Shown: positions 1 to 64,000 of the stretch, piece by piece
How positions within the stretch are numbered: position 1 is the stretch's first letter
Layout of the letters: each line of letters begins with the position of its first letter
DNA from: an uncultured bacterium
GTDB taxonomy: Bacteria; Patescibacteriota; Minisyncoccia; Moranbacterales; UBA2206
Assembly (NCBI GenBank): GCA_903841185.1
Contig: CAIMIV010000042.1
Span: 11,319 to 75,318 of the forward strand
Direction: 5' to 3'
DNA length: 64,000 bases
Position numbers and translations under genes: made by a program
Notes under the pieces: generated by a model
Told to the model about the DNA's origin: nothing
Seen by the model: the letters and a program-made list of their open reading frames with translations, nothing else
Databases searched by the model: none

Positions 1-1
1 T

Positions 2-1111
2 CGTGTGCTGGAAAATATTAAGAAAATAGTGCGGGAAGAAATGAATGCTGTCGGTGGGCAAGAAGTGATGATGACCACTTTGCAACCGAAGGATATTTGG
101 GAAAAGACAGATCGCTGGGATGATGCCAAGGTGGATAACTGGTTCAAGACAAAGCTGGTTAACGGCACCGAGCTGGGTGTGGGGCTTACTCACGAGGAGC
201 CAATAGTGGATGCGGTTAGCAACTATTTGAATTCTTATAAGGATATGCCATTTGCGGTGTATCAGATTCAAAATAAATTTCGCAACGAGCTTAGGGCTAA
301 GAGTGGATTGTTGCGCGGTCGTGAATTTGTGATGAAGGATATGTATACATTTTGTCGCAATCATGAGCAACATGATCAGGAATATGAAAAAATAGTAGCG
401 ACCTATTATAAGGTTTACGATAGATTGGGGTTGGGTGCGATTACTTATCGAACTTACGCCGATGGTGGAATTTTTACCCCACGTTTTAGCGATGAATTTC
501 AAACGCTCAGTGAAGTGGGGGAAGATACGATTTATGTTGACGAGGCCAAGCGAATTGCTATTAATGAAGAAATTTATACTGATGAAAATCTGGCGAAGCT
601 GGGACTTAATAAGAGCGAACTCGTTGCTAAAAAAGGTATTGAAGTTGGAAATACTTTTCATCTGGAATCTAAATATACGGACGCGTTAGGTTTATATTAC
701 AAAGACGAAAAGGGTGAAAAGCAGTCAATTATTATGGGATGTTATGGTATTGGCGTTAGTCGCTTAATGGGAGTAATCGCGGAACTGTTTGCGGATGATA
801 AAGGTTTGATCTGGCCGGAGGCGATTGCACCTTTTCGAGTGCATTTGCTGAGTCTCAATCAAAACGAAAAAGCCCAAGAAATCTATGATGCGCTAAATGC
901 TGCCGGCGTGGAAGTGTTGTTTGATGATCGCGAGGTGAATGCCGGGGTGAAATTTGCCGATGCGGATTTGATGGGGATGCCCTTTCAACTGGTGGTGAGT
1001 GAGAAGAATATGCGGGACAATCGTGTGGAACTTAAAAATAGAAAAACCGGAGCGGTGGAATATATCCCCTTGGATAGTTCGGAGATAGTCAAATATTTTC
1101 AGAACAAATAA
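2..1111 (+). CDS. proS: prolyl-tRNA synthetase, C-terminal portion (5' end lies outside the window)
   Basis: The frame is open from the window edge. It contains class II aaRS motif 2-like RGREFVMKDMYTF, a GCYGIGVSRLMGVIAE motif 3 region and a C-terminal anticodon-binding-like domain, typical of ProRS. Confidence 0.75.
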   Translation, partial: RVLENIKKIVREEMNAVGGQEVMMTTLQPKDIWEKTDRWDDAKVDNWFKTKLVNGTELGVGLTHEEPIVDAVSNYLNSYKDMPFAVYQIQNKFRNELRAKSGLLRGREFVMKDMYTFCRNHEQHDQEYEKIVATYYKVYDRLGLGAITYRTYADGGIFTPRFSDEFQTLSEVGEDTIYVDEAKRIAINEEIYTDENLAKLGLNKSELVAKKGIEVGNTFHLESKYTDALGLYYKDEKGEKQSIIMGCYGIGVSRLMGVIAELFADDKGLIWPEAIAPFRVHLLSLNQNEKAQEIYDALNAAGVEVLFDDREVNAGVKFADADLMGMPFQLVVSEKNMRDNRVELKNRKTGAVEYIPLDSSEIVKYFQNK

Positions 1112-1127
1112 CCCAAGAGAAGAAAGA

Positions 1128-1160
1128 TACCGCTCCGCTAAAACGGGGCGGTAATTATTT
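1128..1160 (+). terminator. rho-independent terminator after proS
   Basis: A 10-bp stem taccgctccg/cggggcggta with loop ctaaaa is followed by a T-rich attattt. Confidence 0.45.
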
Positions 1161-1177
1161 GCGAATTAGAAAAATAT

Positions 1178-2965
1178 ATGAGTAAAAAAGAGAATAAGAA
1201 AAAACAGGAGGGGATTGATTTGAGGCGCTTTTGGACGCGTCTTTGGCGGCTGTTGGAACCCAGTCATAAGCAGATTATAAGATTGCTGTTCTTGACTATT
1301 GTGATAGAGATAATCAGCTTACTGGGTCCATATATGCTGAAATTGGTGATTGATAAAATTACTCATTTTGATGTGGCTCAAATAGGTAGCATCATTGGTT
1401 TGGTTATTGTAACATTTTTGGTTAATCAGTTGGTTTCAGTGACGGATTATTTTCGTGATCGAAGAGTATTTGATGTCTTGACGGATATTATCTCCTACCT
1501 GGCTAATAATGCACACAAAAAAATGGTATTTTTGAGTTTAGGCTATCACGAAAAAGAAAGCACCGGCAGTAAAATCATTAAAATCAGTCGGGGGATTGAT
1601 AAGATTGACAATTTGTTCGGCAATTTTTTCTGGGAAGTGGCGCCCACAATTTTTCAAGTGATTTTTACCGCCATTACGCTGTTTGTCATTGATTGGCGTT
1701 TTGCTATTATTATCATTATCTTTATACCGGCTTTTGTTTTTCTGACTGTGCGGGTTAATAAGATGGTATTTCCCTTTCGCAAAAAGCGTTTCGATGAGCA
1801 AGAAGTGGCTTCCGGGATGATGGCGCAATCTATTATTAATATCAATACGGTCAAATCTTTTGTGCAAGAATGGCGAGAATATGGGCGGTTTTCTCGGGCG
1901 ACGGAAAATATCAGAACAAGTATCTTGGGTGAATATCGCAAGATTTTGAAATACAACTTGTTGCGCAATTTGATCATTGATTTAGGGCGAGGATCAGTGT
2001 TGATGCTTGGCGTGTATTTGGTGATGCGTAGTCAGATTACCTTAGGAAGTTTAGTGTTTGTTTTCACTATCTCGGAAAAAGGTTTGATTTCCCTTTTCCG
2101 TGTTTCGCGATTGTATGATCGCATCATGGAATCCAGTGAAGCGGTGGAAAGATTGTATGTGCTGTCTACGGAAGAATCGGAAATAGAAAACAATCCCCAT
2201 GGTTTCAAACCGAAAAGCATTGAAGGGCAGATTGAATTCAAAGACCTTTCCTTCTATTATAACGATAGCAAAAATAGCGCCATCAGCCATGCCAGTTTTC
2301 AAATTTCTTCCAATTGTGTCACCGCGCTGGTGGGCCCTTCCGGCGGTGGCAAGACCACAGTGGTGCGTATGCTCTATCGGCATTATGATCCCAGCAGTGG
2401 ACAGATTTTGCTGGATGGCAGGGATCTGCGCGAATATGACCTATATGCTTTTCGCAAATTCATGGCTATCGTGCCTCAGGAAGTGGATATTTTTGATACT
2501 AGTGTCAAAGAAAATATTGCTTATGCCAAACCGGGAGCCAGTCAGGAAGAAATCGTGGCGGCGGCGCGCATTGCTAATGCTGAAGAGTTCATTTTGCAAC
2601 TGAATGCCGGTTATGATACGATGGTCGGCGAGCGCGGTATCAAATTGTCCGGCGGGCAAAGGCAACGGATCGGCATCGCGCGGGCCATTCTGGCTAATCC
2701 GAAAATTTTGATTTTCGACGAAGCCACGAGCAATTTGGATTCGCAAAGCGAACGCTTGATCCAGGATGCCATGGACAAGATTTCCAAAAACCGCACGGTG
2801 ATTATGATCGCTCATCGCTTGAGCACCATTCGCAAGGCGGACAAGATTATTGTCTTGGAAAAGGGACGAGTCATCGAATCCGGCAGTCATCACGAATTGG
2901 CCAAATCCGATGGCGGACTGTACCAAAAATTGCTCCAATTGCAGCAAATGGGGGAAGTGGATTAA
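1178..2965 (+). CDS. ABC transporter, fused permease/ATP-binding subunit (exporter half-transporter)
   Basis: Six N-terminal TM helices are followed by Walker A GPSGGGKTT, signature LSGGQRQRIGIARA, Walker B ILIFDEATS and H-loop IAHRL. Confidence 0.85.
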   Translation: MSKKENKKKQEGIDLRRFWTRLWRLLEPSHKQIIRLLFLTIVIEIISLLGPYMLKLVIDKITHFDVAQIGSIIGLVIVTFLVNQLVSVTDYFRDRRVFDVLTDIISYLANNAHKKMVFLSLGYHEKESTGSKIIKISRGIDKIDNLFGNFFWEVAPTIFQVIFTAITLFVIDWRFAIIIIIFIPAFVFLTVRVNKMVFPFRKKRFDEQEVASGMMAQSIININTVKSFVQEWREYGRFSRATENIRTSILGEYRKILKYNLLRNLIIDLGRGSVLMLGVYLVMRSQITLGSLVFVFTISEKGLISLFRVSRLYDRIMESSEAVERLYVLSTEESEIENNPHGFKPKSIEGQIEFKDLSFYYNDSKNSAISHASFQISSNCVTALVGPSGGGKTTVVRMLYRHYDPSSGQILLDGRDLREYDLYAFRKFMAIVPQEVDIFDTSVKENIAYAKPGASQEEIVAAARIANAEEFILQLNAGYDTMVGERGIKLSGGQRQRIGIARAILANPKILIFDEATSNLDSQSERLIQDAMDKISKNRTVIMIAHRLSTIRKADKIIVLEKGRVIESGSHHELAKSDGGLYQKLLQLQQMGEVD

Positions 2966-2986
2966 GAAAAAGACTAAATTGAAATT

Positions 2987-4777
2987 ATGAAAAAAAATAA
3001 GAATCCTTTAATAAACTTGTTGAAATATTCTTGGAGGTATTCGCCAAAAAAGAAATTTTTTGTGCTGTTTGTAATTCTTTCCATCATCGCTAATGCTATT
3101 GGACTGCTGGATATCATTTTGATCGGACGTGTTTTTAACTCCGTGCAATTTGATTCAGCTGATCCGAATTTGTTGACATATATTATAAAAAATTTAGCTT
3201 TGCTTGTGTTGGTGACGTTGGGGTTTTGGATATTTCATGGTATTTCTCGGATTATTGAAACGAAAAACGCCTTCCTGGTCAGAAAAAACTACAAAAAAGA
3301 AATGTTTGATCGCGTGATGGATTTGCCGGTCGAATGGCAGAAGGATAATCACAGCGGGGATACGATCAATAAGATAAATAAGGCTTCTGAGGCTTTGTTT
3401 GCTTTTTCCGAAGAGATTTTTACTGTGGTGCAGAATATTGTCAAATTGACCGGGTCAGTTCTGATTCTGTTCTTTTTTGATTGGAAGATGGCGCTCGTCG
3501 CAGTTTTCGTTTCTGTTCTGGCAGTTCTGACTTCCATAAGATTCGACAGGGTTTTAGAGGAGGGATATGAAAAAGTTTATCGAGCTGAGAATTATTTGGC
3601 TGCAGGCATCCATGATTATGTCAGTAATATTATAACTGTCATTTCTTTGCGATTGAAAGAAAAGGTTTCGCGGGAGATCAATAGCCGGTCGATGACAGCA
3701 TTCGGAGTCTTTAAGAAAAATACAGTGATTAATGAAGTTAAATGGTTTTCTATTGCCATGTATCTTTCGGTTGTTATTTCTGGAGTCTTGATTTACAACG
3801 CCTATGTTTCGTATAAGGCGACGGGGGTGATAGTGATGGGGACGTTGTTTGTTCTATATAGTTATTTGAAAAATGTGGGAGATTTCTTTTTCAATTTTGC
3901 GTGGATGTATAACGTGATGGTGCAGAGGAATACCGCTGTTTCTTTGGCAGAAACCATTTGTGATGAGCATGAAAAAATTACTCTGAAAAATAAAACTTAT
4001 TATTTGCCGGAAAATTGGAAGGTCTTGCAAATTAAGAATTTGAAATTCAGTTACAAGAAGAAGAGTGATGAGGATTATGTCGGAGAGAATATCAATGATA
4101 TTTCAATTTGCTTGGAAAGAAAAACAAAAGTTGCTCTGATTGGAGAAAGTGGCTCCGGTAAGAGCACGGTTCTAGCGCTTATTCGGGGACTGCACAATGC
4201 AGAAAAGGCGAATGTTTATTGCGATGGGAAAAAACTGTCTAATGGGATGGAACATTTCTATGAACACTCGGCTTTGGTGCCGCAGGATCCCGAAATTTTT
4301 AATGCTTCTGTAGAGGAGAACATAACTATGGGCATAAAAAATGAGCTTTCTGAGGTTAAGAACGTTATTCGCTACGCCTGTTTTGATACGGTATTGGCAC
4401 GTTTGAAAAAAGGACTAAAAACTAATGTGCTAGAAAAAGGCGTTTCATTGAGTGGTGGAGAAAAACAGCGCTTAGCTCTGGCGCGCGGGTTGCTCATGGC
4501 TAAAAAATACGACTTTTTACTCTTAGATGAGCCGACCAGTAGCGTAGACAGTGAAAATGAGTTGAATATTTATAAACATATCTTTGAGAATTATAAAGAA
4601 AAGACCATTATTTCTGCCATTCATCGATTGCATCTATTGAGATATTTTGATTACATCTATTTTTTCGAAAAAGGAAAAATAATTGCGGAGGGAAATTTCA
4701 ATACATTATTGAATGATGAAAAATTTAAAATTCTTTGGAGTAACTATTCAAAAAGCCAATCCGATACTAACGCTTAA
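2987..4777 (+). CDS. ABC transporter, fused permease/ATP-binding subunit (probable heterodimer partner)
   Basis: A TM domain precedes Walker A GESGSGKST, signature LSGGEKQRLALARG, Walker B LLLDEPTSSVD and H-loop AIHRL. It lies 21 bp after the previous gene. Confidence 0.85.
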   Translation: MKKNKNPLINLLKYSWRYSPKKKFFVLFVILSIIANAIGLLDIILIGRVFNSVQFDSADPNLLTYIIKNLALLVLVTLGFWIFHGISRIIETKNAFLVRKNYKKEMFDRVMDLPVEWQKDNHSGDTINKINKASEALFAFSEEIFTVVQNIVKLTGSVLILFFFDWKMALVAVFVSVLAVLTSIRFDRVLEEGYEKVYRAENYLAAGIHDYVSNIITVISLRLKEKVSREINSRSMTAFGVFKKNTVINEVKWFSIAMYLSVVISGVLIYNAYVSYKATGVIVMGTLFVLYSYLKNVGDFFFNFAWMYNVMVQRNTAVSLAETICDEHEKITLKNKTYYLPENWKVLQIKNLKFSYKKKSDEDYVGENINDISICLERKTKVALIGESGSGKSTVLALIRGLHNAEKANVYCDGKKLSNGMEHFYEHSALVPQDPEIFNASVEENITMGIKNELSEVKNVIRYACFDTVLARLKKGLKTNVLEKGVSLSGGEKQRLALARGLLMAKKYDFLLLDEPTSSVDSENELNIYKHIFENYKEKTIISAIHRLHLLRYFDYIYFFEKGKIIAEGNFNTLLNDEKFKILWSNYSKSQSDTNA

Positions 4778-4788
4778 ATAATAATTTT

Positions 4789-5286
4789 ATGGAAGTATAT
4801 AAATTAAAGTCAGAAGAATGGCAGGTATATAAGAATTTACGGCTAGAGGCTTTGCAACAAGTTCCAGTAGCCTTCGGCGCCTCATATGAAGAGTCAATGA
4901 GGATGACTAATGATGAGTGGCGAGGAAAATTGGAAAATCCAAAGAGTCATGTTTTTGTCGCTCGAGATGGAGATGATTATGTCGGCATGGCGGCGGCTTA
5001 TCAAGAACAAGGTGAAAAAATGGCACATATTGGTTATATTTGGGGCGTGTATGTGCGGGACACCTATCGCGGACAAAAACTGGGCAAGCAATTGTTGCAA
5101 GCAGTGTTGGATGAATTGATGAGCAACAAGGAAATTGAAAAAGTAAACTTGAACGTGAATGTTGCGCAACTTGCGGCAGTGAAGTTATACGAAACATTTG
5201 GCTTCCAAATTGCTGGCACGTTGCACAAAGAAATGAAGATTGGTAATGAGTATATTGATGAATATGTGATGGAAAGGATATTTTAA
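4789..5286 (+). CDS. GNAT family N-acetyltransferase
   Basis: Size is 165 aa. The acetyl-CoA binding motif region RGQKLGKQLLQAVLDEL is typical of GNAT. Confidence 0.6.
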   Translation: MEVYKLKSEEWQVYKNLRLEALQQVPVAFGASYEESMRMTNDEWRGKLENPKSHVFVARDGDDYVGMAAAYQEQGEKMAHIGYIWGVYVRDTYRGQKLGKQLLQAVLDELMSNKEIEKVNLNVNVAQLAAVKLYETFGFQIAGTLHKEMKIGNEYIDEYVMERIF

Positions 5287-5303
5287 ATGAGTAAAATGAA
5301 TAT

Positions 5304-5882
5304 ATGCATAGAAAAATAATCTTAGCCTCCGGTTCTCCTCGACGCAAGGAGTTGTTGGAGCGATTGGGTTTGGCATTTGAAGTCGTGAGCAGCAATTATG
5401 AGGAGGATATGAGTTTGACTATGTCGCCATTGGAGCTGGCTAAATTTTTGTCGCAGGGCAAGGCGCAGGAAGTAGCTCGCAAATATACTAACCACCTTAT
5501 TATCGCGGCGGATACTTTTGTAGCGTTGGGAACTGAACTGCTGGGCAAGCCTCATACGGAAGCGGCTGCAGAGAAAATGCTGGAAAAAATCAGTGGCCAA
5601 GTGGTGTCGATTATCACCGGTTACACGGTAATGGATAGTGCTAGCAATAAAATAATTTCCGAGGCGGTGGAAGCTCGGGTACATATTAAAAAACTAACTG
5701 AGGAGGAAATTGCCAATTATATCCAAACTAAAGAACCTCTGGATAAGGCCGGTGCTTTTGCGGTGCAGGGCATCGGAGCGGTGATTATTGAAAAAACAGA
5801 AGGGGATTTTTTCGGCATCGTGGGCTTACCTCTCTATGCTTTAGCTAAAACACTCAAAAAATTTGGCGTGCAGGTGATTTAG
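5304..5882 (+). CDS. maf: Maf-like nucleoside triphosphate pyrophosphatase (septum formation protein Maf)
   Basis: The N-terminus IILASGSPRRKELLERLGL and a length of 192 aa fit the Maf family. Confidence 0.8.
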   Translation: MHRKIILASGSPRRKELLERLGLAFEVVSSNYEEDMSLTMSPLELAKFLSQGKAQEVARKYTNHLIIAADTFVALGTELLGKPHTEAAAEKMLEKISGQVVSIITGYTVMDSASNKIISEAVEARVHIKKLTEEEIANYIQTKEPLDKAGAFAVQGIGAVIIEKTEGDFFGIVGLPLYALAKTLKKFGVQVI

Positions 5883-5911
5883 CTGCATAGCGATGAAAAT
5901 CTTCCAGGGTG

Positions 5912-5940
5912 TTGTAAAATAGCGGGAAATGCTGTATATT
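5912..5940 (+). promoter_or_regulatory. candidate sigma70-type promoter upstream of response regulator gene
   Basis: TTGTAA, a 17-nt spacer, then TATATT, about 37 nt upstream of the ATG at 5977. Confidence 0.3.
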
Positions 5941-5976
5941 TAAGAGAGAAACTAAATCTTTAGGAACTATAAAAAA

Positions 5977-6789
5977 ATGACCAAAATTATTATTGTAGAG
6001 GATGACCCGATGATCTCGGAAATCTATCATCGAAAATTTTCTGAATCCGACTTTGAGGTGTTGATTGCCACTAGTGCGGAACAGGCGCTTAATTTGGCGA
6101 AAACCGAGGAGAATGTTGATTTGGTTATGACGGATCTCATTATGCCCAAGATGGATGGCTTTGAATTGATTGAAGCTTTGCGGGGTGGGGATTATGATGA
6201 AAATATCAAAATCATCGTGACCAGCAACCTGAGCGAGCAGGCAGATCGGGAACGGGCGGCGACGCTCGGCGCCAATGGTTTTGTAGCGAAATCGGATTAT
6301 AGTCCCAGTGAGCTGGTGACTGAAGTGGAGAGATTAATGGATCAATATCAGCAACAGCAGAAAAATTCATCTAAGATAGAAAATTCTCAAAAGGGCGAAG
6401 GACATTCCAACGGCAAGAAAGTGTTATTGATTGAGGATGAGGAGATTTTCATCGAGATGTTTGGGGATAAATTGCGGCAAGATGGTTTCATAGTAGAAGC
6501 GGCCAGGAACGGGGCTTGGGGGGTGAAAGAAGTCATGAAAAATCCTTATGATCTTTTGGTGGTCGACATGGTCATGCCGGCCATGACGGGAGAGGAAATG
6601 GTGGCCAGAATCAAACTTAATGAAGATACGAAAAACATCCCCATTATTGTCCTATCAGCTTCTGTTGAGGAAGATGTGGCTAAGCGAGTGAAGGAGATGG
6701 GAGTGCAAGCTTTTTTTGTGAAAACCCAAATCACCCCAAGCATGTTGAGTCGAAAAGTTGAGGAGCTGCTAGGCATATTAGCAGCATAA
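5977..6789 (+). CDS. response regulator with two tandem receiver (REC) domains and no output domain
   Basis: REC1 spans IIIVEDDPM to DLVMTDLIMPKMDG; REC2 spans VLLIEDEE to DLLVVDMVMPAMTG. A Gln-rich linker QYQQQQ lies between them. Confidence 0.75.
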   Translation: MTKIIIVEDDPMISEIYHRKFSESDFEVLIATSAEQALNLAKTEENVDLVMTDLIMPKMDGFELIEALRGGDYDENIKIIVTSNLSEQADRERAATLGANGFVAKSDYSPSELVTEVERLMDQYQQQQKNSSKIENSQKGEGHSNGKKVLLIEDEEIFIEMFGDKLRQDGFIVEAARNGAWGVKEVMKNPYDLLVVDMVMPAMTGEEMVARIKLNEDTKNIPIIVLSASVEEDVAKRVKEMGVQAFFVKTQITPSMLSRKVEELLGILAA

Positions 6790-6862
6790 AAATAATTATA
6801 TATAGACCTGTCGCGTAATAACTCACTACTGCAACTTATTAAGCAACAGATCTAAAAAAGAT

Positions 6863-8182
6863 ATGGAAAGAACATTGATTGAAAAAACCCCCGGTTTAGT
6901 GGGTCAGATAATTAAGTTGAGAGGCTGGGTCAGTATTCGTCGTGACCATGGCAAGCTGATCTTTATTGATTTACGTGATCGCACTGGCAAGATTCAAATG
7001 GTGATTATCCCGGACAAGGAAGAAGCCTACAACGCGGCCAAGGAAGTACGCAATGAATATATTATTGAAGTGGAAGGCTTGGTGAAAGCCCGTCCGGGAG
7101 GAGCCAAGAACGAAAAAACCCCCACCGGTGGCGTGGAGATTGAGGTGGAAAAATTATTGGTGATTACCAAACCAGAGGTGGAATTTCCTGTTAATATCGC
7201 GGATGAAGAAATGAATTTGCAACTGGAAACTTTGCTGGATAATCGGACGGTTACTTTGCGCAACGAAAAAATCAAAGCTATTTTCAAGATCTATGCCGAG
7301 ATGGTGGGTGCTTATGCCAGATTTATGAAAGGCGAGAGTTTTGTGGAAATCAAAACGCCTAAAATTCTTAATTCCGCCACGGAAGGAGGGGCAAATTTTT
7401 TCAAAATAAAATATTTTGACCAGGATGCCTATCTGGCGCAAAGTCCGCAGTTCTATAAGCAAGCCGGAGCGGCGGTTTTTGAACGTGTGTTTGAAATAGG
7501 TTCTGTTTTTCGCGCCGAGCCTCACTATACGACCAGGCACGTCAATGAATATATTGGACTGGATGCAGAAATGGCTTTTATCGACAGTTTCGAGGAGGTG
7601 ATGGACGAGCTGGAAAAAACTATGCAATATGTGATAGGTGAAATTGCCAAAAATTGTCCAGCAGAGCTGGCTCTATACGGAGTGGAAATCTCGCCGGTAG
7701 AAAAAATCCCCAGAATGAAATTGACAGAAGCTTTGGAAATTTTAGATAAAGAATATGGGAAAAAAATGGAAGACGTGGATATTGATGCGGAAGGGGAACG
7801 CTTGATTTGCGAATGGGTGAAGAAAAATCACAACAGTGATTTCGTGTTTTTGACGCACTATCCGACCAACATCCGGCCGTTTTATTCTATGCCCAGTCCT
7901 GATCCGCAATACACCGAAACTTTTGACTTGTTATTTATGGGCGTGGAAATCGCCAGTGGTGGCCAGCGGATTCATGACTACAACCAACTGGTGGCCAGCA
8001 TGAAAAAACATCATCTCAATCCGGAAGATTTTGCGCATTATTTGGATATTTTCAAATATGGCATTCCTCCACATGGCGGATGGGGATTGGGTTCAGAGCG
8101 CATCGTGCAAAAAATTCTTGGCTTGGGCAGCATCAAAGAGGCGGTGCTTTTCCCGCGAGACGTGAAAAGACTGACGCCCTAA
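6863..8182 (+). CDS. aspS: aspartyl-tRNA synthetase, archaeal/eukaryal type (type 2, probably non-discriminating)
   Basis: Size is 439 aa. Motifs TPKILNSATEGGANFF, FRAEPHYTTRHVNE, GGQRIHDY, YGIPPHGGWGLGSERI and C-terminal FPRDVKRLTP match archaeal-type AspRS closely. Confidence 0.85.
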   Translation: MERTLIEKTPGLVGQIIKLRGWVSIRRDHGKLIFIDLRDRTGKIQMVIIPDKEEAYNAAKEVRNEYIIEVEGLVKARPGGAKNEKTPTGGVEIEVEKLLVITKPEVEFPVNIADEEMNLQLETLLDNRTVTLRNEKIKAIFKIYAEMVGAYARFMKGESFVEIKTPKILNSATEGGANFFKIKYFDQDAYLAQSPQFYKQAGAAVFERVFEIGSVFRAEPHYTTRHVNEYIGLDAEMAFIDSFEEVMDELEKTMQYVIGEIAKNCPAELALYGVEISPVEKIPRMKLTEALEILDKEYGKKMEDVDIDAEGERLICEWVKKNHNSDFVFLTHYPTNIRPFYSMPSPDPQYTETFDLLFMGVEIASGGQRIHDYNQLVASMKKHHLNPEDFAHYLDIFKYGIPPHGGWGLGSERIVQKILGLGSIKEAVLFPRDVKRLTP

Positions 8183-8232
8183 ATAGCCAATAATCTTATT
8201 GCCCAACAGGTTTAATAAAAACAAAAAAAATT

Positions 8233-9405
8233 ATGCACACAGAACACTTGGACGAAAATAAATTGCGCCTAACCAGTTTTGTTACTTTCTTGATGGGCTT
8301 TGCCCAAGCCATGTTGGCCTACATCCTGTCTTCCTATTTTAAGTTGGCCAGCGGTACTGAGAGTATCGGCATATTCTACGGTTTTTCCTATATCGTTTTT
8401 TTGTTGATAGTGCTCAATTTGCATAAGCTGGTGCGCTGGTGGGGGAAAGCGAGTATTTTTTATTTTTCCCTGCTGGCAAAAATTGTTATTTTGACCTTGC
8501 TGATTTTCGTGGATCCCTCCAAAATGGCTGTTTTTTTGATGATGCTATACATTATTTTTGGCAGTCTGGAATGGGTGGCGTTGGATACGATTGTGGAAAG
8601 TTTTTCCGTGGACCGAATGTCCGGACGAATTCGCGGTTTGCATTTGACGATTGTCAATGCGGGATTTTTGTTTGGGCCGTTTGTTTCAACTTTCATTTTG
8701 GGGAAGATGGATTTTTACGGGGTTTTTGTCATGGCGCTAGTTTTTAACTGCTTTGTTTTTATCTTCTCTTTGATAGGCTTCCGTCATGTGAATCATAAAT
8801 TTGAGCAAAAATTGAAGATAGCCGATGTCTTGCGGAAAATTGTGGTGCGAAAAAATATTCTGCGCATCTACTATATCTCATTGGTACTTGATTTTTTCTA
8901 CGCCTTGATGACCATCTATACCCCTATTTATCTGAAGGATCTGGGTTATTCTTGGGAGCAGATTGGTGTTATTTTCACTATCATGCTATTGCCTTTTGTG
9001 GTGGTGCAATATCCGATGGGCCGGTTGGCGGACAAGCGAACCGGGGAAAAAGAATTTATCATTTTATCGCTTTTGGTGATGGCCGCCTCCACTATCGCGA
9101 TTTATTTCATCGGTACGGGAACGGTTTTTCTTTGGGCACTGGTGCTCTTTGTTACCAGAATCGGAGCGGCTCTTTTGGAAATTCTGCGGGATTCTTATTT
9201 TTTCAAAAAAATTGATGCGGCTGACGTCGACATTATCGGCTTCTTTCGTACTTCGGTTCCGGTGGCCTATATTGCCGCCACGCTGTTTTCCGCCTTGATC
9301 GTTTTTTTCTTATCCATGCGATATGCTTTTATTTTGTCCGGACTGGTGACGCTTTCTGCTTTGTATCCGGCTTTTAAGCTCCGGGATAATAAAGCGGAGA
9401 AATAA
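8233..9405 (+). CDS. MFS transporter
   Basis: About 12 predicted TM helices. An MFS motif A-like MGRLADKRTGEKE lies between TM helices. Confidence 0.6.
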   Translation: MHTEHLDENKLRLTSFVTFLMGFAQAMLAYILSSYFKLASGTESIGIFYGFSYIVFLLIVLNLHKLVRWWGKASIFYFSLLAKIVILTLLIFVDPSKMAVFLMMLYIIFGSLEWVALDTIVESFSVDRMSGRIRGLHLTIVNAGFLFGPFVSTFILGKMDFYGVFVMALVFNCFVFIFSLIGFRHVNHKFEQKLKIADVLRKIVVRKNILRIYYISLVLDFFYALMTIYTPIYLKDLGYSWEQIGVIFTIMLLPFVVVQYPMGRLADKRTGEKEFIILSLLVMAASTIAIYFIGTGTVFLWALVLFVTRIGAALLEILRDSYFFKKIDAADVDIIGFFRTSVPVAYIAATLFSALIVFFLSMRYAFILSGLVTLSALYPAFKLRDNKAEK

Positions 9406-9540
9406 ATTATAGAGTGGAAAAAATGGAGAATACCCCCATTTCAAGGTTATTTGGAGTAATTTGAAAAAAAAGAGAATTAGTGCTATGATAGATGAGTATT
9501 TAACCTCATTGGCGGGCAAGACAGATGGATATTTTGAATT

Positions 9541-10263
9541 ATGATTTATAACGTAAAAACGGACAAATTTGAAGGCCCCATGGAGTTGCTCTTGGAGCTG
9601 ATTGAAAAGGAAAAGCTCAGTATCACTGAACTGAGTTTGGCGCATGTCGCCAATCAATATCTGGAATATATCCGGCAGGAAGAGGGCATTAAGTTGGAGC
9701 ATTTGGCGGAATTTCTGGCGGTCGCTGCTAAGCTGATTTTGATAAAATCCAGAGCGCTTCTGCCTATGCTGGAGTTCACAGAAGAAGAGGAGGAGGAAAT
9801 CAAGGATCTAGCTCAACAACTGGCGGAATATAAAAAGTTCAAAGAGGCGTCGCTGGTGCTGGGCAATATGAGTGAGGCGGGAAAGATTAGTTATAACCGA
9901 CCTAATTTTGTCGGAGTGCAAACTATTTTCTATCCCCCGGAGGATATTAATATCTATGATTTCAGAAAATATTTTCAGCTGGTGTTGCAAGAAATTCCCA
10001 TTATTGAAAAGCTAGACGAAGAAACGGTGCGCGAAGTGATTACGCTGGAAGAGAAGATTAATGACCTGCAGAACACGTTGCGACAAAGAGTGGAAATGTC
10101 CTTTGCGGAACTGACACAGGGTGCTGTGGACAAAATTGACGTCATTCTCTCCTTTCTGGCGATGCTGGAAATGGTGAAGCAACGTATTATTGACGTGGAG
10201 CAGGGTGAGCTATTCCAGGAAATACGACTAAAACATAAAACTGTTAATAATAGTAGTGTATAA
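9541..10263 (+). CDS. scpA: segregation and condensation protein A
   Basis: N-terminus FEGPMELLLELIEKEKLSITELSLAHVANQYLEYI and a length of 240 aa fit ScpA. Confidence 0.8.
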   Translation: MIYNVKTDKFEGPMELLLELIEKEKLSITELSLAHVANQYLEYIRQEEGIKLEHLAEFLAVAAKLILIKSRALLPMLEFTEEEEEEIKDLAQQLAEYKKFKEASLVLGNMSEAGKISYNRPNFVGVQTIFYPPEDINIYDFRKYFQLVLQEIPIIEKLDEETVREVITLEEKINDLQNTLRQRVEMSFAELTQGAVDKIDVILSFLAMLEMVKQRIIDVEQGELFQEIRLKHKTVNNSSV

Positions 10264-10296
10264 AAGTTAAAAGATACAATAATCAAGACACAATAA

Positions 10297-10346
10297 CCCT
10301 GCCTACCGGCAGGCAGGCAAACAAATCTCATCCGCCAGCTGGCGGA
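10297..10346. repeat. two short GC-rich palindromic hairpin sequences in the scpA-scpB spacer
   Basis: ccctgcctaccggcaggcaggcaaa is identical over 25 nt to 29464-29488. tccgccagctggcgga is identical over 16 nt to 22502-22517. Confidence 0.5.
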
Positions 10347-10398
10347 CAATAATCAAAATTTGTTTATTAAATATTGTTTGTACCTTGTTTCTTGGTAA

Positions 10399-10953
10399 TT
10401 GATTATTGTTTTTATGGATCAAGAAAAAATAAAATCTATTCTCGAGAGCGTGCTGTTTGTGAGCGGCGAGGCTATTAGCGTGGCCAAGCTGGTGAAGATT
10501 ACGGGTGTAGTTGAAGAGGAAATTGAAGCGGCTATCATATCCTTGCAAGCAGATTATGGAAAAGATCGGGGCATAGTAATCATCCGCAAAGAGCAGGAGT
10601 TACAAATGGCCACTAATCCCGAAAATGCGGCTATGGTGGATCAATTGATTAAAAGTGAGATTCAAGAAAATCTCAGCCGAGCCGCTTTGGAAGTGTTGTC
10701 CATCATCGCGTATCGGGGACCAATTACGCGCGTCGAAGTGGAGGCCATTCGCGGAGTCAATTGCAGTTTCACGGTTCGATCGCTCATGATGCGAGGTCTG
10801 TTGGAGCGCATGGAAAATCCCAAGGATAATCGGGGCTATTTGTATAAAATTTCTTTTGATTTTTTGCGCAAGCTGGGCATCGATAGTATTGACAAATTGC
10901 CTGATTACGAAACGCTTTCTGTGGATGCGCGAATAGAAAGCATTATTGCCTGA
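10399..10953 (+). CDS. scpB: segregation and condensation protein B
   Basis: SILESVLFVSGEAISVAKLVKITG and the ScpB winged-helix pattern; it follows scpA. Confidence 0.8.
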   Translation: MIIVFMDQEKIKSILESVLFVSGEAISVAKLVKITGVVEEEIEAAIISLQADYGKDRGIVIIRKEQELQMATNPENAAMVDQLIKSEIQENLSRAALEVLSIIAYRGPITRVEVEAIRGVNCSFTVRSLMMRGLLERMENPKDNRGYLYKISFDFLRKLGIDSIDKLPDYETLSVDARIESIIA

Positions 10954-10991
10954 CGGCAATTTAAAATTATAAATTTAAATTTTTTTCGCAT

Positions 10992-12032
10992 ATGTTACAA
11001 GCAATCATCACTTTTCTCATCATGCCCTTAGCGCCATTTTGGTTCTATGGGGATATGGCGGCTAGTTTGCAAAATGAGCCTGTTTCCAACGGGGAGGTTT
11101 TTCAGTTGGATCAGCGGGCTTCCGCGGCTTCTCTAGAGGAGACGACCTTTGATTCTGAAGCCTTGGCGAGTCACAGTATTTTCCCGGTGGATTCTGCGCT
11201 GGCCGCCGGACTGGTTCCTATAAGAAAAGCGGATGTAGCTGATCTCAAGGTTTGGGCGGGGTCCTCCGTGGCTATTGATGTGGATACCGGCACGATCATT
11301 CACTACGATGACGGTCGAAAGCGAACGCAGATTGCCTCGCTCACAAAAATGATGACAGCTGTTTTGGCAGTAGAAAATATCAAAGACCTTAACGAAGACG
11401 TGGTGATTACCAAGGAGGCCTTGAATATGGTCGGCACAGTAGTGGGTTGTCCGACGAGTGTTTTTTGCAACGGAAATCGGATGTACGTGGGGGAAAAAGT
11501 GCGGGCTATGGATCTTTTGAAAGTGATGCTGATGAACAGTGCGAATGATTCCGCTACGGCGCTGGGCATTCATATCGCCGGTACGCCCGAAAAATTTGTG
11601 GAAATGATGAACAAAAAAGCCAAAGACTTGGGATTGAAAGACACGAATTTTTGTACTCCCTCAGGACTGGAAATCGATGGCAAAGAGGATCAATGTTATT
11701 CGTCAGCCTATGACATCGCTCGCATTGCCGCCTATTCTTTGAAATATGATGTTATTTGGGATATTATGAAAATTCCGGAAGGCAAATTCTATTCTACTGA
11801 TGGAAAATATGTGCATGAACTGAAAAATACGGATATGCTATTAAATACCCTGCCCAATTGTATTGGAGGAAAGACGGGTTTTACTCCTTTGGCGGGCAAA
11901 TCGCTTATGTTGGGCACGGAAGATCCTACTGGAAAGCACAAAGTCATAGCGGTGTTGCTCAATGATGAACAACGTTGGGATGATATGCGAACCTTGGTCG
12001 GTTGGGTATTTAATAATTATAAATGGCAATAA
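10992..12032 (+). CDS. D-alanyl-D-alanine carboxypeptidase (S11 peptidase, PBP5-like)
   Basis: SxxK motif IASLTKMMTA, SxN motif SANDSA, KTG motif KTGFT, and an N-terminal signal/TM segment. Confidence 0.75.
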   Translation: MLQAIITFLIMPLAPFWFYGDMAASLQNEPVSNGEVFQLDQRASAASLEETTFDSEALASHSIFPVDSALAAGLVPIRKADVADLKVWAGSSVAIDVDTGTIIHYDDGRKRTQIASLTKMMTAVLAVENIKDLNEDVVITKEALNMVGTVVGCPTSVFCNGNRMYVGEKVRAMDLLKVMLMNSANDSATALGIHIAGTPEKFVEMMNKKAKDLGLKDTNFCTPSGLEIDGKEDQCYSSAYDIARIAAYSLKYDVIWDIMKIPEGKFYSTDGKYVHELKNTDMLLNTLPNCIGGKTGFTPLAGKSLMLGTEDPTGKHKVIAVLLNDEQRWDDMRTLVGWVFNNYKWQ

Positions 12033-12033
12033 T

Positions 12034-13134
12034 ATGGAAATTGCACAAATACAAAACATCCCTATCGTGATGAATGTGTTGAAAGTGTTGGTAACCGGTT
12101 TTTCCGCGTTTGTACTGGCCTTTGTTTTTACTCCGCTGCTAACGAATTTCTTATACAATAATAAGATTGGCATCAAGATTAAGAAAAATTCCGTCGATGG
12201 AGAGAAGTTGACCTATGTCAGTCAAATGCATAAAAGCAAGGAAGGCACACCCACGATGGGAGGAATTTTGATCTGGCTAACAGTGACTATCCTAATCTTT
12301 GCTTCGCACTACATCTTTCCATTCCTAGCTCAATGGTTAGGTATTGATTTCATTGCTCGGCTGGATTTTTTACACCGCTCAGAAACTTGGCTGCCTCTGT
12401 TTGCGCTGGTTTCGGCAGGAATTTTGGGTCTTTTTGATGATTGGATGAGCGTCAAGGGGATTGGAAAAAATAAAGGTGGCGGGATGCGCTTTATGATGCG
12501 TTTTGGCTGGTTGATTTTGATTGCTATTTTAGGGGCGTGGTGGTTCTATTTCAAACTTAATTGGAATATTATTCACATTCCGGCTGTGGGCAACTTTGGT
12601 ATTGGGCTGTGGTATATACCCCTTTTTATTTTCGTTATTCTATTTACAGCTGTCTCATCTAACGAGACTGATGGATTGGATGGACTTAATGGGGGGATCA
12701 TGCTGATTGCTTTCAGCTCCTTCGCCTTGATTTCCTTTTTTCACAATATGATGGACATGGCGGCTTTTTGTGCGGCGATTTCCGGCGCTCTCCTGGCTTT
12801 TTTGTGGTTTAATATTTACCCCGCTCGATTTATTATGGGGGACACCGGCGCCATGGCCTTAGGTACGGCCTTAGGAGTGGTGGCTTTGATGACCAACTCA
12901 GTACTGGTACTTTTCGTGATTGTTTTTATCTATATTATTGAATCCGGATCAGTTTGTATTCAGCTGACATCTAAAAAATTATTCAAGAGAAAGGTTTTTC
13001 TAGCCGCTCCAATCCATCATCACTTTGAGGCCTTGGGATGGCCGGAAACCAAGGTGACTATGCGGGCCTGGATTTTTACCGTAGTGACGGCTACTATCGG
13101 CACTATCATCGCTATTTTAGGAATGGGAAAATGA
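12034..13134 (+). CDS. mraY: phospho-N-acetylmuramoyl-pentapeptide transferase
   Basis: KEGTPTMGGILIWL, NETDGLDGL, FIMGDTGAMALG, about 10 TM helices. The start is taken at the ATG at 12034 in place of the longer upstream ORF that overlaps the previous gene. Confidence 0.85.
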   Translation: MEIAQIQNIPIVMNVLKVLVTGFSAFVLAFVFTPLLTNFLYNNKIGIKIKKNSVDGEKLTYVSQMHKSKEGTPTMGGILIWLTVTILIFASHYIFPFLAQWLGIDFIARLDFLHRSETWLPLFALVSAGILGLFDDWMSVKGIGKNKGGGMRFMMRFGWLILIAILGAWWFYFKLNWNIIHIPAVGNFGIGLWYIPLFIFVILFTAVSSNETDGLDGLNGGIMLIAFSSFALISFFHNMMDMAAFCAAISGALLAFLWFNIYPARFIMGDTGAMALGTALGVVALMTNSVLVLFVIVFIYIIESGSVCIQLTSKKLFKRKVFLAAPIHHHFEALGWPETKVTMRAWIFTVVTATIGTIIAILGMGK

Positions 13135-13185
13135 ACGCACAGAGTGCGTAAGGATAAATTTTTAATTTTTAATTTTTAAAGTACT

Positions 13186-14223
13186 ATGGAGATTAAAAAA
13201 ATACAAGACATGGACATTGCCGGCAAGAATGTTATTTTGCGGGTGGATTTTAATGTGGCCATGGAAGACGGCAAGGTAAAAGAAATGTTTAAGATTATAG
13301 CGGCCAAAGAAACAATTGACTATTTGCTCAGTCGCGATTGTCAGATAGCGCTGATTACTCATCTGGGAAGGCCTGATGGCAAAGTGGATTCGAAATTTTC
13401 TCTGGATCAAATTGCTACGGAGGTGGAAATTATCCTGGGGAGAAAAGTGACTTTTGTTCCGGACTGCATTGGAGAAAAAGTGCAAGCCGCCCTGGAAAAT
13501 TTGGAGGAAGGCGTGCTGCTGCTGGAAAATGTCAGATTTTATGCGGGTGATGAAACCAATGACGCCGCCTTTGCCGGCCAACTGGCGGAGCATTTTGAGG
13601 TGTTTGTGCAGGATGCCTTTAGTGTTTGTCATCGCGACCAGGCTTCAGTGACGGGCATCGCCAAGGTCTTGCCGAGCTGTGCCGGCTTTCGCTTGCTGGA
13701 AGAACTCCATGGCATGACCATTATCAAAGATCATCCCGTGCATCCGGCGGTGGCCATTATCGGTGGCGCTAAGATTGAAACCAAACTTCCGGTGATTAAA
13801 TTTTTTGAAGAAAAATATGATTATATTTTGGTGGGCGGGAAAATTGCCAACGAAGCCTTGGATCAGAAAATTGAATTTTCCGAGAAAGTAATTTTGCCGG
13901 TGGATTTTGTGGATGACCGTCTAGACATCGGACCCAAGACAGTGGAAAAATTCAAAGAGATTATTGCTACGGCCAAGACCATTGCTTGGAACGGGCCGAC
14001 CGGAAAATTTGAAGAGGAAAAATATGCCGTCAGTTCCAATGCGATTTTGGAAGCGGTGATTGACAGCGGGGCTTTTGTTTTGGTGGGCGGAGGAGAAACG
14101 CTGGAAATTTTGGAGAAAAATATCGCCATGGATAAAATCTCCTTTGTTTCCACCGGTGGCGGGGCGATGCTGGACTATTTGTCCGGAGCGGCGATGCCGG
14201 GCATTGATATTTTGCAAAAATAG
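13186..14223 (+). CDS. pgk: phosphoglycerate kinase
   Basis: N-terminal GKNVILRVDFNV, ALITHLGRPDGK, and C-terminal STGGGAMLDYL. Confidence 0.85.
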   Translation: MEIKKIQDMDIAGKNVILRVDFNVAMEDGKVKEMFKIIAAKETIDYLLSRDCQIALITHLGRPDGKVDSKFSLDQIATEVEIILGRKVTFVPDCIGEKVQAALENLEEGVLLLENVRFYAGDETNDAAFAGQLAEHFEVFVQDAFSVCHRDQASVTGIAKVLPSCAGFRLLEELHGMTIIKDHPVHPAVAIIGGAKIETKLPVIKFFEEKYDYILVGGKIANEALDQKIEFSEKVILPVDFVDDRLDIGPKTVEKFKEIIATAKTIAWNGPTGKFEEEKYAVSSNAILEAVIDSGAFVLVGGGETLEILEKNIAMDKISFVSTGGGAMLDYLSGAAMPGIDILQK

Positions 14224-14240
14224 ATTATAAAGTAGTAAAA

Positions 14241-14272
14241 ACCGCCTCTAAAAAAGATAGGGCGGTTTTTAA
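14241..14272. terminator. bidirectional rho-independent terminator between convergent genes
   Basis: A perfect 8-bp stem accgccct/agggcggt is flanked by an A-run upstream and a T-run downstream. Confidence 0.6.
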
Positions 14273-14279
14273 TTTGGAA

Positions 14280-16490
14280 TTAGCTAAGGGGAATAATCTT
14301 TAATTCAGTTTCAGTGGAGAAATAGAAGAGATTATTTTTTTCATCTAGGAGGATACTGATCGCTTGTTGCAATTCTGGAAAATAATATTGCTTGATGATT
14401 TGGCCATCTTTGTCGAAATAGACGGCTCTTGCGTTGGCTTTATCAAGAATAAGCATATTGCCATTTTCACTTTCGATGGACAAGCGGAACATCTCCAAAG
14501 GCGTAGTGGTAGTTTCCAATGCAAAGGGCTCTTTTTTGCCTCGGAACAATTTGGTCAGCGCATCTTTTTTAGCGACAAAGACATTTTCATTGATGGAAAA
14601 GTCCATGACGCTGGCTAAATCAAAATCTTCTTTGAGCCAATTGGTTTTTTCGCCAAAGCCACCTTCTGCTCGGGGATAGCGATAGATCTGGTTGGCTTGG
14701 GAGTCTGCCAAATAGAGATAGGTGAGATAGGTGCCCATAGCCACTATATTAGCTGTTGCCGGAATGGTGATGGCATTCTCTTGAAAATTTCCTGAGGTGG
14801 GGCTGAAGGATAATACTTGCTTGTTTTTATTGATGAGAAAGATTAGATTAAGGTCGGCCATGCCTTGGGCGTAGGCGGGTGCGGAAAAACTGGGTGGCAA
14901 AGCAGATTTAGTATTTTTAGCCACATCAATAATTTCCTGAGCAGTGATGATATAGAGCCGGTCATTTAACTTGAGAGTGTTGATAATCGCATTGGTGGTA
15001 TAGACGCTAGTAGCATTTTCCACACGCGTCACATTCTTATCTTTTTCCAAGGGGAGGGCAATGGTTTCCACTATATCGGGAACGGCGGCGGTGTTTTTTT
15101 GCGCCGCTCGTTCATTGAGAAATTGCGCTACAAAAAAAGGCACTATAAAAATGAGGACTAAAACCAAGAGGCCATAGAGTCGTTGTTGATAGTCCATGCG
15201 CAAAACAATGCGTTTGATTTTTTGCAGGCTGGGGGTTAGTTTGGCAGAAAGTGGTTGGAGGACTTGAACTAGGTTTTTTCCCCAGGAAAGTAAGATAGCG
15301 GTATTTTTTTTCGGCCAAACTCGTTGAAAAAGGGAAGTTTTTTCTTTGGGGGGCAGGGATGTTATGACATGGGCAGCTTTTTTTGAAGATGCCGGCTGGG
15401 CATTGGCGGCACTTTGCTTGGGAGTGTATTTTTGCAGTTGACGTTTTCCGCTCCGTGCTACTGTTAGAATCATTTCTTTGGAAAGAGTGGCTTTTTTGAG
15501 GAGGAGTTGACTGGTGTTTTGCAAGAGGAGGGTCACTTTTTCTGTGTAGGGAGTGGTGGGTTCTTTTGGATAATTCTCAGTTTCATAATGATCTTCTTTG
15601 ATATAGATATGTCCGGTTTTTTGATCAATAAACTCAGCTTGAGATTTTTTAATTTCCTCTTGTAATTCTCCCTCCGCTATTGCGAGATTATGATCTTTTT
15701 TGCTGACGGGATGCTTGAAAGCATCATTACTGAAAGCATTAAGTGGCTGAGTGGAGGTTTTTTTGAGAGGAATTTTTTTGAGAGGGGTTTCTTTAGCGCT
15801 AAAATCCACCACCAACACCGCGGCTTTTTCCAACTCTGAACCCAGGGCAGTGCGCAGGAATTGCACGAACTCTTCCTTGGAAAAGCGGAGCGCACTTTTT
15901 TTGATTTCTTCTAGGGAAAAAATGTCAAAAATACTGGAGGTGGTGATAATAAGTTTATCCTCTTCCTCCATTCTGCCACTGGAGACATTGACAAATGTCT
16001 TCAGCGGGTTAGGCTCTCTATCTAGTGGAGAAAGGCCATCGCTGATATCGGTGAAAATTTTAGAGCGCAACAAAAAAGCCGAAGCATTGCCTGCTTGAGA
16101 AAAATGCAATCCATTTTTTTCTGTCACCGCAATCAGGGCATTGAGGTTGCCCAGCCAATCAATATTTTCGTGCTCAGCCAGATTGGAAAGAGCCAGATTG
16201 GCTTTGTGCAATGAGGCTTCCAGGCTTTCGATGGGTCCGCGTTTGGGCTTAGAAAAATATTCCTTTTTAATGATGGAAACCAAATAGTTGACGATATAGG
16301 AAGAATCTTCCGAAGAGTTTGTGACCTCGAAAACTCCTACTAACGTTCCCAGGTTATGACTATCGATGTTTTCCGGCTCCTGGATGAGAATCTGAATGTA
16401 GGGGCATAATTTCTTGTCATGACATACCAAAATACTTTCAAATTCTGGTTTGACTTCGACAATCCGATTGTGGGGTTTTTTTCTGGTCAT
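14280..16490 (-). CDS. membrane protein with N-terminal cytoplasmic PP2C-like (PPM-fold) domain, one TM helix and a C-terminal extracytoplasmic domain
   Basis: 736-aa ORF. The segment LNALIAVTEKNGLHFSQAGNASAFLLRSKIFTDISDG resembles the PPM GDSRAYLLR region but has Asn in place of the metal-binding Asp. The TM segment is LYGLLVLVLIFIVPFFVAQFL. Confidence 0.45.
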   Translation of the reverse strand: MTRKKPHNRIVEVKPEFESILVCHDKKLCPYIQILIQEPENIDSHNLGTLVGVFEVTNSSEDSSYIVNYLVSIIKKEYFSKPKRGPIESLEASLHKANLALSNLAEHENIDWLGNLNALIAVTEKNGLHFSQAGNASAFLLRSKIFTDISDGLSPLDREPNPLKTFVNVSSGRMEEEDKLIITTSSIFDIFSLEEIKKSALRFSKEEFVQFLRTALGSELEKAAVLVVDFSAKETPLKKIPLKKTSTQPLNAFSNDAFKHPVSKKDHNLAIAEGELQEEIKKSQAEFIDQKTGHIYIKEDHYETENYPKEPTTPYTEKVTLLLQNTSQLLLKKATLSKEMILTVARSGKRQLQKYTPKQSAANAQPASSKKAAHVITSLPPKEKTSLFQRVWPKKNTAILLSWGKNLVQVLQPLSAKLTPSLQKIKRIVLRMDYQQRLYGLLVLVLIFIVPFFVAQFLNERAAQKNTAAVPDIVETIALPLEKDKNVTRVENATSVYTTNAIINTLKLNDRLYIITAQEIIDVAKNTKSALPPSFSAPAYAQGMADLNLIFLINKNKQVLSFSPTSGNFQENAITIPATANIVAMGTYLTYLYLADSQANQIYRYPRAEGGFGEKTNWLKEDFDLASVMDFSINENVFVAKKDALTKLFRGKKEPFALETTTTPLEMFRLSIESENGNMLILDKANARAVYFDKDGQIIKQYYFPELQQAISILLDEKNNLFYFSTETELKIIPLS

Positions 16491-16494
16491 AGAT

Positions 16495-16680
16495 TCTTTA
16501 GTAACTGTCTAATATCTCACCGCCATAAAATGGCTTGCCGGCTGAAATCCCGAAATTTCGGCTGCAAAACCTGTAAGCCTCGTCAGGTTGTCACAAACAG
16601 CCATTCATCACCTTCTAGGTTTTTCGCTCGAAATTTCAGGATTTAAACTCGACATGAGATATTAGACAGTTACTTAGATT
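16495..16680. ncRNA. candidate structured ncRNA (6S-like extended hairpin) or MITE-like element with 22-bp terminal inverted repeats
   Basis: agtaactgtctaatatctca at the 5' end pairs with tgagatattagacagttact at the 3' end. A second nested 16-bp stem (gaaatcccgaaatttcg / cgaaatttcaggattt) and an apical hairpin (aacctg..caggtt) lie inside. The element sits between divergent genes. Confidence 0.35.
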
Positions 16681-16861
16681 CGTCTTTATTATAGCATAAA
16701 TTACCCAGAGAGGATATTTTTTGTGCCTGAGCGAGGGAAAGGATAGGAAATACCTCTATATTGTAGCATTTCTATGGGTTTACTTTTTGCCTGACAACCA
16801 CTATACTATATACATAGATAGCTTGTAACGTAGACCATTATAAATATTTAAGATTAACTCT

Positions 16862-17461
16862 ATGTCGTCAGAAGTTTTAGAAATCCTTTTTGGTTCCAAA
16901 GAAAAAGCGCGTCTGTTGAGATTTTTTTTGCAGAATCCCGGTCAAGACTATGCTTACGCTGAGGTAGTGCGGAGAAATATGTTTCGAGGGAATGTTAAAA
17001 AGGAAATGGAGAGCTTAAAAAAGATAAAGTTTATTTTAAGTCGTACTAAGAAAGGCAAAATTTCCTATGTTTTGAATCAGGAGTTTAGTTTTTATCCGGA
17101 GTTGAAAAATCTGATTTCCAAATCCAACGTCTATCCTCAATGCAAAAGCATCGCTACCGTGGAGAAAATCGGCAATATCAAGCTGGCAGCTATTAGTGGA
17201 GTGTTTATTAATTATCCCAAAAGCAAAGCGGATATGATTATTGTAGGGGATGATATCAAACGTACTAAGTTGAAGAGCTTGATGTCCAATTTGGAAGCGG
17301 AGATTGGCAAGGAAATTGATTTTGTATTGATGAACGGAGAAGAGTTTAAATATCGTTTGAATATGCTGGATAAATTTATTTTGGAATTTCTGGAAGGTCC
17401 GCATGAAGAGCTGATTAACAAGATTCCCGGACTGAAACATTTTATTGCTAAACGGAGATAA
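16862..17461 (+). CDS. hypothetical protein with possible N-terminal winged-helix domain
   Basis: 199-aa ORF with good coding texture. N-terminus SKEKARLLRFFLQNPGQDYAYAEVVRR is wHTH-like. Confidence 0.45.
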   Translation: MSSEVLEILFGSKEKARLLRFFLQNPGQDYAYAEVVRRNMFRGNVKKEMESLKKIKFILSRTKKGKISYVLNQEFSFYPELKNLISKSNVYPQCKSIATVEKIGNIKLAAISGVFINYPKSKADMIIVGDDIKRTKLKSLMSNLEAEIGKEIDFVLMNGEEFKYRLNMLDKFILEFLEGPHEELINKIPGLKHFIAKRR

Positions 17462-17547
17462 TTATAAGAGCTACGCCTTTTATCACTCAGTAACCGTATT
17501 TTCAAATATAGTCGCTGAATTCAAATGCGTAAGACATAAATTAAAAA

Positions 17548-18633
17548 ATGACCTATTTCTTAATAATAATTCTTACCTTGATCATTGCCGGGTTTTTACT
17601 GTGGCTGAGTTTTTTTCTGCAGAGTAGTCAGAGAAATAAAAATAGTGATATTGGGGCTATCGCGGAGCGTCTCAAGATGTTGTCCGAGCAAAACAATGAT
17701 TTGCGCAATATGATGGATCGCAAACTTTCCGAGACGCATCGTACCACGCAGGCGCAAATCAATCAGACCATTCAAACCGTGCAGGGCATCAGCGGGCAAT
17801 CTCACAAGCTCATCAGCGATGTTACGGAAAAACTGACTAAATTAGATGAAACTAATCGGCAGGTGGTGAATTTTTCGGCCCAGTTGCAAAGTTTGCAAGA
17901 TATTTTGAAGAATCCCAAGCAACGTGGTATCTTGGGAGAATATTTTTTGGAAGAAACTCTGAAAAATGTCCTGCCGCCCAATTCCTATCAGATGCAATAT
18001 GCTTTTGCGAACAACGTGATTGTGGACGCCGTGGTTTTTGTTAAAGATAAACTGGTGCCTATCGATTCCAAATTTTCCTTGGAGAATTACGAGCGCATTT
18101 TGAATGCCACCAGCACCAAAGAGAAGGAGGATCTGGAAAAGGTGTTCAAGCAAGATCTCAAAAATAGAATCGATGAAACTTCGAAATATATCAAGCCGGA
18201 AGAGGGGACAATGGATTTTGCCTTCATGTTCATTCCCTCCGAAGCCATCTATTATGATTTGCTCATCAATAAGGTGGGGGCGGTGAAAGTGAATACGCGT
18301 GATTTGATTGAATATGCCTTTCAGGACAAAAAAGTGATTATTGTTTCCCCGACTTCTTTTTTGGCCTATCTGCAAACAGTGTTGCAAGGTTTGCGCGCTT
18401 TTCAAATTGAGGAAAGTGCCAAGGAGATTCGGGTGAATGTGGAAAAATTAGGCAAGCATATTCTGGCTTTTGAGGAGTATATGCGCAAGGTGCAAGGCAG
18501 TCTGGGGACGACGGTCAATCATTTTAATGTGGCCTATAAGGAACTGGGTAAAATAGATAAGGACGTTTCTCGAATAACTAAAGCGGAAAAAACAATCGAG
18601 CCGGTAATGCTGGATAAACCGATCGTGGATTAA
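17548..18633 (+). CDS. rmuC: DNA recombination protein RmuC
   Basis: An N-terminal TM helix and a coiled-coil are followed by KQRGILGEYFLEETL and the IDSKF nuclease-like core typical of RmuC. Confidence 0.7.
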   Translation: MTYFLIIILTLIIAGFLLWLSFFLQSSQRNKNSDIGAIAERLKMLSEQNNDLRNMMDRKLSETHRTTQAQINQTIQTVQGISGQSHKLISDVTEKLTKLDETNRQVVNFSAQLQSLQDILKNPKQRGILGEYFLEETLKNVLPPNSYQMQYAFANNVIVDAVVFVKDKLVPIDSKFSLENYERILNATSTKEKEDLEKVFKQDLKNRIDETSKYIKPEEGTMDFAFMFIPSEAIYYDLLINKVGAVKVNTRDLIEYAFQDKKVIIVSPTSFLAYLQTVLQGLRAFQIEESAKEIRVNVEKLGKHILAFEEYMRKVQGSLGTTVNHFNVAYKELGKIDKDVSRITKAEKTIEPVMLDKPIVD

Positions 18634-18637
18634 TGTT

Positions 18638-19057
18638 ATGGATAAAAAGGTGTTGCGGAAAATGGGAGGAAGGAAGATAGAGAAGTTACGCTTAGTGTGG
18701 CAGTCTTTTTTCAGGCAGGAATATTTCCAAAGCCATATCGTGATTTGGCTTTTAATTTTGAGTGGCATTACCAATATTATCAATTGGCTGATTTTACGCA
18801 TCTGGGTGCAACCGGTGGATTTCTCAATTATCTTGCATTATAATGTGTATTTCGGGGTGGATTCAATTGGGGACTATCGCCAGGTGTATGTTTTGCCATT
18901 CATTGGGTTGATTCTATGGGGGATTAATTTTATGTTGTCGTTATATTTTTATCAGCAAAAAGAGCGCATCGCCAGCTATATTCTGCTCATCGCTATGCTT
19001 ATGGTCCAATTGAGTTTGATAGTGGCCGCAACCAGTGTGATTTTAATTAACTATTAA
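18638..19057 (+). CDS. small integral membrane protein
   Basis: 139 aa with four predicted TM helices; no recognisable motif. Confidence 0.4.
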   Translation: MDKKVLRKMGGRKIEKLRLVWQSFFRQEYFQSHIVIWLLILSGITNIINWLILRIWVQPVDFSIILHYNVYFGVDSIGDYRQVYVLPFIGLILWGINFMLSLYFYQQKERIASYILLIAMLMVQLSLIVAATSVILINY

Positions 19058-19125
19058 AAACTTGGCGGAGGTTGTCACTTCCTAACTCTTAGGAACAAAA
19101 ACTTTCGGCAGACGCAAAAAAAACG

Positions 19126-20142
19126 ATGGCAAAATACCTCATTTCTTTTCTCTTGGCTTTTCTGCTGACCGTTGCTTTTATCTTTTTGCTGAAATCTTTT
19201 ACCGGCAAGATTAAGTGGCGAGGGCGGGTTTCGGCGCGACACATTAATAGAGTAGATGTTTTTCGGGTGGGCGGCATAGCGATGATAATCGCTTTTAATT
19301 TAGCGCTACTGCTGAATAATGCTTTGGTGATCACACCGGCTTTGTCGGGCGTGATGTTAGCCTCGCTATTTGTTTTGGTGGTGGGAATTTGGGACGACGT
19401 GCGGGAAGTTTTTTGGAAAACCCAACTTTTCTATCAAGTAGCCATTGCCATGCTGGTGTATATTTTTGGTTTGCGGATTTATGCCATCACCAATCCGCTG
19501 GGAGGCGTCATAGGGTTCGATAGCAGTTGGGGAATCATAATTTCAGTGCTTTTAGTAATCGCTTGGATTGTGACCATTATCAATTCCATGAATTGGCTGG
19601 ATGGCATTGACGGTCTTTCCGGAGGGGTGTCTTTTATTTGCGCTATGACCATGGTTGTCCTCAGTCTCACGCCCGACGTCAACCAGCCGCCCGTGGCTAT
19701 TATAGCATTGGCTGTGGCCGGATCTATTCTGGGATTCTTGGTGTTTAATTTTTATCCTTCCATCATCATCGCCGGCACATCCGGATCGATGTTTATGGGA
19801 TTTTCCTTGGCCATTTTGGCTATTTTTGCCGGAACCAAAATTGCCACGGCCATTCTGGTGCTGGCTTTGCCTATTATTGATTTTGTCTGGGTGATTGGGG
19901 AGCGTCTAAAAAAGAAAAAATCTATTTTCAAAGCGGATAAGAATCATCTGCACTATAAATTGATGGAATTGGGCTGGTCGCAAAGAAAAATTGCTTTGTA
20001 TTATTATGCTGTCACGTTAGTCATTGCTATCGTGGCTTTAAATACGCGCGTGATTGGGAAAACCATTACCTTGTTAGCGGCTATGATTGTCATGACCAGT
20101 GCTCTTTTTTTTATCAATAAAAAATTGGCTCAAAAAAAGTAA
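19126..20142 (+). CDS. glycosyltransferase family 4, WecA/TagO/MraY-like undecaprenyl-phosphate sugar-1-phosphate transferase
   Basis: NSMNWLDGIDGLSGG, polytopic membrane protein, 338 aa. Confidence 0.7.
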   Translation: MAKYLISFLLAFLLTVAFIFLLKSFTGKIKWRGRVSARHINRVDVFRVGGIAMIIAFNLALLLNNALVITPALSGVMLASLFVLVVGIWDDVREVFWKTQLFYQVAIAMLVYIFGLRIYAITNPLGGVIGFDSSWGIIISVLLVIAWIVTIINSMNWLDGIDGLSGGVSFICAMTMVVLSLTPDVNQPPVAIIALAVAGSILGFLVFNFYPSIIIAGTSGSMFMGFSLAILAIFAGTKIATAILVLALPIIDFVWVIGERLKKKKSIFKADKNHLHYKLMELGWSQRKIALYYYAVTLVIAIVALNTRVIGKTITLLAAMIVMTSALFFINKKLAQKK

Positions 20143-20159
20143 ATATCTTTCTGTAAATG

Positions 20160-20192
20160 CAAAACCCCACAACATATAGTTGCGGGGTTTTG
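20160..20192 (+). terminator. rho-independent terminator
   Basis: Stem ccccacaac/gttgcgggg (one mismatch) followed by tttt. Confidence 0.45.
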
Positions 20193-20287
20193 CTATTAGA
20201 AAGTAGTAATATACTTAATTATGCAGTGGCCTGAAGCCACTAAGGAACAAGGTTATGTCTCATCATAGCTCTATCTTCTAGAAAAAA

Positions 20288-20881
20288 CTATGAGAGAGAG
20301 GGCACTCTAACGGCATATTTGTGTAGATTCTGGAGTTGCTTTTCGTTGAGAATTTTCGCTCTTCCGATGGCCTCTTGAATCAAATCTTTAGAAAATTCTA
20401 CTGAAGTTCCCACGTGGACAGAGCCAGAATGAGAAACTTTCTTTCGCAGATAGTCTTCGATGTAGATCTTGTGTTCAGCACTGAGCGTCGCATCTTGGTT
20501 TTTTTCCAGATAATTGGCCAGCGCTCGACGCGCCAATACAGTTTTTCCGTCTCCTCGTCCAGCGGTTTCCACAAAAGATTTTTCAGTCTCTTGGCTAGTC
20601 GCCTTAGGAGTTTCTTTTACATCGCCCTTCTTGGCAGTCGCAGTTTCCGCTACTTGATCGGTCGTAACAGCTAGATTTTCCGGGGAAGTGCTTTCTTCCA
20701 CGGCAGTTTCCTTAGTCAGCATAGACTGTTCGCTTCTCTTGGAGTAGGAATAGATGCCACCGGCGATAGCTACTACAATCAAAATGCTGATGATAACCCG
20801 GAGGTTATCTTGCAACCATTGCTTGGCTGTGGCTTGATTGATTTCTTCGTCAATATTGATATTATCTTGCATTTGTTTCAC
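20288..20881 (-). CDS. membrane-anchored hypothetical protein
   Basis: 197 aa with N-terminal TM helix VIISILIVVAIAGGIYSY, a low-complexity linker and a C-terminal globular domain. Confidence 0.45.
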   Translation of the reverse strand: MKQMQDNINIDEEINQATAKQWLQDNLRVIISILIVVAIAGGIYSYSKRSEQSMLTKETAVEESTSPENLAVTTDQVAETATAKKGDVKETPKATSQETEKSFVETAGRGDGKTVLARRALANYLEKNQDATLSAEHKIYIEDYLRKKVSHSGSVHVGTSVEFSKDLIQEAIGRAKILNEKQLQNLHKYAVRVPSLS

Positions 20882-21674
20882 CTACCTTTCTATTTTTAAT
20901 TTGTTAAGGGGCTTGCGTTGAAGCTATTTGCCCAAATAAAGGGGTTTCCTTGAGGGAAGACACCTGAATTCAAGACAATTCGACCAAAAATGTGTCTGTT
21001 TCTAAATTCTAGCAAAGCTGCCAGCGACGTCAACTAGACAAAAGGCTGTATTTTAGGTGTAATAGCGGGCGAATTTTCCCGTCTCGACTCGTGGAGGCGA
21101 CCACTCGCCGACCCGAGGCGGATAATTTTTAATTTCCAATTTTTAAAATAATGTTTAAATTTTTAATTTTCAATCCTAAATCGGGTATGATAAAAACTAA
21201 ATCTCAATCCCGAGGACTCAGGACCAAATGTCTAAATAATTAAAATTTTAAAAATTACAAAGTTATGCGGGACGTCGAATGTGAGAAAGAAAAATATGGA
21301 TAGAGGAAAATTTTTTCTAAAAAAGGGATGTGAGAAAATAAAAAGGAGGGGGTAAAAAATATTTTTTTATGTCAGAAAAAAAGAATTTATTTTTAGGGAA
21401 AAAAAATAGTCCGGCAAAATTATTTTTCACAGATTGAAAGAAAAAATAAAATGTTTATTTTAACGCAGTAAATATCGAAGAATAAAAAAAATATTTTTTG
21501 TGAAAAAATTTGGAGGCTGTGGATAACTTCTTCTATTGCAAAAAAAACTATTTGTTCTATAATTTAGATAGACAAAAATATTTTTTAAATAAAAAATAAA
21601 TTTGTTGAAATAAAAAAGGTCGAACAATGTATTATAAAGATAAAAATAAAATAGAAAGGAAGGTGAAATAAAAT

Positions 21675-21887
21675 ATGGCAGTAAAAAAAGCAGCAGCTAA
21701 AAAAGTTGCGAAAAAGGTTGTAAAAAAAGTAGCAGCTAAAAAAGTTGTGAAAAAGGTTGTAAAAAAAGTAGCAGCTAAAAAAGTTGTGAAAAAAGTAGCA
21801 GCTAAGAAAGTTGCTAAGAAGGTTGTGAAAAAAGCTGTAAAAAAAGCAGCTCCAAAGAAAAAAGTTGTAGCAAAAAAGAAGAAATAA
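21675..21887 (+). CDS. lysine/alanine-rich histone H1-like nucleoid protein
   Basis: 70 aa composed almost entirely of AAKKV/VVKKV repeats, encoded by ~45-bp tandem DNA repeats. A bidirectional terminator follows. Confidence 0.6.
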   Translation: MAVKKAAAKKVAKKVVKKVAAKKVVKKVVKKVAAKKVVKKVAAKKVAKKVVKKAVKKAAPKKKVVAKKKK

Positions 21888-21984
21888 TCTTTTTTTAGAT
21901 AAACTATCAACTTCTATCCAATCTACGCAGATATTATGCTTAACAGCAAATAACTATGATTGATTGAGGCAGAAGTCATACACT

Positions 21985-22012
21985 AAAAAACCCGCTATCA
22001 CGCGGGTTTTTT
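21985..22012. terminator. bidirectional terminator between H1-like gene and prmC
   Basis: aaaaaa cccgc tatcac gcggg tttttt. Confidence 0.6.
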
Positions 22013-22024
22013 AGTTGGCTAAAT

Positions 22025-22945
22025 TTAAACCGTGATTTGACAGAGGCGCCATTTTTGTGCCAGGTCTTTATGAAATGCGATGTGCGCTTGCGGAAGACGC
22101 TTTCGGATTAGCACCGGCAGTTGTCTTTTTTGCTCCGGACTGATCTCCATGTAACATGTTACATGTACCAAGGCATGAGTATTTTTTAGAGTTTCCATTT
22201 GCTGCAGCAGCTCCTCATAGTGTGCCAGTCCGGCAGCGGCGCTGTAGAGAGCGGATCGCGGTTCATATTTTTGCACGGTGGGGTGGGTGGCGGCATAGAT
22301 TTCGTCGGAGAGATAGGGGAGGTTGGCCAAGATTATCATCTTGGAATTTTCAATGTTCAATTTACAATTTTCAATTAGTGTTTCAAGAAGATTTCCTTGT
22401 AAGAATTTTATTTTTTTGGCCACGCCGTGGGTCTGGGCGTTTTGCTGTGCAACCGTTAGCGCTGCATTAGAAATATCCACGGCGAAGAATTTTGAATTTT
22501 GTCCGCCAGCTGGCGGATTGAATTTCGAATCAATGATTAAATTTTTTAAGATAGAAATAATAATATTGCCCGACCCAGTTCCCACGTCTACAATCATTTG
22601 ATGTTTGATGTTTGATGTTTGATGTTTGCTGGATATTTCCTGCAAGGCCATCTCGACCATCAATTCGGTCTCAGGACGGGGGATGAGCGTATCTGGGGTC
22701 ACAGCGAATGACAGGCCAAAAAACTCCCTGTAGCCCAGAATATAGGCCAAGGGCTCATCGCTCATTCTTCGCGTAATTTTTAAGTCTAAATTTTTAATTT
22801 TTAATGATGGAAGGACATATTCCGGGTAGGTCAGGACGAACTCGCGCGACTTTCCAATTTCTGCCGCAATCAGCACATCCAAGTCCAAGCGGTCAATTTT
22901 CCCGGCATATTTTTTCTGCAGGTCCGCGATGGTGGTCTTTGTCAT
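22025..22945 (-). CDS. prmC: peptide chain release factor N5-glutamine methyltransferase
   Basis: EPLAYILGYREFFGLSFAVTPDTLIPRPETE, SAM motif VDVGTGSGNI, and NLPY in place of NPPY. Confidence 0.75.
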   Translation of the reverse strand: MTKTTIADLQKKYAGKIDRLDLDVLIAAEIGKSREFVLTYPEYVLPSLKIKNLDLKITRRMSDEPLAYILGYREFFGLSFAVTPDTLIPRPETELMVEMALQEISSKHQTSNIKHQMIVDVGTGSGNIIISILKNLIIDSKFNPPAGGQNSKFFAVDISNAALTVAQQNAQTHGVAKKIKFLQGNLLETLIENCKLNIENSKMIILANLPYLSDEIYAATHPTVQKYEPRSALYSAAAGLAHYEELLQQMETLKNTHALVHVTCYMEISPEQKRQLPVLIRKRLPQAHIAFHKDLAQKWRLCQITV

Positions 22946-22954
22946 AATATTTTT

Positions 22955-23815
22955 TTAATCCAGTGGGCTTTTGATAGTCTGCAAATTAGTATTGGCCACC
23001 CTGGTGTAGATCTGTGTCGTTTCAAGGCGTGCATGACCCAGCAACTCTTGGATATAGCGAATGCTCGTGCCGGCTTCTAAAAGGTGAGTGGCGAAAGAAT
23101 GGCGCAAGCTGTGGCAAGAAACTTTTTTAGCAATGCCGGCCAGCTCAACTGCTTTTTTAACTATTTTTTCAGCACTTTCAGCAGTCAGATGTCCTTGTCC
23201 ACCAGCTCCAGTAAATAAATAGTCATTTGGCTTCTTCAGGGTTAATTGTTTTTGTAATGTTGGAATGAGTTTTTCAGATAACAGTGTGCAACGATCTTTT
23301 CCTCCCTTACCTTGGCGAACCATAATCATTTTTCTATCCAAATCAAAATCGCACATTCGGATTTTGATTGTCTCACTAACGCGCAGACCTGCCGAATACA
23401 TTAGTGATATCAAAAAATTATGTTTGGGGTTAGTTGTTTTCTCGAGCATTCGTTCAATCTCTTCTTTACTAAGGATTGTCGGCAGATAGTTGGTTTTTTT
23501 GGCACCTTTTATATCAAAGAAAAATTTGCGTTTCAATATTTGACGGTAATAGAATTTAAGGGCATTAAGTGCAACATTCAGGGTGGAATTGGCACAGTCC
23601 TTGTCTTTCAAAGAGATTAGGTATTGGCGAATGTCATCATTGGTTACTAGTTTGGGGCTTTTATCAGTAAATTGCAAAAAAAGCTTATTATAAAGTACAT
23701 AAGACTTTATAGTTTTTGGGCTAAAACCCCTGATTCTCAACTCTTGTTCTAAATTATACAGAGGGTCTCGTTCTTGAGTTGTTGTTTTTCCATCCATATG
23801 ATAGTATGTGTTCAT
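22955..23815 (-). CDS. tyrosine site-specific recombinase, XerC/XerD-like
   Basis: Catalytic residues in RVSE, KGGKDR, HSLRHSFATHLL, LLGH and QIYTRV. Size is 286 aa. Confidence 0.8.
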   Translation of the reverse strand: MNTYYHMDGKTTTQERDPLYNLEQELRIRGFSPKTIKSYVLYNKLFLQFTDKSPKLVTNDDIRQYLISLKDKDCANSTLNVALNALKFYYRQILKRKFFFDIKGAKKTNYLPTILSKEEIERMLEKTTNPKHNFLISLMYSAGLRVSETIKIRMCDFDLDRKMIMVRQGKGGKDRCTLLSEKLIPTLQKQLTLKKPNDYLFTGAGGQGHLTAESAEKIVKKAVELAGIAKKVSCHSLRHSFATHLLEAGTSIRYIQELLGHARLETTQIYTRVANTNLQTIKSPLD

Positions 23816-23894
23816 ATGATAGTTATGATTACATCAAAATCATAGCATAAACCATTGCTCAAGCCAATAACTTAGCAGGTACGAATAAAACTAG

Positions 23895-24189
23895 TTATCG
23901 GAAATAATTTATCACCTATGAATGAAAAATACAAAAAAATAGCCTTATCAGCATATATTCTTACAGCTGCCTATTTATCGACCGTATATAATTTCATTGG
24001 TCTCGTGGGGGCTGATTTTATCTTGGCGATTTTGGTTGCGATTTTACTAAATAGCTTTTTAGCATATCTGATATGGTCGAGTGATAAAACGCGAAAGTAT
24101 TCGGCTATTATTTTGACGATATTATTGTTGTTGGCCGCTCTTCATTTGTTGCCAGTATTTTAAAGGTGGTGATAAATTACATCCGATAA
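23895..24189. repeat. 295-bp unit bounded by 22-bp inverted repeats, enclosing a small ORF
   Basis: Left ttatcggaaataatttatcacc (23895-23916) against the reverse complement of right ggtgataaattacatccgataa (24168-24189) matches at 20 of 22 positions. The enclosed ORF starts 2 nt after the left IR and stops 5 nt before the right IR. Confidence 0.45.
23918..24163 (+). CDS. small membrane protein (2 TM)
   Basis: 81 aa with two hydrophobic helices. Confidence 0.45.
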   Translation: MNEKYKKIALSAYILTAAYLSTVYNFIGLVGADFILAILVAILLNSFLAYLIWSSDKTRKYSAIILTILLLLAALHLLPVF

Positions 24190-24386
24190 CAAAGAATATC
24201 TGGTTCAAAAAATTTGCCACAACTAAAACTAAAAGGAGGGCAAATTTTTCTCTCCCAAATCCCGCACTTTTCCGTTTTGTTGTAATTTAGAGTATAATGA
24301 GATGAATAAATAAATAAGAATATTAAGGTTTTGTGCCTAAAAGCCAAAGTGCAGGACTTCAGATATTCTTAAACGTTAAACGAAAT
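24187..24386 (+). repeat. copy 1 of a ~200-bp island repeat
   Basis: Begins taacaaagaatatctggttc and ends cttaaacgtta. Contains the hairpin aaaaatttgcc..ggcaaattttt with AAGGAGG in the loop and a tagagTATAATgag -10-like box. It is more than 90 percent identical to copies at 24886 and 29396. Confidence 0.7.
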
Positions 24387-24440
24387 TTTGTTCAAAAATA
24401 TTTTTTCATTTTTTATTGAGCCTTTTTGAAATTTTTTTAG

Positions 24441-24486
24441 AAAAAAGAAAGCCCCAGGTGGAATTGAATTTTCCACGAGGGGCTTA
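24441..24486 (-). terminator. rho-independent terminator for minus-strand small gene
   Basis: Hairpin agccccaggtggaa..ttccacgaggggct with a T-run on the minus strand. Confidence 0.45.
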
Positions 24487-24506
24487 GTTGTTGGCGTGTA
24501 ATGCGC

Positions 24507-24749
24507 TTATAAGTAACAAACGGGTCCGTTCTCACCTTTTTTTGTGTAAATTAGTGAAACCATTTGTGCAATAAGGCAGACCAGAAAAAATTCATACCTG
24601 CTTCCATTGATTTTTGGAATGTCAAATACCACGCTTGTGATTGCACTTAACATTCCAATGGTCCCCATAATTACGCCGATCCAGGCAAAAAACGTGTTAT
24701 TTTTATGCCAAATTTCTTTCATTATGACATCCTCCTTTTCGAGTTTCAT
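24507..24749 (-). CDS. small membrane protein
   Basis: 80 aa, two TM helices, followed by a terminator. Confidence 0.4.
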   Translation of the reverse strand: MKLEKEDVIMKEIWHKNNTFFAWIGVIMGTIGMLSAITSVVFDIPKINGSRYEFFLVCLIAQMVSLIYTKKGENGPVCYL

Positions 24750-24885
24750 GGTTTAATGTACTGTTTAACACCAAAATTAGCGTTCAAAGTAGCATAGCAG
24801 AAAACCAGTAACCCGTCAAGCCCACGGCCAAAAAATTTCAAAAAGGCTCTTTTAATAAGGAATATATTTTTGAACAAAACATCGT

Positions 24886-25088
24886 TTAACAAAGAATATC
24901 TGGTTCAAAAAATTTGCCGCAGTTAAAAACTAAAAGGAGGGCAAATTTTTCTCTCCCAAATCCAGCACTTTTCCGTTTTGCTGTAATTTAGAGTATAATG
25001 AGATTAACAAAGTAAATAGGAATATCAAGGTTTTGTGCATAAAAACCAAAGTGCAGGACTTCAGATATTCTTAAACGTTAAGTGAAAT
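24886..25088 (+). repeat. copy 2 of the ~200-bp island repeat
   Basis: Near-identical to copy 1 and lies upstream of the + strand ORF at 25216. Confidence 0.7.
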
Positions 25089-25215
25089 AAATCTTTATCT
25101 TTGTGGAAATTTCGAGCCAGGTTGCGTTGAACCAAGACGAAAATTTGATTTTTTTAAAAGTTTTTCCGCCACAGGCGGGATTATTTGGGGCTATTTTATT
25201 TTTAAATATAAAAAT

Positions 25216-26001
25216 ATGGAAAAAATTAACAAAAGCACAACACTGTTATTAAGTTCTTTTGCATTACTTCTGGTGCTAATCATTGCTGGGGTCATATCTT
25301 TCAAAAAAGAAATATCAACCTTAAAAAAAACACAGCAGTCATTATTACAAGAGAATGCGAAACTAAAGCAGGTCACAATTACTGATTCTCCTCAAAAAGC
25401 TCCCGTTGCTGAAATAACGGTTGGCAGTCCATGCGATGTGAATAATGGAAATATTTTAAATTCTAAGGGTCTGCAATGTTATTTTTATGATAGCTTAGAT
25501 TCAAGTGGAAATGAAATATTTCCTCGACACGGGGTATGGATTAAGCCTGATTTACGAAATATGCAAATTGATTCAAAGCTATATGAAATATATTTTAAGT
25601 CATGGAAAAAATATGTAAGTCCGGATAAAACTATTAGTTTTTCTTACCCACAAAACTGGAAAGTTGATGAGTCAAGTTGGAAGGATGGTAACTTATCTAT
25701 ACAATCAAGTGACTATTCACCGATATCAATTTCTAAGATTGAAAATAATGCTATTACAATAGAGCAGAGAATTAGTGATGATGAAAATGATAGACCATTT
25801 GAGAGAACTATTATCGAATTAAATGGCGTTAGTGGCACGAGACTCGACATCGCCCCAAAAGATAATTTAAGTGACCAAGAGCAAATAAAATTCTATTTTC
25901 AAAAGGATAAATATTACGTTGAATTAAGTGTTGCAAAAGCTGGATATGCTGCGTATGATTTTCCGACAGAATATTTATTGAGTACGATAAAAATAAAATA
26001 G
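25216..26001 (+). CDS. secreted or membrane-anchored hypothetical protein
   Basis: 261 aa with an N-terminal signal/anchor helix and no recognisable domain. Confidence 0.5.
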   Translation: MEKINKSTTLLLSSFALLLVLIIAGVISFKKEISTLKKTQQSLLQENAKLKQVTITDSPQKAPVAEITVGSPCDVNNGNILNSKGLQCYFYDSLDSSGNEIFPRHGVWIKPDLRNMQIDSKLYEIYFKSWKKYVSPDKTISFSYPQNWKVDESSWKDGNLSIQSSDYSPISISKIENNAITIEQRISDDENDRPFERTIIELNGVSGTRLDIAPKDNLSDQEQIKFYFQKDKYYVELSVAKAGYAAYDFPTEYLLSTIKIK

Positions 26002-26117
26002 CCCCAAATAATTGTTTTGCCATTCTGCAAAACAAAAACTTTTAAAAAAAATCAAATTTTCTATTAGCATGGATAAAGTTTGTGCTAATAAAAATGAAGA
26101 TAAAAATTTACATCACT

Positions 26118-26298
26118 TAACACGGCATATGCGGTTCAAAAATTTTGCGCTATTATATTTCAAGGAGTGCAAAATTTCCTCTCCCAAATTGCGCTGACGG
26201 AATGGCAAGTTTAGTGATATAATCAAGATAAGCGAAATTAACAAAATAATCAATCAATCCACGGCGCAACTTCGCATGTGCCGATACGTTAGACGAAA
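26118..26298 (+). repeat. diverged copy 3 of the island repeat
   Basis: Shares the start tacatcacttaac, a hairpin with compensatory changes (aattttgc/gcaaaatt), AAGGAG in the loop, ctctccc and a gtgaTATAATc box. It ends cgttagacgaaat. Confidence 0.5.
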
Positions 26299-26435
26299 TA
26301 AATTTATTTTATTTTTTAAATTCGCTTTTTATAATAAGAAAAAATAAGTTTTTTTATCTATTTATATAGGGGTAAAAAGGTGTTTTCTCCGCTGAGGCTG
26401 CGAAAACGGATTTATTAATATAATTTGTTTATATT

Positions 26436-28172
26436 ATGCAAAAAAATAACGAGATTGATTCATTAAAATTCAGCTGGGGTGATTTGGCGCGAGCGATTTT
26501 ATATTTATTTGGGGAAAAGAAAAATGAATATCTTTTTTCTTTGTTTGTCGTGGCTGTATTTAATTTATACGTAATTGTGCCGCCTTTGATAATTGGAAAA
26601 GTGATTGATTTTTTCAGCACATACAAATCAGGTGAATCGTTGAATACTTTTTATTTTTATGTGATTTTTCTGGGAATTTTCATTGGCGCCGTGCATTATT
26701 TCAATCTCTCCGCAATCCAGAAATTTCTACGTCTTAGCAACGAGTTAGTTTATAAGATTCGCGTCCAGGGCTTTGAGAAGTTATTGGAACAATCACTGTC
26801 CGAGCATGGTGAAGAAAATACAGGCGCCAAAAATCAAAAGATTCAAAATGGCGTGACGGCTTTTAATTTGTTTTCCGAAGCCTTGAATGACAGAATACTT
26901 CCCTCAATAGCGACGCTAGTCGGTGTTTTTGGCGTATTTTTGTATTTGAATTTTATCTATAATATTATTCTGATCGCTTATTTAATTGGCTTTGTCTACA
27001 TCCTTAGATTTTTCAGAAAGAAATTCGTAATGCTTCATTATGAAAAGAGTTTAGCTATGGAAAAATCAAGTGGTACTTATATTGAAGGTTTGAGCAATAT
27101 TACCACGATTAAGGCTAGTGGTGCAGAAAAAAATTTCAAAAGATCAGTCAGCAAAAACGAAGAGGCACGTAATTTTTTTGATCAAGAGATTTTGCGTGTC
27201 CGTGTAAATCAGTGGAAGTTATTTAACATTTATAACGGTATTTATACGGGAATATTTTTGTTTGTTATTGGTAGGGATGTAATCGCTGGCGTGGTTTCGA
27301 TCGGATCAATTGCAATTTTGTTGGCTTATTTAGAGAAAATAACCGACGCATCTGGCAAAGTGCTTGGTATGTATGGCTATTTAATTGACAAAAGAACATC
27401 TATCGCCCGCATGATGACTATTTTTTGGGCTGATAACAATATTTTAACTGGCGAAAAAGAATTCCCAGTCGATTGGCAGGAGATAAAATTAAGCAATGCG
27501 AGTTATGCTTATAAAAATGAAAAAAACACTAAAACTAATATTAACGGTGTCAATCTGGTGATTCAAAAAAACCAAAAAGTTGGCATCATTGGCACAACTG
27601 GCAGTGGCAAATCAACGCTTGTAAAATTATTGCTTGGCCTATACCCGCTTGATAAAGGAGAATACAAAATCGGCACAACTAATTTTTATGACATCAAGCA
27701 TGATGAAATATTCAAGCACATAGCAATTGTCTTACAAGAGTCGGAAATGTTCAATATTTCACTCAAAGAAAATATTGCGTTAAGTGAAAAAATTGATGAA
27801 GGGCGTTTATTGCACGCGATCAACATTGCTCAATTGGATGAGGTGGTGAAAAGCTTACCTAATGGCTTTGAAACTTTAATCGGGGAAAAGGGATACCATC
27901 TTTCTGGCGGCGAACGCCAACGCGTCGGCATTGCTCGAGCGATTTATAAAGATCCTGAAATTATGATTTTTGACGAAGCTACTTCATCACTTGATGTGCA
28001 AACAGAAAAGAAAATTCAAAAAGCACTTTTGGACAATCTTCAGCAAAAAACTATTATCATAGTCGCACATCGAACGAATACCCTGGAAAAAGTAGATGTT
28101 ATCTATAAAGTGGAAGGTGGAAAAATTGTTCAACAAGGAAGTTATGAGGAGTTTTTTGGTATTCACCAATGA
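26436..28172 (+). CDS. ABC transporter, fused permease/ATP-binding subunit
   Basis: TM domain plus GTTGSGKSTL, LSGGERQRVGIARA, IMIFDEATSSLD and VAHR. Confidence 0.85.
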   Translation: MQKNNEIDSLKFSWGDLARAILYLFGEKKNEYLFSLFVVAVFNLYVIVPPLIIGKVIDFFSTYKSGESLNTFYFYVIFLGIFIGAVHYFNLSAIQKFLRLSNELVYKIRVQGFEKLLEQSLSEHGEENTGAKNQKIQNGVTAFNLFSEALNDRILPSIATLVGVFGVFLYLNFIYNIILIAYLIGFVYILRFFRKKFVMLHYEKSLAMEKSSGTYIEGLSNITTIKASGAEKNFKRSVSKNEEARNFFDQEILRVRVNQWKLFNIYNGIYTGIFLFVIGRDVIAGVVSIGSIAILLAYLEKITDASGKVLGMYGYLIDKRTSIARMMTIFWADNNILTGEKEFPVDWQEIKLSNASYAYKNEKNTKTNINGVNLVIQKNQKVGIIGTTGSGKSTLVKLLLGLYPLDKGEYKIGTTNFYDIKHDEIFKHIAIVLQESEMFNISLKENIALSEKIDEGRLLHAINIAQLDEVVKSLPNGFETLIGEKGYHLSGGERQRVGIARAIYKDPEIMIFDEATSSLDVQTEKKIQKALLDNLQQKTIIIVAHRTNTLEKVDVIYKVEGGKIVQQGSYEEFFGIHQ

Positions 28173-28232
28173 CCTCAAACATGATAAAATAAAGATAAGT
28201 TTCACTGCCTATTTTAATAAAATACAAAATTC

Positions 28233-29255
28233 ATGTCCAAAAACAATCATAAAATTAGCATAAAAGACGAATTGACCGAATTTCTGCTTTACACAGCCCC
28301 AAGTGGCAAGGTAAAAGTAGAAATTTACTTTCATGACGAAAATATTTGGCTTACCCAAGACAAAATGGCCAAATTATTTGGCGTGCAACAACCAGCTATT
28401 GCCAAACACTTGAAGAATATTTTTGAAAGCGGTGAATTGCTGGAAAATTCAGTTCATTCCATTTTGGAATATACTGCCAGCGATGGCAAAAAGTATCAAA
28501 CCAAATTTTATAATCTTGACGCCATAATTTCCGTTGGATATCGGGTAAATTCAGCTCAAGCTACTCAATTTCGCATCTGGGCAACAGAAAGGCTTAAAGA
28601 GTACATCATAAAAGGTTTCACCATAGATGATGAGAGATTGAAGAATGGAAGATATTTTGACAAAGATTATTTTCTCGAACTTTTGGAAAGAGTCCGTTCA
28701 ATTCGTGCTAGTGAGCGAAAAATTTATCAGCAAATTACGGATATTTTTGCTGAATGTAGTATGGATTACAGTCCAACATCAGAAATTGCTAAAAATTTTT
28801 ATGCAATGATTCAAAATAAATTCCATTTTGCTATTACTGGCAAAACTGCAGCTGAGATTATTTATGAGACGGCTGACAAGCAAAAACCATTTATGGGACT
28901 TAAGACTTGGAAAAATTCACCAAATGGCAGAATTATCAAATCCGACACAGTTATCGCTAAAAATTATCTTAACGAGGATAAAATAAAAAAACTGGAAAGA
29001 GGCATTGTCGGCTATTTTGATTACATTGAAAGATTGATTGAGAATCACACCGCTCTCACGATGGAAAAGTTGGCGGAATCTGTAAATAACTTTTTGGAGT
29101 TTAACAAGTACGAAGTGCTTGAAGGAAAGGGCACGATTTCTCATGCCCAAGCAGAACAAAAAGCGTTTCAAGAATATGACGAATATAATAAGACGCAGGC
29201 AATAGAATCTGATTTTGACAAACTTGTAAAATCTTTACCGACTGGAGAAAAATAA
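28233..29255 (+). CDS. RhuM-family virulence/DNA-binding protein
   Basis: N-terminal VKVEIYFHDENIWLTQDKMAKLFGVQQPAIAKHL and the AIISVGYRVNS region match the RhuM family. Confidence 0.65.
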   Translation: MSKNNHKISIKDELTEFLLYTAPSGKVKVEIYFHDENIWLTQDKMAKLFGVQQPAIAKHLKNIFESGELLENSVHSILEYTASDGKKYQTKFYNLDAIISVGYRVNSAQATQFRIWATERLKEYIIKGFTIDDERLKNGRYFDKDYFLELLERVRSIRASERKIYQQITDIFAECSMDYSPTSEIAKNFYAMIQNKFHFAITGKTAAEIIYETADKQKPFMGLKTWKNSPNGRIIKSDTVIAKNYLNEDKIKKLERGIVGYFDYIERLIENHTALTMEKLAESVNNFLEFNKYEVLEGKGTISHAQAEQKAFQEYDEYNKTQAIESDFDKLVKSLPTGEK

Positions 29256-29395
29256 GGAGTTTTGAATTTTAGGCATTCCCGCCAGAGGCGGACAGGCATC
29301 CCTGACCCCTCTGCCCAAAATCCAAAACAAAAAAACTTATTTAATCTATTTAGAATAAAAAGCGAATTTAAAAAAGAAAATAAATTTACATCGTC

Positions 29396-29615
29396 TAACA
29401 AAGAATATCTGGTTCAAAAAATTTGCCGCAGTTAAAAATACAAGGAGGGCAAATTTTTTTCTCCCCTGCCTACCGGCAGGCAGGCAAATCCCGCACTTTT
29501 CCATTTTGTCGTAATTTAGGGTATAATAGGATTAATAAATAAATAGGAATATTAAGGTTTTATGCATAAAAACCAAAGTGCAGGACTTCAGATATTCTTA
29601 AACGTTAGGTGTAAT
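29396..29615 (+). repeat. copy 4 of the ~200-bp island repeat carrying a 22-bp palindromic insertion
   Basis: Same as copies 1 and 2, except that ctgcctaccggcaggcaggca is inserted after ctccc. The same 25-mer occurs at 10297. Confidence 0.7.
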
Positions 29616-29652
29616 TTATTTAAAATCCCTTAAAAAATAAATTAAGAAAAAT

Positions 29653-29955
29653 ATGACAACAATAAATGAGTTTCAAGAAATGTGTGCCAAGGTGGTGGGG
29701 GAGATTGACGCAAAATATGGCATTGCTCGTGACCCGCATTTTAGCTTCACACAATTTATGGAAGAAGTTGGTGAACTGGCGAAAGAGATAAATAAGCCGA
29801 AGTTGCGCAACAAAGAAATGGATCGGGAAAATTTGAACGGTGAATTTGCCGACGTCATCTTGCAGTTTTTCACACTTGCCAGTATGCTAGAAGTAGATGT
29901 GGAAAAGGCAGTTGAAGCTAAAATGGCGATACTGAAAGAGCGACATGATTTATAA
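29653..29955 (+). CDS. MazG-like nucleotide pyrophosphohydrolase domain protein
   Basis: 100 aa with the EEVGELAKEI...EFADVILQ pattern of the MazG/NTP-PPase all-alpha fold. Confidence 0.55.
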   Translation: MTTINEFQEMCAKVVGEIDAKYGIARDPHFSFTQFMEEVGELAKEINKPKLRNKEMDRENLNGEFADVILQFFTLASMLEVDVEKAVEAKMAILKERHDL

Positions 29956-29972
29956 TTTTAAATTACAATCCT

Positions 29973-30392
29973 ATGGGAAGGGAACAACCGCCGACATTTG
30001 ATCCGCGTGATGAGAAATATAAAAAAGTGGAGGATTTGCCGGAAGAAGAGCAGGAGAATTTTGTAAAAGTGAATGGTGGATTTATTACGCAAAAGGCCAA
30101 GCGCTTTGAGGACGCGGTTTTGAAGCAGGAGGAATTGCTTAATCCAAAGATCTTTAGGGGAAAAACTGCTGACATAATTCAAAATAGCTTGAAGGAGTCA
30201 CCGGAGGAATATATAAAGCACCATCGGCGACTAAGGCGGTGTAAAGCGTGGGCCGCTGGAGAGGAAGCCGCTGTGGCCGAAAAAAATATTATGCCGAATG
30301 AGGAGACTATTCCGGAAGACGCTAGTACGGCGGATGGACAGTCAGCTTTGACAGAAGAGGAATTGTCTGAAAAAACATGCAAAAGAATATGA
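29973..30392 (+). CDS. hypothetical acidic protein
   Basis: 139-aa ORF with no motif; its 3' end overlaps the next gene. Confidence 0.35.
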   Translation: MGREQPPTFDPRDEKYKKVEDLPEEEQENFVKVNGGFITQKAKRFEDAVLKQEELLNPKIFRGKTADIIQNSLKESPEEYIKHHRRLRRCKAWAAGEEAAVAEKNIMPNEETIPEDASTADGQSALTEEELSEKTCKRI

Positions 30393-30778
30393 AAAAAGAT
30401 AACAGAAAAAATAGCCGGCGCAGCCTGGTTTTTGTATTAGGTGCTATTTTGTGGTTGAGTGTTATTTTTTTATTTTCTGCCGAGCCGAATTTGCGCTCAC
30501 CTTTTTCCTATAACGTAGATTTCGTTTTACGCAAAATAGCGCACATTGTGGAATATCTTATTTTGACGGTGCTGGTATGGAAGGCTTTGTTGCCGCGAGC
30601 CAAAGGCAACTTGTTGCTGGCGGTTTTTTTGATAGTCTTGAGCGCGGCGGTTTTGGATGAATGTCATCAATTGTTTGTCGCAGGGCGGGAAGGCACGCTC
30701 CGCGACGTGTTGTTTGACGCGGGGGGAATTTTCATTGCTTGGTATTTTATTATTAGAAAAAAAAATGAAAAAAGATAG
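30377..30778 (+). CDS. VanZ-like membrane protein
   Basis: Hydrophobic helices and LDECHQLFVAGREGTLRDVLFDAGG typical of the VanZ family. Confidence 0.55.
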   Translation: MQKNMKKDNRKNSRRSLVFVLGAILWLSVIFLFSAEPNLRSPFSYNVDFVLRKIAHIVEYLILTVLVWKALLPRAKGNLLLAVFLIVLSAAVLDECHQLFVAGREGTLRDVLFDAGGIFIAWYFIIRKKNEKR

Positions 30779-31790
30779 CATCATTGAATTGGAGATGGGT
30801 GGCGGGGGAGAAAAATCATCGCAACTGATTGCGCAGATCCGGAAAAATTTCACGGTGAAGTCCAAATGGAAAAATAGCGCCGATGATGGAGCTGTTTTTG
30901 ATCTTGGTATAAATAATGTGGAGACGCCCCGCCAGGGCGTCTCCACAGCGTCGGATAAATTGGTGTTCACCACGGATGCTTTTATTGTGGATCCGATTTT
31001 TTTTGCCGGCGGCGACATTGGCAAGATTGCTATGTGTGGCACCATCAATGATTTATGCGTGATGGGCGCGCAGCCGATTGGCATTGGTTTGAGTGTGGTA
31101 ATTGAAGAAGGCTTTCCCGTAGATGATTTGGAAAAAATTATGCAGTCTATTGGAAAAATTTCCCAGGAAACCGGCGTGCCGATTGTGACGGGCGACACTA
31201 AGGTGACGGAAAAAGGCAAGCTCGACAAAATTGAAATTACTACATCGGGTGTCGGTTTGGCTAAAATAATAATCAATAATGGTGGAGCCAAGGTGGGCGA
31301 CGCCGTGATTGCCTCGGGCAATCTCGGCGAACACGCGGTGGCGCTTTTGGCGAGCCGCTTTAATTATAAAACAAAAATCCAGAGCGATTGTCAGCCCTTG
31401 ATTAAAGAAATTCAGAATGTTTCCCCGTATCTTACCTCGTGCAAAGACCCGACCCGCGGAGGTATGGCGGCGGTGCTTAATGAAATCGCGGAAAAATCTA
31501 AAGTAAAAATTGTTCTGGAGGAAGAGCTGTTGCCGTTTGCCAAGGAAACGGTGGCACTTTCCGGACTCTTGGGCATTGATAAATTTTCCTTTCCTTCTGA
31601 AGGGCGCTTTGTGGCCACGGTGCCGGAAAAACAGGCCAAAAAAGTGATTAAAATGCTGCAAAAATTCAATCCCGAGGCTAAAATTATCGGCCACGTGGAG
31701 CGTGGACGAGGCGTGCACCTGCAAACATCGCTAGGCAGCAGCAAAAAAATCGAAGTACCGCGAGGAAAGCTAATCCCGCGAATTTGTTAG
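30765..31790 (+). CDS. hypE: hydrogenase maturation protein HypE
   Basis: PurM-like fold, N-terminal ELEMGGGGE, and the C-terminal PRIC motif carrying the thiocyanate-carrier cysteine. The start is taken at the ATG at 30765. Confidence 0.8.
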   Translation: MKKDSIIELEMGGGGEKSSQLIAQIRKNFTVKSKWKNSADDGAVFDLGINNVETPRQGVSTASDKLVFTTDAFIVDPIFFAGGDIGKIAMCGTINDLCVMGAQPIGIGLSVVIEEGFPVDDLEKIMQSIGKISQETGVPIVTGDTKVTEKGKLDKIEITTSGVGLAKIIINNGGAKVGDAVIASGNLGEHAVALLASRFNYKTKIQSDCQPLIKEIQNVSPYLTSCKDPTRGGMAAVLNEIAEKSKVKIVLEEELLPFAKETVALSGLLGIDKFSFPSEGRFVATVPEKQAKKVIKMLQKFNPEAKIIGHVERGRGVHLQTSLGSSKKIEVPRGKLIPRIC

Positions 31791-33119
31791 AAAATATATA
31801 ATCTGCCCAAATGAAAGTCCAGCGTCGCCACGCGGAATTTGCACAACCGGTATCCTTGAGGAGGAGCCGGTTTTTTTATTTTCAAAATATTCAGAAATTA
31901 TTTTGTTGTTGGCGATTCCGCCGGCGATAAAGATTTGTGGTGAGCAACTTTTGGATTGCAGTTCAATAATCTCGCTCAAGCCTTCAGCGATGTAGCGCTG
32001 GGCAGTCGCAGCCAGCCTCCTTTTGTCTTTGTTTATATTTTTAATTAGATATTCAAACAAATAAGTTGTATTCAGTATGTAATGTTTTTTTGAAAATTTA
32101 GTCATTGAAAATTCATTGTAAATTGTAAATTGTAAATTGGAAATTGAAGGGCTTTCCATAACTTCAATCTTTGGTTTTATATCCATATAGGGCTTACCGG
32201 AGTTGCTTTCTAAGAGGTCTATCGCTTCGTGTTTGTAGGTTCTCTTATTGTCGCAAAAACCCAGTAGCAGCGAGACGGCATCTAGGATGCGACCCGTGCT
32301 GGAAGTTTCCAGACAATTAAAATTTTGTTGAAGTTGATTATACAGAACTTCAAATTCCTGCGCGGAATAATATTTTTTCGCGAAATTGTAGATAAAGTTT
32401 TTTTGAGATTTGAGATTTGAGATTTGAGATTTGTTTGTCCCTTGTTTTTTGTAGCTTGTGATTTTATCAAGTATCGCGATTAGCATTCTCGCCGGCTCCT
32501 GAATAGCCAACTCTCCTCCCAGCAATATTTGATTTTCCAAATGCCCAACGCGCTCATTGGAAATTTTAAATTTTAAATTTGTAATTTTAAATATCTCTCC
32601 TCCCCAAATTTTCTCATCTAATCCATACCCCGTTCCATCGAGAGCAATTCCGAAAAAGTTTTGAGTTTTGAGTTTTGAGTTTTGAGATTTGTTTGTATCT
32701 TGTGTCTTGTATCTTGTATCTTGCGTGAGCTCTCCCAATTGGGAGAAGATATGGGCCACGTGGTGTTGAACCTGGACATGCTCAGCTTTAAATTTTTTTG
32801 CTAATTCCTTTCCCCATAAAGTGGTGTTCATATCCGGGTGCAGGTCAGTGATGATGACATCCGGCGTAACGGATGTTTTTTTGAGAAACGCTAGGACAGT
32901 CTTTTGAAAGGCCTTGAAATTAGCGTCTTCTTGGAGATCGCCAAAATCAGGGGAGAAAAAAAGTTGACCATTTTTGAAAAAGGAAAAATTGCCAGCCGAT
33001 TCGGCTCCTAGAGAGAGGATTTGTTGAATGGTGGAATGAGGGTATTTAAAAATTTGCATGATTCGGGTAAAAAGATTATATATGTATGTAGTGTATAATA
33101 GAAATAATGAATTTGACAA
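31770..33119 (-). CDS. HypF-like carbamoyltransferase, Kae1/YgjD-like domain only
   Basis: TDLHPDMNTTLW and VQHHVAH match the HypF C-terminal domain. No acylphosphatase, Zn-finger or YrdC domain is present. Heptanucleotide tandem repeats encode low-complexity inserts. Confidence 0.55.
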   Translation of the reverse strand: MSNSLFLLYTTYIYNLFTRIMQIFKYPHSTIQQILSLGAESAGNFSFFKNGQLFFSPDFGDLQEDANFKAFQKTVLAFLKKTSVTPDVIITDLHPDMNTTLWGKELAKKFKAEHVQVQHHVAHIFSQLGELTQDTRYKTQDTNKSQNSKLKTQNFFGIALDGTGYGLDEKIWGGEIFKITNLKFKISNERVGHLENQILLGGELAIQEPARMLIAILDKITSYKKQGTNKSQISNLKSQKNFIYNFAKKYYSAQEFEVLYNQLQQNFNCLETSSTGRILDAVSLLLGFCDNKRTYKHEAIDLLESNSGKPYMDIKPKIEVMESPSISNLQFTIYNEFSMTKFSKKHYILNTTYLFEYLIKNINKDKRRLAATAQRYIAEGLSEIIELQSKSCSPQIFIAGGIANNKIISEYFENKKTGSSSRIPVVQIPRGDAGLSFGQIIYFLTNSRD

Positions 33120-33270
33120 ATCACGTCACTGTGTTATAAATAAGATTAAGAAGAAAAAAACTATGAATTATTCTTATACACAACAAAATAACTGGCGGCA
33201 TATTCAACTCTTGTAGGAAGAGCTTGGTTATGTTTTGTTATGTATAAAAACAATCACACATAAATATCCA

Positions 33271-33296
33271 ACCCCTTCCTGGAAGGGTTTTTTTGT
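33271..33296 (+). terminator. plus-strand intrinsic terminator-like hairpin
   Basis: cccttc ctg gaaggg followed by ttttttt. Confidence 0.4.
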
Positions 33297-33403
33297 ATGC
33301 AAAAAAGGTTTTTCTTGGAAGGCAGTTCTTTTAAAAGGTCTATTTCAATAGATAAATTGTTTGTCAAAAATTTAAGTGTGTCTGAGGCACAAGGAGGTGG
33401 AAA

Positions 33404-34195
33404 ATGGGTAAATATGGCGCATGGCAAGTGGGTGCAGGCATGGCGACATTGGGAGATTTGTCAATACCAATTACCCGGGACAAGCCGGGGGTATATGCTC
33501 GCGGAGAATATGGCGCGTTTTCTTCGGAAAGACGTGTAGCGATTTCAGGAGTGTGTTTGTTTGACGCTCGTTGGAGCGTGGAGTTCTCTACGGGCGGTGT
33601 GCGGTCAATCGCTTTGCCGTTGGATCGCTCGCGGGTACAAGATCGTATCCGGGAGCGGGGTTTTGAAGTCTCGCGGGTGATTTTTCCGTTGACGCTGACG
33701 GATTATCACACCAAGCTGTTGCATTTTGTTGCCAATACGGTGGAAAAATTGCAACCGGAAAAGTTGCTTTTCCATATTCCAATTGATGAATATTACGTGT
33801 ATATCCAGGAACTGGAAACGTTGATTGGGGGTGTGATTCCCGATGCCCAGGAGATTCTGGCGGGTTTTGCCGGGAAAGTGACGGACTGTTTTCGGGCAGA
33901 AATGCAGCGGGTCAAATTCGAGCGCTTTGAATTGATCCGGCCGATGCAGTGTGGCGCGGCGGATACGGAGCAATCCTATGCTATGCCCTACCAACAGCCA
34001 GAAGTTTTTGGCACAAACAAGGAGGCAATTTATGCTATTGAGGACCTGGTCGAAATGAAGATTGCTTTATTGACAGAGCAATGTCAGGGATACACCGTGC
34101 CAGTGAAATTCTGCGTGCTGGATATCCCGCATCCCTACGTAACTTTTTCAAAGAAGAATGTTATGCGGGGTGACATGGCAACGGTTTCTCTCTAG
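33404..34195 (+). CDS. hypothetical protein (higher GC than surroundings)
   Basis: 263 aa. A strong SD aggaggtg lies 7 nt upstream. No recognisable motif. Confidence 0.5.
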   Translation: MGKYGAWQVGAGMATLGDLSIPITRDKPGVYARGEYGAFSSERRVAISGVCLFDARWSVEFSTGGVRSIALPLDRSRVQDRIRERGFEVSRVIFPLTLTDYHTKLLHFVANTVEKLQPEKLLFHIPIDEYYVYIQELETLIGGVIPDAQEILAGFAGKVTDCFRAEMQRVKFERFELIRPMQCGAADTEQSYAMPYQQPEVFGTNKEAIYAIEDLVEMKIALLTEQCQGYTVPVKFCVLDIPHPYVTFSKKNVMRGDMATVSL

Positions 34196-34336
34196 GGAGT
34201 GGTCTTCATGGCGACATGTCTAACCATACCTCATCTGTTATTATTACAGATGAGGTATGGTATATTAAATGAATGCAGGAGTTTTAAAAATTAACAATAG
34301 GCCTATTGTGTAATGAGTTGCGTAACAGGTCTAATA

Positions 34337-35328
34337 TTTGTTTTATGAAAATTACAAAGTACAATGTGGATACATATATCCAGGGGAGTGTCTTTTTTGG
34401 CACCGGGGGTGGCTTGCCGGGTGATTTGCACCAAAAAATATTTCAAGATTTACTGGACAGTACGGATGAAATCAATGCGCATCCATTGGAAGCATTCCCG
34501 GATGAGGCGATATTGGTTTCGGCGTATGGCGTGGGCGACCCGTCAAAAATTCCGGAGAATTTCGTGGACAAGGTGCGAGAGGGATTTGCAAAATATAAAA
34601 AATTGACAGGCATAAAAATTGCCGGAATTGTTCCAGGGGAAATCGGTGCAGAGGGATTGGCTTTTCAAGTGGGGGCGTGTGTGGATCTGCCTATTGTGGA
34701 CGCCGATCTTGTAGGTGGGAGAGCTGCTCCGGAAATACAACTAGATGTTTTTAGTGTTTTCGGATTGCCAATAGTCCCAGTGGTTTTGTATGCCATGAAT
34801 GACAAGAGTATTTTTCTGGAAGGCAATTTTAGCGCGCAGGAAATAGAGCATATTTCACGTAATTTCTTCGCGCAAAATGGAGACAGCGGCTTCTTGATCG
34901 GTTATGGCATGTCAGCAGGAGAATATAAGAAATATGCGATGGCAGGCACTTTGTCGCAGACGATGCGAGCAGGGGAATTATTGCACGCTAAAAATAGCGC
35001 CGGCCTGGTAAGTTTGTTTGACGGGAAGATTATGAGCGAGGGGGTTATAGAGGCAGTAGAATTGAAGAGTCAGGATGGTTTTTTGGTAGGAAAAATTAAG
35101 CTCGCAGGAGGCGTGATGGAGGTCAAGAATGAGAACATTTCTTTTTTGCAAAAAAATGGTTCATTGGTGCAAGCACCGGACATCCTGATATTGCTTGCTG
35201 ATGATGGCACTCCTATACATAATACAAAAATAGCTGCCATGGTTGGACAGCACGTACGATTGATTTATCTGCCGGCGCAGGGATACTGGAATAGTGTCAT
35301 AGGGCGAGAACTATGGGAATTGCGGTAG
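34337..35328 (+). CDS. hypothetical protein, possibly DUF917-like
   Basis: A GTGGGLPGD glycine-rich N-terminus. The family assignment is tentative. Confidence 0.4.
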
Positions 35329-35428
35329 TGAATTATTACGCAGCAGGTCTGGCTTATAGATATTCAAAACATAAAAAATGTGGTAGAATATAAGTATTAA
35401 AAAGAGTGAAGAAAAAATAAAAAATATT

Positions 35429-36199
35429 ATGGAAGAAAATATTAAAAAACCCCGAGTAGCCATTGTCAGTCTGACGTCTTGTGAAGGTTGTCAATTTGCT
35501 CTCCTGGACTTGGGAGAGAAGTTTATCGAATTTGCCACGCAGGTGGAGTTGGTGGATTTTCGTTTGATCGAGGATGAGGAAGATGACGGCCGGGAATTGG
35601 ATTTGGTGTTGGTGGAAGGCAATCCGGTGACGGAAGCTAATTTGAAAACATTGCAGTCGCTGCGCAAAAGAAGCAAGCTTTTAGTGGCCTTAGGAAATTG
35701 TGCGGCCATGGGAGGAGTGCCCGAAATTAAAAATTATCACGAAGGAGTGAACACCATCAAGCACGTCTACAAATATATTCATGGCATTAACAACCCTGAA
35801 ATCAGAGAGATTGATAATTTTGTGAAAGTGGATTTCACTTTTCCGGGATGTCCGATTACGGGAGAAGAATTTTTGCAATATATCCCGTTTCTTTTACGCG
35901 GTGAGATTCCCACAATTCCCGATCAACCGGTGTGTGTGGAATGTCGCGCGGCTGGCAATCGCTGTTTGCTGCTCGATAAGAAGCCTTGTTTTGGTCCGAT
36001 GATCCAAGGAGGGTGTGGCGCGGTTTGTCCCACTTCACGTATGACCTGCCAAGGTTGTCGCGGTTTGCGCCCCACGGGAAATGTCAAGGCGATGCGAGCG
36101 GCGCTTAAGAATATGATTAGTGACCATGAGTTTGAAAATATCGCGGAGATTTTCGGTTTGCGCGATGATATTGAGGCTAGGGAAAAAGAAACGAAATAA
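35429..36199 (+). CDS. NiFe hydrogenase small subunit (group 3-like, delta-type)
   Basis: N-terminal SLTSCEGCQ and GNCAAMGG, plus C-terminal Fe-S cysteine clusters CVECRAAGNRC and CGAVCPTSRMTCQGC. Confidence 0.8.
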   Translation: MEENIKKPRVAIVSLTSCEGCQFALLDLGEKFIEFATQVELVDFRLIEDEEDDGRELDLVLVEGNPVTEANLKTLQSLRKRSKLLVALGNCAAMGGVPEIKNYHEGVNTIKHVYKYIHGINNPEIREIDNFVKVDFTFPGCPITGEEFLQYIPFLLRGEIPTIPDQPVCVECRAAGNRCLLLDKKPCFGPMIQGGCGAVCPTSRMTCQGCRGLRPTGNVKAMRAALKNMISDHEFENIAEIFGLRDDIEAREKETK

Positions 36200-36244
36200 A
36201 TTTAGTTAACTAATTAGGAGGAATAATCACTACTTATCAAAAAT

Positions 36245-37504
36245 ATGCAAATAAAAATCAATCATATTGCAAAGATGGAGGGACATACCGGCTTTATGGC
36301 CAGTGTCATTCATGGGGATGTGCGGAGTGCTAAATTGGAAGTGCAAGAAGGCATCCGCCTGATTGAAGGTGTGTTGATTGGCCGGCACTATGTGGACATG
36401 CCTATTATCGCTCAGCGCATCTGTGGCATCTGTCCGGTAGTGCACAATCTGACTTCCATCAAAGCCTTGGAGAATGCGATGGGGGTGACAGTGACGCCGG
36501 AAACAGAGAAGTTGCGTTCCGTCATGGAGTTGGGACAATTTATTCATTCTCATGCACTGCATCTTTTCTTTTTGTCGTTGGCCGATTTCTTGGATATGGA
36601 TAATGACATCCAGCTGATCAGCACTTATCCGGAAGAAACCAAAATTGCGGTGCGGTTGCGAGAGTTTGGTATGAGCATCGTCAAAGTGATTGGTGGGAGA
36701 GTGATTCATCCGATGAACAACGAGGTGGGCGGATTCAAAAAAGCGCCTGACGCAGAAGCTTTGCGCAAGATTGTGGAGAATAGTGAAGCTATTTTACAAG
36801 ACGCCTTGGCCTTGGGGGAATTTTTCAGAACCATAAAAATTCCGGATTTTCAAAGAAAAACCGAATATATCGCTTTGGGAAAGAAGGGAGAATATGCTAT
36901 TTATGCCGGGGATATTATTTCTTCGGAAGGGTTGCACATCGGTGTGGATAAGTTTGAAAATAATTTCCAGGAATTGCAAAAACAAAAAGAGGTGATTAAG
37001 CGCGTGGAGCATGAGGGCAAGAGTTATATGACCGGGGCCATCGCTCGCATCAATTTGAATCGCGATAAGCTCAATCCTCAAGCGAGTGCCTATTTGGACA
37101 GTTTGGGATTTGTTTTTCCGGATTACAATCCTTTTCATAATATCCTGGCGCAAATGGTGGAAGTGATTCATTGTGTGGAAGAAACCAGTCGCAAATTGAA
37201 AGAAATTTTGCAGAGTGATTTGGAAAAAGTGGTTACACAGCCTTATGAAGTGGCGGAAGGCGTGGGTGTCGCGGCCGTGGAAGCTCCGCGCGGAACACTC
37301 TATTATCACGTGGAAGTGGATGGTAATGGTTATATTAAAAATGCCAACATCATCACTCCCACCGCGCAGGTGCTGGCTAATCTGGAAGATGATATTGCGG
37401 ATTATATCAAGCAAATTATCGATTTGGAAGACGGGACGCGCCAAAAGAAATTACGGGCTTTCATTCGGGCGTATGATCCCTGTATTTCTTGCGCGGTACA
37501 CTAG
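36245..37504 (+). CDS. NiFe hydrogenase large subunit
   Basis: L1 motif RICGICPVVH and L2 motif DPCISCAVH at the extreme C-terminus, with no C-terminal extension. Confidence 0.9.
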   Translation: MQIKINHIAKMEGHTGFMASVIHGDVRSAKLEVQEGIRLIEGVLIGRHYVDMPIIAQRICGICPVVHNLTSIKALENAMGVTVTPETEKLRSVMELGQFIHSHALHLFFLSLADFLDMDNDIQLISTYPEETKIAVRLREFGMSIVKVIGGRVIHPMNNEVGGFKKAPDAEALRKIVENSEAILQDALALGEFFRTIKIPDFQRKTEYIALGKKGEYAIYAGDIISSEGLHIGVDKFENNFQELQKQKEVIKRVEHEGKSYMTGAIARINLNRDKLNPQASAYLDSLGFVFPDYNPFHNILAQMVEVIHCVEETSRKLKEILQSDLEKVVTQPYEVAEGVGVAAVEAPRGTLYYHVEVDGNGYIKNANIITPTAQVLANLEDDIADYIKQIIDLEDGTRQKKLRAFIRAYDPCISCAVH

Positions 37505-37632
37505 ATGCGAATGGGGTGCGAATGTTAAGAAAATAAATGCGAATAGTATATAATTTAATAATTTTTTTAATAAGTTGTTTGTGTTGAAATTAGAATAAAT
37601 TCGTTTTAGCATTAGCAATTATTTGCGAATAT

Positions 37633-38007
37633 ATGACAGAACTAAACCAGGTGTACAAATGTAATATCTGTGGCAATATGACCGAGGTCATCCATGTTGG
37701 CGGCGGGGAGTTGGTGTGTTGCGGAGCGGCGATGGAGCTGCAAGTGGAAAGAAATGATGAGGAGAGATATGAAAAACATAATCCAATAGTTGAGAGAGTG
37801 GAAGGTGGCATAATTGTGACTGTGGGAAGCATGCCTCATCCCATGGAAAGCGAGCATTATATCGAATGGATTGAAGTCATTACGGAACACCGCACTTACC
37901 GAAAAAATTTAGAGCCGGGTGGAGTGCCGGAAGCTGAATTCTTCTTTGAGGCGGAACATTTTGAAGTGCGAGCCTATTGTAATCTGCATGGAATGTGGGT
38001 GGCCTGA
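37633..38007 (+). CDS. dfx: desulfoferrodoxin (2Fe superoxide reductase)
   Basis: An N-terminal desulforedoxin-like domain KCNICGNMTEV...LVCCG is followed by a neelaredoxin domain with His/Cys ligands (HNP, HPMESEH, CNLHGMW). Confidence 0.8.
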   Translation: MTELNQVYKCNICGNMTEVIHVGGGELVCCGAAMELQVERNDEERYEKHNPIVERVEGGIIVTVGSMPHPMESEHYIEWIEVITEHRTYRKNLEPGGVPEAEFFFEAEHFEVRAYCNLHGMWVA

Positions 38008-38053
38008 AGATATTATCCCAGCACTAATTCCGATATAGTTTGTAGGTAATATG

Positions 38054-38173
38054 GGGATGCGTGTGCGAATTCGCCTCCGGCTAGGTTGAAATTTAATAAA
38101 TTAATTCAAGTGCGAATTAGTGCGGGATGCTTATTTTTATAGCTACTCGTTCCTCGCAGATAAAAATAGCATG
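38054..38173 (+). promoter_or_regulatory. partial copy of a structured leader element shared with nusG and rplK
   Basis: gtgcgaattcgcctccggcta ... tgcgaattagtgcgggatgc, then the stem tatttttat/ataaaaata enclosing the ATG at 38171. Confidence 0.4.
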
Positions 38174-38446
38174 CATGATTTTTTTCTGGCCAAACAAATA
38201 TTGGAAAAAATTAGAGAGATAGTCATGGAAAAGAAGTTGGAAAGAATTTCCAAGGTGTCGCTGGAAATTGGCAGTATTGTTTTGGCGCATGACAATCTGC
38301 CGGAACACCTGGAGGATATTAATATTGAAAATCTGGTATTCGGATTGAAAAGTTTTGCGAAAGACACCGCGCTGGCGCAAGTGGAATTTGATGTCCAAAA
38401 AGTGGCGGGAGAAAGTTGGAAAATAACCAGTATTGAGGTAGAATAA
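38171..38446 (+). CDS. HypA-like protein lacking the C-terminal zinc-finger
   Basis: The N-terminus MHDFFLAKQILEKI resembles the HypA MHE(L/M)S start. Length is 91 aa with no CxxC pairs. Confidence 0.35.
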   Translation: MHDFFLAKQILEKIREIVMEKKLERISKVSLEIGSIVLAHDNLPEHLEDINIENLVFGLKSFAKDTALAQVEFDVQKVAGESWKITSIEVE

Positions 38447-38537
38447 AATCATATAACATAAAATATATAATACAAAACATACAACATGAAACAACTTCTG
38501 AAGAAGGACTTGTTACATGCTAGATGTTGCATATCAC

Positions 38538-39554
38538 ATGACCAAGATTGCAATCAATGGCTTCGGTCGCATCGGCAGACCGGCCTTCAAAATCGCTTTT
38601 GAAAAGTCTCGCCAAGGCGGAATGGAAGTGGTGGCGATTAATGACCTGACAGATTTGAAAACCGTGGCGCATCTGCTCAAATATGATTCCAGCTATGGAC
38701 AATACAATCGCAGTGTGGAAGTGGATGAGACTAGTTCAGAGCTGATTATTGATGGACAAAGAATAAAATATCTGATGGAACCTGATCCGGAAAAGCTTCC
38801 TTGGGGAGAATTGGGAGTGGAGATTGTTTTGGAATGTACGGGAATTTTTGAAGATCGGGAAAAATCGCAAAAGCACCTGGCTGCGGGAGCCAAAAAAGTG
38901 ATTCTTTCTGCTCCGCCGAAAGGAGATATTCCGGTATATTTGATTGGTATTAATGAAGAGAAATATAATCCCGAACAGGATCATATTATTTCTAACGGCT
39001 CTTGCACGACCAATTGTTTGGCGCCGATGATAAAAATTTTGGACGAAAATTTTGGCGTAGAAAAAGGTTTTATGACTACTACGCATTCCTATACCAATGA
39101 TCAACGCTTGCAAGATTTGCCGCATCGTGATTTGCGAAGAGCCAGGGCGGCAGCGTTGAATATTATCCCAACCACTACCGGTGCTGCCAAGACGGTAGGA
39201 CTAGTAATGCCGCATCTGGAGGGAAAGTTAGATGGCATCTCTCTGCGCGTGCCGACTCCTGTGGTGTCAATTGTGGATTTCATTTGTACATTGAAAAGAG
39301 ACACTAGCGTGGAAGAATTAAATACTGCCTTTCGAGCGGCAGCTCAGGAGCAGCTAAAGGATATCTTGGCAGTGGAGGAGGGGCAACTGGTTTCTATGGA
39401 TTTCAAGGGCAACCCGCATTCAACGATTGTGGATTTGCCATTGACCATGGCCAATGGCAACCTGGTCAAGGTGGTGGGTTGGTATGATAATGAGTGGGGA
39501 TACTCAAATAGGTTGGTGGAGATGGCCGAATTAGTAGGAAGTAAATTGGCATAA
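38538..39554 (+). CDS. gapA: glyceraldehyde-3-phosphate dehydrogenase
   Basis: KIAINGFGRIGR Rossmann motif and catalytic SNGSCTTNCLAP. Confidence 0.9.
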   Translation: MTKIAINGFGRIGRPAFKIAFEKSRQGGMEVVAINDLTDLKTVAHLLKYDSSYGQYNRSVEVDETSSELIIDGQRIKYLMEPDPEKLPWGELGVEIVLECTGIFEDREKSQKHLAAGAKKVILSAPPKGDIPVYLIGINEEKYNPEQDHIISNGSCTTNCLAPMIKILDENFGVEKGFMTTTHSYTNDQRLQDLPHRDLRRARAAALNIIPTTTGAAKTVGLVMPHLEGKLDGISLRVPTPVVSIVDFICTLKRDTSVEELNTAFRAAAQEQLKDILAVEEGQLVSMDFKGNPHSTIVDLPLTMANGNLVKVVGWYDNEWGYSNRLVEMAELVGSKLA

Positions 39555-39702
39555 TGTAATTTTAATAGTAATTTTTGTAACAAAATTTTTAATTTCCAAT
39601 TTTTAATTTTATAAATAAATCTTAATTTCTAAATTTTTAAACATTAGAAATTAAAACATTATTTAAAAATTACAAAATTAAAAATTATAAAATTATATTC
39701 TC

Positions 39703-41274
39703 ATGTACGACATCATCATAAAAAACGGCACCCTAATTGATGGCAGTGGTGAGCCGATGTATCGAGCGGATATTGGTATTAAGGATGATCGGATAGTGAA
39801 AATCGGAAAATTGCAAAATGAAAAAGGCGAGATTGAAATCGACGCCTCAGATCGTTTGGTTTGTCCGGGATTTGTGGATGTGAATAATCATAGTGATGTG
39901 TATTGGCGAATTTTTTCTAATCCGGAATTGGAAAGTCTCGTTTATCAAGGAATAACCACTATTGTGGGCGGCAACTGCGGCACCTCCCTGGCTCCGCTTT
40001 TGGGCGCCAAAGCGATTGAATCTTTGCAAAAGTGGTCTAATATTGATACAACTAGCTTGAATTGGCTGACAATGGAAGAATTTTTGGATGAAGTGGAAAA
40101 AAGAAAGTTGGCAGTCAATTTTGCCACTTTAGTGGGTCATGCGACGGTGCGTCGAAGGCTGGTAGGGGATGATATGCGCAGCCTTCATTTGAATGAGATT
40201 GATTTTTTAGCCAAAAAAATAAAGGTGGCCATCAAGGATGGGGCGCTGGGCATGTCTTCCGGGCTGGTATATACGCATGCCAGGAGCACTACGGAAGAGG
40301 AATTGTTGGCTTTGGCGAAAGTAATCAAAAAATATGATGGCGTGTACGTGACGCATATGCGCAATGAGGGAGCGGGCCTGCTGGAGTCGGTGGAAGAATC
40401 ATTGGAGATTGCCAGGAAAACAAAAGTTAAATTGCATATTTCTCATCTCAAGGCGGTCGGTGAAGAGAATTGGGGATTAATGGACGCGGCCTTAAATATG
40501 ATTACCCAGGCCAGGGATAATGGTGTCGACGTCACTTTCGATGTCTACCCCTATACTAATATTGGATCAGTACTCTATACCTTGCTGCCTATTTGGGTAA
40601 CGGATGGCGGCAAGAAGATGATGCTTAATCGCTTGAAAGATCCTGCGTTGCGTGTTCGAATAATTGATGATATGAGGGCTTCCGGAGTGGATTATGCTAA
40701 GATTGAGATTGCCAGTTCTTCTTTGGACAAAACCTTGGCTCGCAGAAAAATCGCCGAAATTGCGGCGTCGCAAGAAAAGTCAGTGGAAGAGGCGGTGTTG
40801 GACACTTTGGTTGCTTCGGACGGCCGGATGATTATCTCCATGGATGTTTTAAGCGAAGAAAATATCCAAAAGGCTCTAGTGCATCCCGCTTCAATGATTT
40901 CTACTAATGGAGCAGGGTATCGTGATATCCACGGCCGAACAGGCGAAGTGGTGCATCCCAGAAGCTTTGGGTCTTTTCCTCGAATTTTCCCCGAATATGT
41001 TTTAGGGAAAAGAATTTTGCGCTGGGAAGAGGCTGTGGCTAAAATGACTTCCCTTCCGGCGGAGAAATTTGGCATTGAAAAAAGAGGTCGGTTGAAAGAA
41101 AAATATTATGCCGATATCGTTATTTTCAATCGGGATGAAATTAGAGATTTGGCCACGACAGAGAACCCCTATCAATATAGCCAAGGCATTGATTTCGTGC
41201 TGGTTAACGGACAGGTCCTTTTGCAAGAAGGCCGGTATAATGGGAACAAGGCGGGGGAGGTAATAAGAAGGTAA
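39703..41274 (+). CDS. D-aminoacylase / N-acyl-D-amino-acid deacylase (amidohydrolase family)
   Basis: N-terminal IIKNGTLIDGSG, PGFVDVNNHSD metal-binding motif, 523 aa. Confidence 0.7.
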   Translation: MYDIIIKNGTLIDGSGEPMYRADIGIKDDRIVKIGKLQNEKGEIEIDASDRLVCPGFVDVNNHSDVYWRIFSNPELESLVYQGITTIVGGNCGTSLAPLLGAKAIESLQKWSNIDTTSLNWLTMEEFLDEVEKRKLAVNFATLVGHATVRRRLVGDDMRSLHLNEIDFLAKKIKVAIKDGALGMSSGLVYTHARSTTEEELLALAKVIKKYDGVYVTHMRNEGAGLLESVEESLEIARKTKVKLHISHLKAVGEENWGLMDAALNMITQARDNGVDVTFDVYPYTNIGSVLYTLLPIWVTDGGKKMMLNRLKDPALRVRIIDDMRASGVDYAKIEIASSSLDKTLARRKIAEIAASQEKSVEEAVLDTLVASDGRMIISMDVLSEENIQKALVHPASMISTNGAGYRDIHGRTGEVVHPRSFGSFPRIFPEYVLGKRILRWEEAVAKMTSLPAEKFGIEKRGRLKEKYYADIVIFNRDEIRDLATTENPYQYSQGIDFVLVNGQVLLQEGRYNGNKAGEVIRR

Positions 41275-41277
41275 TGT

Positions 41278-43812
41278 TTGAATAGTATGAATCCTAATCC
41301 GAAAAGTTTTGAATTTACTTCGTACAAAATAAATAAAGAAAAGTCAGCAATAATTTTTTCTTATGAGATGGCTTTTTTTAATGCTGCTCCAATTCAATTC
41401 TCTGAAACAATTTCTTTTAGAGAATCTTTTTCGCTTGAAAATATTCCGGCAGAACTTTTAGAAAATTTATTGCAAAGTGTGCACATTGCACTCGGCGTAA
41501 GTTATTATAAATTATATTGTCCTAAGGAAATAAAAATTAATTCTATTCTCTCCCAAAAACAAGCTGAATTTTGGAATACGGTATATCGCAAGGGTTTGGG
41601 GGAGTTTTTTTATCGCAATCAAATTGATTCTGCGGGGCTGATAAATTTTCCTTTTGAAAAAGAAAAAAATGAAAAAGTATATCGACTAAAAAGAAAGACT
41701 AGATCTCTAGTGGGTATTGGTGGCGGAAAAGATTCTATTGTGGCAGTCGAGTTGCTACGAGAGCAGGGAGATGATGTGACAGCTTTTTTGGTGGAGACGC
41801 AACGGGAGGATAGCATTTCGCAGAATGTTGTATCCAAACTAGAAATTGGCTCAATTAAAATTGAGCGAAAATTGGACGAAAAACTTTTTGGAACATTTGA
41901 GGGAGCGTATAATGGTCATGTGCCCATTTCTTCTATCTTTGCTTTTCTAGGCTATTTAACGGCGATCTTGTACGATTATTCGCAAGTAGTGGTAGCTAAT
42001 GAATATAGTAGTAATTTTGGAAATATTATTTATGAAGGTCAGGAAATAAATCACCAATGGAGCAAATCTATGGAATTTGAAAAACTCTTTCAAGACTATA
42101 CTCGAGAAAATATTTGTCCAGACGTGCTTTATTTTTCTCTGTTGCGACAATTTTACGAAATTCGCATTATGGAGATGTTTGTTAAATATAAAAAATATTT
42201 CCCTATTTTTACCAGTTGCAACCGTAATTTCAGGGTGCATAAGGATAGGCCACAATCTTTGTGGTGCGGGGAATGTCCTAAATGTGTCTTTGCTTGGATT
42301 CTTTCGTCAGCTTTTTTAGAAAAAGAAGAATTGATTTCTATTTTCCATAAAAATCTCTACGATGACAAAAATCTTCTTCCACTATTCAAAGATATTTTAG
42401 GTTATGGCGAGATGAAACCTTTTGATTGCGTGGGAACTTTTGAGGAGTCTCGAGTGGCCTTGCACATGGCCAAGGAAAAATTTCCAGACAGTTTTATTGT
42501 GCAAAATTTGGAAGAAAAATTAGGTAACCAAGACGAGCATAAGCGCATTGTCTTCGGGACAAACGTTGCTCCAACGCTGCCAGACAAGTATAAATTATAT
42601 GGCGTAAAAAACGTGCTTATTGTTGGCTATGGAAAAGAAGGCCAGACGACTGAAAAATATTTGAAAAAATATTTCCCCCAAATAGCGATAGCGGTTGCGG
42701 ATGAAAAAGACGGCGAAAATTATTTAGATAATCAAAATGGTTATGATTTGGCAATAAAAACTCCAGGTTTACAAAAAGAAAAAATAACCATCCCATATAC
42801 CACCGCCACGAACCTGTTTTTTTCTCAGACAAAAAATAATTTGAAAATCGGAGTGACGGGTAGCAAAGGGAAAAGCACTACGGCATCGCTTATCTTTGTT
42901 ATCCTGAAGGAAGCTGGAAAAAAAGTGCGCTTAGTAGGAAACATTGGTGAGCCGATGTTGGAAACTCTACTAGAATCTCTGGATGAAGAAGAAATTTTTG
43001 TGATTGAACTTTCTAGCTATCAATTGGATGATCTGCACTATTCTCCAGAAATAGCTGTGGTGACCAATCTTTTTTCCGAGCATATGAATTATCATGGCAG
43101 TGTAGAAAATTATTATTTAGCTAAACAGAATATTATTAAATATCAGAATGTGGATAACCATTTTATTTTTAATGCTGCTAACGCTGATTTACAATCATGG
43201 ATTTCTCTGGCAAAAGCCAAAAAAGTAGCTTTTAATGAAATTGAAATTGCGCAGATAAAAAGTTCCCTCCTGGGTGATCATAACGCGGACAATATTAAAG
43301 CTGCTATGGCGGTGGCTGATGTTTTGGATATTCCTGATGATATCGTTGTAAGCGCGATAGAAAAATTTCAGCCACTTTTGCACCGTATGGAATTTGTGGG
43401 GGAATTCCGGCAGATAAAATTTTATAATGATGCCAATGCCACAATTCCGGAGGCCACCATAGGAGCCATAGGAGCTCTCCCTGAGGTGGAAACAATCTTT
43501 TTGGGAGGATTGGATAGGGGTTATGATTTTTCTAGCTTGGCGCAAATTATTGACGCGTCAGGAATAAAGAATATAGTATTTTTCCCTGATAGTGGCAGAA
43601 AAATAGAAGAGACATTGCAGATGATTAATCCTACAAAAAAATATAATGTTTTACATACGAAAGATATGGAGGAAGCGGTGCGGTTTGCCTATGCTAATAC
43701 AGGAAATGGAAAAGTTTGCTTGCTTTCAACAGCTTCTCCAAGCTATAGCATTTGGAAAAATTTTGTAGAAAAAGGAGAAAAATTCAAAGAGGCAATTGCA
43801 TGCCTAAAATAG
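41278..43812 (+). CDS. murD: fusion protein: N-terminal PP-loop ATP-pyrophosphatase-like domain plus C-terminal UDP-N-acetylmuramoylalanine-glutamate ligase (MurD)
   Basis: N-domain GIGGGKDS (SGGxDS PP-loop) and CGECPKC. C-domain VLIVGYGKEGQ, Mur ligase P-loop IGVTGSKGKSTT and a Mur C-terminal domain. Confidence 0.7.
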   Translation: MNSMNPNPKSFEFTSYKINKEKSAIIFSYEMAFFNAAPIQFSETISFRESFSLENIPAELLENLLQSVHIALGVSYYKLYCPKEIKINSILSQKQAEFWNTVYRKGLGEFFYRNQIDSAGLINFPFEKEKNEKVYRLKRKTRSLVGIGGGKDSIVAVELLREQGDDVTAFLVETQREDSISQNVVSKLEIGSIKIERKLDEKLFGTFEGAYNGHVPISSIFAFLGYLTAILYDYSQVVVANEYSSNFGNIIYEGQEINHQWSKSMEFEKLFQDYTRENICPDVLYFSLLRQFYEIRIMEMFVKYKKYFPIFTSCNRNFRVHKDRPQSLWCGECPKCVFAWILSSAFLEKEELISIFHKNLYDDKNLLPLFKDILGYGEMKPFDCVGTFEESRVALHMAKEKFPDSFIVQNLEEKLGNQDEHKRIVFGTNVAPTLPDKYKLYGVKNVLIVGYGKEGQTTEKYLKKYFPQIAIAVADEKDGENYLDNQNGYDLAIKTPGLQKEKITIPYTTATNLFFSQTKNNLKIGVTGSKGKSTTASLIFVILKEAGKKVRLVGNIGEPMLETLLESLDEEEIFVIELSSYQLDDLHYSPEIAVVTNLFSEHMNYHGSVENYYLAKQNIIKYQNVDNHFIFNAANADLQSWISLAKAKKVAFNEIEIAQIKSSLLGDHNADNIKAAMAVADVLDIPDDIVVSAIEKFQPLLHRMEFVGEFRQIKFYNDANATIPEATIGAIGALPEVETIFLGGLDRGYDFSSLAQIIDASGIKNIVFFPDSGRKIEETLQMINPTKKYNVLHTKDMEEAVRFAYANTGNGKVCLLSTASPSYSIWKNFVEKGEKFKEAIACLK

Positions 43813-44018
43813 CAGGCAAACAGAGGAAAATGGGGTTTTAGAATTTGAATCCTGTGTTTGATGTAGTGCGTTGCTTTGCCTACATGCCTATGATAGGATA
43901 AAAGTGTTGAAAATATCGGATTGTTGCTGTATGATGAAATAAATAGCGTATAATGTTGGAATAAATAACCCTCCTTGCGGCAAGCTGCGGGGAATTAACT
44001 CTAAAAGTATAAAATGAT

Positions 44019-46496
44019 ATGGAAAATTATCCGCCACACGTAAACTCCAGTTTTAAAGTTGAATCTGTAGTAGAAAAAGATGCCAGCTCTAAATTTACAG
44101 TGAAAATGATGGATGCTGTCAGTATAGTCAGCATTTTTATGCTTTTTTTCGGCTTGCCAATCTTTTTCACCGGGCTATCGCTGCAAGGTATCGTTTTTGA
44201 AAAACAAATGTATTTCTATTTCTGGACACTCCTGGCTTTGATTTGTTGGGCAGGCAAGGGAGTGCTTTTGGGCGAGATGAAAATTCGGCGAACCCCGTTG
44301 GATATTCCAATTTTGTTGTTTTGGGTGGTGTACTTATTGGCAACCGTAATCTCTGTTGACCGCTGGCACAGCTTTGTAGGCCTATCAGTTGATCCATCAC
44401 GAGGTTTCATGAATGTAACAGCTTTGGTGTTGGTATATTATGTCATTATGAGCAATTTCAGTGAAAAAATGTTTCGCTGGATTGTGGGAGCGATTACTTC
44501 TTCCAGTCTGATTGTGTTTGTTTGGTCAACTCTGGGTATTTTGGGCGTTAATTTTTTACCGGCAAAGATAGCCGCATACGCGCCGCTGAGCCTGTTGGGA
44601 ACAGTTTCCAGTTTGGGAATATTTCTGGGCATCATGTTGCCAATTGTTATTACGATCTTGTTTAAGGTACGGGGCAATGATGCAATGCGCAAATGGCTTA
44701 AGAATAGCCTAACAGTGGTGCTTTTGCTTGACTTAGCGCTGAATGTTTTTTTGCTGTTAGCCTTGTATGGATTTGTATCTTGGGTTGTCTTTATGATAGG
44801 TATTGGTTTCTTTTTGATATTTATCTTAGCTAGGATTGTGCGTCCGATCGAGAGTTGGTCATGGGTGCTGATTACAACTTTTATCCTGCTGATGGTTATT
44901 TGGATGTCGGGGGACAGTTTCAAAATAGTGCAGATTAATTTACCGACAGAGGTTAGTCCGGCATATAATCTTTCTTGGCAAGTAGCGAAAGATTCTGTGA
45001 GAAATAATTTTTTCCTGGGAACAGGCGCGGCTTCGTATGGCTATGATTTTTCTTTGTACAAACCGCAAGATTTCAATTTGAATCAGTTGTACAATCTGCG
45101 CTTCTATCAAGGCACGGGAATTGTTTTTGAAGCGCTTTCGACAATCGGTGTAATAGGAATATTGGCATTGGCTTTGATATTGCTATCTTTCATTAGTCTC
45201 AGTGTATTTTATTTGATTGTGCGGAAAGAAAAAGACAAGGTCTATTCTTTGGGATTTGTAACAGCAGCCTTGATTTTCCTTATGTCCGCTGTTTTGAACC
45301 GTGTGGAAGGATCATTGCTGATAGTCGGCAGCCTATTGGCTGTCGTGTCCTTGGCGGTTTTGATTCGGGAGAGTGACTCGGAGGAGAGATTTTTAAAATT
45401 ATCGCTTAAGGCCTCACCTAAATATGCTTTGACGCTAGCGTTTATTTTTATAGTGGTTAGTGCCGGCGTGGCCTACTCATTCGTTTTTGTGGGAAAAATG
45501 TATATCGCAGATTTGTATGCCGGAGCAGCCATGCGTCAAGCGCAAGTCACTGAAGACGGTTCTATTGCGAAAATATTGCGGGCGGCCAATCTGAATAGCA
45601 AAGAGGATAAATATTATACAAACATCGGACAACAGTATATGGTTTTGGCTAATAGTGAAATGCTTAAGCCGAGTGAACAGCGAGACGTGACGGCGGTGCA
45701 GAATTATTTAAATAATTCTATTATGGCTGTGACTCATGCTCGCGATTTGGTGCCTAATGACGTGGCTACTGTGGAAGCTTTGGCGCAAGTGTATGAAAAT
45801 GCCGGTATGTATGTGGCCGATCCTGGGTATGTGGCTGATTCGTTGAAATGGGCAGAAGATACGTATAATCAAGCGTTGAAATTAGAGCCGAACAATCCGA
45901 ATTTTAACTTGGAACTGGGGAAAATCAAGCTTAGCCAAACGGCAATTGCAAAGACTGATGATGAAAAGAAACAACTAGTGGGTCAGGCTAAGGACTTATT
46001 CCAAAAATCAATTGATGAAAAAAATAATTTCGCTCCGGGATATTATCAATTGGCCCTTGCTCAATCAGCGCTGAATGACCTTGATGCGGCCATTGAAACG
46101 ATGGGTAAAGCCAAATATTTTGATAGTGCTAATATTAACTATTTCTTTAGCCAGGCTAGATTGTATCAGCAAAGAGGCAAAGGTGATGACAATAAAACTG
46201 CTGAAGCTATTTTCAAGCAAATTCTGGGCGTGAATGACAAGGAGATCAATACACATTTCAGTTTGGCGATGTTATATGAGAAAATGAATGAAAGAGATCA
46301 GGCGATTACTGAGTACAATCGCGTGATTGAATTGTTGCCAGCGGATAACAAGGACGTGACAGACAAGGTCAAGGCAATGATTGAAAATGTGAAGAACGGA
46401 GTTTCTAATTTGCAAACCAAGGCGGCGGATGTCGCGACTGAATCAGTGCAGTCCGCTGCTCCAGCTCAACCAGCTGCGTCAAAGGTGAATCCATAG
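44019..46496 (+). CDS. O-antigen ligase/oligosaccharyltransferase-like polytopic membrane protein with C-terminal TPR repeats
   Basis: About 12 TM helices with a Wzy_C-like large loop, and a C-terminal ~350 aa with TPR-like repeats. Confidence 0.55.
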   Translation: MENYPPHVNSSFKVESVVEKDASSKFTVKMMDAVSIVSIFMLFFGLPIFFTGLSLQGIVFEKQMYFYFWTLLALICWAGKGVLLGEMKIRRTPLDIPILLFWVVYLLATVISVDRWHSFVGLSVDPSRGFMNVTALVLVYYVIMSNFSEKMFRWIVGAITSSSLIVFVWSTLGILGVNFLPAKIAAYAPLSLLGTVSSLGIFLGIMLPIVITILFKVRGNDAMRKWLKNSLTVVLLLDLALNVFLLLALYGFVSWVVFMIGIGFFLIFILARIVRPIESWSWVLITTFILLMVIWMSGDSFKIVQINLPTEVSPAYNLSWQVAKDSVRNNFFLGTGAASYGYDFSLYKPQDFNLNQLYNLRFYQGTGIVFEALSTIGVIGILALALILLSFISLSVFYLIVRKEKDKVYSLGFVTAALIFLMSAVLNRVEGSLLIVGSLLAVVSLAVLIRESDSEERFLKLSLKASPKYALTLAFIFIVVSAGVAYSFVFVGKMYIADLYAGAAMRQAQVTEDGSIAKILRAANLNSKEDKYYTNIGQQYMVLANSEMLKPSEQRDVTAVQNYLNNSIMAVTHARDLVPNDVATVEALAQVYENAGMYVADPGYVADSLKWAEDTYNQALKLEPNNPNFNLELGKIKLSQTAIAKTDDEKKQLVGQAKDLFQKSIDEKNNFAPGYYQLALAQSALNDLDAAIETMGKAKYFDSANINYFFSQARLYQQRGKGDDNKTAEAIFKQILGVNDKEINTHFSLAMLYEKMNERDQAITEYNRVIELLPADNKDVTDKVKAMIENVKNGVSNLQTKAADVATESVQSAAPAQPAASKVNP

Positions 46497-46583
46497 CTTT
46501 TTTATTGCGTGCAACTGACCTAAATGATATAATAAAACCACGGAAAAAGAATAAATTCCCTAAACTAAAAAACAAAGAAAAAC

Positions 46584-49500
46584 ATGTCGCAAGCTGAGGA
46601 ATCATGCTCGATTTTTGAAAAATATAAACTGCACAAAAATTACTTCTTGTTGTTTGTAGTTTTTTGTGTCTTTGCCTTACTCAAATATCTTTCTCGATAC
46701 GAATCTTTGAGCAATTTTGTCATGGGGGCAATAGCCGTTTCCCCCTTCATCCTAACCACTGCTTTTCTCACTTGGGTCTATCTGAAGGATCGCAAGAACC
46801 ATGTCTTGTATAAGCTGATGATGAAGCAGGATGTTTTTCTCAAACTGGCTTTCAAATTGACTCTATCAGTTCTGGTGATATTGGTGGTTTTGTTTCCGGG
46901 CGATTGGAAACCGCTGTTGAATTTTTTTGATGTCGTCCGCCGGTCATTTTCCCTGGAGATGTATTTTCTTATTGCCTCATATCTCGCCGCCTTCATTCTC
47001 GCCGGCGAACTGATTTCTTTTTTTGTACGCTTGTATCAAATCAGTGTAGGCACCTATCATCACAAGATTTATCATGTTTTTAAAAAAACCCTCTACTCGA
47101 CTTTTTTTGTTTTTTTCCTGTTATTGCTTTTTTCCGTCCTGACTTATCCGCAAGCTTTCTATCCGATTACCGACGCTGTGTCCGATGTCATGTTCACCGT
47201 TAGTCAAGGTACCGTGGCTTTGTCTAAGTTATCCGGCGGGGAATTGCAAAGCAATACTTCGCTACTTAATCTGGCTAAGAATGCTTTTTCCAAAACTTCC
47301 TCCAATCTAGTCCGCAAGATGGATACAACTCAGTCGGATCTGGCCAAGTCTGTAGCACTCAGCCGGGATGCCCTTGTGCAATCGGTAGCGGACACTTCCA
47401 AAAATCTGACCGAATCGACTAATGGCAAAGTATCTTCCGATGGCGGCAAGATCAGTGGGGCGGTGGTTCTGTCCGGCAAAGGTTCTGACTTGACAGTGGA
47501 GGGCACCACTATCACTAAAGACATTCTACCGGATGCATCGTTGTCATATAATTTGGGCAGCGCAGGCAAGACTTGGAACACGGTGTATGCTCATCGCCTC
47601 ATCGGAGCGTCCCCGGTTTTCATCGGCACCGGTTCTTCCGCTCAAGGTTTGACTAATGATGGCGACCTAGTCGTGTCAAGCGATTTGGAAGTGCGAGGGA
47701 AAATTTATGCCACGCAAATTATCGGACCGGTTTCGAACACAAATAAATTTGAAGGCGGAATAATAACCAGTAGCATCGTTCCGGATGGATCAAATATCAA
47801 CCTCGGCAGCGCCAGCAATCATTTTTCCACGGTCTATGCCAACAGTCTCGTGGGTGTGCCTTTGAATTTTCTGCCGCTGATCGGTGGCACGCTTTCCGGT
47901 AATTTGAATTTAGGCAATCATAGTTTTACCACTTTCAATTCAGTCCTAGTGGACAATCTCAATGCGGATTTGTTGGATGGCAGTCAGGCCAGTGCTTTTG
48001 CCATGCTCAACGGCAGAAGTGGCGGACAAACAATCACTGGCGACACAGCGGCCGGCGGTAATCTGACCTTGTCTTCTACGAACAATGCTGCCAAAGGCAA
48101 AATAGTTTTTGGCAATTCTGCCTATGATGAAAAATCTAATCGATTGGGAATTGGCACAAACACTCCGGGCGCTCTGCTGCACCTGAACAATGCCACTGCC
48201 GGCCAAAAATCTTTGATCATCCAAGGTGCGCAAAACCAATCCGCTAATTTGGTGGAAATCTATGGCTATGATTCCGGTGGCATTCCGAATGGCCAGACTT
48301 TTGACAACGCGCCGGTTTTTGATGACGCGCATACCTTTGACAACGCACCGTCTTTGATCAATCTAACTTTTGATAATAATCCTTCTAGTCTATCTGCCAT
48401 CGCCAATTACAACAGCAGTTCAGCCTACAGCGCTTACAACAATTCGCATTCGTTGAAAATATATGCCTACAAAATAATCAACGGAATTAAAATTTTTAAT
48501 CCGACGCCGATTGTAACTGCATTGAATGACGACAACAGCGGTCGTACCTACACTATCAGCTGGTCTTGGTCGCCAGCCACGGATGCGGATGGTTATCGCA
48601 TCTTCAAATCCATTAGTGACGGCTCAGCTAATTTTGATAAATTCACGGATGTAGTCGGCACGAGTTTCTACGACACTGGCGCCACTGATTTTTCTCAAGA
48701 CGGAACCTTTGACGGACGCACGAGCTTGGCCTATGCGGTCAATTACAATACCGGTTCAAGCTACGCGGCTAACGGCAGTCAGCATCAATTAGTAGTGTAT
48801 GCCTATGAATTGCATAATGGCGTCAAAATTTTCAATAACGCGCCGTTGCACATCATCCCACAGATTGATTCCAGTGGTCGAAATTTTTCTCTGGATTATT
48901 CGTGGACAGCGGCCAGTGGCGCCGACGGTTATCGGGTGTTTGACTATGACAGCTCCGCCGGAATCTATGTCAGTCGCTATGCAGACATCACGACTACGAA
49001 CTTCCATGATGCCGGTCAAAATGATTTCACGAGCAGCGGAACATTCAATGGATCTACGAGCTATACCGACGGCCATGTAGTCAATTATGGCTCCGGTTCG
49101 AGCTACGTTGCCAATGGCCAAGAACACGGCGTACGCGTCTATGCATATAAAGAATATGCCGGCACCAAGATTTTCAATCCGGATTATGCGCAAGCCCAGT
49201 TTACTGACAATAACAGCGGTCAGCACTATACCATCGATTGGTCATGGACGGCGGCCGCGGGTGCCACCGGTTATCGCGTGTTTGATTTCGACAGTGGCAA
49301 CAGCATCAATTTTGATAAATATAGCGATGTCACTAATTCCAATTTCCAAGACGCCAGTCCCGGCAGCTTCACTCACACTGGTACTTTTGACGGCATGACG
49401 GAATATACCGGTTCGATGATGGCTTCTATTTCCAAAGACGGCATTATCGACGCCGCTGGTTTTTCCATCAATGGCGTGGCGCTTAGCGTTTCCGGCTGGG

Positions 49501-52500
49501 GGAATATTGGTGGCAATCTAGCCGATCAAACTGATTTGGTGTCAGCCTTGGGAGCCAAATTGAGTCTCACAGGCGGCACGATGAGTGGTATCTTGAATTT
49601 ACCCAGCAATGGTTTGATAGTCGGCACTACTCAGATAGTCGCCCTTAACGGAGCGGTGGGCATTGGCACAGCGACCCCGTCAGCCAGTTATCAATTGACC
49701 GTCAATGGCGATGTCAATGTGACTAACGGCCTGTTGCGTTTTTCCGGCACGCAGATCGGACTTAATAATTTGAAAAATGTCGCAGTCGGTTCGCCCGCGG
49801 TCAATCAAGTACTGGCGTTCAATGGCACCAATTGGGTCAATACCACCTTAAGCAGTGTTTCCGCGGGCAATGTCGTGTCTTTCTATTTGCAAACTCAAGC
49901 TGGTGACATTTCACCTTTCAAGCAATTGCAAGCTACTCCGGGCGCGGGTTCTGAGGTGGATGTGCATGCCACAGTCAGCAACAACCTGAGCAGTCCAACT
50001 TTGCTGGAAGAATATATCTCTTCCGCCGCGGGACTTGGTGGCAATCAAATTGATGGCGGGGAGTGGGAATTTGACACCTTCGGTTTCGTTTCCGATGCAA
50101 GCGGCGATTCGGAAATTCAAATCGATGTTTTTACGCGAGCTACCAACGGCACCGAGACCTATCTATTCACCGCCAATACCGGATCAATCACCGGCACTAC
50201 CGCTGATGCACAAGCGATGGCAGTCAATTCGACTCAATCAGCTTTCAGCATCGCACCCAGTGACCGTTTAGTGGTCAAATATTCGGCTAAAACGGATTTG
50301 CTCAGCGGAACAACAATCCATCTTTTGCATAACGGTCAAGATCATTATTCACATTTTCATACGCCAATGCTCACGCGCCATAATGATATGGCCGGTTTGC
50401 AAGGCGGAACCAATCAGCAATATTATCATCTAACATCTTCTGAATACACCGGGACAGGGACAGGGACTTTTGTGCGGCAATCTTCACCGGCTTTCACCGG
50501 CACAACGACCGGTATCACCGCAACTATGGTGGGGTTGGGGAATGTGCCGAATTTGGCGTTCAGCGGTTCCAATACGGGCGACAATGCCGTCAATTCTCTG
50601 TATAGTGGCTTGATTACTAATGCCACGCACACAGGTGACGCGACGGGCGCAAGCGCTTTGACCGTGGTGGGCATCAACGGCACGCAATTGTCAGCATTAG
50701 CGACCGGCATTTTGAAAAACACCACCACCACTGGCGTGCCGAGTATCGCCGTGGCGGGAGATTTTCCGACTTTGAATCAAAACACCTCCGGCACCGCCGC
50801 CGGACTTTCTGCTATATTGGTATCTACCAGTGGCGGTTCTGGCATTAACAATTCCGGCACTTTGACTTGGGGCACAGGTGGCACCTTGGGAACAAATGCT
50901 TTCACGAGCACAGCCTATGCGCCATTGGCTTCACCGACATTTACGGGAGACATAAATTTCCCTGGTTCTGGGGTTTGGAATTCGAGTGGCAACGTGGGGA
51001 TTGGGACGATTTCGCCAAACGCACTACTAGATATAAATCATATTGGTGCAATTGCTATTCCCGGCTTTAATATTGCGGCAACAGATGCAAACAATGCCTA
51101 TCAATTAAAAATCTTGGGCCACACAGGAGGGGTCTCTCATACACAAATTGTAACGGACAATTCCAATAGCAGATTAACAGTAATGGCAGGAGCGCAAAAT
51201 GACTTTGCTCCACGCATGTTCTTTATTGGTGCGCAAGATGCAACAACATCCTTGCGAGGTTGGGGAACATTTGATTATGGTTCAAATTTATATGATTTAG
51301 ATACTGCAGAGTTCCAAGTAAGACAGGTCTCCACTGGTGGGTTCACTACCATGTTCAGATCAGTTGGAAAAGCTGGGTCATTATTTCCTTCTGGAACAGT
51401 TGGAATAGGAAGTTCTGTCATATCTGTCGCCAAATTTTCGGTAGAAAATACCGGAACTACGGATTCTTTTTTAGTTAACGATGAGGCGAGTGACACAACG
51501 CCGTTTGTAATTAATACAGATGGTAACGTTGGTATTGGGAGGACAAGTCCGGGCTATAAATTAGATATTTCTACGCCAGGAAATTCTGATGCACAATTAC
51601 ATATTAATTCATCAAATCCTTATAGTGATACGGGAGGGTATATTAGTAGCGGAGCGGCGGCTAATCTAGGTTTGGCAGGAGGAACCGCACTTAGTGGTGG
51701 GGCATGGAAAGTTAAAACAACTACCGGAGCTTCACTTATAAATTTGGGTTCAGGCGCAATGACTTTTTATACAAATGACACAAGTGCTGCTACTCCCGGA
51801 GATATCTTGAGCCTGTCAGCCCGTATGAAAATAACCAATACCGGCAACGTCGGCATCGGGGCGACGAGTCCTCTATACAAATTTGATGTATCAAATGACG
51901 GAGTAGCGAAATCCTTGCTCCACTTTTCTCAGAGCGGAACGGACGTTGGTGGATGGTTAACATCTGTGGGTGACGGTAATTTTTATATGTCATCTGGCAT
52001 GGAATATGATGCGGGAGCTGGTGGCTGGATTCAAAAATCATCAAACGGAGTTGGCAATATCATTGGCGGTGATTCGCCAGGACTGTCATTTTACACGACA
52101 AGCGGAACGGCAGTTGGATCTGTTGCAACCCTTGCTGTACGTATGAGAATAGATACGAGTGGTAACGTCGGGATTGGAACGACGGCTCCATCAACTAATT
52201 TTGAAGTTTATAGTCCCACAGTGACAAATGGTATTGTTATCCCTTTGAGAGTTAATGGAAGAATTGGAAATACGAGCGGTCAAGATGGAGTGGGAATGGA
52301 TTTTAATGGCATTTGGGATTCTTCCGGATCTGCTTTTACATTGGGTAGAATTGTCGGCAGAGAATATGGTGGTTATAAAGGAGGTTTATCTTTTTTGGTT
52401 AACAATAATGGAGCTACTGCTCCCAATTCTGCAGTAATGTCCGAGGCAATGAGAATGGATAATGTCGGTAACGTGGGGATTGGGACATCGAGTCCTGTGG

Positions 52501-55500
52501 CGAGGTTAGATGTTTCGCCAACAGTTATTACCACCACTGACCTGAAGGGGATGAATAGTGGATTGGTCTATAACGGTGGATCTACTATGACGAATTATTA
52601 CGGCCATTACATTGCCACCCCATCCGGAACAGGAATCATTACAAATAAATATGCCTTAGTAACTGAAGCTGGAGCTGGCAACGTTGGCATCGGCACGACG
52701 AGTCCAACAAACATCTTGTCTCTCGGCAACGGGGCAGCGCAAAAATTTTGGATTGAAAACTCAGTCAGTGGAACTGTCGGTCGAGCCTTGACTGTCGCTG
52801 CTGGCGGGACTGTCGCTGGCGGGACTGACATTGCGGGTGGCAATCTGATTTTGCAATCCGGTCTTGGCACGGGCACTGGCGCTAGTGCAATTTCTTTTCA
52901 AACCGGCACAACTCTCACAACCGGCACAACTTTGCAGACAATGTCTACAAAGATGACGATTTTGGGGAATGGGAATGTGGGGATTGGAACGACGAGCCCG
53001 GCAACTTTAGCGCATGTGAATCTTTCATCGGCTGCGGTGGGGACAGCGTTATATTCTTCTAATTCTGCGCTGACCCTTTCTAATCAGGATAATTCCGTGT
53101 CAGCAGATTACGTGGTTGCTGATGGAACTGCTACGCCAGGGTATCGAGGAGTTATAAGAGGTATCAGGGCGCGTGGAACTTTGGCATCTCCCACTGTGCC
53201 AGTATTAAATGATATTGTCTTTTCAGTTTTGGGTGGTATTTATGATGGTGCATCGGTTTTAAATACGGCTGCCGTAGACCTTAAAGTTGATGGTACTGTG
53301 TCTTCTGGTGTAGCTCCGCAGAGAATATCTTTTAGTACAAAGACCGGCGGGAGTGGTGGATTTGTTGAAAGGCTGACAATAAAAAATGACGGACTTATCG
53401 GGATTGGCACGACGAGCCCGGCGAGTTCTTTGAATATTGCATCATCCTTAGTGAGCACTGCTAATTATGGAACTTTGTCGGTGGGATCTTCTCCATGGGA
53501 CGGATCAACTAGTGGTAAGTTTGTTGGAGGCAGTAGTGGCACCCTAATTGCGGTTAATGCTCCTAATGTTGCAGGACTTGGATTGATTGATCTCCAATCA
53601 TTCGGCGTCAGTAGATTCAGAGTGGATTCAACGTCTGGTGTTACGATTGGAAATGCCAGTGCGGGTGCACAAAACGGTACTCACATAAGTGACCTGATGA
53701 TTTACCCTACTAGCGCTATCAATCTGACGGCCGAAGGCAGTCCAAACCTGATTATGAATGCTAATTCGTTTACAATTACTGGTGGGTATGCTACGCAAAG
53801 ATTTAATTTATTTAACCAATCAACTATCACAGCTGTTTCAGCTTTAAACATTTCAACCGAAGCGGATACATTGAATATAGCCGGCGCACCAATTTCCGCT
53901 GGTTCGGCCACGATCGCCAAATCAATTGGACTGCGGATTTCCGCCGGGACCTCGGTCGCCGCGGGGGTGACGAACGCGTACGGTTTGTATGTTGATGCTC
54001 CAACTGGTGCGAGTAATAATTATGCAGCGGTATTTAATACCGGCAATGTGGGGATTGGGACGACGAGTCCCGGATATAAATTATCAGTGGCGACACCAGG
54101 AGTGACGGCTTCACAGATGCAGATTAATTCAGCCAATCCGGCGGATGATACGGGGATGTATCTGACTTCAGCAGCGTCTGGCAATGGATTTGTTTCGGCA
54201 GGGGCTGCTTATAATGGCAGCGCTTGGGTCGCGAAGTCTGCGACCGCTTGGTCATTTGGTGGCGGAGCGTCTGGTATCAGTTGGTCTTATGATACTGGAT
54301 TAACTGCAGGCAATACTTTTACACAATCGACACGATTGAAAATTGGCACGACAGGACTGATTAGTATAGGGACTGGCAATTTATTAGCTGGGCTGGACGT
54401 TCAAAATAGCATTACTGCTACTTCGGCAGTGGCTTATGGAACAAGGCTTCAGCAAACATTAACCGCGGCGGCTAACAATGATGCGCTTGATGCCGTTTAT
54501 ATTAATCCAACTTTTACAGATGGGGCGAATACAGGCGTGACACATAACGGATTAATCGTAGTAAGTGGCAATGTCGGTATCGGGACAACGACGCCGGCCT
54601 ATACACTGGATGTCAAAGCCGCCGGCACTGGCGTCATTGCTCGCTTCAATAATAATAACAGCACCGGATGCACAGTTGCTGATGGCGGAACGATCACTTG
54701 CACTTCCGATGTCAGGCTAAAAAAGAACATCAATGATTTGAATTATGGATTGAACGAAATCATGTCTTTGCGTCCGGTTGACTATAATTGGAGATATCAA
54801 AATGACAATGGCCAAAAATATCTAGGTTTCATCGCTCAAGAAGTGGAACAACTGTTGCCACAGTTAATTATGACAGACGCTAACGGCTACAAAGAACTTA
54901 ACACAATCGGGCTTATTCCAATCCTGACTAAATCCGTGCAAGAGCAGCAGACTGAAATTGGTGTGCAGACGCAATCAATTGCGTCTCTACAGATCAAGAC
55001 TGATAGCAACATCACCACTCTGACGGATCTGCAAAAATCAGTTGACACGCAATTGAATGTGGTGGGCAAGAGTTTGAATGTGATTAACACGCAGATCAGC
55101 GCCCAGGCGCAATCGATTGCGTCGCTGCAAGGCAAATTGGATGATCAGGAAACGAGATTGAAAGATCAAGAAGCTTTGTCAATTACTTTGCAAGCACAAA
55201 TTGCCAAATTGCAAGAACTGGTTAATCCGGATGCACTGGCATTGCTAAGCAGCAAACTGGATGCTATCTCAGAATTTATTACGATTTCTGACGGAAAATT
55301 TGATTTACTGCAAGGCACATTGAAAGCTAGTGGTGTGGAGACGGGCAAATTGGTGATTTCTGTTTCTGCGGGATCTGAAAACAACACTATCGGTGAAGCG
55401 GTTATTTGTCCGGCCGGTAAAAAAATAGACTCGACTATCCTCGCGGGAGGGACTGATTATAACAAATGTATTCTGGATGACGCAAGTTCTGATGGCAAGA

Positions 55501-55682
55501 GCGTGAAGGTGAAAGCTAGCGCGGTGACCAAGGATTCCAAAGTTTTCGTAACAGCTAAGACTGTTTCCGATAAGCCTTTGGCTGTTTCTGTGATTGAAGA
55601 CGGCAAGGGCTTTACAGTGGAAACCAAAACAGTAGTCAGTGAAGATCTGAAATTTGACTGGTGGATCGTAGGTGCAAAATAA
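46584..55682 (+). CDS. giant membrane-anchored cell-surface fibre protein with C-terminal phage tail-fibre-type intramolecular chaperone (peptidase S74) domain
   Basis: 3032 aa. Five to six N-terminal TM helices, three FN3-like repeats (W-S-W-xxA-DGYR-F), about 20 NVGIGT(T/S)SP repeats, TSDVRLKKNI...LRPVDYNW S74 autoproteolytic motif, and a coiled-coil tail. Confidence 0.7.
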   Translation: MSQAEESCSIFEKYKLHKNYFLLFVVFCVFALLKYLSRYESLSNFVMGAIAVSPFILTTAFLTWVYLKDRKNHVLYKLMMKQDVFLKLAFKLTLSVLVILVVLFPGDWKPLLNFFDVVRRSFSLEMYFLIASYLAAFILAGELISFFVRLYQISVGTYHHKIYHVFKKTLYSTFFVFFLLLLFSVLTYPQAFYPITDAVSDVMFTVSQGTVALSKLSGGELQSNTSLLNLAKNAFSKTSSNLVRKMDTTQSDLAKSVALSRDALVQSVADTSKNLTESTNGKVSSDGGKISGAVVLSGKGSDLTVEGTTITKDILPDASLSYNLGSAGKTWNTVYAHRLIGASPVFIGTGSSAQGLTNDGDLVVSSDLEVRGKIYATQIIGPVSNTNKFEGGIITSSIVPDGSNINLGSASNHFSTVYANSLVGVPLNFLPLIGGTLSGNLNLGNHSFTTFNSVLVDNLNADLLDGSQASAFAMLNGRSGGQTITGDTAAGGNLTLSSTNNAAKGKIVFGNSAYDEKSNRLGIGTNTPGALLHLNNATAGQKSLIIQGAQNQSANLVEIYGYDSGGIPNGQTFDNAPVFDDAHTFDNAPSLINLTFDNNPSSLSAIANYNSSSAYSAYNNSHSLKIYAYKIINGIKIFNPTPIVTALNDDNSGRTYTISWSWSPATDADGYRIFKSISDGSANFDKFTDVVGTSFYDTGATDFSQDGTFDGRTSLAYAVNYNTGSSYAANGSQHQLVVYAYELHNGVKIFNNAPLHIIPQIDSSGRNFSLDYSWTAASGADGYRVFDYDSSAGIYVSRYADITTTNFHDAGQNDFTSSGTFNGSTSYTDGHVVNYGSGSSYVANGQEHGVRVYAYKEYAGTKIFNPDYAQAQFTDNNSGQHYTIDWSWTAAAGATGYRVFDFDSGNSINFDKYSDVTNSNFQDASPGSFTHTGTFDGMTEYTGSMMASISKDGIIDAAGFSINGVALSVSGWGNIGGNLADQTDLVSALGAKLSLTGGTMSGILNLPSNGLIVGTTQIVALNGAVGIGTATPSASYQLTVNGDVNVTNGLLRFSGTQIGLNNLKNVAVGSPAVNQVLAFNGTNWVNTTLSSVSAGNVVSFYLQTQAGDISPFKQLQATPGAGSEVDVHATVSNNLSSPTLLEEYISSAAGLGGNQIDGGEWEFDTFGFVSDASGDSEIQIDVFTRATNGTETYLFTANTGSITGTTADAQAMAVNSTQSAFSIAPSDRLVVKYSAKTDLLSGTTIHLLHNGQDHYSHFHTPMLTRHNDMAGLQGGTNQQYYHLTSSEYTGTGTGTFVRQSSPAFTGTTTGITATMVGLGNVPNLAFSGSNTGDNAVNSLYSGLITNATHTGDATGASALTVVGINGTQLSALATGILKNTTTTGVPSIAVAGDFPTLNQNTSGTAAGLSAILVSTSGGSGINNSGTLTWGTGGTLGTNAFTSTAYAPLASPTFTGDINFPGSGVWNSSGNVGIGTISPNALLDINHIGAIAIPGFNIAATDANNAYQLKILGHTGGVSHTQIVTDNSNSRLTVMAGAQNDFAPRMFFIGAQDATTSLRGWGTFDYGSNLYDLDTAEFQVRQVSTGGFTTMFRSVGKAGSLFPSGTVGIGSSVISVAKFSVENTGTTDSFLVNDEASDTTPFVINTDGNVGIGRTSPGYKLDISTPGNSDAQLHINSSNPYSDTGGYISSGAAANLGLAGGTALSGGAWKVKTTTGASLINLGSGAMTFYTNDTSAATPGDILSLSARMKITNTGNVGIGATSPLYKFDVSNDGVAKSLLHFSQSGTDVGGWLTSVGDGNFYMSSGMEYDAGAGGWIQKSSNGVGNIIGGDSPGLSFYTTSGTAVGSVATLAVRMRIDTSGNVGIGTTAPSTNFEVYSPTVTNGIVIPLRVNGRIGNTSGQDGVGMDFNGIWDSSGSAFTLGRIVGREYGGYKGGLSFLVNNNGATAPNSAVMSEAMRMDNVGNVGIGTSSPVARLDVSPTVITTTDLKGMNSGLVYNGGSTMTNYYGHYIATPSGTGIITNKYALVTEAGAGNVGIGTTSPTNILSLGNGAAQKFWIENSVSGTVGRALTVAAGGTVAGGTDIAGGNLILQSGLGTGTGASAISFQTGTTLTTGTTLQTMSTKMTILGNGNVGIGTTSPATLAHVNLSSAAVGTALYSSNSALTLSNQDNSVSADYVVADGTATPGYRGVIRGIRARGTLASPTVPVLNDIVFSVLGGIYDGASVLNTAAVDLKVDGTVSSGVAPQRISFSTKTGGSGGFVERLTIKNDGLIGIGTTSPASSLNIASSLVSTANYGTLSVGSSPWDGSTSGKFVGGSSGTLIAVNAPNVAGLGLIDLQSFGVSRFRVDSTSGVTIGNASAGAQNGTHISDLMIYPTSAINLTAEGSPNLIMNANSFTITGGYATQRFNLFNQSTITAVSALNISTEADTLNIAGAPISAGSATIAKSIGLRISAGTSVAAGVTNAYGLYVDAPTGASNNYAAVFNTGNVGIGTTSPGYKLSVATPGVTASQMQINSANPADDTGMYLTSAASGNGFVSAGAAYNGSAWVAKSATAWSFGGGASGISWSYDTGLTAGNTFTQSTRLKIGTTGLISIGTGNLLAGLDVQNSITATSAVAYGTRLQQTLTAAANNDALDAVYINPTFTDGANTGVTHNGLIVVSGNVGIGTTTPAYTLDVKAAGTGVIARFNNNNSTGCTVADGGTITCTSDVRLKKNINDLNYGLNEIMSLRPVDYNWRYQNDNGQKYLGFIAQEVEQLLPQLIMTDANGYKELNTIGLIPILTKSVQEQQTEIGVQTQSIASLQIKTDSNITTLTDLQKSVDTQLNVVGKSLNVINTQISAQAQSIASLQGKLDDQETRLKDQEALSITLQAQIAKLQELVNPDALALLSSKLDAISEFITISDGKFDLLQGTLKASGVETGKLVISVSAGSENNTIGEAVICPAGKKIDSTILAGGTDYNKCILDDASSDGKSVKVKASAVTKDSKVFVTAKTVSDKPLAVSVIEDGKGFTVETKTVVSEDLKFDWWIVGAK

Positions 55683-55861
55683 TAAGCATATTTTGCCTTA
55701 GAGCCGAAAAAGTTTGACCCGGTTGCGTCTTTGCCCTATACTATAAAGGCTATTCCAGAAGATCTTTTGGAGACTGAATTTGGCAGGGACTATAGACAAA
55801 TTTTTTATATCTGTTATAATAAATTACAGTTTTTAGAAAGCAGAATTAGGGTAAAAATTAT

Positions 55862-55935
55862 GGGCCCTTAGCTCAGTTGGCTAGAGCGCCTCGTTTGCAC
55901 CGAGGAGGTCGGGAGTTCGAATCCCCCAGGGTCCA
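55862..55935 (+). tRNA. tRNA-Ala (anticodon UGC)
   Basis: Cloverleaf with acceptor GGGCCCU/AGGGUCC, anticodon loop uuUGCac and T-loop GTTCGAATC. Confidence 0.9.
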
Positions 55936-56065
55936 CACTTCGACTCATCTTGATTTACATCAAGATTCGCTCAGTGTAAACACCAGCCAATGAATATTCA
56001 TTGAGCTTGAGAAACAACACTGAGTCGAAGTACCATGAGCTTGTCGAATGGCAAGCGTAGTAACT

Positions 56066-56341
56066 ATGGAAATTATTGAAAAAGAGGGTCTCTGGTATGT
56101 TTATATAGCCAGAGCAAGAACAAATAAATACTACGTAGGAATCAGCAATAATGTTGAAAAAAGAATAGACAAGCACAATAGTGGGAACGGTTCCAATATG
56201 GCAAAGCAACAAGGACCATTTTGCTTGGTTTATAAATCTGGGTCATTTATAAACAAATCAGAAGCAAGAAAGAGAGAGGCTCAAATAAAAAAATGGAGTA
56301 GAGTTAAAAAAGAGAATCTCTTGAATGGAGAGTGGAAATAA
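56066..56341 (+). CDS. GIY-YIG nuclease superfamily protein (UPF0213/YhbQ-like)
   Basis: LWYVYIARARTNKYYVGISNNVEKRIDKHN...IKKWSR. Confidence 0.75.
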   Translation: MEIIEKEGLWYVYIARARTNKYYVGISNNVEKRIDKHNSGNGSNMAKQQGPFCLVYKSGSFINKSEARKREAQIKKWSRVKKENLLNGEWK

Positions 56342-56349
56342 AATAGCAC

Positions 56350-56431
56350 GGGCGTATAGCTCAGTTTCCGCCGGTAGGCGGACCAGCCTATGGCTGGGGT
56401 CGAAAAATGACGAGGCCTCTGGTTCGAGTCC
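56350..56431 (+). pseudogene. partial duplicate of tRNA-Ile with an internal 41-nt GC-hairpin insertion
   Basis: The first 19 nt are identical to tRNA-Ile (gggcgtatagctcagtt). Then comes tccgccggtaggcgga ccagcctatggctgg, then tgacgaggcctctggttcgagtcc identical to the tRNA-Ile 3' half. No 3' acceptor strand follows. Confidence 0.4.
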
Positions 56432-56460
56432 GAGAAAAGCAGTTCACAATATAAAATGTA

Positions 56461-56534
56461 GGGCGTATAGCTCAGTTGGTTAGAGCGCGTCACTGATAAT
56501 GACGAGGCCTCTGGTTCGAGTCCAGATATGCCCA
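56461..56534 (+). tRNA. tRNA-Ile (anticodon GAU)
   Basis: Cloverleaf with anticodon stem cguca/ugacg, loop cuGAUaa, T-loop GTTCGAGTC and acceptor gggcgua/uaugccc. Confidence 0.9.
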
Positions 56535-56661
56535 CCTATGTTTTTTGTTTATGTTGACAACATTATTTTTATAGTATACACTTATATATAGAAAAGCCTT
56601 CAGGGGCTTTTTAAAAAACCGTAAAAACGCTTTTAAGTAAAAAAGGCTTAAATAAAAGAAA

Positions 56662-56847
56662 ATGTCTAATATAACAATGTTTTTGAAAGAGGCTAAATCG
56701 GAATTGCTAAAGGTTAATTGGCCCAGCAAAAACCAAATCATTAATTATACTATTTTGGTCATCGGCATCAGCATTGCCGGCGCTATCTTTTTGGGAAGTT
56801 TAGATTTTGGATTTAGTTATTTATTAAAAACATTTATCATTAAATAA
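56662..56847 (+). CDS. secE: preprotein translocase subunit SecE
   Basis: 61 aa with a single C-terminal TM helix and ELLKVNWPSK, immediately upstream of nusG. Confidence 0.8.
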   Translation: MSNITMFLKEAKSELLKVNWPSKNQIINYTILVIGISIAGAIFLGSLDFGFSYLLKTFIIK

Positions 56848-56853
56848 ATGCTG

Positions 56854-57010
56854 GCATCCCGCAACGAATTCCATAATAGTTTTGTGTTATGGAAAAATTT
56901 GTTTGCAGATTCGCCTGCGGCTACACTAAATTATAAAAATTAAAGATTAATTAGCGAATTCGTGCGGGACGCTCATATTTGTAGCTGCTCGTACCTCGCA
57001 AACAAATATG
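56854..57010 (+). promoter_or_regulatory. structured ~155-nt leader element upstream of nusG
   Basis: A long-range stem pairs gcatcccgcaacgaattc with gaattcgtgcgggacgc. The proximal stem catatttgt/acaaatATG contains the start codon. Confidence 0.45.
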
Positions 57011-57553
57011 GCGAAACAAACCCAACATCACGGAAGAGCGTGGTATGTGATTCATACCTACAGTGGCTATGAAGACAATGTGGCGCGCAACCTGAAACAA
57101 AGAATCGAATCGATGGATATGCAGGATTTGATTTTTGATGTCATGGTTCCGATTGAAAAGAAAATCAAGATCAAAGCGGGCAAGCGCACGGTGATTGAAG
57201 AGAAGATCTATCCCGGCTATGTGCTAGTGGAGATGATTGTCACCGATGCTTCCTGGTACGTGGTGCGAAACACGCCGAACGTCACTGGATTTATCGGACT
57301 CGGTACTACTCCAACCCCGGTGGATACAGCTGAAATTGAGATGTTGAAGAAACGCATGGGTGTGTCTGAACCGAAATATAAGATTGACGTGGCCGTGGGC
57401 GATTCCATCAAAGTGGTGGATGGACCCTTCAAGGATTTTGATGCCAAGGTGGATGAGGTGGATGAGGCTAAGGGCAGAGTGAAAGTTCTGGTGTCTATCT
57501 TCGGTAGAGAAACCCCGGTGGAACTAGACTTTTTACAGATACATAAATTATAA
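57008..57553 (+). CDS. nusG: transcription termination/antitermination factor NusG
   Basis: NGN domain WYVIHTYSGYE and a KOW motif. Confidence 0.9.
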   Translation: MAKQTQHHGRAWYVIHTYSGYEDNVARNLKQRIESMDMQDLIFDVMVPIEKKIKIKAGKRTVIEEKIYPGYVLVEMIVTDASWYVVRNTPNVTGFIGLGTTPTPVDTAEIEMLKKRMGVSEPKYKIDVAVGDSIKVVDGPFKDFDAKVDEVDEAKGRVKVLVSIFGRETPVELDFLQIHKL

Positions 57554-57567
57554 GAAATGTAGGTGTG

Positions 57568-57725
57568 GCGTCCCGCAAAGAATTCCAAAATAGCTTCTAT
57601 ATTGTGGATAAATTTGTTTGCGAATTCGCCTTACGGCTACGTGCAGTTTTAACTAAAAAAATTAATTAGCGAATTCGTGCGGGATGCTCATATTTGTAGC
57701 TACTCGTACCTCGCAGACAAATATG
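57568..57725 (+). promoter_or_regulatory. structured ~155-nt leader element upstream of rplK
   Basis: About 90 percent identical to the nusG leader, with the same two stems. The rplK ATG (57723) lies in the 3' strand of the proximal stem. Confidence 0.45.
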
Positions 57726-58148
57726 GCAAAAAAGATTAAAACAGTTATTAAGTTACAAATCGGAGCCGGGAAAGCAAATCCAGCGCCTCCAGTTGGTCCG
57801 GCTTTGGGTCAACATGGTTTGAATATTCAAGAATTTTGCACCAAATTTAATGAAGCTACCAAGGCTCAAATGGGAGACATTATCCCGGCAGAAATCACAG
57901 TCTATGAGGATCGCACTTTCTCATTTGTCCTAAAAACTTCTCCGGCTTCTGACTTGTTGCGCAAAGCAGCTGGCGTACCGAAAGGAGCTGGCAACCCATT
58001 GAAAGATAAGGTAGGGAAAATCAGTGAAGCGCAACTGCGAGAAATTGCCGAAAAGAAGTTGACTGATTTGAACGCCAATGATGTAGAAGCCGCCATGAAG
58101 ATCATTGCTGGCACAGCGAGATCTATGGGAATCAAAATCGAAGGATAG
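57723..58148 (+). CDS. rplK: 50S ribosomal protein L11
   Basis: [32 protein letters not shown]. Confidence 0.9.
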
Positions 58149-58149
58149 A

Positions 58150-58230
58150 CCCGATGCGAAACTACGAAACATGCATGAATCTACGAACTGTTCGTAGATT
58201 CGCATTTCATTCGTAGGTTCGAATCGGTTT
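58150..58230 (+). promoter_or_regulatory. nested stem-loop structure between rplK and rplA (candidate L1 autoregulatory site)
   Basis: Perfect 11-bp hairpin gaatctacgaa ctg ttcgtagattc, nested inside cgaaactacgaa..ttcgtaggttcg and atgcgaa..ttcgcat pairings. Confidence 0.35.
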
Positions 58231-58296
58231 AATAATTTAATTTATGTGGAAGAAGTTTATACAAGAAAATAACTTCGCTAATACCACGACAAATAT

Positions 58297-58971
58297 ATGA
58301 GACACGGAAAAAAACATCGTGCAGTAGCCGAGAAAATCGACAAGAACACCATCTATTCCTTGGAAGAAGCGGTGAAGATGATGAAGGAAAACAAGATGGC
58401 TAAATTTGATGAATCAGTGGAGGTGCACATCAAAACTAGCGTGGATCCCAAGAAAGGTGATCAACAAGTTCGTTCTACAGTAGTGTTGCCACATGGCACA
58501 GGCAAGACCAAGATTGTTGCCGTTATCACTTCCACCAGCGTGGAGGAAGCTAAATTGGCCGGAGCTGACATCGTGGGTGGAGAAGAATTAATTGAAAAAT
58601 TTGCTAAAAAAATTGATTTTGACGTCTTAGTAGCTACTCCGGAAATGATGCCCAAGCTGGCGCGCGTGGCGAAAGTGCTGGGGCCAAAGGGTTTGATGCC
58701 AAATCCCAAAACAGAAACCGTGACCACCAAAATCAAGGAAGCAGTGGAAGCTTTGAAAAAAGGACGAGCGGCTTTCAAGAATGATGATTCCGCTAATATC
58801 CATCAAGCTGTGGGAAAACTTTCCTTCGATGATGCAAAAATCATTGAAAATATCAAGGCTTTTGTAGAAGCCGTGGAAAGAGCCAAGCCAGCCGGTTCTA
58901 AAGGAAAACTGATTACCAACATCACTCTTTGCTCTACTATGGGCAATGGCATCCGAGTGAAAATGGCCTAA
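58297..58971 (+). CDS. rplA: 50S ribosomal protein L1
   Basis: MRHGKKHRAVAEKIDKNTIYSLEEAV and the L1 fold. Confidence 0.9.
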   Translation: MRHGKKHRAVAEKIDKNTIYSLEEAVKMMKENKMAKFDESVEVHIKTSVDPKKGDQQVRSTVVLPHGTGKTKIVAVITSTSVEEAKLAGADIVGGEELIEKFAKKIDFDVLVATPEMMPKLARVAKVLGPKGLMPNPKTETVTTKIKEAVEALKKGRAAFKNDDSANIHQAVGKLSFDDAKIIENIKAFVEAVERAKPAGSKGKLITNITLCSTMGNGIRVKMA

Positions 58972-58989
58972 TATTCATATAGCACAATA

Positions 58990-59024
58990 AAAAACACTGA
59001 TTACTGAAATAATCAGTGTTTTTT
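58990..59024 (+). terminator. rho-independent terminator after rplA
   Basis: cactgatta ctgaaa taatcagtg followed by tttttt. Confidence 0.7.
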
Positions 59025-59103
59025 CAATTGTTGGTTTGTTGACCTGGCTTAAATTTGTTGCTAAAATAAGATGGTGTTTAATCGGCCTAAAAAATAAATA
59101 GAA

Positions 59104-59664
59104 ATGGAAAAAAGCAATAAGATTGTCATTGGCCTCTTGGGAGAAAGTGGATCCGGCAAAGACACGGTGGCGAAATATCTGCACGAAAAATATGGCGCCA
59201 AGTTGATGCGTTTTGCGGATCCCATCAAAGAGACATTGAATATTTATTTTGAAAAAAGTTCCCGGGAGGATCAGCAATGGCTGGCCTTGGAATTCCGCAA
59301 GCGGTTTGGAGCAGACATTCTGTCACGCGCGCTGGCAAAAAAAATTGCCGATACGGACGGCATTATTGTGATTAATGGGATTCGTTTTTGGGAGGATTAT
59401 GATTTCGTAGAAAGCTTTGGGCATGGAAAAACTCTCTATATCACGGCTGATCAACAGTTGCGCTGGGAAAGAATCACTACGCGCCATGAAAAATCGGATG
59501 ACGTCATGAGCTTGGCACAATTTCAAGAGCTGGAAAGAGGGGAGACAGAAGTGCATATCCCGGAGATCGGGACGAAGGCCGATTGCATCATTTGCAATGA
59601 AAAAGATTTAGCCTTTTTGCTGCAAGAAACGGACGTGTTTATGCGCAGCGTGATGTCTCAATAA
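59104..59664 (+). CDS. P-loop nucleoside/nucleotide kinase family protein
   Basis: Walker A GLLGESGSGKDT. At 186 aa it fits a dNMP/dephospho-CoA-kinase-like fold. Confidence 0.5.
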   Translation: MEKSNKIVIGLLGESGSGKDTVAKYLHEKYGAKLMRFADPIKETLNIYFEKSSREDQQWLALEFRKRFGADILSRALAKKIADTDGIIVINGIRFWEDYDFVESFGHGKTLYITADQQLRWERITTRHEKSDDVMSLAQFQELERGETEVHIPEIGTKADCIICNEKDLAFLLQETDVFMRSVMSQ

Positions 59665-59767
59665 GACCATGAAATCCCTCGCTAAAAGAGGGATTTTTTG
59701 ACTAAAAAAGCGAAAAAGGGTACGCTTGAAAGACGCAGAAGTGCCGATAAAATTTAAGATAGTCAGA

Positions 59768-60325
59768 ATGAAAAAGCAAACTATTATTGCCGTGTTGGGG
59801 CTTCCCGGATCAGGAAAATCAGTGGTGATAGACTATTTGATAAAAAAGTATGGCTGGCCGAAGATCTATTTCGGTGAGGTGACTTTTGATGAAATGCGCA
59901 GACTGGGTTTGGAGGTTAATGAAAAAAATGAAAGGCGGGTGCGGGAAGGATTGCGCAAAAAATTTGGCGAATTGTGCTATGCCAAGCGAGTGGCAAAAAA
60001 GATTTTGCAATTGGGTTCGGCACCTATCATTTTGTTGGAAAGTATGTACTCTTGGCCGGAATATTTATTTTTGAAAAAGAAATTTGGAGAGCAATTCCAG
60101 ACTATCGCGGTCTATGCTGCGCCGGAAAAAAGATATGCTCGACTGAAGGAGAGAAAGGTGCGTCCGCTGACTCCCCAGGAAGCCCAAAGTCGAGACTATT
60201 CCCAGATTGAGAATCTGTCCCAGGCGGGACCCATCGCCATGGCGGATCAGCTGATAATCAATGAGAGTTCCAAGAGGAGTTTATATAGCCAAATTGACCA
60301 GCTGATCGTGGAAGAAAATAATTAA
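59768..60325 (+). CDS. P-loop nucleoside/nucleotide kinase family protein (paralogue)
   Basis: Walker A VLGLPGSGKS. Similar size and architecture to the preceding gene. Confidence 0.5.
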   Translation: MKKQTIIAVLGLPGSGKSVVIDYLIKKYGWPKIYFGEVTFDEMRRLGLEVNEKNERRVREGLRKKFGELCYAKRVAKKILQLGSAPIILLESMYSWPEYLFLKKKFGEQFQTIAVYAAPEKRYARLKERKVRPLTPQEAQSRDYSQIENLSQAGPIAMADQLIINESSKRSLYSQIDQLIVEENN

Positions 60326-60404
60326 ATATAAGGTTTTTGACTAAGATGGTTAAAAAATAGTATAATGGAATAACTATAAACAGTAAGACTAGAGGCATAA
60401 AAAT

Positions 60405-61382
60405 ATGATAAACAATGAAGTTAAGGGTGGAATAGAAGGAGGCATTAATTATCTCCCTTTTGGTGAGAGAATTCCTGATTTGCAATATCAAGAATTGCTT
60501 AAAAAAATTAAAACAATAGGAAAAGATAAGGTACCTATTCATGCAAGACTTGATGAAAATGCTAATTCCGGTCATCAGAATTCAAAAGAAATAACAGGAG
60601 CTATGTTGCAATTTGAAATGAATAATGGTTTTCCTGTTTTGACAGAGCGTGATTTGAGTAAATCATTTTATGGATCAATAGGCGAACTGGTGGCGTTTTT
60701 AAATGGACAAAGCACATTGAGTGGTTTGAAAGAATATGGTTGCCCGGAAGTTTTTTGGAGAGATTGGGTTACAAAGGAAAAATGTGCAATATTTGGTTTG
60801 CCAGAGGGTGATTTGGGCGATGGATCCTATGGAGCTTCTCTGGGGTGTTTTCAATCCGCAAAAGGAGAATTTGATCAAATCAGTGCTGTTCAAAGGCAAA
60901 TGGAAAAAATGCCGTTTCTAAGAACTCACGTTCTGACGACATGGAATCCACCGCTATCAATGGGGGATGAAGAACAAGGCTTCAAGCGCAAAGTTGTTGT
61001 CGCTCCTTGTCACGGCAATTTCATTCATTTCGTACTTTTTGATGAGCAAAAAGAATTAGAAATGACACATACACAGCGATCAGCTGACGTTCCGGTAGGC
61101 TTGCAGTTCAATCTTATTGAATGGTCCGCTCTCGGACTAATGGTGGCACATCTGTTGGGTTATAAATTTACTAAGTATACTCACTTCCTATCCAATCCGC
61201 ATTATTATGACGTTCAAGCCGAATCTGTGGATAAAATTTTGGCCATTGAGCCAAGTCCTTTTCCAACGGTGACACTGAAACCAAATAGGAAAGTTACAAG
61301 GCTCCAGGATTTTCGTAAAGAGGATTTTGTGCTTGAAGATTATGATCCAAATCCTTGGTTTAAAATTCCGACACCGGTATAG
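60405..61382 (+). CDS. thymidylate synthase family protein (divergent ThyA-like)
   Basis: TTWNPP, catalytic VVAPCHG, QRSADVPVGLQFNLIEWSALGLMVAHLL and YDPNPWFKIPTPV align with the ThyA core, after an extended N-terminus. Confidence 0.7.
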   Translation: MINNEVKGGIEGGINYLPFGERIPDLQYQELLKKIKTIGKDKVPIHARLDENANSGHQNSKEITGAMLQFEMNNGFPVLTERDLSKSFYGSIGELVAFLNGQSTLSGLKEYGCPEVFWRDWVTKEKCAIFGLPEGDLGDGSYGASLGCFQSAKGEFDQISAVQRQMEKMPFLRTHVLTTWNPPLSMGDEEQGFKRKVVVAPCHGNFIHFVLFDEQKELEMTHTQRSADVPVGLQFNLIEWSALGLMVAHLLGYKFTKYTHFLSNPHYYDVQAESVDKILAIEPSPFPTVTLKPNRKVTRLQDFRKEDFVLEDYDPNPWFKIPTPV

Positions 61383-61409
61383 GTCAAATAATTTACAAAT
61401 ATTATTGAT

Positions 61410-61850
61410 ATGAATAAAAGCGGATTAGACTTAAAGAATGCTCGCAAGGAGGAGCAGATTGCAGTGATGAAAAAAATTATTTCTGACGGAGTGTGTCCTT
61501 TTTGTCATGATTTTGTTGATAAAGAAAAACCAGCTTATCATTCCAATCCTGTTTTAGTAGAGACTGATTTTTGGGTGGTAACGAGAAATGCTTGGCCGTA
61601 TGAGCACACAAAAGAACATTTAATCCTTGTGATTAAACGCCATATTCTAACTCCCGAGGAGATGAAAAGTGAAGAGATTTTGGATTTATGGAATATTATT
61701 AAAAAAGTCAAGCAAGAACTTAAGATAACTCATAGTACTTTCTTGATGCGTTCGGATAGCACTGGTATGACAGGTGCAACCGTTCAGCATTTGCATGCCC
61801 AATTGGTTGTTGCTGGTGGCAAGGAACCGGTCATTACGAGGGTCGGCTAG
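61410..61850 (+). CDS. HIT family hydrolase
   Basis: Histidine triad VQHLHAQLV and an upstream CPFC zinc motif. Confidence 0.65.
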   Translation: MNKSGLDLKNARKEEQIAVMKKIISDGVCPFCHDFVDKEKPAYHSNPVLVETDFWVVTRNAWPYEHTKEHLILVIKRHILTPEEMKSEEILDLWNIIKKVKQELKITHSTFLMRSDSTGMTGATVQHLHAQLVVAGGKEPVITRVG

Positions 61851-61915
61851 GATTGCAAGTTTATGAATTTAAAAAGCCCGTCGGTAAAACCGATGGGCTT
61901 TTTTTGCATCCCGTG

Positions 61916-62770
61916 CTATTTAACCAAAATAAGTTCAATCCCGGCATTCTTGAGAATATCTTCAGCATCAGAAAGGGAATAACCACTTTCGTAATAAACT
62001 TTTTTGATGCCAGCTTCTGCTACCAGTTTGGCGCAAGTTGGGCAAGGAAACGTGGTAACATACAAATTAGTGTTATTTAGACTGATTCCGTCTCTAGCAG
62101 CTTTTCCGACTAGGGATGCTTCTGCATGAATAGAATTGGATAAATGATGATTTTCTCCGGCATCAAAGCACATTCTCAAGTCTCCATAAACAGCCATGTT
62201 TTCTTGGGTGGGCACATGGCGATTGAATGCCGAAAGTATGATGGAGCCTTTTGTGTCTGTGATGAGAGCACCAATTTGCCTCCACCAATTGGCACTTTTT
62301 TCTTTTAGCGCCTTGGCTTTGCTCATGAGCTCTGCATGTGCTTTTTCCTGTGTAATGATTCTGTCGCTGGAAACTTCCAGCTCTTGGGTGGACACCGGCT
62401 TGTTCCATCTCAAGAAGACATTTTCAAATTCAACTTTTTCATGCGGAAGGAATTCTTTTGCAAACCAATGAGACACATCCTCATCTGGCATAACAATAAC
62501 AATATTTTCCTCTTTTGCGTTCTTCAAATCACTTAAATTATCTAATGTCAATAAATCAACTTTTTTTAAGATAGCTGATTTTTTAATGAAATGATAAATA
62601 GTCTCTTGATCAATTGACCGTAAATCTCTTTTTAGGTTTTCAAATTTGTCCCATTTTTTCAGAATGGTGTCATCCAGAATATAAAGATGATCTGGATATT
62701 TTTTGAATAATTCTAGGTATTTAATGTGAATAACAGGAACCAAAGCGATTAAGATTTTTTTTTCAGACAT
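61916..62770 (-). CDS. dCMP/cytidine deaminase domain protein with ~140-aa N-terminal extension
   Basis: C-terminal zinc motifs HAEASLV and PCPTCAKLV. The N-terminal half has no recognisable motif. Confidence 0.65.
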   Translation of the reverse strand: MSEKKILIALVPVIHIKYLELFKKYPDHLYILDDTILKKWDKFENLKRDLRSIDQETIYHFIKKSAILKKVDLLTLDNLSDLKNAKEENIVIVMPDEDVSHWFAKEFLPHEKVEFENVFLRWNKPVSTQELEVSSDRIITQEKAHAELMSKAKALKEKSANWWRQIGALITDTKGSIILSAFNRHVPTQENMAVYGDLRMCFDAGENHHLSNSIHAEASLVGKAARDGISLNNTNLYVTTFPCPTCAKLVAEAGIKKVYYESGYSLSDAEDILKNAGIELILVK

Positions 62771-62787
62771 CCGTGTGATATAAGAAA

Positions 62788-63375
62788 TTATAGCTTATTG
62801 TTGTATAAGAAATTTTCTATTGATTTTTGTAATTCTTTTGCCAGATCTTCACCTCCTTTAATGGTTAGTAATCTAATTCGTGCAGTAGTGGAAGTTGTTG
62901 ATTGCGGCTTCAAGTTGATAATTTTTTTACAGAACTTGCTGTGTTCTTCTTTTACATCTTCAAAAAAACTCTTGTCCTTCTTATTGGATGCCGTGGATTC
63001 TGATATGACAAGAATATCTGGTTTGATAGTCCTAATCAATTTTCCATGATCTGTTTTTGATTCTTTCATGACAATCAAATCGACATGTTTCAAATGGGAG
63101 ATCATCTTGACCCTTTCTTTTTCCGGAACTATAGGACGATTAGGACCCTTGCGATATTTCACTACTTCATCAGTATCAACAGCCACAATTAACACGTCTC
63201 CAAGCTTTTTGGCTTTTTGAAGATATTGAGCGTGTCCTTCATGAATAAGATCCCACACGCCTTGTGTTAATACGATTTTGTAATTATTCTTCTTGAGAAT
63301 GGTTGCTATTTTGCCTATATCTTTTGTGGGAATAAGTCTTCCACTTCCCAAAATACCTGATATTGTAGTATTCAT
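62788..63375 (-). CDS. cytidylyltransferase-like nucleotidyltransferase (RfaE domain II / TagD-like)
   Basis: TQGVWDLIHEGHAQYL (HxGH) and NRPIVPEKERVKMISHLKHVDLIV. Confidence 0.6.
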   Translation of the reverse strand: MNTTISGILGSGRLIPTKDIGKIATILKKNNYKIVLTQGVWDLIHEGHAQYLQKAKKLGDVLIVAVDTDEVVKYRKGPNRPIVPEKERVKMISHLKHVDLIVMKESKTDHGKLIRTIKPDILVISESTASNKKDKSFFEDVKEEHSKFCKKIINLKPQSTTSTTARIRLLTIKGGEDLAKELQKSIENFLYNNKL

Positions 63376-63512
63376 AAGCGCTTGCAGTTATCATTTTTTT
63401 GTATAGTTATACTAGCACTTAGATATAATATTGGCAATACATTACCTTTTTGGTATAATAAATCAATAGACTTATTATACAACAGGTTTAATAACAAAGA
63501 TTAAGAAATAAT

Positions 63513-63986
63513 ATGATTTCACTTATCGTAGCGGTTGGAAAAAATAGGGCAATTGGACGTAATAACCAGTTGCTGTGGAACATTCCCGAGGACATGGCTC
63601 ATTTCAAAAAGATTACTACCGGCCACACGGTGATTATGGGGGACAGAACTTATCTTTCCATCGGCAAACCGTTGCCGAATCGAAAAAATATTGTTGTGAC
63701 ATTGAACAAAGATTTTGTGGCGGCTGGTTGTGAGGTGAGATTTGATTTGGATGAGGTTTTGCGAGAATATAAAAATAGTGCTGAAGAAGTTTTTATCATT
63801 GGCGGAGGAATAATTTATAAACTAGCTTTGCCAATGGTGGATAAATTGTACCTGACGGTGGTGGACGACGCTCCGGCAGATGCAGACACCTTCTTCCCGG
63901 ACTATGCCGAGTTTAGTCAGGTTATCAAGGAGGAGCAGGCGGATAATGGAGAGTATAAATTTTCCTTTCTAGAATTAACGAAATGA
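63513..63986 (+). CDS. folA: dihydrofolate reductase
   Basis: MISLIVAVGKNRAIGRNNQLLWNIPEDMAHFKKIT and VIMGDRTY. Confidence 0.85.
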   Translation: MISLIVAVGKNRAIGRNNQLLWNIPEDMAHFKKITTGHTVIMGDRTYLSIGKPLPNRKNIVVTLNKDFVAAGCEVRFDLDEVLREYKNSAEEVFIIGGGIIYKLALPMVDKLYLTVVDDAPADADTFFPDYAEFSQVIKEEQADNGEYKFSFLELTK

Positions 63987-64000
63987 AATAGCCTATGAAA

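What the first reader, a model, noticed from the sequence alone, without database searches (positions are those of the whole stretch)
30765..38446. Minimal two-subunit NiFe hydrogenase locus with reduced maturation set and desulfoferrodoxin
Only a small subunit and a large subunit are present, with no diaphorase-type beta/gamma subunits in the window. The large subunit ends exactly at DPCISCAVH, so no C-terminal extension and presumably no endopeptidase step are needed. Neighbours are hypE, a domain-truncated hypF-like gene, a hypA-like gene without zinc-finger cysteines, and dfx. No hypB, hypC or hypD is seen here. This is either a reduced or unusual maturation pathway, or a non-canonical hydrogenase partner arrangement.
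Basis: partly seen in the sequence, partly recalled or inferred. Interest (0 to 1): 0.6.

Follow-up and report, generated by a model that had tools for sequence, protein, structure and literature searches.

The report
Scattered CPR NiFe hydrogenase gene cluster
This is the conserved cytoplasmic nickel-iron hydrogenase locus of a Moranbacteria (candidate phyla radiation) genome; it looks minimal partly because a rearrangement moved hypC, hypD and a likely electron-transfer partner gene just past the window's edge, though the trimmed maturation proteins are a real trait of the lineage.

Summary
The large subunit ends at DPCISCAVH. The window holds no hypB, hypC, hypD or beta/gamma genes.

The "minimal" reading is only partly right. 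A contig identical to the window's last 3.4 kb continues into hydA-like, hypC and hypD, 2 to 5 kb beyond the window end. A nuoE-nuoF pair occurs in four of the same metagenomes on another contig. In sister Moraniibacteriota species these genes are contiguous: nuoE-nuoF-hydA-like-hypC-hypD-hypE-hypF-small-large-dfx-hypA-gap. So the window holds one piece of a scattered cluster.

The real lineage-wide traits are:
- no C-terminal peptide on the large subunit (120 of 120 close homologs);
- a single-domain HypF, as in C. necator HypF1;
- a cysteine-free, roughly 90-residue HypA;
- no hypB, protease or HyhB/G gene in any of 80 species loci.

The two nearest outgroups checked that carry canonical four-subunit 3b operons also end at the histidine.

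Verdict: a new variant of a known kind (CPR group-3b-related hydrogenase), of moderate interest. Two side observations matter more: HypC::HydE fusions with HydG beside NiFe genes in sister lineages, and 7-bp repeat tracts inside hypF.

The parts
30377..30778 (+). VanZ-like membrane protein gene directly upstream of hypE, overlapping it. It marks the left breakpoint of the hydrogenase block.
   Evidence: PF04892 VanZ, E = 2e-13. A homologous 127-132-aa gene lies beside hypE in L011 and between hypD and hypE in L013 and L014. Upstream of it the window carries low-GC DNA (0.33-0.35) with RhuM, MazG, ABC-transporter and integrase genes where hypC-hypD would be expected.
30765..31790 (+). hypE, the carbamoyl dehydratase that carries thiocyanate on its C-terminal cysteine.
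   Evidence: TIGR02124 at 324.6 bits, above the 251.6 cutoff. It ends in PRIC, as do all 33 clade HypE proteins. It is 74% identical to L009 HypE.
31770..33059 (-). hypF reduced to the Kae1-like carbamoyltransferase domain. It is 429 aa from the conserved ATG; the mechanical ORF runs to 33119. It carries the HHVAH metal motif. The acylphosphatase, Zn-finger and YrdC-like domains are absent.
   Evidence: Pfam HypF_C plus HypF_C_2 only. TIGR00143 matches positions 385-738 of 741. PDB 4g9i matches residues 401-754. All 39 clade homologs are 313-500 aa. The alignment places the start at M21. Another assembly calls the gene at 429 aa.
32115..32723 (.). Five heptanucleotide tandem tracts, each about 32 bp, inside hypF: 32115-32146, 32402-32433, 32561-32592, 32657-32691 and 32693-32723. 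They encode its low-complexity inserts.
   Evidence: Tandem Repeats Finder and mapping of the inserts. L001, the same population from another sample, lacks exactly one 7-bp unit at 32402-32408, which splits hypF there.
33404..34195 (+). Orphan 263-aa ORF, a lineage-specific insertion between hypF and the small subunit.
   Evidence: No Pfam, NCBIfam, PHROGs or PDB match and no Rfam match. It is a singleton among the ORFs of 80 species loci and is absent from L011, the species at 93% identity. It is present in all assemblies of this population.
34306..35328 (+). DUF917/S-methyl-thiohydantoin-desulfurase-like gene, part of the same lineage-specific insertion. It is probably unrelated to hydrogenase function.
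   Evidence: PF06032 and PF20906, each at E of about 1e-21. The NCBIfam match is far below its cutoff. It is a singleton among the 80 loci.
35429..36199 (+). [NiFe]-hydrogenase small subunit (delta-type, 256 aa) with cysteine motifs for three [4Fe-4S] clusters.
   Evidence: PF01058. The best NCBIfam models are ShyD and HydD (144 and 142 bits). The best PDB match is P. furiosus sulfhydrogenase I delta, 9e15_A, at 128.7 bits; the alignment shows the 4 + 8 cysteines conserved. Present in 48 of 48 loci with at least 8 kb upstream.
36245..37504 (+). [NiFe]-hydrogenase large subunit (419 aa), group-3b-like, with all four Ni/Fe-ligating cysteines and no C-terminal extension.
   Evidence: RICGICPVVH and terminal DPCISCAVH. 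PDB scores: P. furiosus SHI alpha 227.8 bits, Mvh (3c) 176.7, HydL of NiFe-HydABCSL 168.3, 3d 132.8. All 120 close homologs end at the histidine and 119 keep RICGICPVVH.
37633..38007 (+). dfx, desulfoferrodoxin (a 2Fe superoxide reductase).
   Evidence: TIGR00320 at 171.2 bits, above the 146.9 cutoff; both Pfam domains match. It occupies this slot in 30 of 64 species loci.
38171..38446 (+). hypA-like nickel chaperone lacking the zinc-finger domain (91 aa, MHD N-terminus, no cysteine).
   Evidence: PF01155 matches all 23 clade members tested (best E = 3e-9), covering profile positions 1-70 of 112 for the window's own protein. Invariant residues are M1, H2, D3, H40 and H46. Present in 64 of 64 loci with downstream flank. 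Of 60 members, 47 have no cysteine and only 1 has a CxxC motif.
38517..39554 (+). gap (glyceraldehyde-3-phosphate dehydrogenase), an almost invariant downstream neighbour of the hydrogenase genes.
   Evidence: Gp_dh_N and Gp_dh_C. Present in 62 of 64 loci. Outgroup CPR loci also carry GAPDH, PGK or enolase downstream.

Best explanation
The region is the catalytic core and part of the maturation set of the conserved cytoplasmic, group-3b-related [NiFe]-hydrogenase system of Moraniibacteriota (CPR/Patescibacteria).

Shown:
- A catalytically intact large/small subunit pair. The large subunit has four metal-ligating cysteines. The small subunit has motifs for three [4Fe-4S] clusters.
- HypE, a Kae1-only HypF, a Zn-free HypA and Dfx, embedded among glycolysis genes.
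- hypC, hypD and a HydA-like multi-FeS gene about 28.5 kb downstream on the same contig.
- In sister species the same genes form one cluster: nuoE-nuoF-hydA-like-hypC-hypD-hypE-hypF-small-large-(dfx)-hypA-gap.

Inferred:
- A rearrangement scattered the ancestral cluster in this genome. Retroelement (RT) and integrase genes lie near the displaced pieces, in low-GC DNA.
- The NiFe(CN)2CO site is built by HypC/D/E plus single-domain HypF. As proposed for C. necator HypF1, that HypF would need carbamoyl-adenylate from another source.
- Nickel is delivered by the Zn-free HypA without a dedicated HypB.
- No proteolytic step is needed, because the large subunit is made in its 'mature' length.
- The enzyme passes electrons from the small subunit's distal cluster to the HydA-like FeS protein and a NuoEF-type flavoprotein. 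This links H2 evolution or uptake to NAD(P)H, and possibly ferredoxin, produced by the neighbouring glycolytic enzymes.
For: - Gene identities.
- Taxonomy: homologs are named Moranbacteria or Moraniibacteriota.
- hypC/hypD/hydA-like location: L091 positions 1-3425 are 100% identical to window 60576-64000, and L091 continues into GatB, HydA-like (469 aa), HypC (MCLAIPGK...) and HypD. HypD P0308 and the large subunit P0001 share the same longest contig, 162,217 bp.
- NuoF-like P0430, with NuoE, occurs in samples ERZ1426595, ERZ27313542, ERZ27313544 and ERZ18660293. All four also carry the window's large subunit.
- Synteny in 80 species. Among 48 loci with at least 8 kb upstream: small 48, HypF 29, HypE 26, HypD 25, HypC at least 24, HydA-like 17, NuoF 16, NuoE 12. 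Among 64 loci with downstream flank: hypA 64, GAPDH 62, dfx 30.
- No HyhB/HyhG in any locus.
- Purifying selection: 120 of 120 homologs end at the histidine, 119 of 120 keep L1, and identities are 70-93%.
- Precedent for single-domain HypF: PMC9100943.
- Precedent for extension-less large subunits matured by the Hyp machinery: PMC7294309.
Against: - No experiment or expression data exist. The physical association of the NiFe dimer with HydA-like/NuoEF rests on gene adjacency in only about a third of species.
- Many species loci show no partner genes within 10 kb. Seven of 48 show none of the hyp or hyd accessory genes.
- Assigning the nuoEF contig to this genome rests on sample co-occurrence alone. 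Tetranucleotide composition did not discriminate.
- The small subunit has three clusters, unlike the single-cluster HydS of the solved NiFe-HydABCSL. The large subunit is closer to SHI than to HydL.
- The NuoF-like protein is short (414 aa) and shows only core NuoF Pfam domains, so electron bifurcation cannot be assumed.
- hypB, or a functional substitute, and a YrdC-type partner for HypF could be encoded elsewhere in the genome.
Confidence: 0.7

Rival explanations
1. The enzyme really is a stand-alone heterodimer in this organism. Its distal [4Fe-4S] cluster would exchange electrons directly with a small soluble carrier such as ferredoxin or rubredoxin, or with the co-transcribed desulfoferrodoxin. 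That would give H2-driven superoxide detoxification, or simple ferredoxin-dependent H2 evolution.
For: - dfx lies between the large subunit gene and hypA here and in 30 of 64 species.
- The invariant core across species is only small-large-hypA-gap.
- nuoE, nuoF and hydA-like are missing from the 10-kb neighbourhood in about two thirds of species, and are unlinked here.
- Jaffe et al. 2020 also found CPR 3b-related enzymes with no detectable beta or gamma subunits.
Against: - dfx is absent from about half of the loci that share the same core.
- hydA-like always directly precedes hypC when present, and is retained next to hypC-hypD in this genome.
- No rubredoxin or ferredoxin gene is in the locus.
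Confidence: 0.2
2. The locus is a decaying relic. The hydrogenase is being lost through genome reduction, so the missing and truncated maturation genes reflect erosion rather than a working minimal pathway.
For: - The cluster is fragmented and has mobile-element genes nearby.
- hypF carries five slippage-prone 7-bp tracts and is frameshifted in one assembly.
- The accessory gene content is patchy across species.
Against: - All ORFs in the window are intact.
- Large-subunit ligand motifs are conserved in 119-120 of 120 homologs at 70-93% identity.
- All 33 HypE proteins keep PRIC. HypF keeps its HHxAH motif and many invariant residues.
- The truncated forms of HypF and HypA are conserved across dozens of species, which argues for selection rather than decay.
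Confidence: 0.06
3. It is an H2-sensing (regulatory) hydrogenase, because the large subunit lacks a C-terminal extension as in groups 2b and 2d.
For: Extension-less large subunits are typical of sensory hydrogenases (PMC7294309).
Against: - The sequence is closest to group 3b, not group 2.
- No histidine kinase or response regulator lies adjacent.
- Four-subunit 3b outgroups with NAD(P)-binding gamma subunits also lack the extension.
Confidence: 0.03

Closest known systems
Group 3b [NiFe]-hydrogenase (Pyrococcus furiosus sulfhydrogenase I, HydADBG; T. kodakarensis Hyh)
   Same: - The large and small subunits align end to end with SHI alpha and delta (227.8 and 128.7 bits).
- The L1 and L2 motifs are the same.
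- The small subunit has the same 12-cysteine pattern for three [4Fe-4S] clusters.
- Both are cytoplasmic.
   Different: - No beta (HyhB) or gamma (HyhG) genes occur in the window or in any of 80 species loci.
- The large subunit ends at the histidine. The SHI precursor entry 9nez_D is 428 aa with the histidine at position 424, so it has four further residues.
- NCBIfam scores are far below the equivalog cutoffs: 246 bits against 700 and 880.
CPR 'hyd1/hyd2' group-3b-related hydrogenases (Jaffe et al. 2020, PMC7304191); Moranbacteria group 3b entry in HydDB (PMC5037454)
   Same: - A CPR-specific clade related to group 3b.
- Variable genomic context, with hypC nearby.
- Some members lack detectable beta and gamma subunits.
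- HydDB classed a Moranbacteria large subunit as group 3b.
   Different: - The small subunit here is full length (256 aa), like hyd1 and unlike the roughly 164-aa hyd2 form, yet the hyd1-type beta and gamma genes are absent.
- NuoE/NuoF/HydA-like neighbours, Kae1-only HypF and Zn-free HypA are not mentioned in the passages I read.
- I could not place this clade on their tree.
NiFe-HydABCSL electron-bifurcating hydrogenase of Acetomicrobium mobile (PDB 7t2r; PMC8880783)
   Same: In sister species a NuoE-like, a NuoF-like and a HydA-type multi-FeS gene are clustered with NiFe small and large subunit genes. That is the same modular logic of a flavoprotein module joined to a NiFe dimer.
   Different: - The large subunit is less similar to HydL (168 bits) than to SHI.
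- The small subunit has three clusters, whereas HydS is a 179-aa chain.
- The HydA-like protein resembles [FeFe] HydA1 of bifurcating enzymes (8a6t_A, 213.6 bits), not A. mobile HydA (80.6 bits, N-terminal part only).
- NuoF-like is only 414 aa.
- In the window's genome the genes are unlinked.
Cupriavidus necator HypF1 (single-domain HypF)
   Same: It comprises only one of the three HypF domains and is thought to need pre-formed carbamoyl-adenylate (PMC9100943). The window's HypF likewise has only the Kae1-like domain.
   Different: C. necator also has a full-length HypF2. No full-length HypF was seen in any Moraniibacteriota locus. The CPR protein carries variable low-complexity inserts encoded by 7-bp repeats.
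Naturally extension-less large subunits (groups 2b, 2d, 4c, 4e, 4g; PMC7294309)
   Same: The large subunit ends at the histidine of DPCxxCxxH, no endopeptidase is needed, and the Hyp machinery is still used.
   Different: Group 3b is not in that published list. Here the trait covers the Moraniibacteriota clade and its nearest relatives: 40 of the 150 best 50%-identity cluster representatives end at the histidine.

Membership tests
[NiFe]-hydrogenase large subunit | N-terminal RxCGxCxxxH and C-terminal DPCxxCxxH motifs that supply the four Ni/Fe-ligating cysteines | tested here: met
   RICGICPVVH and DPCISCAVH are present. They are conserved in 119 and 120 of 120 homologs respectively. PF00374 matches at E = 2e-33.
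Group 3b [NiFe]-hydrogenase (HyhBGSL / sulfhydrogenase) | Large subunit most similar to group 3b references | tested here: met
   PDB scores: SHI alpha 227.8 bits, 3c 176.7, HydL 168.3, 3d 132.8. The best NCBIfam models are ShyA and HydA, though at 246 bits against cutoffs of 700 and 880. HydDB itself was not available.
Group 3b [NiFe]-hydrogenase (HyhBGSL / sulfhydrogenase) | Small (delta) subunit with three [4Fe-4S] clusters | tested here: met
   The alignment to 9e15_A conserves the CxxC...C...C motif plus eight further cysteines.
Group 3b [NiFe]-hydrogenase (HyhBGSL / sulfhydrogenase) | Tetramer with a beta (HyhB, Fer4_22) and a gamma (HyhG, FAD/NAD-binding with a [2Fe-2S] cluster) diaphorase subunit encoded alongside | tested here: not met
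   Beta and gamma subunits from the outgroups L098 and L100 found no tblastn hit in the window or in any Moraniibacteriota locus. Pfam on all large ORFs of the window found none. The rest of the genome could not be searched.
NiFe-HydABCSL / Bfu-type hydrogenase | NuoE-, NuoF- and HydA-type subunits encoded with the NiFe dimer | tested here: inconclusive
   Not met in the window. Met in 12-17 of 48 sister-species loci. In this genome hydA-like is 28.5 kb away, and nuoEF lie on another contig from the same samples.
NiFe-HydABCSL / Bfu-type hydrogenase | Short single-cluster small subunit and a HydL-type large subunit | tested here: not met
   The small subunit is 256 aa with three cluster motifs. 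The match to 7t2r_E is 57.8 bits against 128.7 bits for SHI delta. The large subunit is closer to SHI.
Canonical Hyp maturation set (HypABCDEF plus endopeptidase) | HypC and HypD scaffold | tested here: met
   Both are absent from the window but present on the same contig at window-equivalent 67626-68932. HypC starts MCLAIPGK. HypD carries the GPGCPVC and GFETT motifs.
Canonical Hyp maturation set (HypABCDEF plus endopeptidase) | HypE with a C-terminal PRIC motif | tested here: met
Canonical Hyp maturation set (HypABCDEF plus endopeptidase) | HypF with acylphosphatase, Zn-finger, YrdC-like and Kae1-like domains | tested here: not met
   Only the Kae1-like domain is present. The same holds in all 39 clade homologs.
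Canonical Hyp maturation set (HypABCDEF plus endopeptidase) | HypA with an N-terminal MHE nickel site and a CxxC...CxxC zinc domain | tested here: not met
   An N-terminal MHD and the HypA N-terminal domain are present, but there is no cysteine and no zinc domain.
Canonical Hyp maturation set (HypABCDEF plus endopeptidase) | HypB GTPase and a HycI/HybD-type endopeptidase | tested here: inconclusive
   Pfam found neither in the window. The precomputed Pfam annotation of the loci returned shows neither. The rest of the genome was not searchable.
Desulfoferrodoxin (2Fe superoxide reductase) | N-terminal Cys4 desulforedoxin-like domain plus a C-terminal His4Cys iron domain | tested here: met
   TIGR00320 scores 171.2 bits, above the 146.9 cutoff, and both Pfam domains match. 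The CxxC...CC and C-terminal CxxH motifs are visible in the sequence.

The most novel reading that the evidence does not exclude
This CPR hydrogenase family may be a natural experiment in minimal and interchangeable NiFe-site maturation.

In the window's lineage, five small proteins would suffice to build an active NiFe(CN)2CO site: HypC, HypD, HypE, a Kae1-only HypF and a Zn-free HypA with a new His-rich loop. There would be no HypB GTPase, no YrdC or acylphosphatase domains and no proteolytic checkpoint.

In sister lineages even HypD/E/F appear to be replaced by a HypC::HydE fusion plus HydG. That would mean the CN and CO ligands of a [NiFe] site can be supplied by tyrosine-cleaving radical-SAM chemistry so far known only from [FeFe]-hydrogenase maturation.
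Probability: 0.3. Interest if true: 0.8.

Novelty: new variant of a known kind. Interest (0 to 1): 0.5.

Why it matters
CPR/Patescibacteria are routinely scored as H2 producers on the strength of 'group 3b' hits and are modelled as Pyrococcus-like four-subunit sulfhydrogenases. Three points follow from this analysis.

1. In Moraniibacteriota the diaphorase genes of that model are absent. The conserved neighbours are NuoE/NuoF and an [FeFe]-HydA-like protein, which changes the predicted electron donor or acceptor.
2. The lineage keeps a strongly conserved catalytic dimer alongside a drastically trimmed Hyp set. That offers a testable minimal maturation system for heterologous production of NiFe hydrogenases.
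3. Apparent gene absences in a fixed window can be artefacts of local rearrangement. Here the 'missing' hypC and hypD were 3.6-4.9 kb outside the window.

Tried and rejected
- **AlphaFold2 on the HypA-like protein without an alignment.** The model was poor (pLDDT 65.7). Foldseek against the PDB found nothing at E of 0.001 or better, so no structural conclusion is drawn.
- **Tetranucleotide and GC comparison to bin the nuoEF contig with the window.** All Moraniibacteriota loci correlate at 0.96-0.98, so this was not discriminating.
- **Rfam scans.** The whole window at gathering thresholds and 33000-34400 at E up to 1 gave only two tRNAs and one chance miRNA hit. The odd-looking 5' part of the 263-aa ORF is not a known RNA.
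- **Promoter and terminator scan of 33000-39700.** The promoter-like count was within about one standard deviation of shuffled expectation. The terminator-like count (12 versus 5.7 ± 2.7) did not mark operon boundaries. Neither was used.
- **PHROGs and PDB searches for the orphan ORFs.** No matches.
- No hits, but the control seed HypA also failed, so this counts only as weak negative evidence.
- **A labelling error, corrected.** My first synteny labels called two radical-SAM genes in L037 and L052 'hypD', because one blast cluster merged HypC, HypD and a HypC::HydE fusion. This was corrected.
- **Sensory-hydrogenase and pseudogene readings.** Both were considered and rejected; see the rival explanations.

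Full report
**1. What is in the region**

| Gene | Coordinates (strand) | Key evidence |
|---|---|---|
| hypE | 30765-31790 (+) | TIGR02124 at 324.6 bits, above the 251.6 cutoff; C-terminal PRIC |
| hypF | 31770-33119 (-) | Kae1-like domain only (see below) |
| small subunit | 35429-36199 (+) | best NCBIfam models ShyD and HydD |
| large subunit | 36245-37504 (+) | RICGICPVVH; ends exactly ...DPCISCAVH |
| dfx | 37633-38007 (+) | TIGR00320, above cutoff |
| gap (GAPDH) | 38517-39554 (+) | Gp_dh_N and Gp_dh_C |

- The hypF ORF holds only the HypF_C and HypF_C_2 Pfam domains. It matches TIGR00143 positions 385-738 of 741 and residues 401-754 of T. kodakarensis HypF. The clade alignment puts the likely real start at 33059, which gives 429 aa.
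One is an orphan 263-aa ORF (33404-34195) with no match in Pfam, NCBIfam, PHROGs, PDB or Rfam. The other is a DUF917/S-Me-THD-like gene (34306-35328).
- Both are singletons among 80 related species loci and are absent from the 93%-identical species L011. I read them as a recent insertion, not part of the hydrogenase system.

**2. Organism and family**

- The large subunit has thousands of homologs. The 120 closest (70-100% identity) are mostly unnamed; those that carry a name are Candidatus Moranbacteria, Moraniibacteriota, Parcubacteria or Patescibacteria.
- The closest solved structures are P. furiosus sulfhydrogenase I alpha (227.8 bits, aligned end to end) and delta (128.7 bits). Group 3c scores 176.7, the HydL subunit of NiFe-HydABCSL 168.3 and group 3d 132.8.
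- The small subunit keeps the full cysteine pattern for three [4Fe-4S] clusters.
- The catalytic dimer is therefore group-3b-related. This agrees with HydDB's listing of a Moranbacteria large subunit as 3b and with the CPR-specific 3b-related clades described by Jaffe et al. 2020.

**3. Are the 'missing' genes really missing?**

Within the window, yes.
- Pfam on essentially all non-overlapping ORFs of at least 110 aa found no HypB, HypD, HycI, NuoE/F or HyhB/G-type protein.
- tblastn with clade HypC, HypD, NuoE, NuoF and HydA-like proteins, and with outgroup beta and gamma subunits, found nothing.

Within the genome, no.
- A search with a sister-species HypD returned P0308. Its longest contig is 162,217 bp, the same length as the longest contig carrying the window's large subunit.
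- Its locus L091 is 100% identical to window 60576-64000 over 3,425 bp. It then continues into GatB, a 469-aa HydA-like protein, HypC (MCLAIPGK...) and HypD.
- In window-equivalent coordinates these lie at 66044-67453 (HydA-like), 67626-67832 (HypC) and 67829-68932 (HypD). That is 2 to 5 kb beyond the window's end and about 28.5 kb downstream of the large subunit.
- A NuoF-like protein (P0430, 73% identical to the locus copy of a sister species) with an adjacent NuoE-like gene occurs on separate contigs in four samples. All four also carry the window's large subunit.
- Composition could not confirm that these contigs belong to the same genome, so this link is probable, not shown.

**4. The ancestral arrangement**

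I examined eighty species-level loci from GTDB representatives, plus loci found by exact protein look-up. They show one syntenic backbone:

ruvX-GT2-galT-TIM-FBA-[nuoE-nuoF-hydA-like]-hypC-hypD-hypE-(hypF, opposite strand)-small-[M10 peptidase]-large-[dfx]-hypA-gap-amidohydrolase-murD.

| Gene | Loci with gene / loci with enough flank |
|---|---|
| small subunit | 48 / 48 (at least 8 kb upstream) |
| HypF | 29 / 48 |
| HypE | 26 / 48 |
| HypD | 25 / 48 |
| HypC | at least 24 / 48 |
| HydA-like | 17 / 48 |
| NuoF | 16 / 48 |
| NuoE | 12 / 48 |
| none of the accessory genes | 7 / 48 |
| hypA-like | 64 / 64 (at least 2 kb downstream) |
| gap | 62 / 64 |
| dfx | 30 / 64 |

- No locus has HyhB/HyhG-type genes.
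- In the window, the DNA upstream of vanZ-hypE is low in GC (0.33-0.35). It carries RhuM, MazG, ABC-transporter and integrase genes.
- The displaced nuoEF pair sits next to a reverse-transcriptase gene, with bAvd also present in L094.
- The window therefore shows one fragment of a cluster scattered by rearrangement. It is not a primitively minimal operon.

**5. What is really unusual, and how widely it holds**

(a) *No C-terminal peptide.* All 120 close homologs end at the histidine. Of the 150 best 50%-identity cluster representatives, 40 end at the histidine, and these are concentrated among the nearest relatives at 36-46% identity. More distant ones carry 4 to 19 extra residues. Two of the nearest outgroups (L098, L100) have canonical beta-gamma-small-large operons and also end at the histidine. 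The trait therefore predates, and is independent of, the loss of beta and gamma. Extension-less large subunits matured by the normal Hyp machinery are well known for groups 2b, 2d, 4c, 4e and 4g (PMC7294309). Group 3b is not on that list.

(b) *Single-domain HypF.* All 39 clade homologs are 313-500 aa, with the HHxAH motif and many invariant residues. The precedent is C. necator HypF1, which has one of three domains and probably needs pre-formed carbamoyl-adenylate (PMC9100943).

(c) *Zn-free HypA.* It is about 90 aa and starts MHD in 56 of 60 members. Forty-seven of 60 have no cysteine. Every one of 23 members tested matches PF01155; in the window's own protein the match covers only the N-terminal 70 of 112 profile positions. 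Invariant residues include H2, H40 and H46 in a conserved AHDGxxEHxED loop. Two species carry a poly-His expansion there. The same type occurs in the outgroup L100.

(d) *No hypB or endopeptidase gene* in any examined locus. The only whole-genome-independent test I could run had low sensitivity.

**6. Likely mechanism**

Shown: intact catalytic motifs, strong conservation, and co-location with glycolytic genes. TIM and FBA lie upstream in relatives. gap lies immediately downstream here, and PGK is at window 13186-14223.

Inferred:
- HypC/D/E and Kae1-only HypF assemble Fe(CN)2CO.
- HypA delivers nickel through its N-terminal MHD site and His loop.
- The large subunit needs no cleavage.
- Electrons move through the three clusters of the small subunit to a partner.

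The best candidate partner is the HydA-like FeS protein together with the NuoEF-like flavoprotein, because these genes directly precede hypC in about a third of species. That would tie H2 formation to re-oxidation of NAD(P)H, and possibly ferredoxin, from fermentation.

The HydA-like protein is closest to the HydA1 subunit of bifurcating [FeFe] hydrogenases (8a6t_A, 213.6 bits). It keeps the H-cluster cysteine motifs in altered form (SHCP, SACTAKK, MICPGGCVGGGGQ) but ends right after GGGQ. NuoF-like is short (414 aa), so I do not claim bifurcation.

A stand-alone dimer feeding ferredoxin or Dfx remains a serious rival (0.2). Decay and sensor readings are unlikely.

**7. Comparison with the literature**

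- Valentin-Alvarado et al. 2024 describe Moranbacteria and Berkelbacteria 3b enzymes as Pyrococcus-like HyhLSGB complexes.
- Jaffe et al. 2020 noted that beta and gamma are undetectable for some CPR enzymes and left their function open.
- In the searchable library I found no description of four things: NuoE/NuoF/HydA-like neighbours for this clade, the Kae1-only HypF, the Zn-free HypA in CPR, or any HypC-HydE fusion.
- The locus is thus a new variant of a known kind.

**8. Side observations**

- *HypC::HydE and HydG in sister lineages.* The slot normally holding hypD-E-F is occupied by a HypC::HydE fusion plus HydG in some relatives. HypC matches TIGR00074 above its cutoff at residues 1-67. 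HydE matches TIGR03956 at 295 bits against a cutoff of 254.6. HydG matches TIGR03955 at 564 bits against a cutoff of 312. The fusion recurs in seven independent metagenome loci at 56-100% identity, always starting MCL and keeping the CX3CX2C motif. In the four of these loci that extend far enough (L102, L103, L104, L107), and in L109, whose copy is cut off by the contig end, it is followed by HydG and by NiFe small and large subunit genes. Those large subunits diverge to as little as 30-45% identity with the window's, and the four full-length ones checked (L102, L103, L104, L109) keep intact ligand motifs.
- *Heptanucleotide tracts in hypF.* hypF in the window carries five 7-bp tandem tracts. 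One differs by exactly one unit in another assembly of the same population, which frameshifts the gene.

Both observations are reported separately below.

Noticed in passing
L037:5419-8158; also L102-L108 (the fusion), and L052:7551-8945 and L099:566-1936 (HydG). Not in the window.: In some Moraniibacteriota and more distant CPR relatives, the slot that normally holds hypD-hypE-hypF contains a HypC::HydE fusion protein (419-441 aa) followed by HydG. The fusion has an N-terminal MCL(T/A)xP HypC module and a radical-SAM HydE with CX3CX2C. In the loci long enough to show it, the NiFe small and large subunit genes come directly after; the large subunits checked have intact cysteine motifs. No hypD, hypE, hypF or hydA-like gene lies within the flanks held (about 5-8 kb upstream). 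Either these enzymes serve an [FeFe]-like HydA encoded elsewhere, or radical-SAM chemistry supplies CN/CO to a [NiFe] site. I found no paper describing this.
   Followed up: partly
window 32115-32146, 32402-32433, 32561-32592, 32657-32691, 32693-32723 (inside hypF); also 22345-22376, 22597-22628, 22774-22805 (inside the PrmC-like methyltransferase gene 22025-22945): Heptanucleotide tandem tracts of about 4.5 copies (about 32 bp each) lie inside two coding genes. In hypF they encode the low-complexity inserts. Assembly L001 of the same population (99.9% identical) lacks exactly one 7-bp unit at 32402-32408, which splits hypF into 256- and 129-aa ORFs. The window and a third assembly are in frame at 429 aa. 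This could be slipped-strand ON/OFF switching of hydrogenase maturation, or assembly noise.
   Followed up: partly
L091:5469-6878 (window-equivalent 66044-67453); homologs in 17 of 48 species loci: A 469-aa [FeFe]-hydrogenase HydA-like protein always sits directly upstream of hypC. It keeps the N-terminal FeS domains and altered H-cluster motifs (SHCP for TSCCP, SACTAKK for MPCxxKK, MICPGGCVGGGGQ) but terminates right after GGGQ. Its best PDB match is the bifurcating HydA1, 8a6t_A, at 213.6 bits. It may be a degenerate H-domain re-used as an electron-transfer adaptor for the NiFe dimer.
   Followed up: partly
L024, L049, L050, L055, L069, L070, L072, L074, L076, L077, L079 (for example L069:3861-4577); L047, L058, L063 (for example L063:5554-7212): There are two further alternative gene sets in the maturation slot after hypC. 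One is an uncharacterised 220-240-aa protein ('c19') with no Pfam match. The other is an EamA transporter plus a DUF6390 protein. In these loci hypD, hypE and hypF are not within 10 kb.
   Followed up: partly
25 of the 80 species loci, for example L005:8940-9893: A membrane-anchored M10 (matrixin-like) metallopeptidase gene is inserted between the small and large subunit genes in many species. Others have a PDDEXK_3 or GIY-YIG gene there. The intergenic space between the two structural genes appears to be an insertion hot spot.
   Followed up: no
L091:7254-8357 (HypD of this genome); L022 and L029 HypD: HypD of this genome and of two other species carries an in-frame insert of about 23 aa at the same position (..NNAGPHPNSLLKKERGQMEKNFQ..). 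It resembles the translation of a short repeated or palindromic DNA element.
   Followed up: no
window 20000-30400: A low-GC segment (0.33-0.35, against 0.41 for the whole window) carries a tyrosine recombinase (22955-23815, minus strand), a lysine/alanine-rich repeat array (21681-21850), a RhuM-family gene, a MazG-like gene and an ABC transporter. It lies immediately upstream of vanZ-hypE, where relatives have hypC-hypD. It is probably inserted or mobile DNA linked to the break-up of the cluster.
   Followed up: partly
window 46584-55682: A giant 3,032-aa ORF whose only Pfam match is a Peptidase_S74 (endosialidase chaperone) domain near residue 2708. It is followed by tRNA-Ala and tRNA-Ile with no rRNA genes nearby.
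   Followed up: no
L094:759-2196; L093:3321-4388: The nuoE-nuoF pair attributed to this population lies directly downstream of a reverse-transcriptase gene (RVT_1). In L094 a bAvd gene is also present, which resembles a diversity-generating retroelement. RT-like ORFs also flank hyp and hyd genes in L015, L029, L030 and L040.
   Followed up: no

What the first reader, a model, noticed from the sequence alone, without database searches (positions are those of the whole stretch)
31770..33119. HypF-like gene reduced to the Kae1-like carbamoyltransferase domain
Canonical HypF carries acylphosphatase, two Zn fingers and a YrdC domain before the Kae1-like domain. Here only the last domain is recognisable (DLHPDM, VQHHVAH). 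Carbamoyl-AMP formation normally needs the YrdC domain, so a partner protein or a different chemistry would be required.
Basis: partly seen in the sequence, partly recalled or inferred. Interest (0 to 1): 0.5.

Follow-up and report, generated by a model that had tools for sequence, protein, structure and literature searches.

The report
Truncated HypF maturase: Kae1 domain only
This gene encodes a hydrogenase-maturation enzyme (HypF) that has kept only its last, carbamoyl-transferring domain; this short form is the norm across a group of tiny-genome bacteria (Patescibacteria), so the activated carbamoyl group must come from somewhere else, as was already suspected for the one truncated HypF known before.

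Summary
The ORF at 31770-33119(-) most likely starts at the ATG at 33059 (429 aa). It matches only the two Kae1-like HypF Pfam domains and only positions 385-738 of the 741-position HypF model. An in-frame stop lies just upstream, and the 64-kb window holds no remnant of the acylphosphatase, Zn-finger or YrdC parts.

The gene is not a pseudogene:
- More than 110 protein clusters and 38 Patescibacteria species carry the same short gene in the same place, next to hypE and hoxYH.
- dN/dS is 0.12-0.36, and all metal and nucleotide motifs are invariant.
- The AlphaFold model superposes on the Kae1-like domain of solved HypF structures.

The architecture has a precedent in Cupriavidus necator HypF1 (394 aa, same two domains). 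A rough tree suggests the Patescibacteria form arose by a separate truncation. It carries its own Tyr-Lys-His signature where long HypFs have Tyr-Glu-Gly.

My best reading is that it is a working HypE S-carbamoyltransferase module whose carbamoyl-AMP is made in trans. The supplier is unidentified; Sua5/TsaC is the obvious candidate. I could not scan whole genomes.

A side finding: heptanucleotide tandem arrays are concentrated inside this gene family. A one-unit slip frameshifts the gene in a 99.8%-identical strain.

The parts
31770..33059 (-). Short hypF coding sequence (429 aa, ATG at 33059, stop at 31770-31772). The listed ORF extends to a TTG at 33119, but homologues start at MQIF...
32730..33026 (-). 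HypF_C (PF17788), first Kae1-like subdomain, aa 12-110. Contains GAESAGN (phosphate-1 loop), DLHP and QHHVAH (two metal-binding His).
31803..32651 (-). HypF_C_2 (PF22521), second Kae1-like subdomain, aa 137-419. Contains DGTGYG...WGGE, STGRILD, GGIANN (adenosine motif) and GDAGLSFGQ (metal-binding Asp412).
32229..32234 (-). Lys276-His277. This family-specific pair (present in 113 of 113 clusters) replaces the Glu-Gly of the (Y/F)(E/D)G motif of full-length HypFs.
32693..32723 (-). Heptanucleotide array (TTGTATC x4.4 on the + strand), in frame, in an insertion loop around aa 113-122.
32657..32691 (-). Heptanucleotide array (AGTTTTG x5.0), insertion loop aa 122-134. This insert is absent from all 119 homologues aligned.
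32561..32592 (-). Heptanucleotide array (AAATTTT x4.6) in the loop around aa 157-167. This is a recurrent array site in orthologues.
32402..32433 (-). Heptanucleotide array (TTTGAGA x4.6) in the loop around aa 209-219. A one-unit (7-nt) deletion here frameshifts the gene in strain contig L070.
32115..32146 (-). Heptanucleotide array (ATTGTAA x4.6) in the loop around aa 305-315.
30765..31790 (+). hypE (341 aa, TIGR02124 324 bits, above its cut-off), ending in ...PRIC, the Cys that HypF carbamoylates. It is convergent with short hypF and the 3' ends overlap by 21 nt.
35429..36199 (+). [NiFe]-hydrogenase small subunit (group 3b-like).
36245..37504 (+). [NiFe]-hydrogenase large subunit (group 3b-like), ending ...DPCISCAVH. 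This is the client that needs the Fe(CN)2CO cofactor.
38171..38443 (+). Short hypA (90 aa, MHD N-terminus, no cysteines).

Best explanation
The gene encodes a working, naturally truncated HypF. It consists of the Kae1-like (ASKHA-fold) carbamoyltransferase module alone.

**Shown here**
- The fold, the two metal-binding His, the two metal-binding Asp, and the phosphate and adenosine nucleotide motifs are all intact and invariant.
- The gene sits where full-length hypF sits in related genomes, next to hypE and hoxYH.
- It is under purifying selection across at least 38 species.

**Inferred**
- It performs only the third half-reaction of HypF. It binds carbamoyl-AMP at the metal site and transfers the carbamoyl group to the C-terminal Cys of HypE. 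HypE then dehydrates that group to the thiocyanate that supplies the CN ligands of the [NiFe] site.
- The first two half-reactions (carbamoyl phosphate to carbamate, then carbamate + ATP to carbamoyl-AMP) are done elsewhere in the cell. The intermediate then reaches the enzyme by diffusion. This is how the separate TsaC/Sua5 and TsaD proteins pass threonylcarbamoyl-AMP in t6A synthesis.
- The most likely supplier is the housekeeping YrdC-family enzyme Sua5/TsaC acting promiscuously on carbamate. Only two CN ligands per hydrogenase are needed, so a trace activity could be enough.
For: - **Domain content.**
- **No N-terminal half.** None in the window, none within +-10 kb in 38 Patescibacteria loci, and none among the Pfam-annotated genes in about 20 kb flanking the window.
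- **Family-wide short length.** All 120 best clusters are 359-505 aa and carry only PF17788 + PF22521 (two also carry a PF02543 carbamoyltransferase hit).
- **Conservation.** Invariant columns are D72, H99, H100, H103, D141, G142, G144, G146, W152, G153, E155, R257, D260, G380, G381, D412 and G418 in 81 sequences down to 30% identity. The same residues are conserved in 62 full-length HypFs, and only one residue conserved in the long forms is lost.
- **Structure.** The AlphaFold2 model has pLDDT 88.5 and pTM 0.90. The best Foldseek hits are HypF structures 3VTI, 3VTH, 4G9I and 3TSP, with TM 0.71-0.74.
- **Selection.** dN/dS is 0.12-0.36.
- **Synteny.** The typical locus is hoxEFU-hypC-hypD-hypE, then short hypF convergent, with hoxY-hoxH-dfx-hypA divergent on the other side. 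The full-length relative P0143 occupies the same slot beside hoxY.
- **Rest of the machinery.** HypE is canonical and ends in PRIC. hypC and hypD lie about 4-6 kb beyond the right end of the window in this genome.
- **Precedent.** C. necator HypF1 has the same two domains. It is described as likely requiring carbamoyl adenylate (PMC9100943).
- **Adenylate use.** The invariant GG(I/V)AxN adenosine motif argues that the substrate still carries an adenylate (established ASKHA-family knowledge, combined).
- **Candidate supplier.** TsaC/Sua5 (COG0009) is reported as ubiquitous (PMC10321239).
Against: - No supplier of carbamoyl-AMP was identified. No Sua5/TsaC gene was seen in the DNA I could reach, and I could not scan whole genomes.
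- Carbamoyl-AMP is labile, and canonical HypF channels it internally (PMC6022934), so free diffusion is costly.
- TsaC is not known to adenylate carbamate.
- C. necator HypF1 was inactive in E. coli, which has TsaC (PMC5350229, PMC9100943).
- The invariant switch from Glu-Gly to Lys-His, and the altered phosphate-1 loop (ELKNT to ES(A/N/D)GN), hint at changed chemistry in the remaining domain.
Confidence: 0.5

Rival explanations
1. Self-sufficient module with altered chemistry. The Kae1-like domain itself either makes carbamoyl-AMP from ATP and carbamate or carbamoyl phosphate in its own nucleotide site, or takes the carbamoyl group directly from carbamoyl phosphate. The family-specific Lys276-His277 pair and the remodelled phosphate-1 loop would help. 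No partner is needed.
For: - The Y-K-H signature is present in 113 of 113 Patescibacteria short clusters, whereas 39 of 44 long HypFs have (Y/F)(E/D)G.
- Two other truncated lineages that the tree suggests are independent (C. necator HypF1 and nanoarchaeal L043) have also lost the EG motif.
- Split forms with an adjacent N-terminal half (L066, L067) keep YEG.
- S21, G23 and N24 in the phosphate-1 loop are 97-100% conserved in short forms and about 2-3% in long forms.
- The N-terminal half appears to have been lost at least three separate times. Degenerate intermediates also exist. Together these suggest the N-terminal half is dispensable.
- No conserved partner gene lies nearby.
Against: - ASKHA domains are not known to catalyse adenylyl transfer.
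- In canonical HypF and TobZ this step belongs to the YrdC-like domain (PMC6022934, PMC10321239).
- Loss of EG may simply reflect a lost contact with the missing domain.
Confidence: 0.25
2. Split HypF. The acylphosphatase/Zn-finger/YrdC half is encoded elsewhere in the genome as a separate polypeptide and reassembles with, or feeds, the Kae1-like half.
For: Split arrangements do exist in other lineages. An N-terminal half is immediately followed by a C-terminal half in L066 and L067. Several proteins made of the N-terminal half only sit on long contigs.
Against: - In those cases the halves are adjacent and overlapping, and the C-terminal half keeps YEG.
- In 38 Patescibacteria loci nothing resembling the N-terminal half lies within +-10 kb.
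- Nothing resembling it lies in the 64-kb window or among the genes called in its flanks.
- I searched 5.8 billion proteins with the N-terminal half of the closest full-length relative. No protein named as Moranbacteria appeared among the 120 best hits.
Confidence: 0.1
3. Relic or switchable gene. The protein is no longer a catalyst (a decaying remnant, or merely a HypE-binding scaffold), and the hydrogenase is either inactive or matured by another route.
For: - A strain 99.84% identical over 14.6 kb carries a 7-nt slip that splits the gene.
- Truncated variants occur in other clusters.
- HypF1 of C. necator appears inactive in E. coli (PMC5350229).
Against: - The gene is intact in 38 species.
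- dN/dS is 0.12-0.36.
- Every catalytic and nucleotide-binding motif is invariant across more than 100 clusters.
- hypE, hypC, hypD, hypA and an intact large subunit with both CxxC motifs are retained.
Confidence: 0.07

Closest known systems
HypF1 of Cupriavidus necator (Ralstonia eutropha) H16, megaplasmid pHG1
   Same: It has the same architecture: 394 aa, with only HypF_C + HypF_C_2. It sits in a hyp operon. It has lost the (Y/F)(E/D)G motif. The literature treats it as needing externally made carbamoyl adenylate (PMC9100943).
   Different: - It shares about 22% identity with the window protein.
- In a rough NJ tree it groups with the long C. necator HypF, while the Patescibacteria short forms nest among long HypFs of CPR/DPANN type. 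This suggests independent truncations.
- C. necator also has a full-length HypF on the same replicon. None was seen near the Patescibacteria genes.
- HypF1 lacks the Y-K-H signature and the heptanucleotide arrays.
Canonical four-domain HypF (E. coli 3TSP/3TTC, Caldanaerobacter 3VTH/3VTI, Thermococcus 4G9I)
   Same: The Kae1-like domain has the same fold (TM 0.71-0.74) and the same conserved residues. The partner HypE is the same.
   Different: The short form lacks the acylphosphatase, Zn-finger and YrdC-like domains. It therefore lacks two of the three active sites and the internal channel (PMC6022934). It scores 221 bits against the 466-bit cut-off of TIGR00143.
TsaC/Sua5 + TsaD/Kae1 (t6A synthesis)
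   Same: This is a YrdC-family adenylate-forming enzyme and a Kae1-family transferase working as separate proteins, with a diffusible acyl-adenylate between them. It is the working model proposed here.
   Different: The window protein is not a TsaD (TIGR03723 scores 16.9 bits against a cut-off of 296). The substrate would be carbamoyl-AMP, not threonylcarbamoyl-AMP. The acceptor is a protein thiol, not tRNA A37.
Closest full-length relative P0143 (732 aa, uncultured bacterium, GCA_964431345.1)
   Same: It shares 46% identity across the Kae1-like domain. It occupies the same position, divergent from hoxY-hoxH-hypA.
   Different: It keeps all four domains and the YEG motif, and it has no heptanucleotide-array loops.

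Membership tests
HypF, carbamoyltransferase (TIGR00143 equivalog) | N-terminal acylphosphatase domain (PF00708) | tested here: not met
   There is no Pfam or NCBIfam match, and a stop codon lies 22 codons upstream of the ATG.
HypF, carbamoyltransferase (TIGR00143 equivalog) | Two zf-HYPF zinc fingers (PF07503) | tested here: not met
HypF, carbamoyltransferase (TIGR00143 equivalog) | YrdC-like domain (PF01300) that makes carbamoyl-AMP | tested here: not met
HypF, carbamoyltransferase (TIGR00143 equivalog) | Kae1-like domain with the HxxxH, Asp and Asp metal site and the nucleotide motifs | tested here: met
   PF17788 + PF22521 are present. H99, H103, D141 and D412 are invariant. The fold matches 3VTI and 4G9I. 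The assignment of these four residues as metal ligands rests on my recollection of the E. coli HypF structure paper (Petkun 2011).
HypF, carbamoyltransferase (TIGR00143 equivalog) | Whole-protein score above the curated cut-off | tested here: not met
   221.2 bits against a cut-off of 466.1.
HypF, carbamoyltransferase (TIGR00143 equivalog) | Genomic association with hypE/hypCD and a [NiFe] hydrogenase | tested here: met
HypF, carbamoyltransferase (TIGR00143 equivalog) | Carbamoylates the C-terminal Cys of HypE | not testable with these tools
   This needs biochemistry. HypE with a C-terminal PRIC is present.
Naturally truncated HypF (HypF1 type) | Only the Kae1-like domain, encoded in a hyp/hydrogenase locus | tested here: met
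Naturally truncated HypF (HypF1 type) | Common descent with C. necator HypF1 | tested here: not met
   In the NJ tree HypF1 groups with the long C. necator HypF, and the Patescibacteria short forms sit with CPR/DPANN-type long HypFs. The tree is rough and has no support values.
Naturally truncated HypF (HypF1 type) | A full-length HypF paralogue in the same genome | not testable with these tools
   None was found in about 84 kb of this genome or within +-10 kb in 38 relatives. Whole genomes could not be read.
TsaD/Kae1 tRNA t6A transferase | Score above the TIGR03723/TIGR00329 cut-off | tested here: not met
   16.9 bits against 296, and 15.9 bits against 208.
Simple-sequence-repeat contingency (phase-variable) gene | Tandem repeats, with a unit length not divisible by 3, inside the ORF | tested here: met
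   Five period-7 arrays lie in the gene. Across the Patescibacteria loci, 57 of 120 arrays fall in short hypF.
Simple-sequence-repeat contingency (phase-variable) gene | Unit-number polymorphism between closely related strains that shifts the reading frame | tested here: met
   L070 has lost one 7-nt unit, and this is the only difference in the 1.4 kb compared. This is a single case at DNA level, plus protein-level hints in other clusters.
Simple-sequence-repeat contingency (phase-variable) gene | High-frequency, reversible ON/OFF switching | not testable with these tools
   This needs read-level population data or culture.

The most novel reading that the evidence does not exclude
In Moranbacteria-type Patescibacteria, the cyanide ligands of [NiFe] hydrogenase are made without any dedicated carbamoyl-AMP synthetase. 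Either the housekeeping t6A enzyme Sua5/TsaC doubles as the adenylating half of HypF, or the Kae1-like domain has become self-sufficient through its lineage-specific Lys-His pair. On top of that, heptanucleotide slippage in hypervariable loops of this one gene switches hydrogenase maturation on and off at the population level.
Probability: 0.2. Interest if true: 0.65.

Novelty: new variant of a known kind. Interest (0 to 1): 0.45.

Why it matters
HypF is regarded as a universal four-domain enzyme that channels two labile intermediates through three active sites. One truncated exception, C. necator HypF1, has been an unexplained curiosity since the 1990s, and it coexists with a full-length copy.

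Here the one-domain form is the standard in a large bacterial lineage, and no second copy was seen in the DNA I could reach. The tree suggests it arose separately from HypF1. It is under purifying selection.

That makes the question of where the carbamoyl adenylate comes from directly testable. There is a broad, diverse sequence set and a clear signature (Y-K-H against Y-E-G) to mutate.

It also bears on whether hydrogenases annotated in CPR genomes can be matured at all. The repeat arrays add a possible first case of simple-repeat phase variation in a CPR metabolic gene.

Tried and rejected
- **Diverged N-terminal domains, either upstream or on the other strand.** Rejected. A stop codon lies upstream, the spacer is AT-rich, and neither the HMM nor tblastn finds anything in any frame.
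- **The 736-aa ORF at 14280-16490 as a full-length HypF.** Rejected. It has no Pfam or NCBIfam hits.
- **A conserved unknown neighbour as partner.** I clustered all ORFs within +-9 kb in 40 loci. Only hyp and hox genes, housekeeping genes and shadow ORFs recur. The two genes between hypF and hoxY in this window (a 263-aa protein of unknown function and a DUF917/S-Me-THD-like protein) are specific to this strain.
- **Rosetta-stone fusions.** Three relatives have N-terminal extensions of 100-200 aa (P0155, P0173, P0193/L044). The extensions have no Pfam hit. To my eye two of them look like degenerate remnants rather than a new domain.
- **A standalone N-terminal half in Patescibacteria.** I searched with the N-terminal half of P0143. 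The best proteins made of the N-terminal half only turned out to be adjacent, overlapping split or frameshifted genes in other lineages.
- **Literature.** I found nothing on truncated HypF in CPR/Patescibacteria.
- **Whole-genome absence of YrdC-family genes.** Not possible with the tools.
- **Position of K276/H277 in the 3D model.** Not possible, because coordinates are not exposed.
- **Rfam.** It gave no family for the 3-copy repeat near 24-29 kb.
Full report
**The observation**

The ORF at 31770..33119 on the minus strand is real. Homologues all begin at MQIF..., so the likely start is the ATG at 33059, giving 429 aa. The reading frame is closed by a stop at 33126-33128. The 280 nt upstream are AT-rich and non-coding.

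Pfam finds only the two Kae1-like HypF domains, PF17788 (E=6.6e-23) and PF22521 (E=1.9e-44). The NCBIfam HypF model aligns only over positions 385-738 of 741 and scores 221 bits against a cut-off of 466.

I built an HMM of the N-terminal half (acylphosphatase, Zn fingers, YrdC-like) from 20 full-length HypFs. It recovers every full-length or frameshifted HypF among the fetched loci at E<1e-15. In the window it finds nothing, even on 25-aa fragments with filters off (best E=1.8). tblastn with five N-terminal halves is equally empty. None of the roughly 50 window ORFs that I scanned has a Sua5/YrdC domain.

**It is a conserved family, not an accident**

- A search of 5.8 billion proteins returned 2629 relatives. 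All of the best 120 clusters are 359-505 aa and carry only the two Kae1-like HypF domains (two also carry a PF02543 carbamoyltransferase hit). Where named, they come from Moranbacteria/Moraniibacteriota, Kuenenbacteria, Terrybacteria, Gribaldobacteria and unclassified Parcubacteria/Patescibacteria.
- A scan of species-representative genomes gave 38 Patescibacteria loci. In each, the homologous stretch starts within 76 codons of an upstream stop.
- dN/dS between orthologues is 0.12-0.36.
- Nineteen columns are invariant in 81 sequences down to 30% identity: D72, H99, H100, H103, D141, G142, G144, G146, W152, G153, E155, P189, R257, D260, L283, G380, G381, D412 and G418.
- The same residues are conserved in 62 full-length HypFs, and only one residue conserved in the long forms is lost in the short family.
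- From my memory of the E. coli HypF structure (Petkun 2011), the HxxxH pair and the two Asp residues are the metal ligands of the Kae1-like site. GG(I/V)AxN is the ASKHA adenosine motif.
- An AlphaFold2 model built on the family alignment has pLDDT 88.5 and pTM 0.90. Its best structural matches are the Kae1-like domains of HypF in 3VTI, 3VTH, 4G9I and 3TSP (TM 0.71-0.74), well ahead of TsaD/Kae1.

**Genomic context**

In a related Moraniibacteriota genome the locus reads hoxE-hoxF-hoxU-hypC-hypD-hypE, with short hypF convergent on hypE. On the other side of hypF, divergent from it, lie an AAA ATPase, a gene of unknown function, hoxY, a peptidase, hoxH, desulfoferrodoxin, hypA and gap.

I clustered ORFs from 40 loci. 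HypE is adjacent in 33, hypD is present in 29, hoxY in 25 (typically directly upstream and divergent), and hoxH in 21. No unknown gene recurs.

The window has these genes:
- hypE at 30765-31790, ending in PRIC;
- short hypF;
- hoxY and hoxH, which are group 3b-like;
- desulfoferrodoxin (dfx);
- a 90-aa hypA.

hypC, hypD and a hoxU-like gene are not in the window. They lie about 4-6 kb beyond its right end in the same genome. The client enzyme and the rest of the cyanation machinery are therefore present.

**Relation to what is known**

Canonical HypF has four domains and three active sites joined by an internal channel:
1. The acylphosphatase domain splits carbamoyl phosphate.
2. The YrdC-like domain adenylates carbamate.
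3. The Kae1-like domain transfers the carbamoyl group to the C-terminal Cys of HypE (PMC6022934, PMC9633730).

A naturally truncated form is already known. HypF1 of Cupriavidus necator is 394 aa and contains exactly the same two Pfam domains. [quoted passage not shown] It was inactive in E. coli (PMC5350229, PMC9100943). From memory (Wolf et al. 1998, which I could not check here), it can support maturation in its own host.

In a rough neighbour-joining tree of Kae1-like domains (no support values), the groupings are as follows:
- HypF1 groups with the long C. necator HypF.
- The Patescibacteria short forms make one clade nested among long HypFs of CPR/DPANN type.
- A short nanoarchaeal HypF (L043) groups with yet another long form.

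This suggests that the N-terminal half has been lost at least three separate times. The closest full-length relative is P0143 (732 aa, 46% identity). It lies on a bacterial contig in the same position, divergent from hoxY-hoxH-hypA. This suggests the deletion happened in place. I found no paper that mentions the truncation in CPR bacteria. A 2024 study of Moranbacteria and Berkelbacteria group 3b hydrogenases does not discuss hyp genes.

**A family signature**

Long HypFs have a (Y/F)(E/D)G motif after the SSxGRxxDA helix (39 of 44). All 113 Patescibacteria short clusters have Y-K-H instead. HypF1 and the nanoarchaeal short form have also lost the Glu-Gly. Two split HypFs, whose N-terminal half is encoded immediately upstream, keep YEG.

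The phosphate-1 loop is also remodelled, from ELKNT to ES(A/N/D)GN, with S21, G23 and N24 at 97-100% conservation in the short forms.

There are two possible readings:
- The motif contacts the missing domains and became free to change.
- The Lys-His pair is a gain that alters substrate handling.

I could not locate these residues in 3D because model coordinates are not exposed.

**Mechanism**

What is shown: an intact, conserved Kae1-like transferase with its nucleotide site, linked to HypE. What is inferred: it performs the final carbamoyl transfer to the HypE Cys.

For the source of the activated carbamoyl group I rank four options:
1. **Carbamoyl-AMP made in trans and delivered by diffusion (0.5).** This is how TsaC/Sua5 and TsaD pass threonylcarbamoyl-AMP. 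The near-universal Sua5/TsaC (PMC10321239) is the candidate supplier.
2. **A self-sufficient Kae1-like domain with altered chemistry (0.25).** The Y-K-H signature, the repeated independent losses and the lack of any conserved partner support this.
3. **A free-standing N-terminal half elsewhere in the genome (0.1).** It is not seen within +-10 kb in 38 species. It is also not among the 120 best hits of a search seeded with the closest N-terminal half.
4. **A non-catalytic relic (0.07).** Conservation argues against this.

The retained adenosine motif argues against direct use of carbamoyl phosphate without a nucleotide. The decisive computation, a whole-genome domain scan of complete Moranbacteria genomes, could not be run with these tools.

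**Side finding: heptanucleotide arrays**

The gene contains five in-frame period-7 tandem arrays of about 4.4-5 copies (31-35 nt). They coincide with the low-confidence loops of the model.

Across 40 Patescibacteria loci, 57 of 120 period-7/14 arrays fall inside short hypF, which makes up 8% of the DNA (binomial p about 1e-30). That is 1.13 arrays per kb, against 5 arrays in 249 kb of thirteen neighbouring conserved genes.

The arrays sit at five recurrent loop positions, around aa 129, 163, 204-214, 299-315 and 368-370. The unit sequence differs between genomes.

A contig from another metagenome, 99.84% identical over 14.6 kb, differs inside hypF only by the loss of one 7-nt unit of the CAAATCT array. 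That loss splits the gene into 256-aa and 129-aa ORFs. Other clusters at 90% identity show truncations, or whole-loop replacements, at the same sites.

This matches the defining features of simple-repeat contingency loci, for which heptanucleotide repeats are known in Haemophilus (PMC2651432). Reversible switching is untested. An alternative is that loops exposed by the loss of the N-terminal domains merely tolerate slippage products.

**Verdict**

It is not categorically new, because the architecture and the carbamoyl-adenylate puzzle are known from C. necator HypF1. It is a separate, lineage-wide variant with its own signature, and no full-length paralogue was seen in the DNA I could reach.

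Noticed in passing
window 32115-32146, 32402-32433, 32561-32592, 32657-32691, 32693-32723; also L004-L039 hypF genes: Period-7 tandem arrays (about 4.4-5 copies, 31-35 nt) are concentrated inside short hypF. 57 of the 120 arrays in 619 kb of Patescibacteria loci fall there, which is 1.13 per kb. Thirteen neighbouring conserved genes have at most 0.1 per kb. The arrays sit at five recurrent loop sites, but the unit sequence differs between genomes.
   Followed up: yes
window 32427-32433 vs L070 (ENA ERZ27313544): A contig 99.84% identical over 14.6 kb lacks exactly one 7-nt unit of the CAAATCT array. This frameshifts hypF into 256-aa and 129-aa ORFs. It could be phase variation or a strain-level knockout.
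   Followed up: partly
window 22345-22376, 22597-22628, 22774-22805 (ORF 22025-22945, minus strand): A PrmC-like methyltransferase gene carries three more in-frame heptanucleotide arrays of 4.6 copies. It is the only other gene in the window that has them.
   Followed up: no
window 38171-38443 (+): HypA is only 90 aa. It has the N-terminal MHD (Ni-site-like) motif but no cysteine at all, so it lacks the usual CxxC zinc site. No hypB was seen nearby. The maturation set looks minimal overall.
   Followed up: no
window 24174-24396, 24874-25098, 29383-29625: A non-coding repeat of about 225 nt occurs in three direct copies (65-88% identity). It has no Rfam match. The outer copies bracket a low-GC block (PsbP-like, ABC transporter, RhuM-family) next to a tyrosine recombinase gene at 22955-23815. 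This may be a mobile insertion.
   Followed up: partly
window 28233-30778 and beyond 64000 (L072): In relatives hypC-hypD and hoxEFU lie directly upstream of hypE. Here hypE is preceded by RhuM, MazG, a gene of unknown function and VanZ genes. hypC, hypD and a hoxU-like gene lie about 35 kb away, just past the right end of the window. The cluster has been broken up.
   Followed up: partly
window 33404-34195 (+) and 34306-35328 (+): Two genes sit between hypF and hoxY: a 263-aa protein with no Pfam or NCBIfam hit, and a DUF917/S-methyl-thiohydantoin-desulfurase-like protein. Among the loci examined they are found only in this strain and its near-identical relative L070.
   Followed up: no
window 37460-37504: The hydrogenase large subunit ends exactly at ...DPCISCAVH, with no C-terminal extension. 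No maturation endopeptidase step is therefore expected.
   Followed up: no
window 46584-55682 (+): A 3032-aa ORF lies in a stretch of higher GC (0.47-0.49, against about 0.40 elsewhere). It is followed by isolated tRNA-Ala(TGC) and tRNA-Ile(GAT) genes with no rRNA nearby. I did not analyse the ORF.
   Followed up: no
window 21681-21850: There is a Lys/Ala/Val-rich tandem repeat (periods 12/27/39; a run of AAKKV/VKKV-type units). It starts at an ATG near 21675 and looks like a small histone-H1-like basic protein.
   Followed up: no
L043, L044, P0173, P0193 (DPANN archaea): Nanoarchaeia also have a Kae1-only HypF (364 aa). Woesearchaeota-type relatives carry N-terminal extensions of 170-200 aa with no Pfam hit. 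To my eye these look like decayed YrdC-like remnants, which would make them intermediate stages of the same loss.
   Followed up: partly
window 61916-62770 (-): A deaminase gene has a partial match to the anti-phage dCTP deaminase model (78 bits, below the cut-off of 400). It lies next to thymidylate synthase, DHFR and dUTPase genes.
   Followed up: no

What the first reader, a model, noticed from the sequence alone, without database searches (positions are those of the whole stretch)
39703..43812. MurD fused to an N-terminal PP-loop ATP-pyrophosphatase-like domain, next to a D-aminoacylase
The 844-aa protein has a ~420-aa N-domain with an SGGxDS-type PP-loop (GIGGGKDS) and a CGECPKC motif, ahead of a complete MurD ligase. 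A PP-loop domain adenylates carboxylates. One hypothesis is a MurL-like, ATP-dependent epimerase coupled to an L-Glu-adding MurD2. The adjacent N-acyl-D-amino-acid deacylase could instead be a D-Glu source. Both ideas are speculative.
Basis: inference. Interest (0 to 1): 0.6.

Follow-up and report, generated by a model that had tools for sequence, protein, structure and literature searches.

The report
Fused MurL epimerase–MurD2 ligase (Patescibacteria)
This gene fuses the two enzymes of the known "alternative" cell-wall route, one that adds L-glutamate to the peptidoglycan precursor and one that then flips it to D-glutamate using ATP, and the same pair, fused or as adjacent genes, occurs in hundreds of ultra-small Patescibacteria, a group not named in the two held reviews of the pathway.

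Summary
ORF 41278-43812 (844 aa; the real start is probably ATG 41287, giving 841 aa) has two halves. Residues 9-414 match NCBIfam MurL end to end (E 6.5e-104) and carry Pfam MurL_N plus MurL_epimerase_C. Residues 445-840 are a complete MurD-type ligase, above the TIGR01087 cut-off.

- The ligase half carries the published MurD2 specificity residues: E601, R747, P821 and Y823, where E. coli MurD has D182, K348, A414 and L416.
- More than 120 full-length fusions exist in Patescibacteria.
- Of 80 related genome loci, 35 are fused, 42 have murL directly upstream of murD, and 26 sit in the mraY-[..]-ftsW-murG slot where murD normally lies.
- A reverse-order fusion also exists.

The alternative idea, that the neighbouring D-aminoacylase supplies D-Glu, is not supported. 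That gene is adjacent in only 5 of 66 testable loci, and it has lost the catalytic Asp (N402) and one metal-binding His (N61).

This is a known pathway in a new architecture and a new, large lineage. Enzyme activity and absence of murI remain untested.

The parts
41278..43812 (+). Whole MurL-MurD2 fusion ORF (844 aa from TTG 41278; probable true start ATG 41287, 841 aa; stop TAG 43810-43812)
41302..42519 (+). [quoted passage not shown]
   Evidence: NF041275 E 6.5e-104, 347.9 bits, model positions 8-411 of 447. Pfam MurL_N and MurL_epimerase_C are precomputed for the identical protein. AF2 pLDDT 93.3.
41713..41736 (+). PP-loop motif GIGGGKDS (aa 146-153), the ATP pyrophosphatase signature
   Evidence: G150, K151 and S153 are identical in 81 of 81 fused and split MurL sequences, D152 in 80 of 81. 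The fold matches QueC, TtuA and NAD synthetase.
42217..42285 (+). Invariant tetracysteine set C314 ... C330-x2-C333-x2-C336 (CGECPKC), probably a metal site as in QueC
   Evidence: All four Cys are present in 81 of 81 sequences. The metal-site role is inferred from the QueC-like fold.
42415..42438 (+). Conserved KPFDCVGT motif with invariant C384, a candidate catalytic residue of the epimerase
   Evidence: C384 is present in 81 of 81 sequences. Its role is inference only.
42610..43797 (+). MurD2-type Mur ligase domain, aa 445-840 (P-loop GSKGKSTT at 42859-42882)
   Evidence: TIGR01087 256.5 bits, above the cut-off of 211.95. PDB MurD 3lk7 E 1.4e-44. Catalytic K532, N555, E577, H602, K616, R703 and D718 are conserved.
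43078..43080 (+). E601, aligned with E. coli MurD D182 and X. oryzae MurD2 E197 (L-Glu specificity determinant)
   Evidence: E in 111 of 120 fusions; PMC8788868
43516..43518 (+). R747, aligned with E. coli MurD K348 and X. oryzae MurD2 R358 (L-Glu specificity determinant)
   Evidence: R in 120 of 120; PMC8788868
43738..43746 (+). P821-S822-Y823, aligned with E. coli A414-S415-L416 and with MurD2 P433 and F435
   Evidence: P in 120 of 120; Y in 118 and F in 2
39703..41274 (+). Upstream neighbour: D-aminoacylase-family amidohydrolase with a degenerate active site (N61 for His67, N402 for Asp366). It lies 3 nt before TTG 41278 and 12 nt before ATG 41287. It is probably co-transcribed, but it is not a conserved partner.

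Best explanation
The ORF encodes a bifunctional enzyme of the MurD2/MurL branch of peptidoglycan precursor synthesis.

Step 1: the C-terminal Mur ligase domain (MurD2 type) uses ATP, via an acyl-phosphate, to add L-glutamate to UDP-MurNAc-L-Ala.

Step 2: the N-terminal MurL domain has a QueC-like PP-loop ATP pyrophosphatase core. It adenylates the alpha-carboxylate of that terminal L-Glu (ATP to AMP plus PPi). This acidifies the C-alpha proton and allows one-way inversion. [quoted passage not shown]

The organism, a Moranbacteria/Parcubacteria-type member of the Patescibacteria, could thus put D-Glu into its wall without a free D-Glu pool.

Shown here: the domain identities, the specificity-residue signature, the fold, the fusion/adjacency pattern and the dcw-cluster context.

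Taken from the characterised Xanthomonas enzymes: the reaction itself.

Inference only: a metal site at C314/C330/C333/C336, a catalytic role for C384, and substrate hand-over between the two domains.
For: 1. MurL homology. NF041275 scores E 6.5e-104 over aa 9-414, covering model positions 8-411 of 447. Pfam MurL_N and MurL_epimerase_C match the identical protein.

2. MurD2 signature. All four positions that PMC8788868 reports as differing between E. coli MurD and X. oryzae MurD2 are in the MurD2 state. D182 is E601, K348 is R747, A414 is P821 and L416 is Y823 (MurD2 has Phe there). K319 is N720; a K319T change lets E. coli MurD accept L-Glu. Across 120 fusions: E in 111, R in 120, P in 120, Y or F in 120, and never Lys at the K319 position. 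The same holds in 35 fused and 42 split loci. In X. oryzae MurD2 the E197D/R358K double mutation switched the enzyme to D-Glu.

4. Linkage. More than 120 full-length fusions exist. Of 80 GTDB species loci, 35 are fused, and 42 have murL followed by murD on the same strand, usually after a gap of about 10-50 nt. A reverse-order MurD-MurL fusion, P0226, also exists.

5. Housekeeping context. In 26 of 80 loci the pair lies mraY-[murL-murD]-ftsW-murG, which is the canonical murD slot (also L007). No second strong MurD hit appeared in any flank.

6. The full-length model has pTM 0.85 with a well-ordered junction (aa 421-450, pLDDT 94-96).

7. No glutamate racemase or D-amino-acid aminotransferase was found in the window. 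No MurI homologue was found in 1.45 Mb of the window plus related flanks.
Against: - No enzyme of this Patescibacteria clade has been assayed.
- The NF041275 score (348 bits) is far below that model's equivalog cut-off (700). The cut-off is tuned to Xanthomonadales, so orthology in the strict sense is inferred.
- I could not obtain the X. oryzae MurD2 or MurL sequences. The signature comparison therefore relies on the residue identities printed in PMC8788868, mapped through E. coli MurD.
- The E197-equivalent is Asp in 9 of 120 fusions and 12 of 77 loci. Arg at the K348 position also occurs in a canonical D-Glu MurD (S. agalactiae 3lk7). The signature is therefore suggestive rather than diagnostic for any single residue.
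- Genome-wide absence of murI was not testable.
- The Glu-binding loop 820-831 is the one low-confidence stretch of the full-length model.
Confidence: 0.82

Rival explanations
1. The ligase half is an ordinary D-Glu-adding MurD, as public annotation says. On this reading the MurL-like PP-loop domain does something else to the stem peptide after adenylating a carboxylate. One example would be amidation of the Glu alpha-carboxylate to iso-glutamine, the chemistry typical of PP-loop amidotransferases such as NAD synthetase, asparagine synthetase and QueC.
For: [quoted passage not shown] The closest solved folds (QueC, NAD synthetase) use the adenylate for N-transfer, not epimerisation. The MurL model score is below its equivalog cut-off.
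Against: Homology to MurL runs over the full length at E 1e-104 and includes the MurL_epimerase_C domain. The ligase carries E/R/P/Y at the sites shown by mutagenesis to set L-Glu specificity, and these co-vary with MurL linkage in 77 loci. TIGR01087 predates the discovery of MurD2 and cannot tell the two apart. No glutaminase or ammonia-channel domain is present.
Confidence: 0.1
2. The adjacent N-acyl-D-amino-acid deacylase releases D-Glu from acylated D-Glu or scavenged muropeptides, and a D-Glu-using MurD consumes it.
For: The two genes are 3-12 nt apart on the same strand. The neighbour is homologous to D-aminoacylase and N-acyl-D-glutamate deacylase. Adjacency recurs in L003, L009, L011, L015, L019 and L060 at 48-58% identity for the five GTDB loci.
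Against: An upstream copy is present in only 5 of 66 loci with enough upstream DNA. It is absent from P0024, P0039, P0060 and P0117. The residue aligned with the catalytic Asp366 of A. faecalis D-aminoacylase is Asn402, and metal ligand His67 is Asn61. This holds in 6 of 7 fusion-adjacent copies, and two of those have also lost Cys96 and His220. The ligase has the L-Glu signature.
Confidence: 0.03
3. The fusion is an artefact: two adjacent genes (murL, murD) merged by a sequencing or assembly error.
For: Split murL-murD pairs with short gaps are common in other Patescibacteria (42 of 80 loci).
Against: The identical 841-aa protein occurs on 7 contigs. More than 120 homologues down to 53% identity keep one ORF. 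The junction residues are conserved and modelled at pLDDT 94-96.
Confidence: 0.01

Closest known systems
MurL (XOO_1319) of Xanthomonas oryzae, UDP-N-acetyl-alpha-D-muramoyl-L-alanyl-L-glutamate epimerase (Feng et al. 2017, as reviewed in PMC8788868 and PMC5808125)
   Same: Full-length homology to the NCBIfam model built on it (E 6.5e-104). Both Pfam MurL domains are present. It is genetically coupled to a MurD2-type ligase. The PP-loop fold explains the reported ATP-to-AMP requirement.
   Different: Here it is the N-terminal half of a single 844-aa polypeptide rather than a free protein of about 450 aa. It scores 348 bits against a 700-bit equivalog cut-off. The host is a Patescibacteria (CPR) bacterium, a group not named in the published distribution (some Gamma- and Alphaproteobacteria and rare actinobacteria, with low-similarity orthologues in cyanobacteria, a fungus and an amoeba).
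[quoted passage not shown]
   Same: MurD-type Mur ligase with Glu, Arg, Pro and an aromatic residue at the four positions that distinguish MurD2 (E197, R358, P433, F435) from E. coli MurD (D182, K348, A414, L416). It is linked to murL.
   Different: It is fused C-terminally to MurL. It has Tyr instead of Phe at the fourth position. L-Glu specificity has not been measured.
Canonical MurD (E. coli b0088; PDB 1e0d, 3lk7 and others)
   Same: Same fold and same catalytic residues: K115, N138, E157, H183, carbamylated K198, R302 and D317 are all conserved. In many relatives it occupies the same dcw-cluster slot between mraY and ftsW.
   Different: The Glu-site residues are in the MurD2 state. The K319 equivalent is Asn or Ile, never Lys. 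It carries a 440-aa N-terminal extension.
QueC (7-cyano-7-deazaguanine synthase, PDB 3bl5) and the QueC-like Cap9 (9nto)
   Different: Only 14-16% identity, and only about 176 of 436 residues superpose. MurL has extra N-terminal (aa 1-135) and C-terminal helical (aa 340-430) modules. Its adenylate is used for epimerisation, not for amide or nitrile formation.
D-aminoacylase of Alcaligenes faecalis (1m7j) and N-acyl-D-glutamate deacylase (3gip), for the upstream neighbour
   Same: Same family over the full length (E 1e-72 and 1e-68). The beta-site metal ligands Cys, His and His are retained (C92, H218, H248).
   Different: The catalytic Asp366 is Asn402 and the alpha-site His67 is Asn61. The same changes are conserved in the clade that sits next to the fusion.

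Membership tests
[quoted passage not shown] | Full-length sequence homology to characterised MurL (NCBIfam NF041275; Pfam MurL_N PF26299 plus MurL_epimerase_C PF26298) | tested here: met
   E 6.5e-104, 347.9 bits, aa 9-414 against model positions 8-411 of 447. Both Pfam domains are on the identical protein. The local Pfam copy lacks these two models.
[quoted passage not shown] | Score above NCBIfam's equivalog cut-off (700 bits), meaning same function by NCBI's own rule | tested here: not met
   347.9 bits against a 700-bit cut-off. The model is named for Xanthomonadales. Other Patescibacteria MurL proteins score 237-385 bits.
[quoted passage not shown] | Genetic coupling to a MurD2-type ligase | tested here: met
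   Fused here. In 80 loci, 35 are fused and 42 adjacent. A reverse-order fusion, P0226, exists.
[quoted passage not shown] | ATP- and Mg-dependent, AMP-forming, one-way L-to-D epimerisation of the terminal Glu | not testable with these tools
   Only indirect support: conserved PP-loop GGGKDS and a QueC-like adenylating fold.
MurL/MurD2 pathway | Genome lacks glutamate racemase (MurI) and D-amino-acid aminotransferase | tested here: inconclusive
   None among the ORFs of 150 aa or more in the 64-kb window. No tblastn hit with E. coli MurI in the window plus 87 loci, 1.45 Mb in all. Whole genomes could not be read.
MurD2 (L-Glu-adding MurD) | MurD-type Mur ligase with intact catalytic residues | tested here: met
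   TIGR01087 256.5 bits, above 211.95. K532, N555, E577, H602, K616, R703 and D718 align with E. coli K115, N138, E157, H183, K198, R302 and D317.
MurD2 (L-Glu-adding MurD) | Glu at the D182 position and Arg at the K348 position (E197/R358 of X. oryzae MurD2, shown by mutagenesis to set L-Glu specificity) | tested here: met
   E601 and R747. E in 111 of 120 and R in 120 of 120 fusions. The residue definitions come from PMC8788868.
MurD2 (L-Glu-adding MurD) | Pro and an aromatic residue at the A414 and L416 positions (P433, F435) | tested here: met
   P821 (120 of 120) and Y823 (Y in 118, F in 2). The paper reports that these two positions do not by themselves change specificity.
MurD2 (L-Glu-adding MurD) | Preference for L-Glu over D-Glu in vitro | not testable with these tools
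   Needs an enzyme assay.
PP-loop ATP pyrophosphatase superfamily | SGGxDS-type motif at the first strand-helix turn, and the adenine-nucleotide alpha-hydrolase fold | tested here: met
N-acyl-D-amino-acid deacylase (the neighbour gene) | Complete metal-binding and catalytic set of A. faecalis D-aminoacylase (His67, His69, Cys96, His220, His250, Asp366) | tested here: not met
   The window protein has N61, H63, C92, H218, H248 and N402 (alignment, coordinates). The same Asn/Asn pair is in 6 of 7 fusion-adjacent copies. The residue roles are from my own knowledge of the 1m7j literature.

The most novel reading that the evidence does not exclude
The MurD2/MurL route may not be a curiosity of a few proteobacterial and actinobacterial genera. 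It may instead be the standard, possibly the only, way that a large part of the Patescibacteria/CPR radiation makes the D-Glu of its peptidoglycan. On this reading murL was inserted into the conserved dcw cluster just upstream of murD. It was then fused to it repeatedly, in both orders, giving a rigid two-active-site enzyme that passes on the L-Glu intermediate without releasing it. If so, most database 'MurD (D-glutamate ligase)' labels in this radiation are wrong, and the idea that MurD2/MurL inhibitors would be narrow-spectrum needs revising.
Probability: 0.4. Interest if true: 0.55.

Novelty: new variant of a known kind. Interest (0 to 1): 0.42.

Why it matters
1. Distribution. The two held reviews describe the pathway as limited to relatively few genera and promote it as a narrow-spectrum antibiotic target (PMC8788868). 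They also appear in 2,565 protein clusters at 50% identity. The best 80 loci carry mostly Patescibacteria names.

2. Annotation. Most of these fusions are labelled as ordinary D-glutamate-adding MurD in NCBI and JGI records. Metabolic reconstructions of these ultra-small bacteria would therefore wrongly infer a need for free D-Glu or MurI.

3. Mechanism. The held reviews (2018 and 2021) say MurL lacks known conserved domains. The confident QueC-like PP-loop model, the invariant tetracysteine set and the invariant C384 give concrete residues for mutagenesis. The natural fusion is a convenient single-polypeptide system for structural work on this unusual ATP-consuming, one-way epimerase.

4. Evolution. 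Fusions in both orders are textbook Rosetta-stone evidence that these two activities work on one substrate stream.

Tried and rejected
- The local Pfam copy gave only Mur_ligase_M, Mur_ligase_C and sub-threshold PP-loop hits for the N half. The MurL Pfam families became visible only through precomputed annotations.
- A sequence search of the PDB found no MurL structure. Fold searches found none either.
- The afdb50 fold library was not available, so I could not compare the model with an AlphaFold model of a characterised MurL.
- I could not obtain the X. oryzae MurL or MurD2 sequences. The one genome-contig scan returned only the 80 best loci, which carry mostly Patescibacteria names. Residue comparison therefore went through E. 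coli MurD numbering.
- Six literature searches combined MurL or MurD2 with Patescibacteria/CPR, glutamate racemase or related terms. They found only the two Dairi-group reviews and nothing on a fusion or on CPR. The 2024 paper on Saccharimonas glutamate racemase is not held.
- The D-aminoacylase-as-partner idea was rejected for poor conservation and a degenerate active site.
- Model coordinates are not exposed to scripts. I could not measure the distance between active sites or the Cys geometry.
- The promoter and terminator scan around the genes gave nothing decisive.
Full report
**What is there.** The window encodes two closely spaced same-strand ORFs. One is a 523-aa amidohydrolase (39703-41274). 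The other is an 844-aa protein (41278-43812). The amidohydrolase ends at TAA 41272-41274. The long ORF can start at TTG 41278 or at ATG 41287. Public gene calls use the ATG (P0001, 841 aa, 100% identical), and homologues begin at the equivalent Met.

**Identity of the two halves.** Against NCBIfam, aa 9-414 match NF041275 (MurL, UDP-N-acetyl-alpha-D-muramoyl-L-alanyl-L-glutamate epimerase) at E 6.5e-104 and 347.9 bits, covering model positions 8-411 of 447. Residues 445-840 match TIGR01087 (murD) at 256.5 bits, above its cut-off of 211.95. The local Pfam copy sees only Mur_ligase_M and Mur_ligase_C plus sub-threshold PP-loop hits. The precomputed annotation of the identical protein lists PF26299 MurL_N and PF26298 MurL_epimerase_C ahead of the Mur ligase domains. 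The MurL score is below that model's equivalog cut-off of 700 bits. The model is named for Xanthomonadales, and other Patescibacteria MurL proteins score 237-385 bits.

[quoted passage not shown] MurL (XOO_1319) then converts the terminal L-Glu to D-Glu in one direction only, using one ATP and forming AMP. At the time of the reviews, MurL "lacks known conserved domains". The pathway was reported in some Gamma- and Alphaproteobacteria and rare actinobacteria that lack D-Glu-forming genes (PMC8788868). An earlier review adds low-similarity orthologues in cyanobacteria, a fungus and an amoeba (PMC5808125). Four Glu-site residues differ between E. coli MurD and MurD2:
- D182 versus E197
- K348 versus R358
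- A414 versus P433
- L416 versus F435

The MurD2 double mutant E197D/R358K switches completely to D-Glu. A K319T change lets E. coli MurD accept L-Glu.

**Test of the ligase half.** I took E. coli MurD from NC_000913 and confirmed that the literature numbering omits Met1. I then aligned it with the ligase halves of the window protein and 119 homologues. The catalytic residues K115, N138, E157, H183, K198, R302 and D317 are all conserved. The four discriminating positions are in the MurD2 state:

| E. coli MurD | Window protein | Across 120 fusions |
|---|---|---|
| D182 | E601 | E in 111, D in 9 |
| K348 | R747 | R in 120 |
| A414 | P821 | P in 120 |
| L416 | Y823 | Y in 118, F in 2 |
| K319 | N720 | never Lys |

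The same pattern holds in 35 fused and 42 unfused relatives from reference genomes. There is a caveat. Arg at the K348 position also occurs in the canonical S. agalactiae MurD, which has Thr at the D182 position. The Glu plus Arg combination is therefore the informative feature.

Across 81 fused and split MurL sequences, these features are invariant or nearly so:
- the PP-loop G148-G149-G150-K151-D152-S153
- C314
- C330-x2-C333-x2-C336
- C384, within KPFDCVGT
- NHQWSKS at aa 258-264

The PP-loop fold explains the published ATP-to-AMP stoichiometry. The enzyme adenylates the Glu alpha-carboxylate, as the discoverers proposed. From memory, QueC binds Zn through a C...CxxCxxC set, so I infer a metal site at the tetracysteine motif. 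C384 is a candidate acid/base or thioester-forming residue. Both points are inference.

**Distribution and linkage.** The protein search returned 1,465 proteins with E of 1e-5 or below. The best 120 are all proteins of 781-883 aa (most 811-883) at 52-65% identity that cover at least 93% of the query and carry the MurL and Mur ligase domains. Where a source names the organism, it is Moranbacteria, Parcubacteria, Buchananbacteria or Patescibacteria. [quoted passage not shown]

Of those hits, 576 were confirmed as relatives. Among the best 80 loci, 35 have a single MurL-MurD ORF. Another 42 have murL (about 400-535 aa) followed by murD on the same strand, usually after a gap of about 10-50 nt; these include Roizman-, Woese-, Levyi- and Peribacteria, Microgenomates and some Uhrbacteria. 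Three have no MurD within reach.

An exhaustive HMMER search of cluster representatives at 50% identity found 2,565 MurL-like clusters (1,176 at E of 1e-30 or below). Among the best 150, 21 are fusion-length. One of them, P0226, is the reverse order: MurD at aa 25-445 and MurL at aa 454-845.

In 26 of the 80 loci the pair lies mraY-[murL-murD]-ftsW-murG. This is the slot that murD occupies in the conserved division/cell-wall cluster. Examples are L028 (fused) and L036 (split, on a complete Roizmanbacteria chromosome). P0117 shows the same context. No flank contained a second strong MurD. In the window genome the cluster is dispersed: MraY is at 11962-13134 and a D-Ala-D-Ala carboxypeptidase is at 10992-12032.

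**The fused architecture.** The full-length model has pLDDT 89.4 and pTM 0.85. The junction (aa 421-450) is modelled at pLDDT 94-96, so it is not a floppy linker. Only the loop 820-831, which contains P821 and Y823, is uncertain. This loop corresponds to the Glu-binding loop of MurD. The model is compatible with a fixed two-site enzyme and possible hand-over of the L-Glu intermediate. I could not measure distances because model coordinates are not exposed.

**The neighbour.** The upstream gene belongs to the D-aminoacylase family (1m7j E 7.8e-72; N-acyl-D-glutamate deacylase 3gip E 6.5e-68). Adjacency holds in the 65%-identical relative P0002, where the whole run from hydrogenase through desulfoferrodoxin, HypA, GAPDH and amidohydrolase to the fusion is syntenic. 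It also holds in 5 of 66 reference loci with enough upstream DNA: L009, L011, L015, L019 and L060. It does not hold in P0024, P0039, P0060 or P0117.

In the HMMER alignment to 1m7j, the catalytic Asp366 aligns with Asn402 and the metal ligand His67 aligns with Asn61. His69, Cys96, His220 and His250 are kept. Six of the seven fusion-adjacent copies share the Asn/Asn pair, and two of those have also lost the Cys and one His. Only L019 keeps the full set. The D-Glu-source idea is therefore weak. The gene looks like a lineage-specific neighbour that may be catalytically impaired.

**murI.** Pfam scans of the non-overlapping ORFs of 150 aa or more in the window found no Asp/Glu racemase and no class-IV aminotransferase. 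A tblastn search with E. coli MurI found nothing in the window or in 87 related loci, 1.45 Mb in all. This is consistent with the model but not decisive. The window is a small part of the genome, and whole genomes could not be read.

**Novelty.** The pathway, both enzyme families and the models that detect them are known, so the identification itself is ordinary. Three things are not in the searchable literature:
- the single-polypeptide MurL-MurD2 architecture
- its abundance, together with that of the adjacent-gene form, across Patescibacteria
- the QueC-like PP-loop description of MurL

The original JACS 2017 paper and the 2019 MurD2 paper are not held, so I cannot exclude that fusions were mentioned there. 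I rate this a new variant of a known kind, of moderate interest.

Noticed in passing
window 39703-41274 (N61 at 39883-39885, N402 at 40906-40908): The D-aminoacylase-family neighbour has Asn where A. faecalis D-aminoacylase has the catalytic Asp366 and the metal ligand His67. The same substitutions recur in 6 of 7 copies that sit next to MurL-MurD2 fusions, and two of those copies also lose Cys96 and His220. It may be a pseudoenzyme or have a changed function.
   Followed up: partly
P0226 (878 aa; no locus fetched): A reverse-order fusion: MurD at aa 25-445 followed by MurL at aa 454-845. By eye, its ligase has Asp, Arg, Pro and Phe at the four discriminating sites. The two activities have therefore been fused independently in both orders.
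   Followed up: partly
window 44019-46496 and 46584-55682: An 825-aa protein with a C-terminal TPR region and a 3,032-aa protein with a C-terminal Peptidase_S74 domain lie between the fusion and the tRNA/NusG/L11/L1 genes. The multi-pass membrane and tail-spike-chaperone readings of these proteins are my own, not a tool result. In the 65%-identical relative (L003/L004) this space holds only two or three small ORFs, one of them a DUF7670 protein, so the pair looks like an insertion. GC content rises to 0.47-0.49 here.
   Followed up: no
window about 20000-30000: A low-GC stretch (0.33-0.35, against about 0.42 elsewhere). It contains a tyrosine recombinase (22955-23815, minus strand), a RhuM-family protein (28233-29255), an ABC exporter (26436-28172) and several ORFs with no family match. 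It may be an integrated element.
   Followed up: no
window 30657-38446: A compact hydrogenase cluster: an AIRS-domain protein I read as HypE (30657-31790), a 449-aa HypF-like protein with only the C-terminal Kae1-like domains (31770-33119, minus strand), NiFe hydrogenase small and large subunits (35429-37504), desulfoferrodoxin (37633-38007) and HypA (38120-38446). Family names for the last two come from the syntenic relative L003. A DUF917/S-Me-THD-like protein (34306-35328) and a 263-aa ORF with no family match (33404-34195) sit just upstream of the subunits.
   Followed up: no
L035, L038, L044, L045, L047 and others: Many MAG records with Patescibacteria-like murL-murD loci are titled 'uncultured Gammaproteobacteria bacterium', and one is titled 'Weeksellaceae bacterium'. 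These labels look unreliable, or the contigs are mis-binned. I did not verify their taxonomy.
   Followed up: no
L007 8510-8962: In the relative carrying P0117, a separate 150-aa ORF with only a Mur_ligase_C domain overlaps the end of the fusion gene, just before ftsW. It could be a frameshifted duplicate or a fragment.
   Followed up: no
window 10992-13134: The ORFs for the S11 D-Ala-D-Ala carboxypeptidase (10992-12032) and MraY (11962-13134) overlap by 71 nt as listed. The MraY start is probably further downstream. Peptidoglycan genes in this genome are scattered rather than in one dcw cluster.
   Followed up: no
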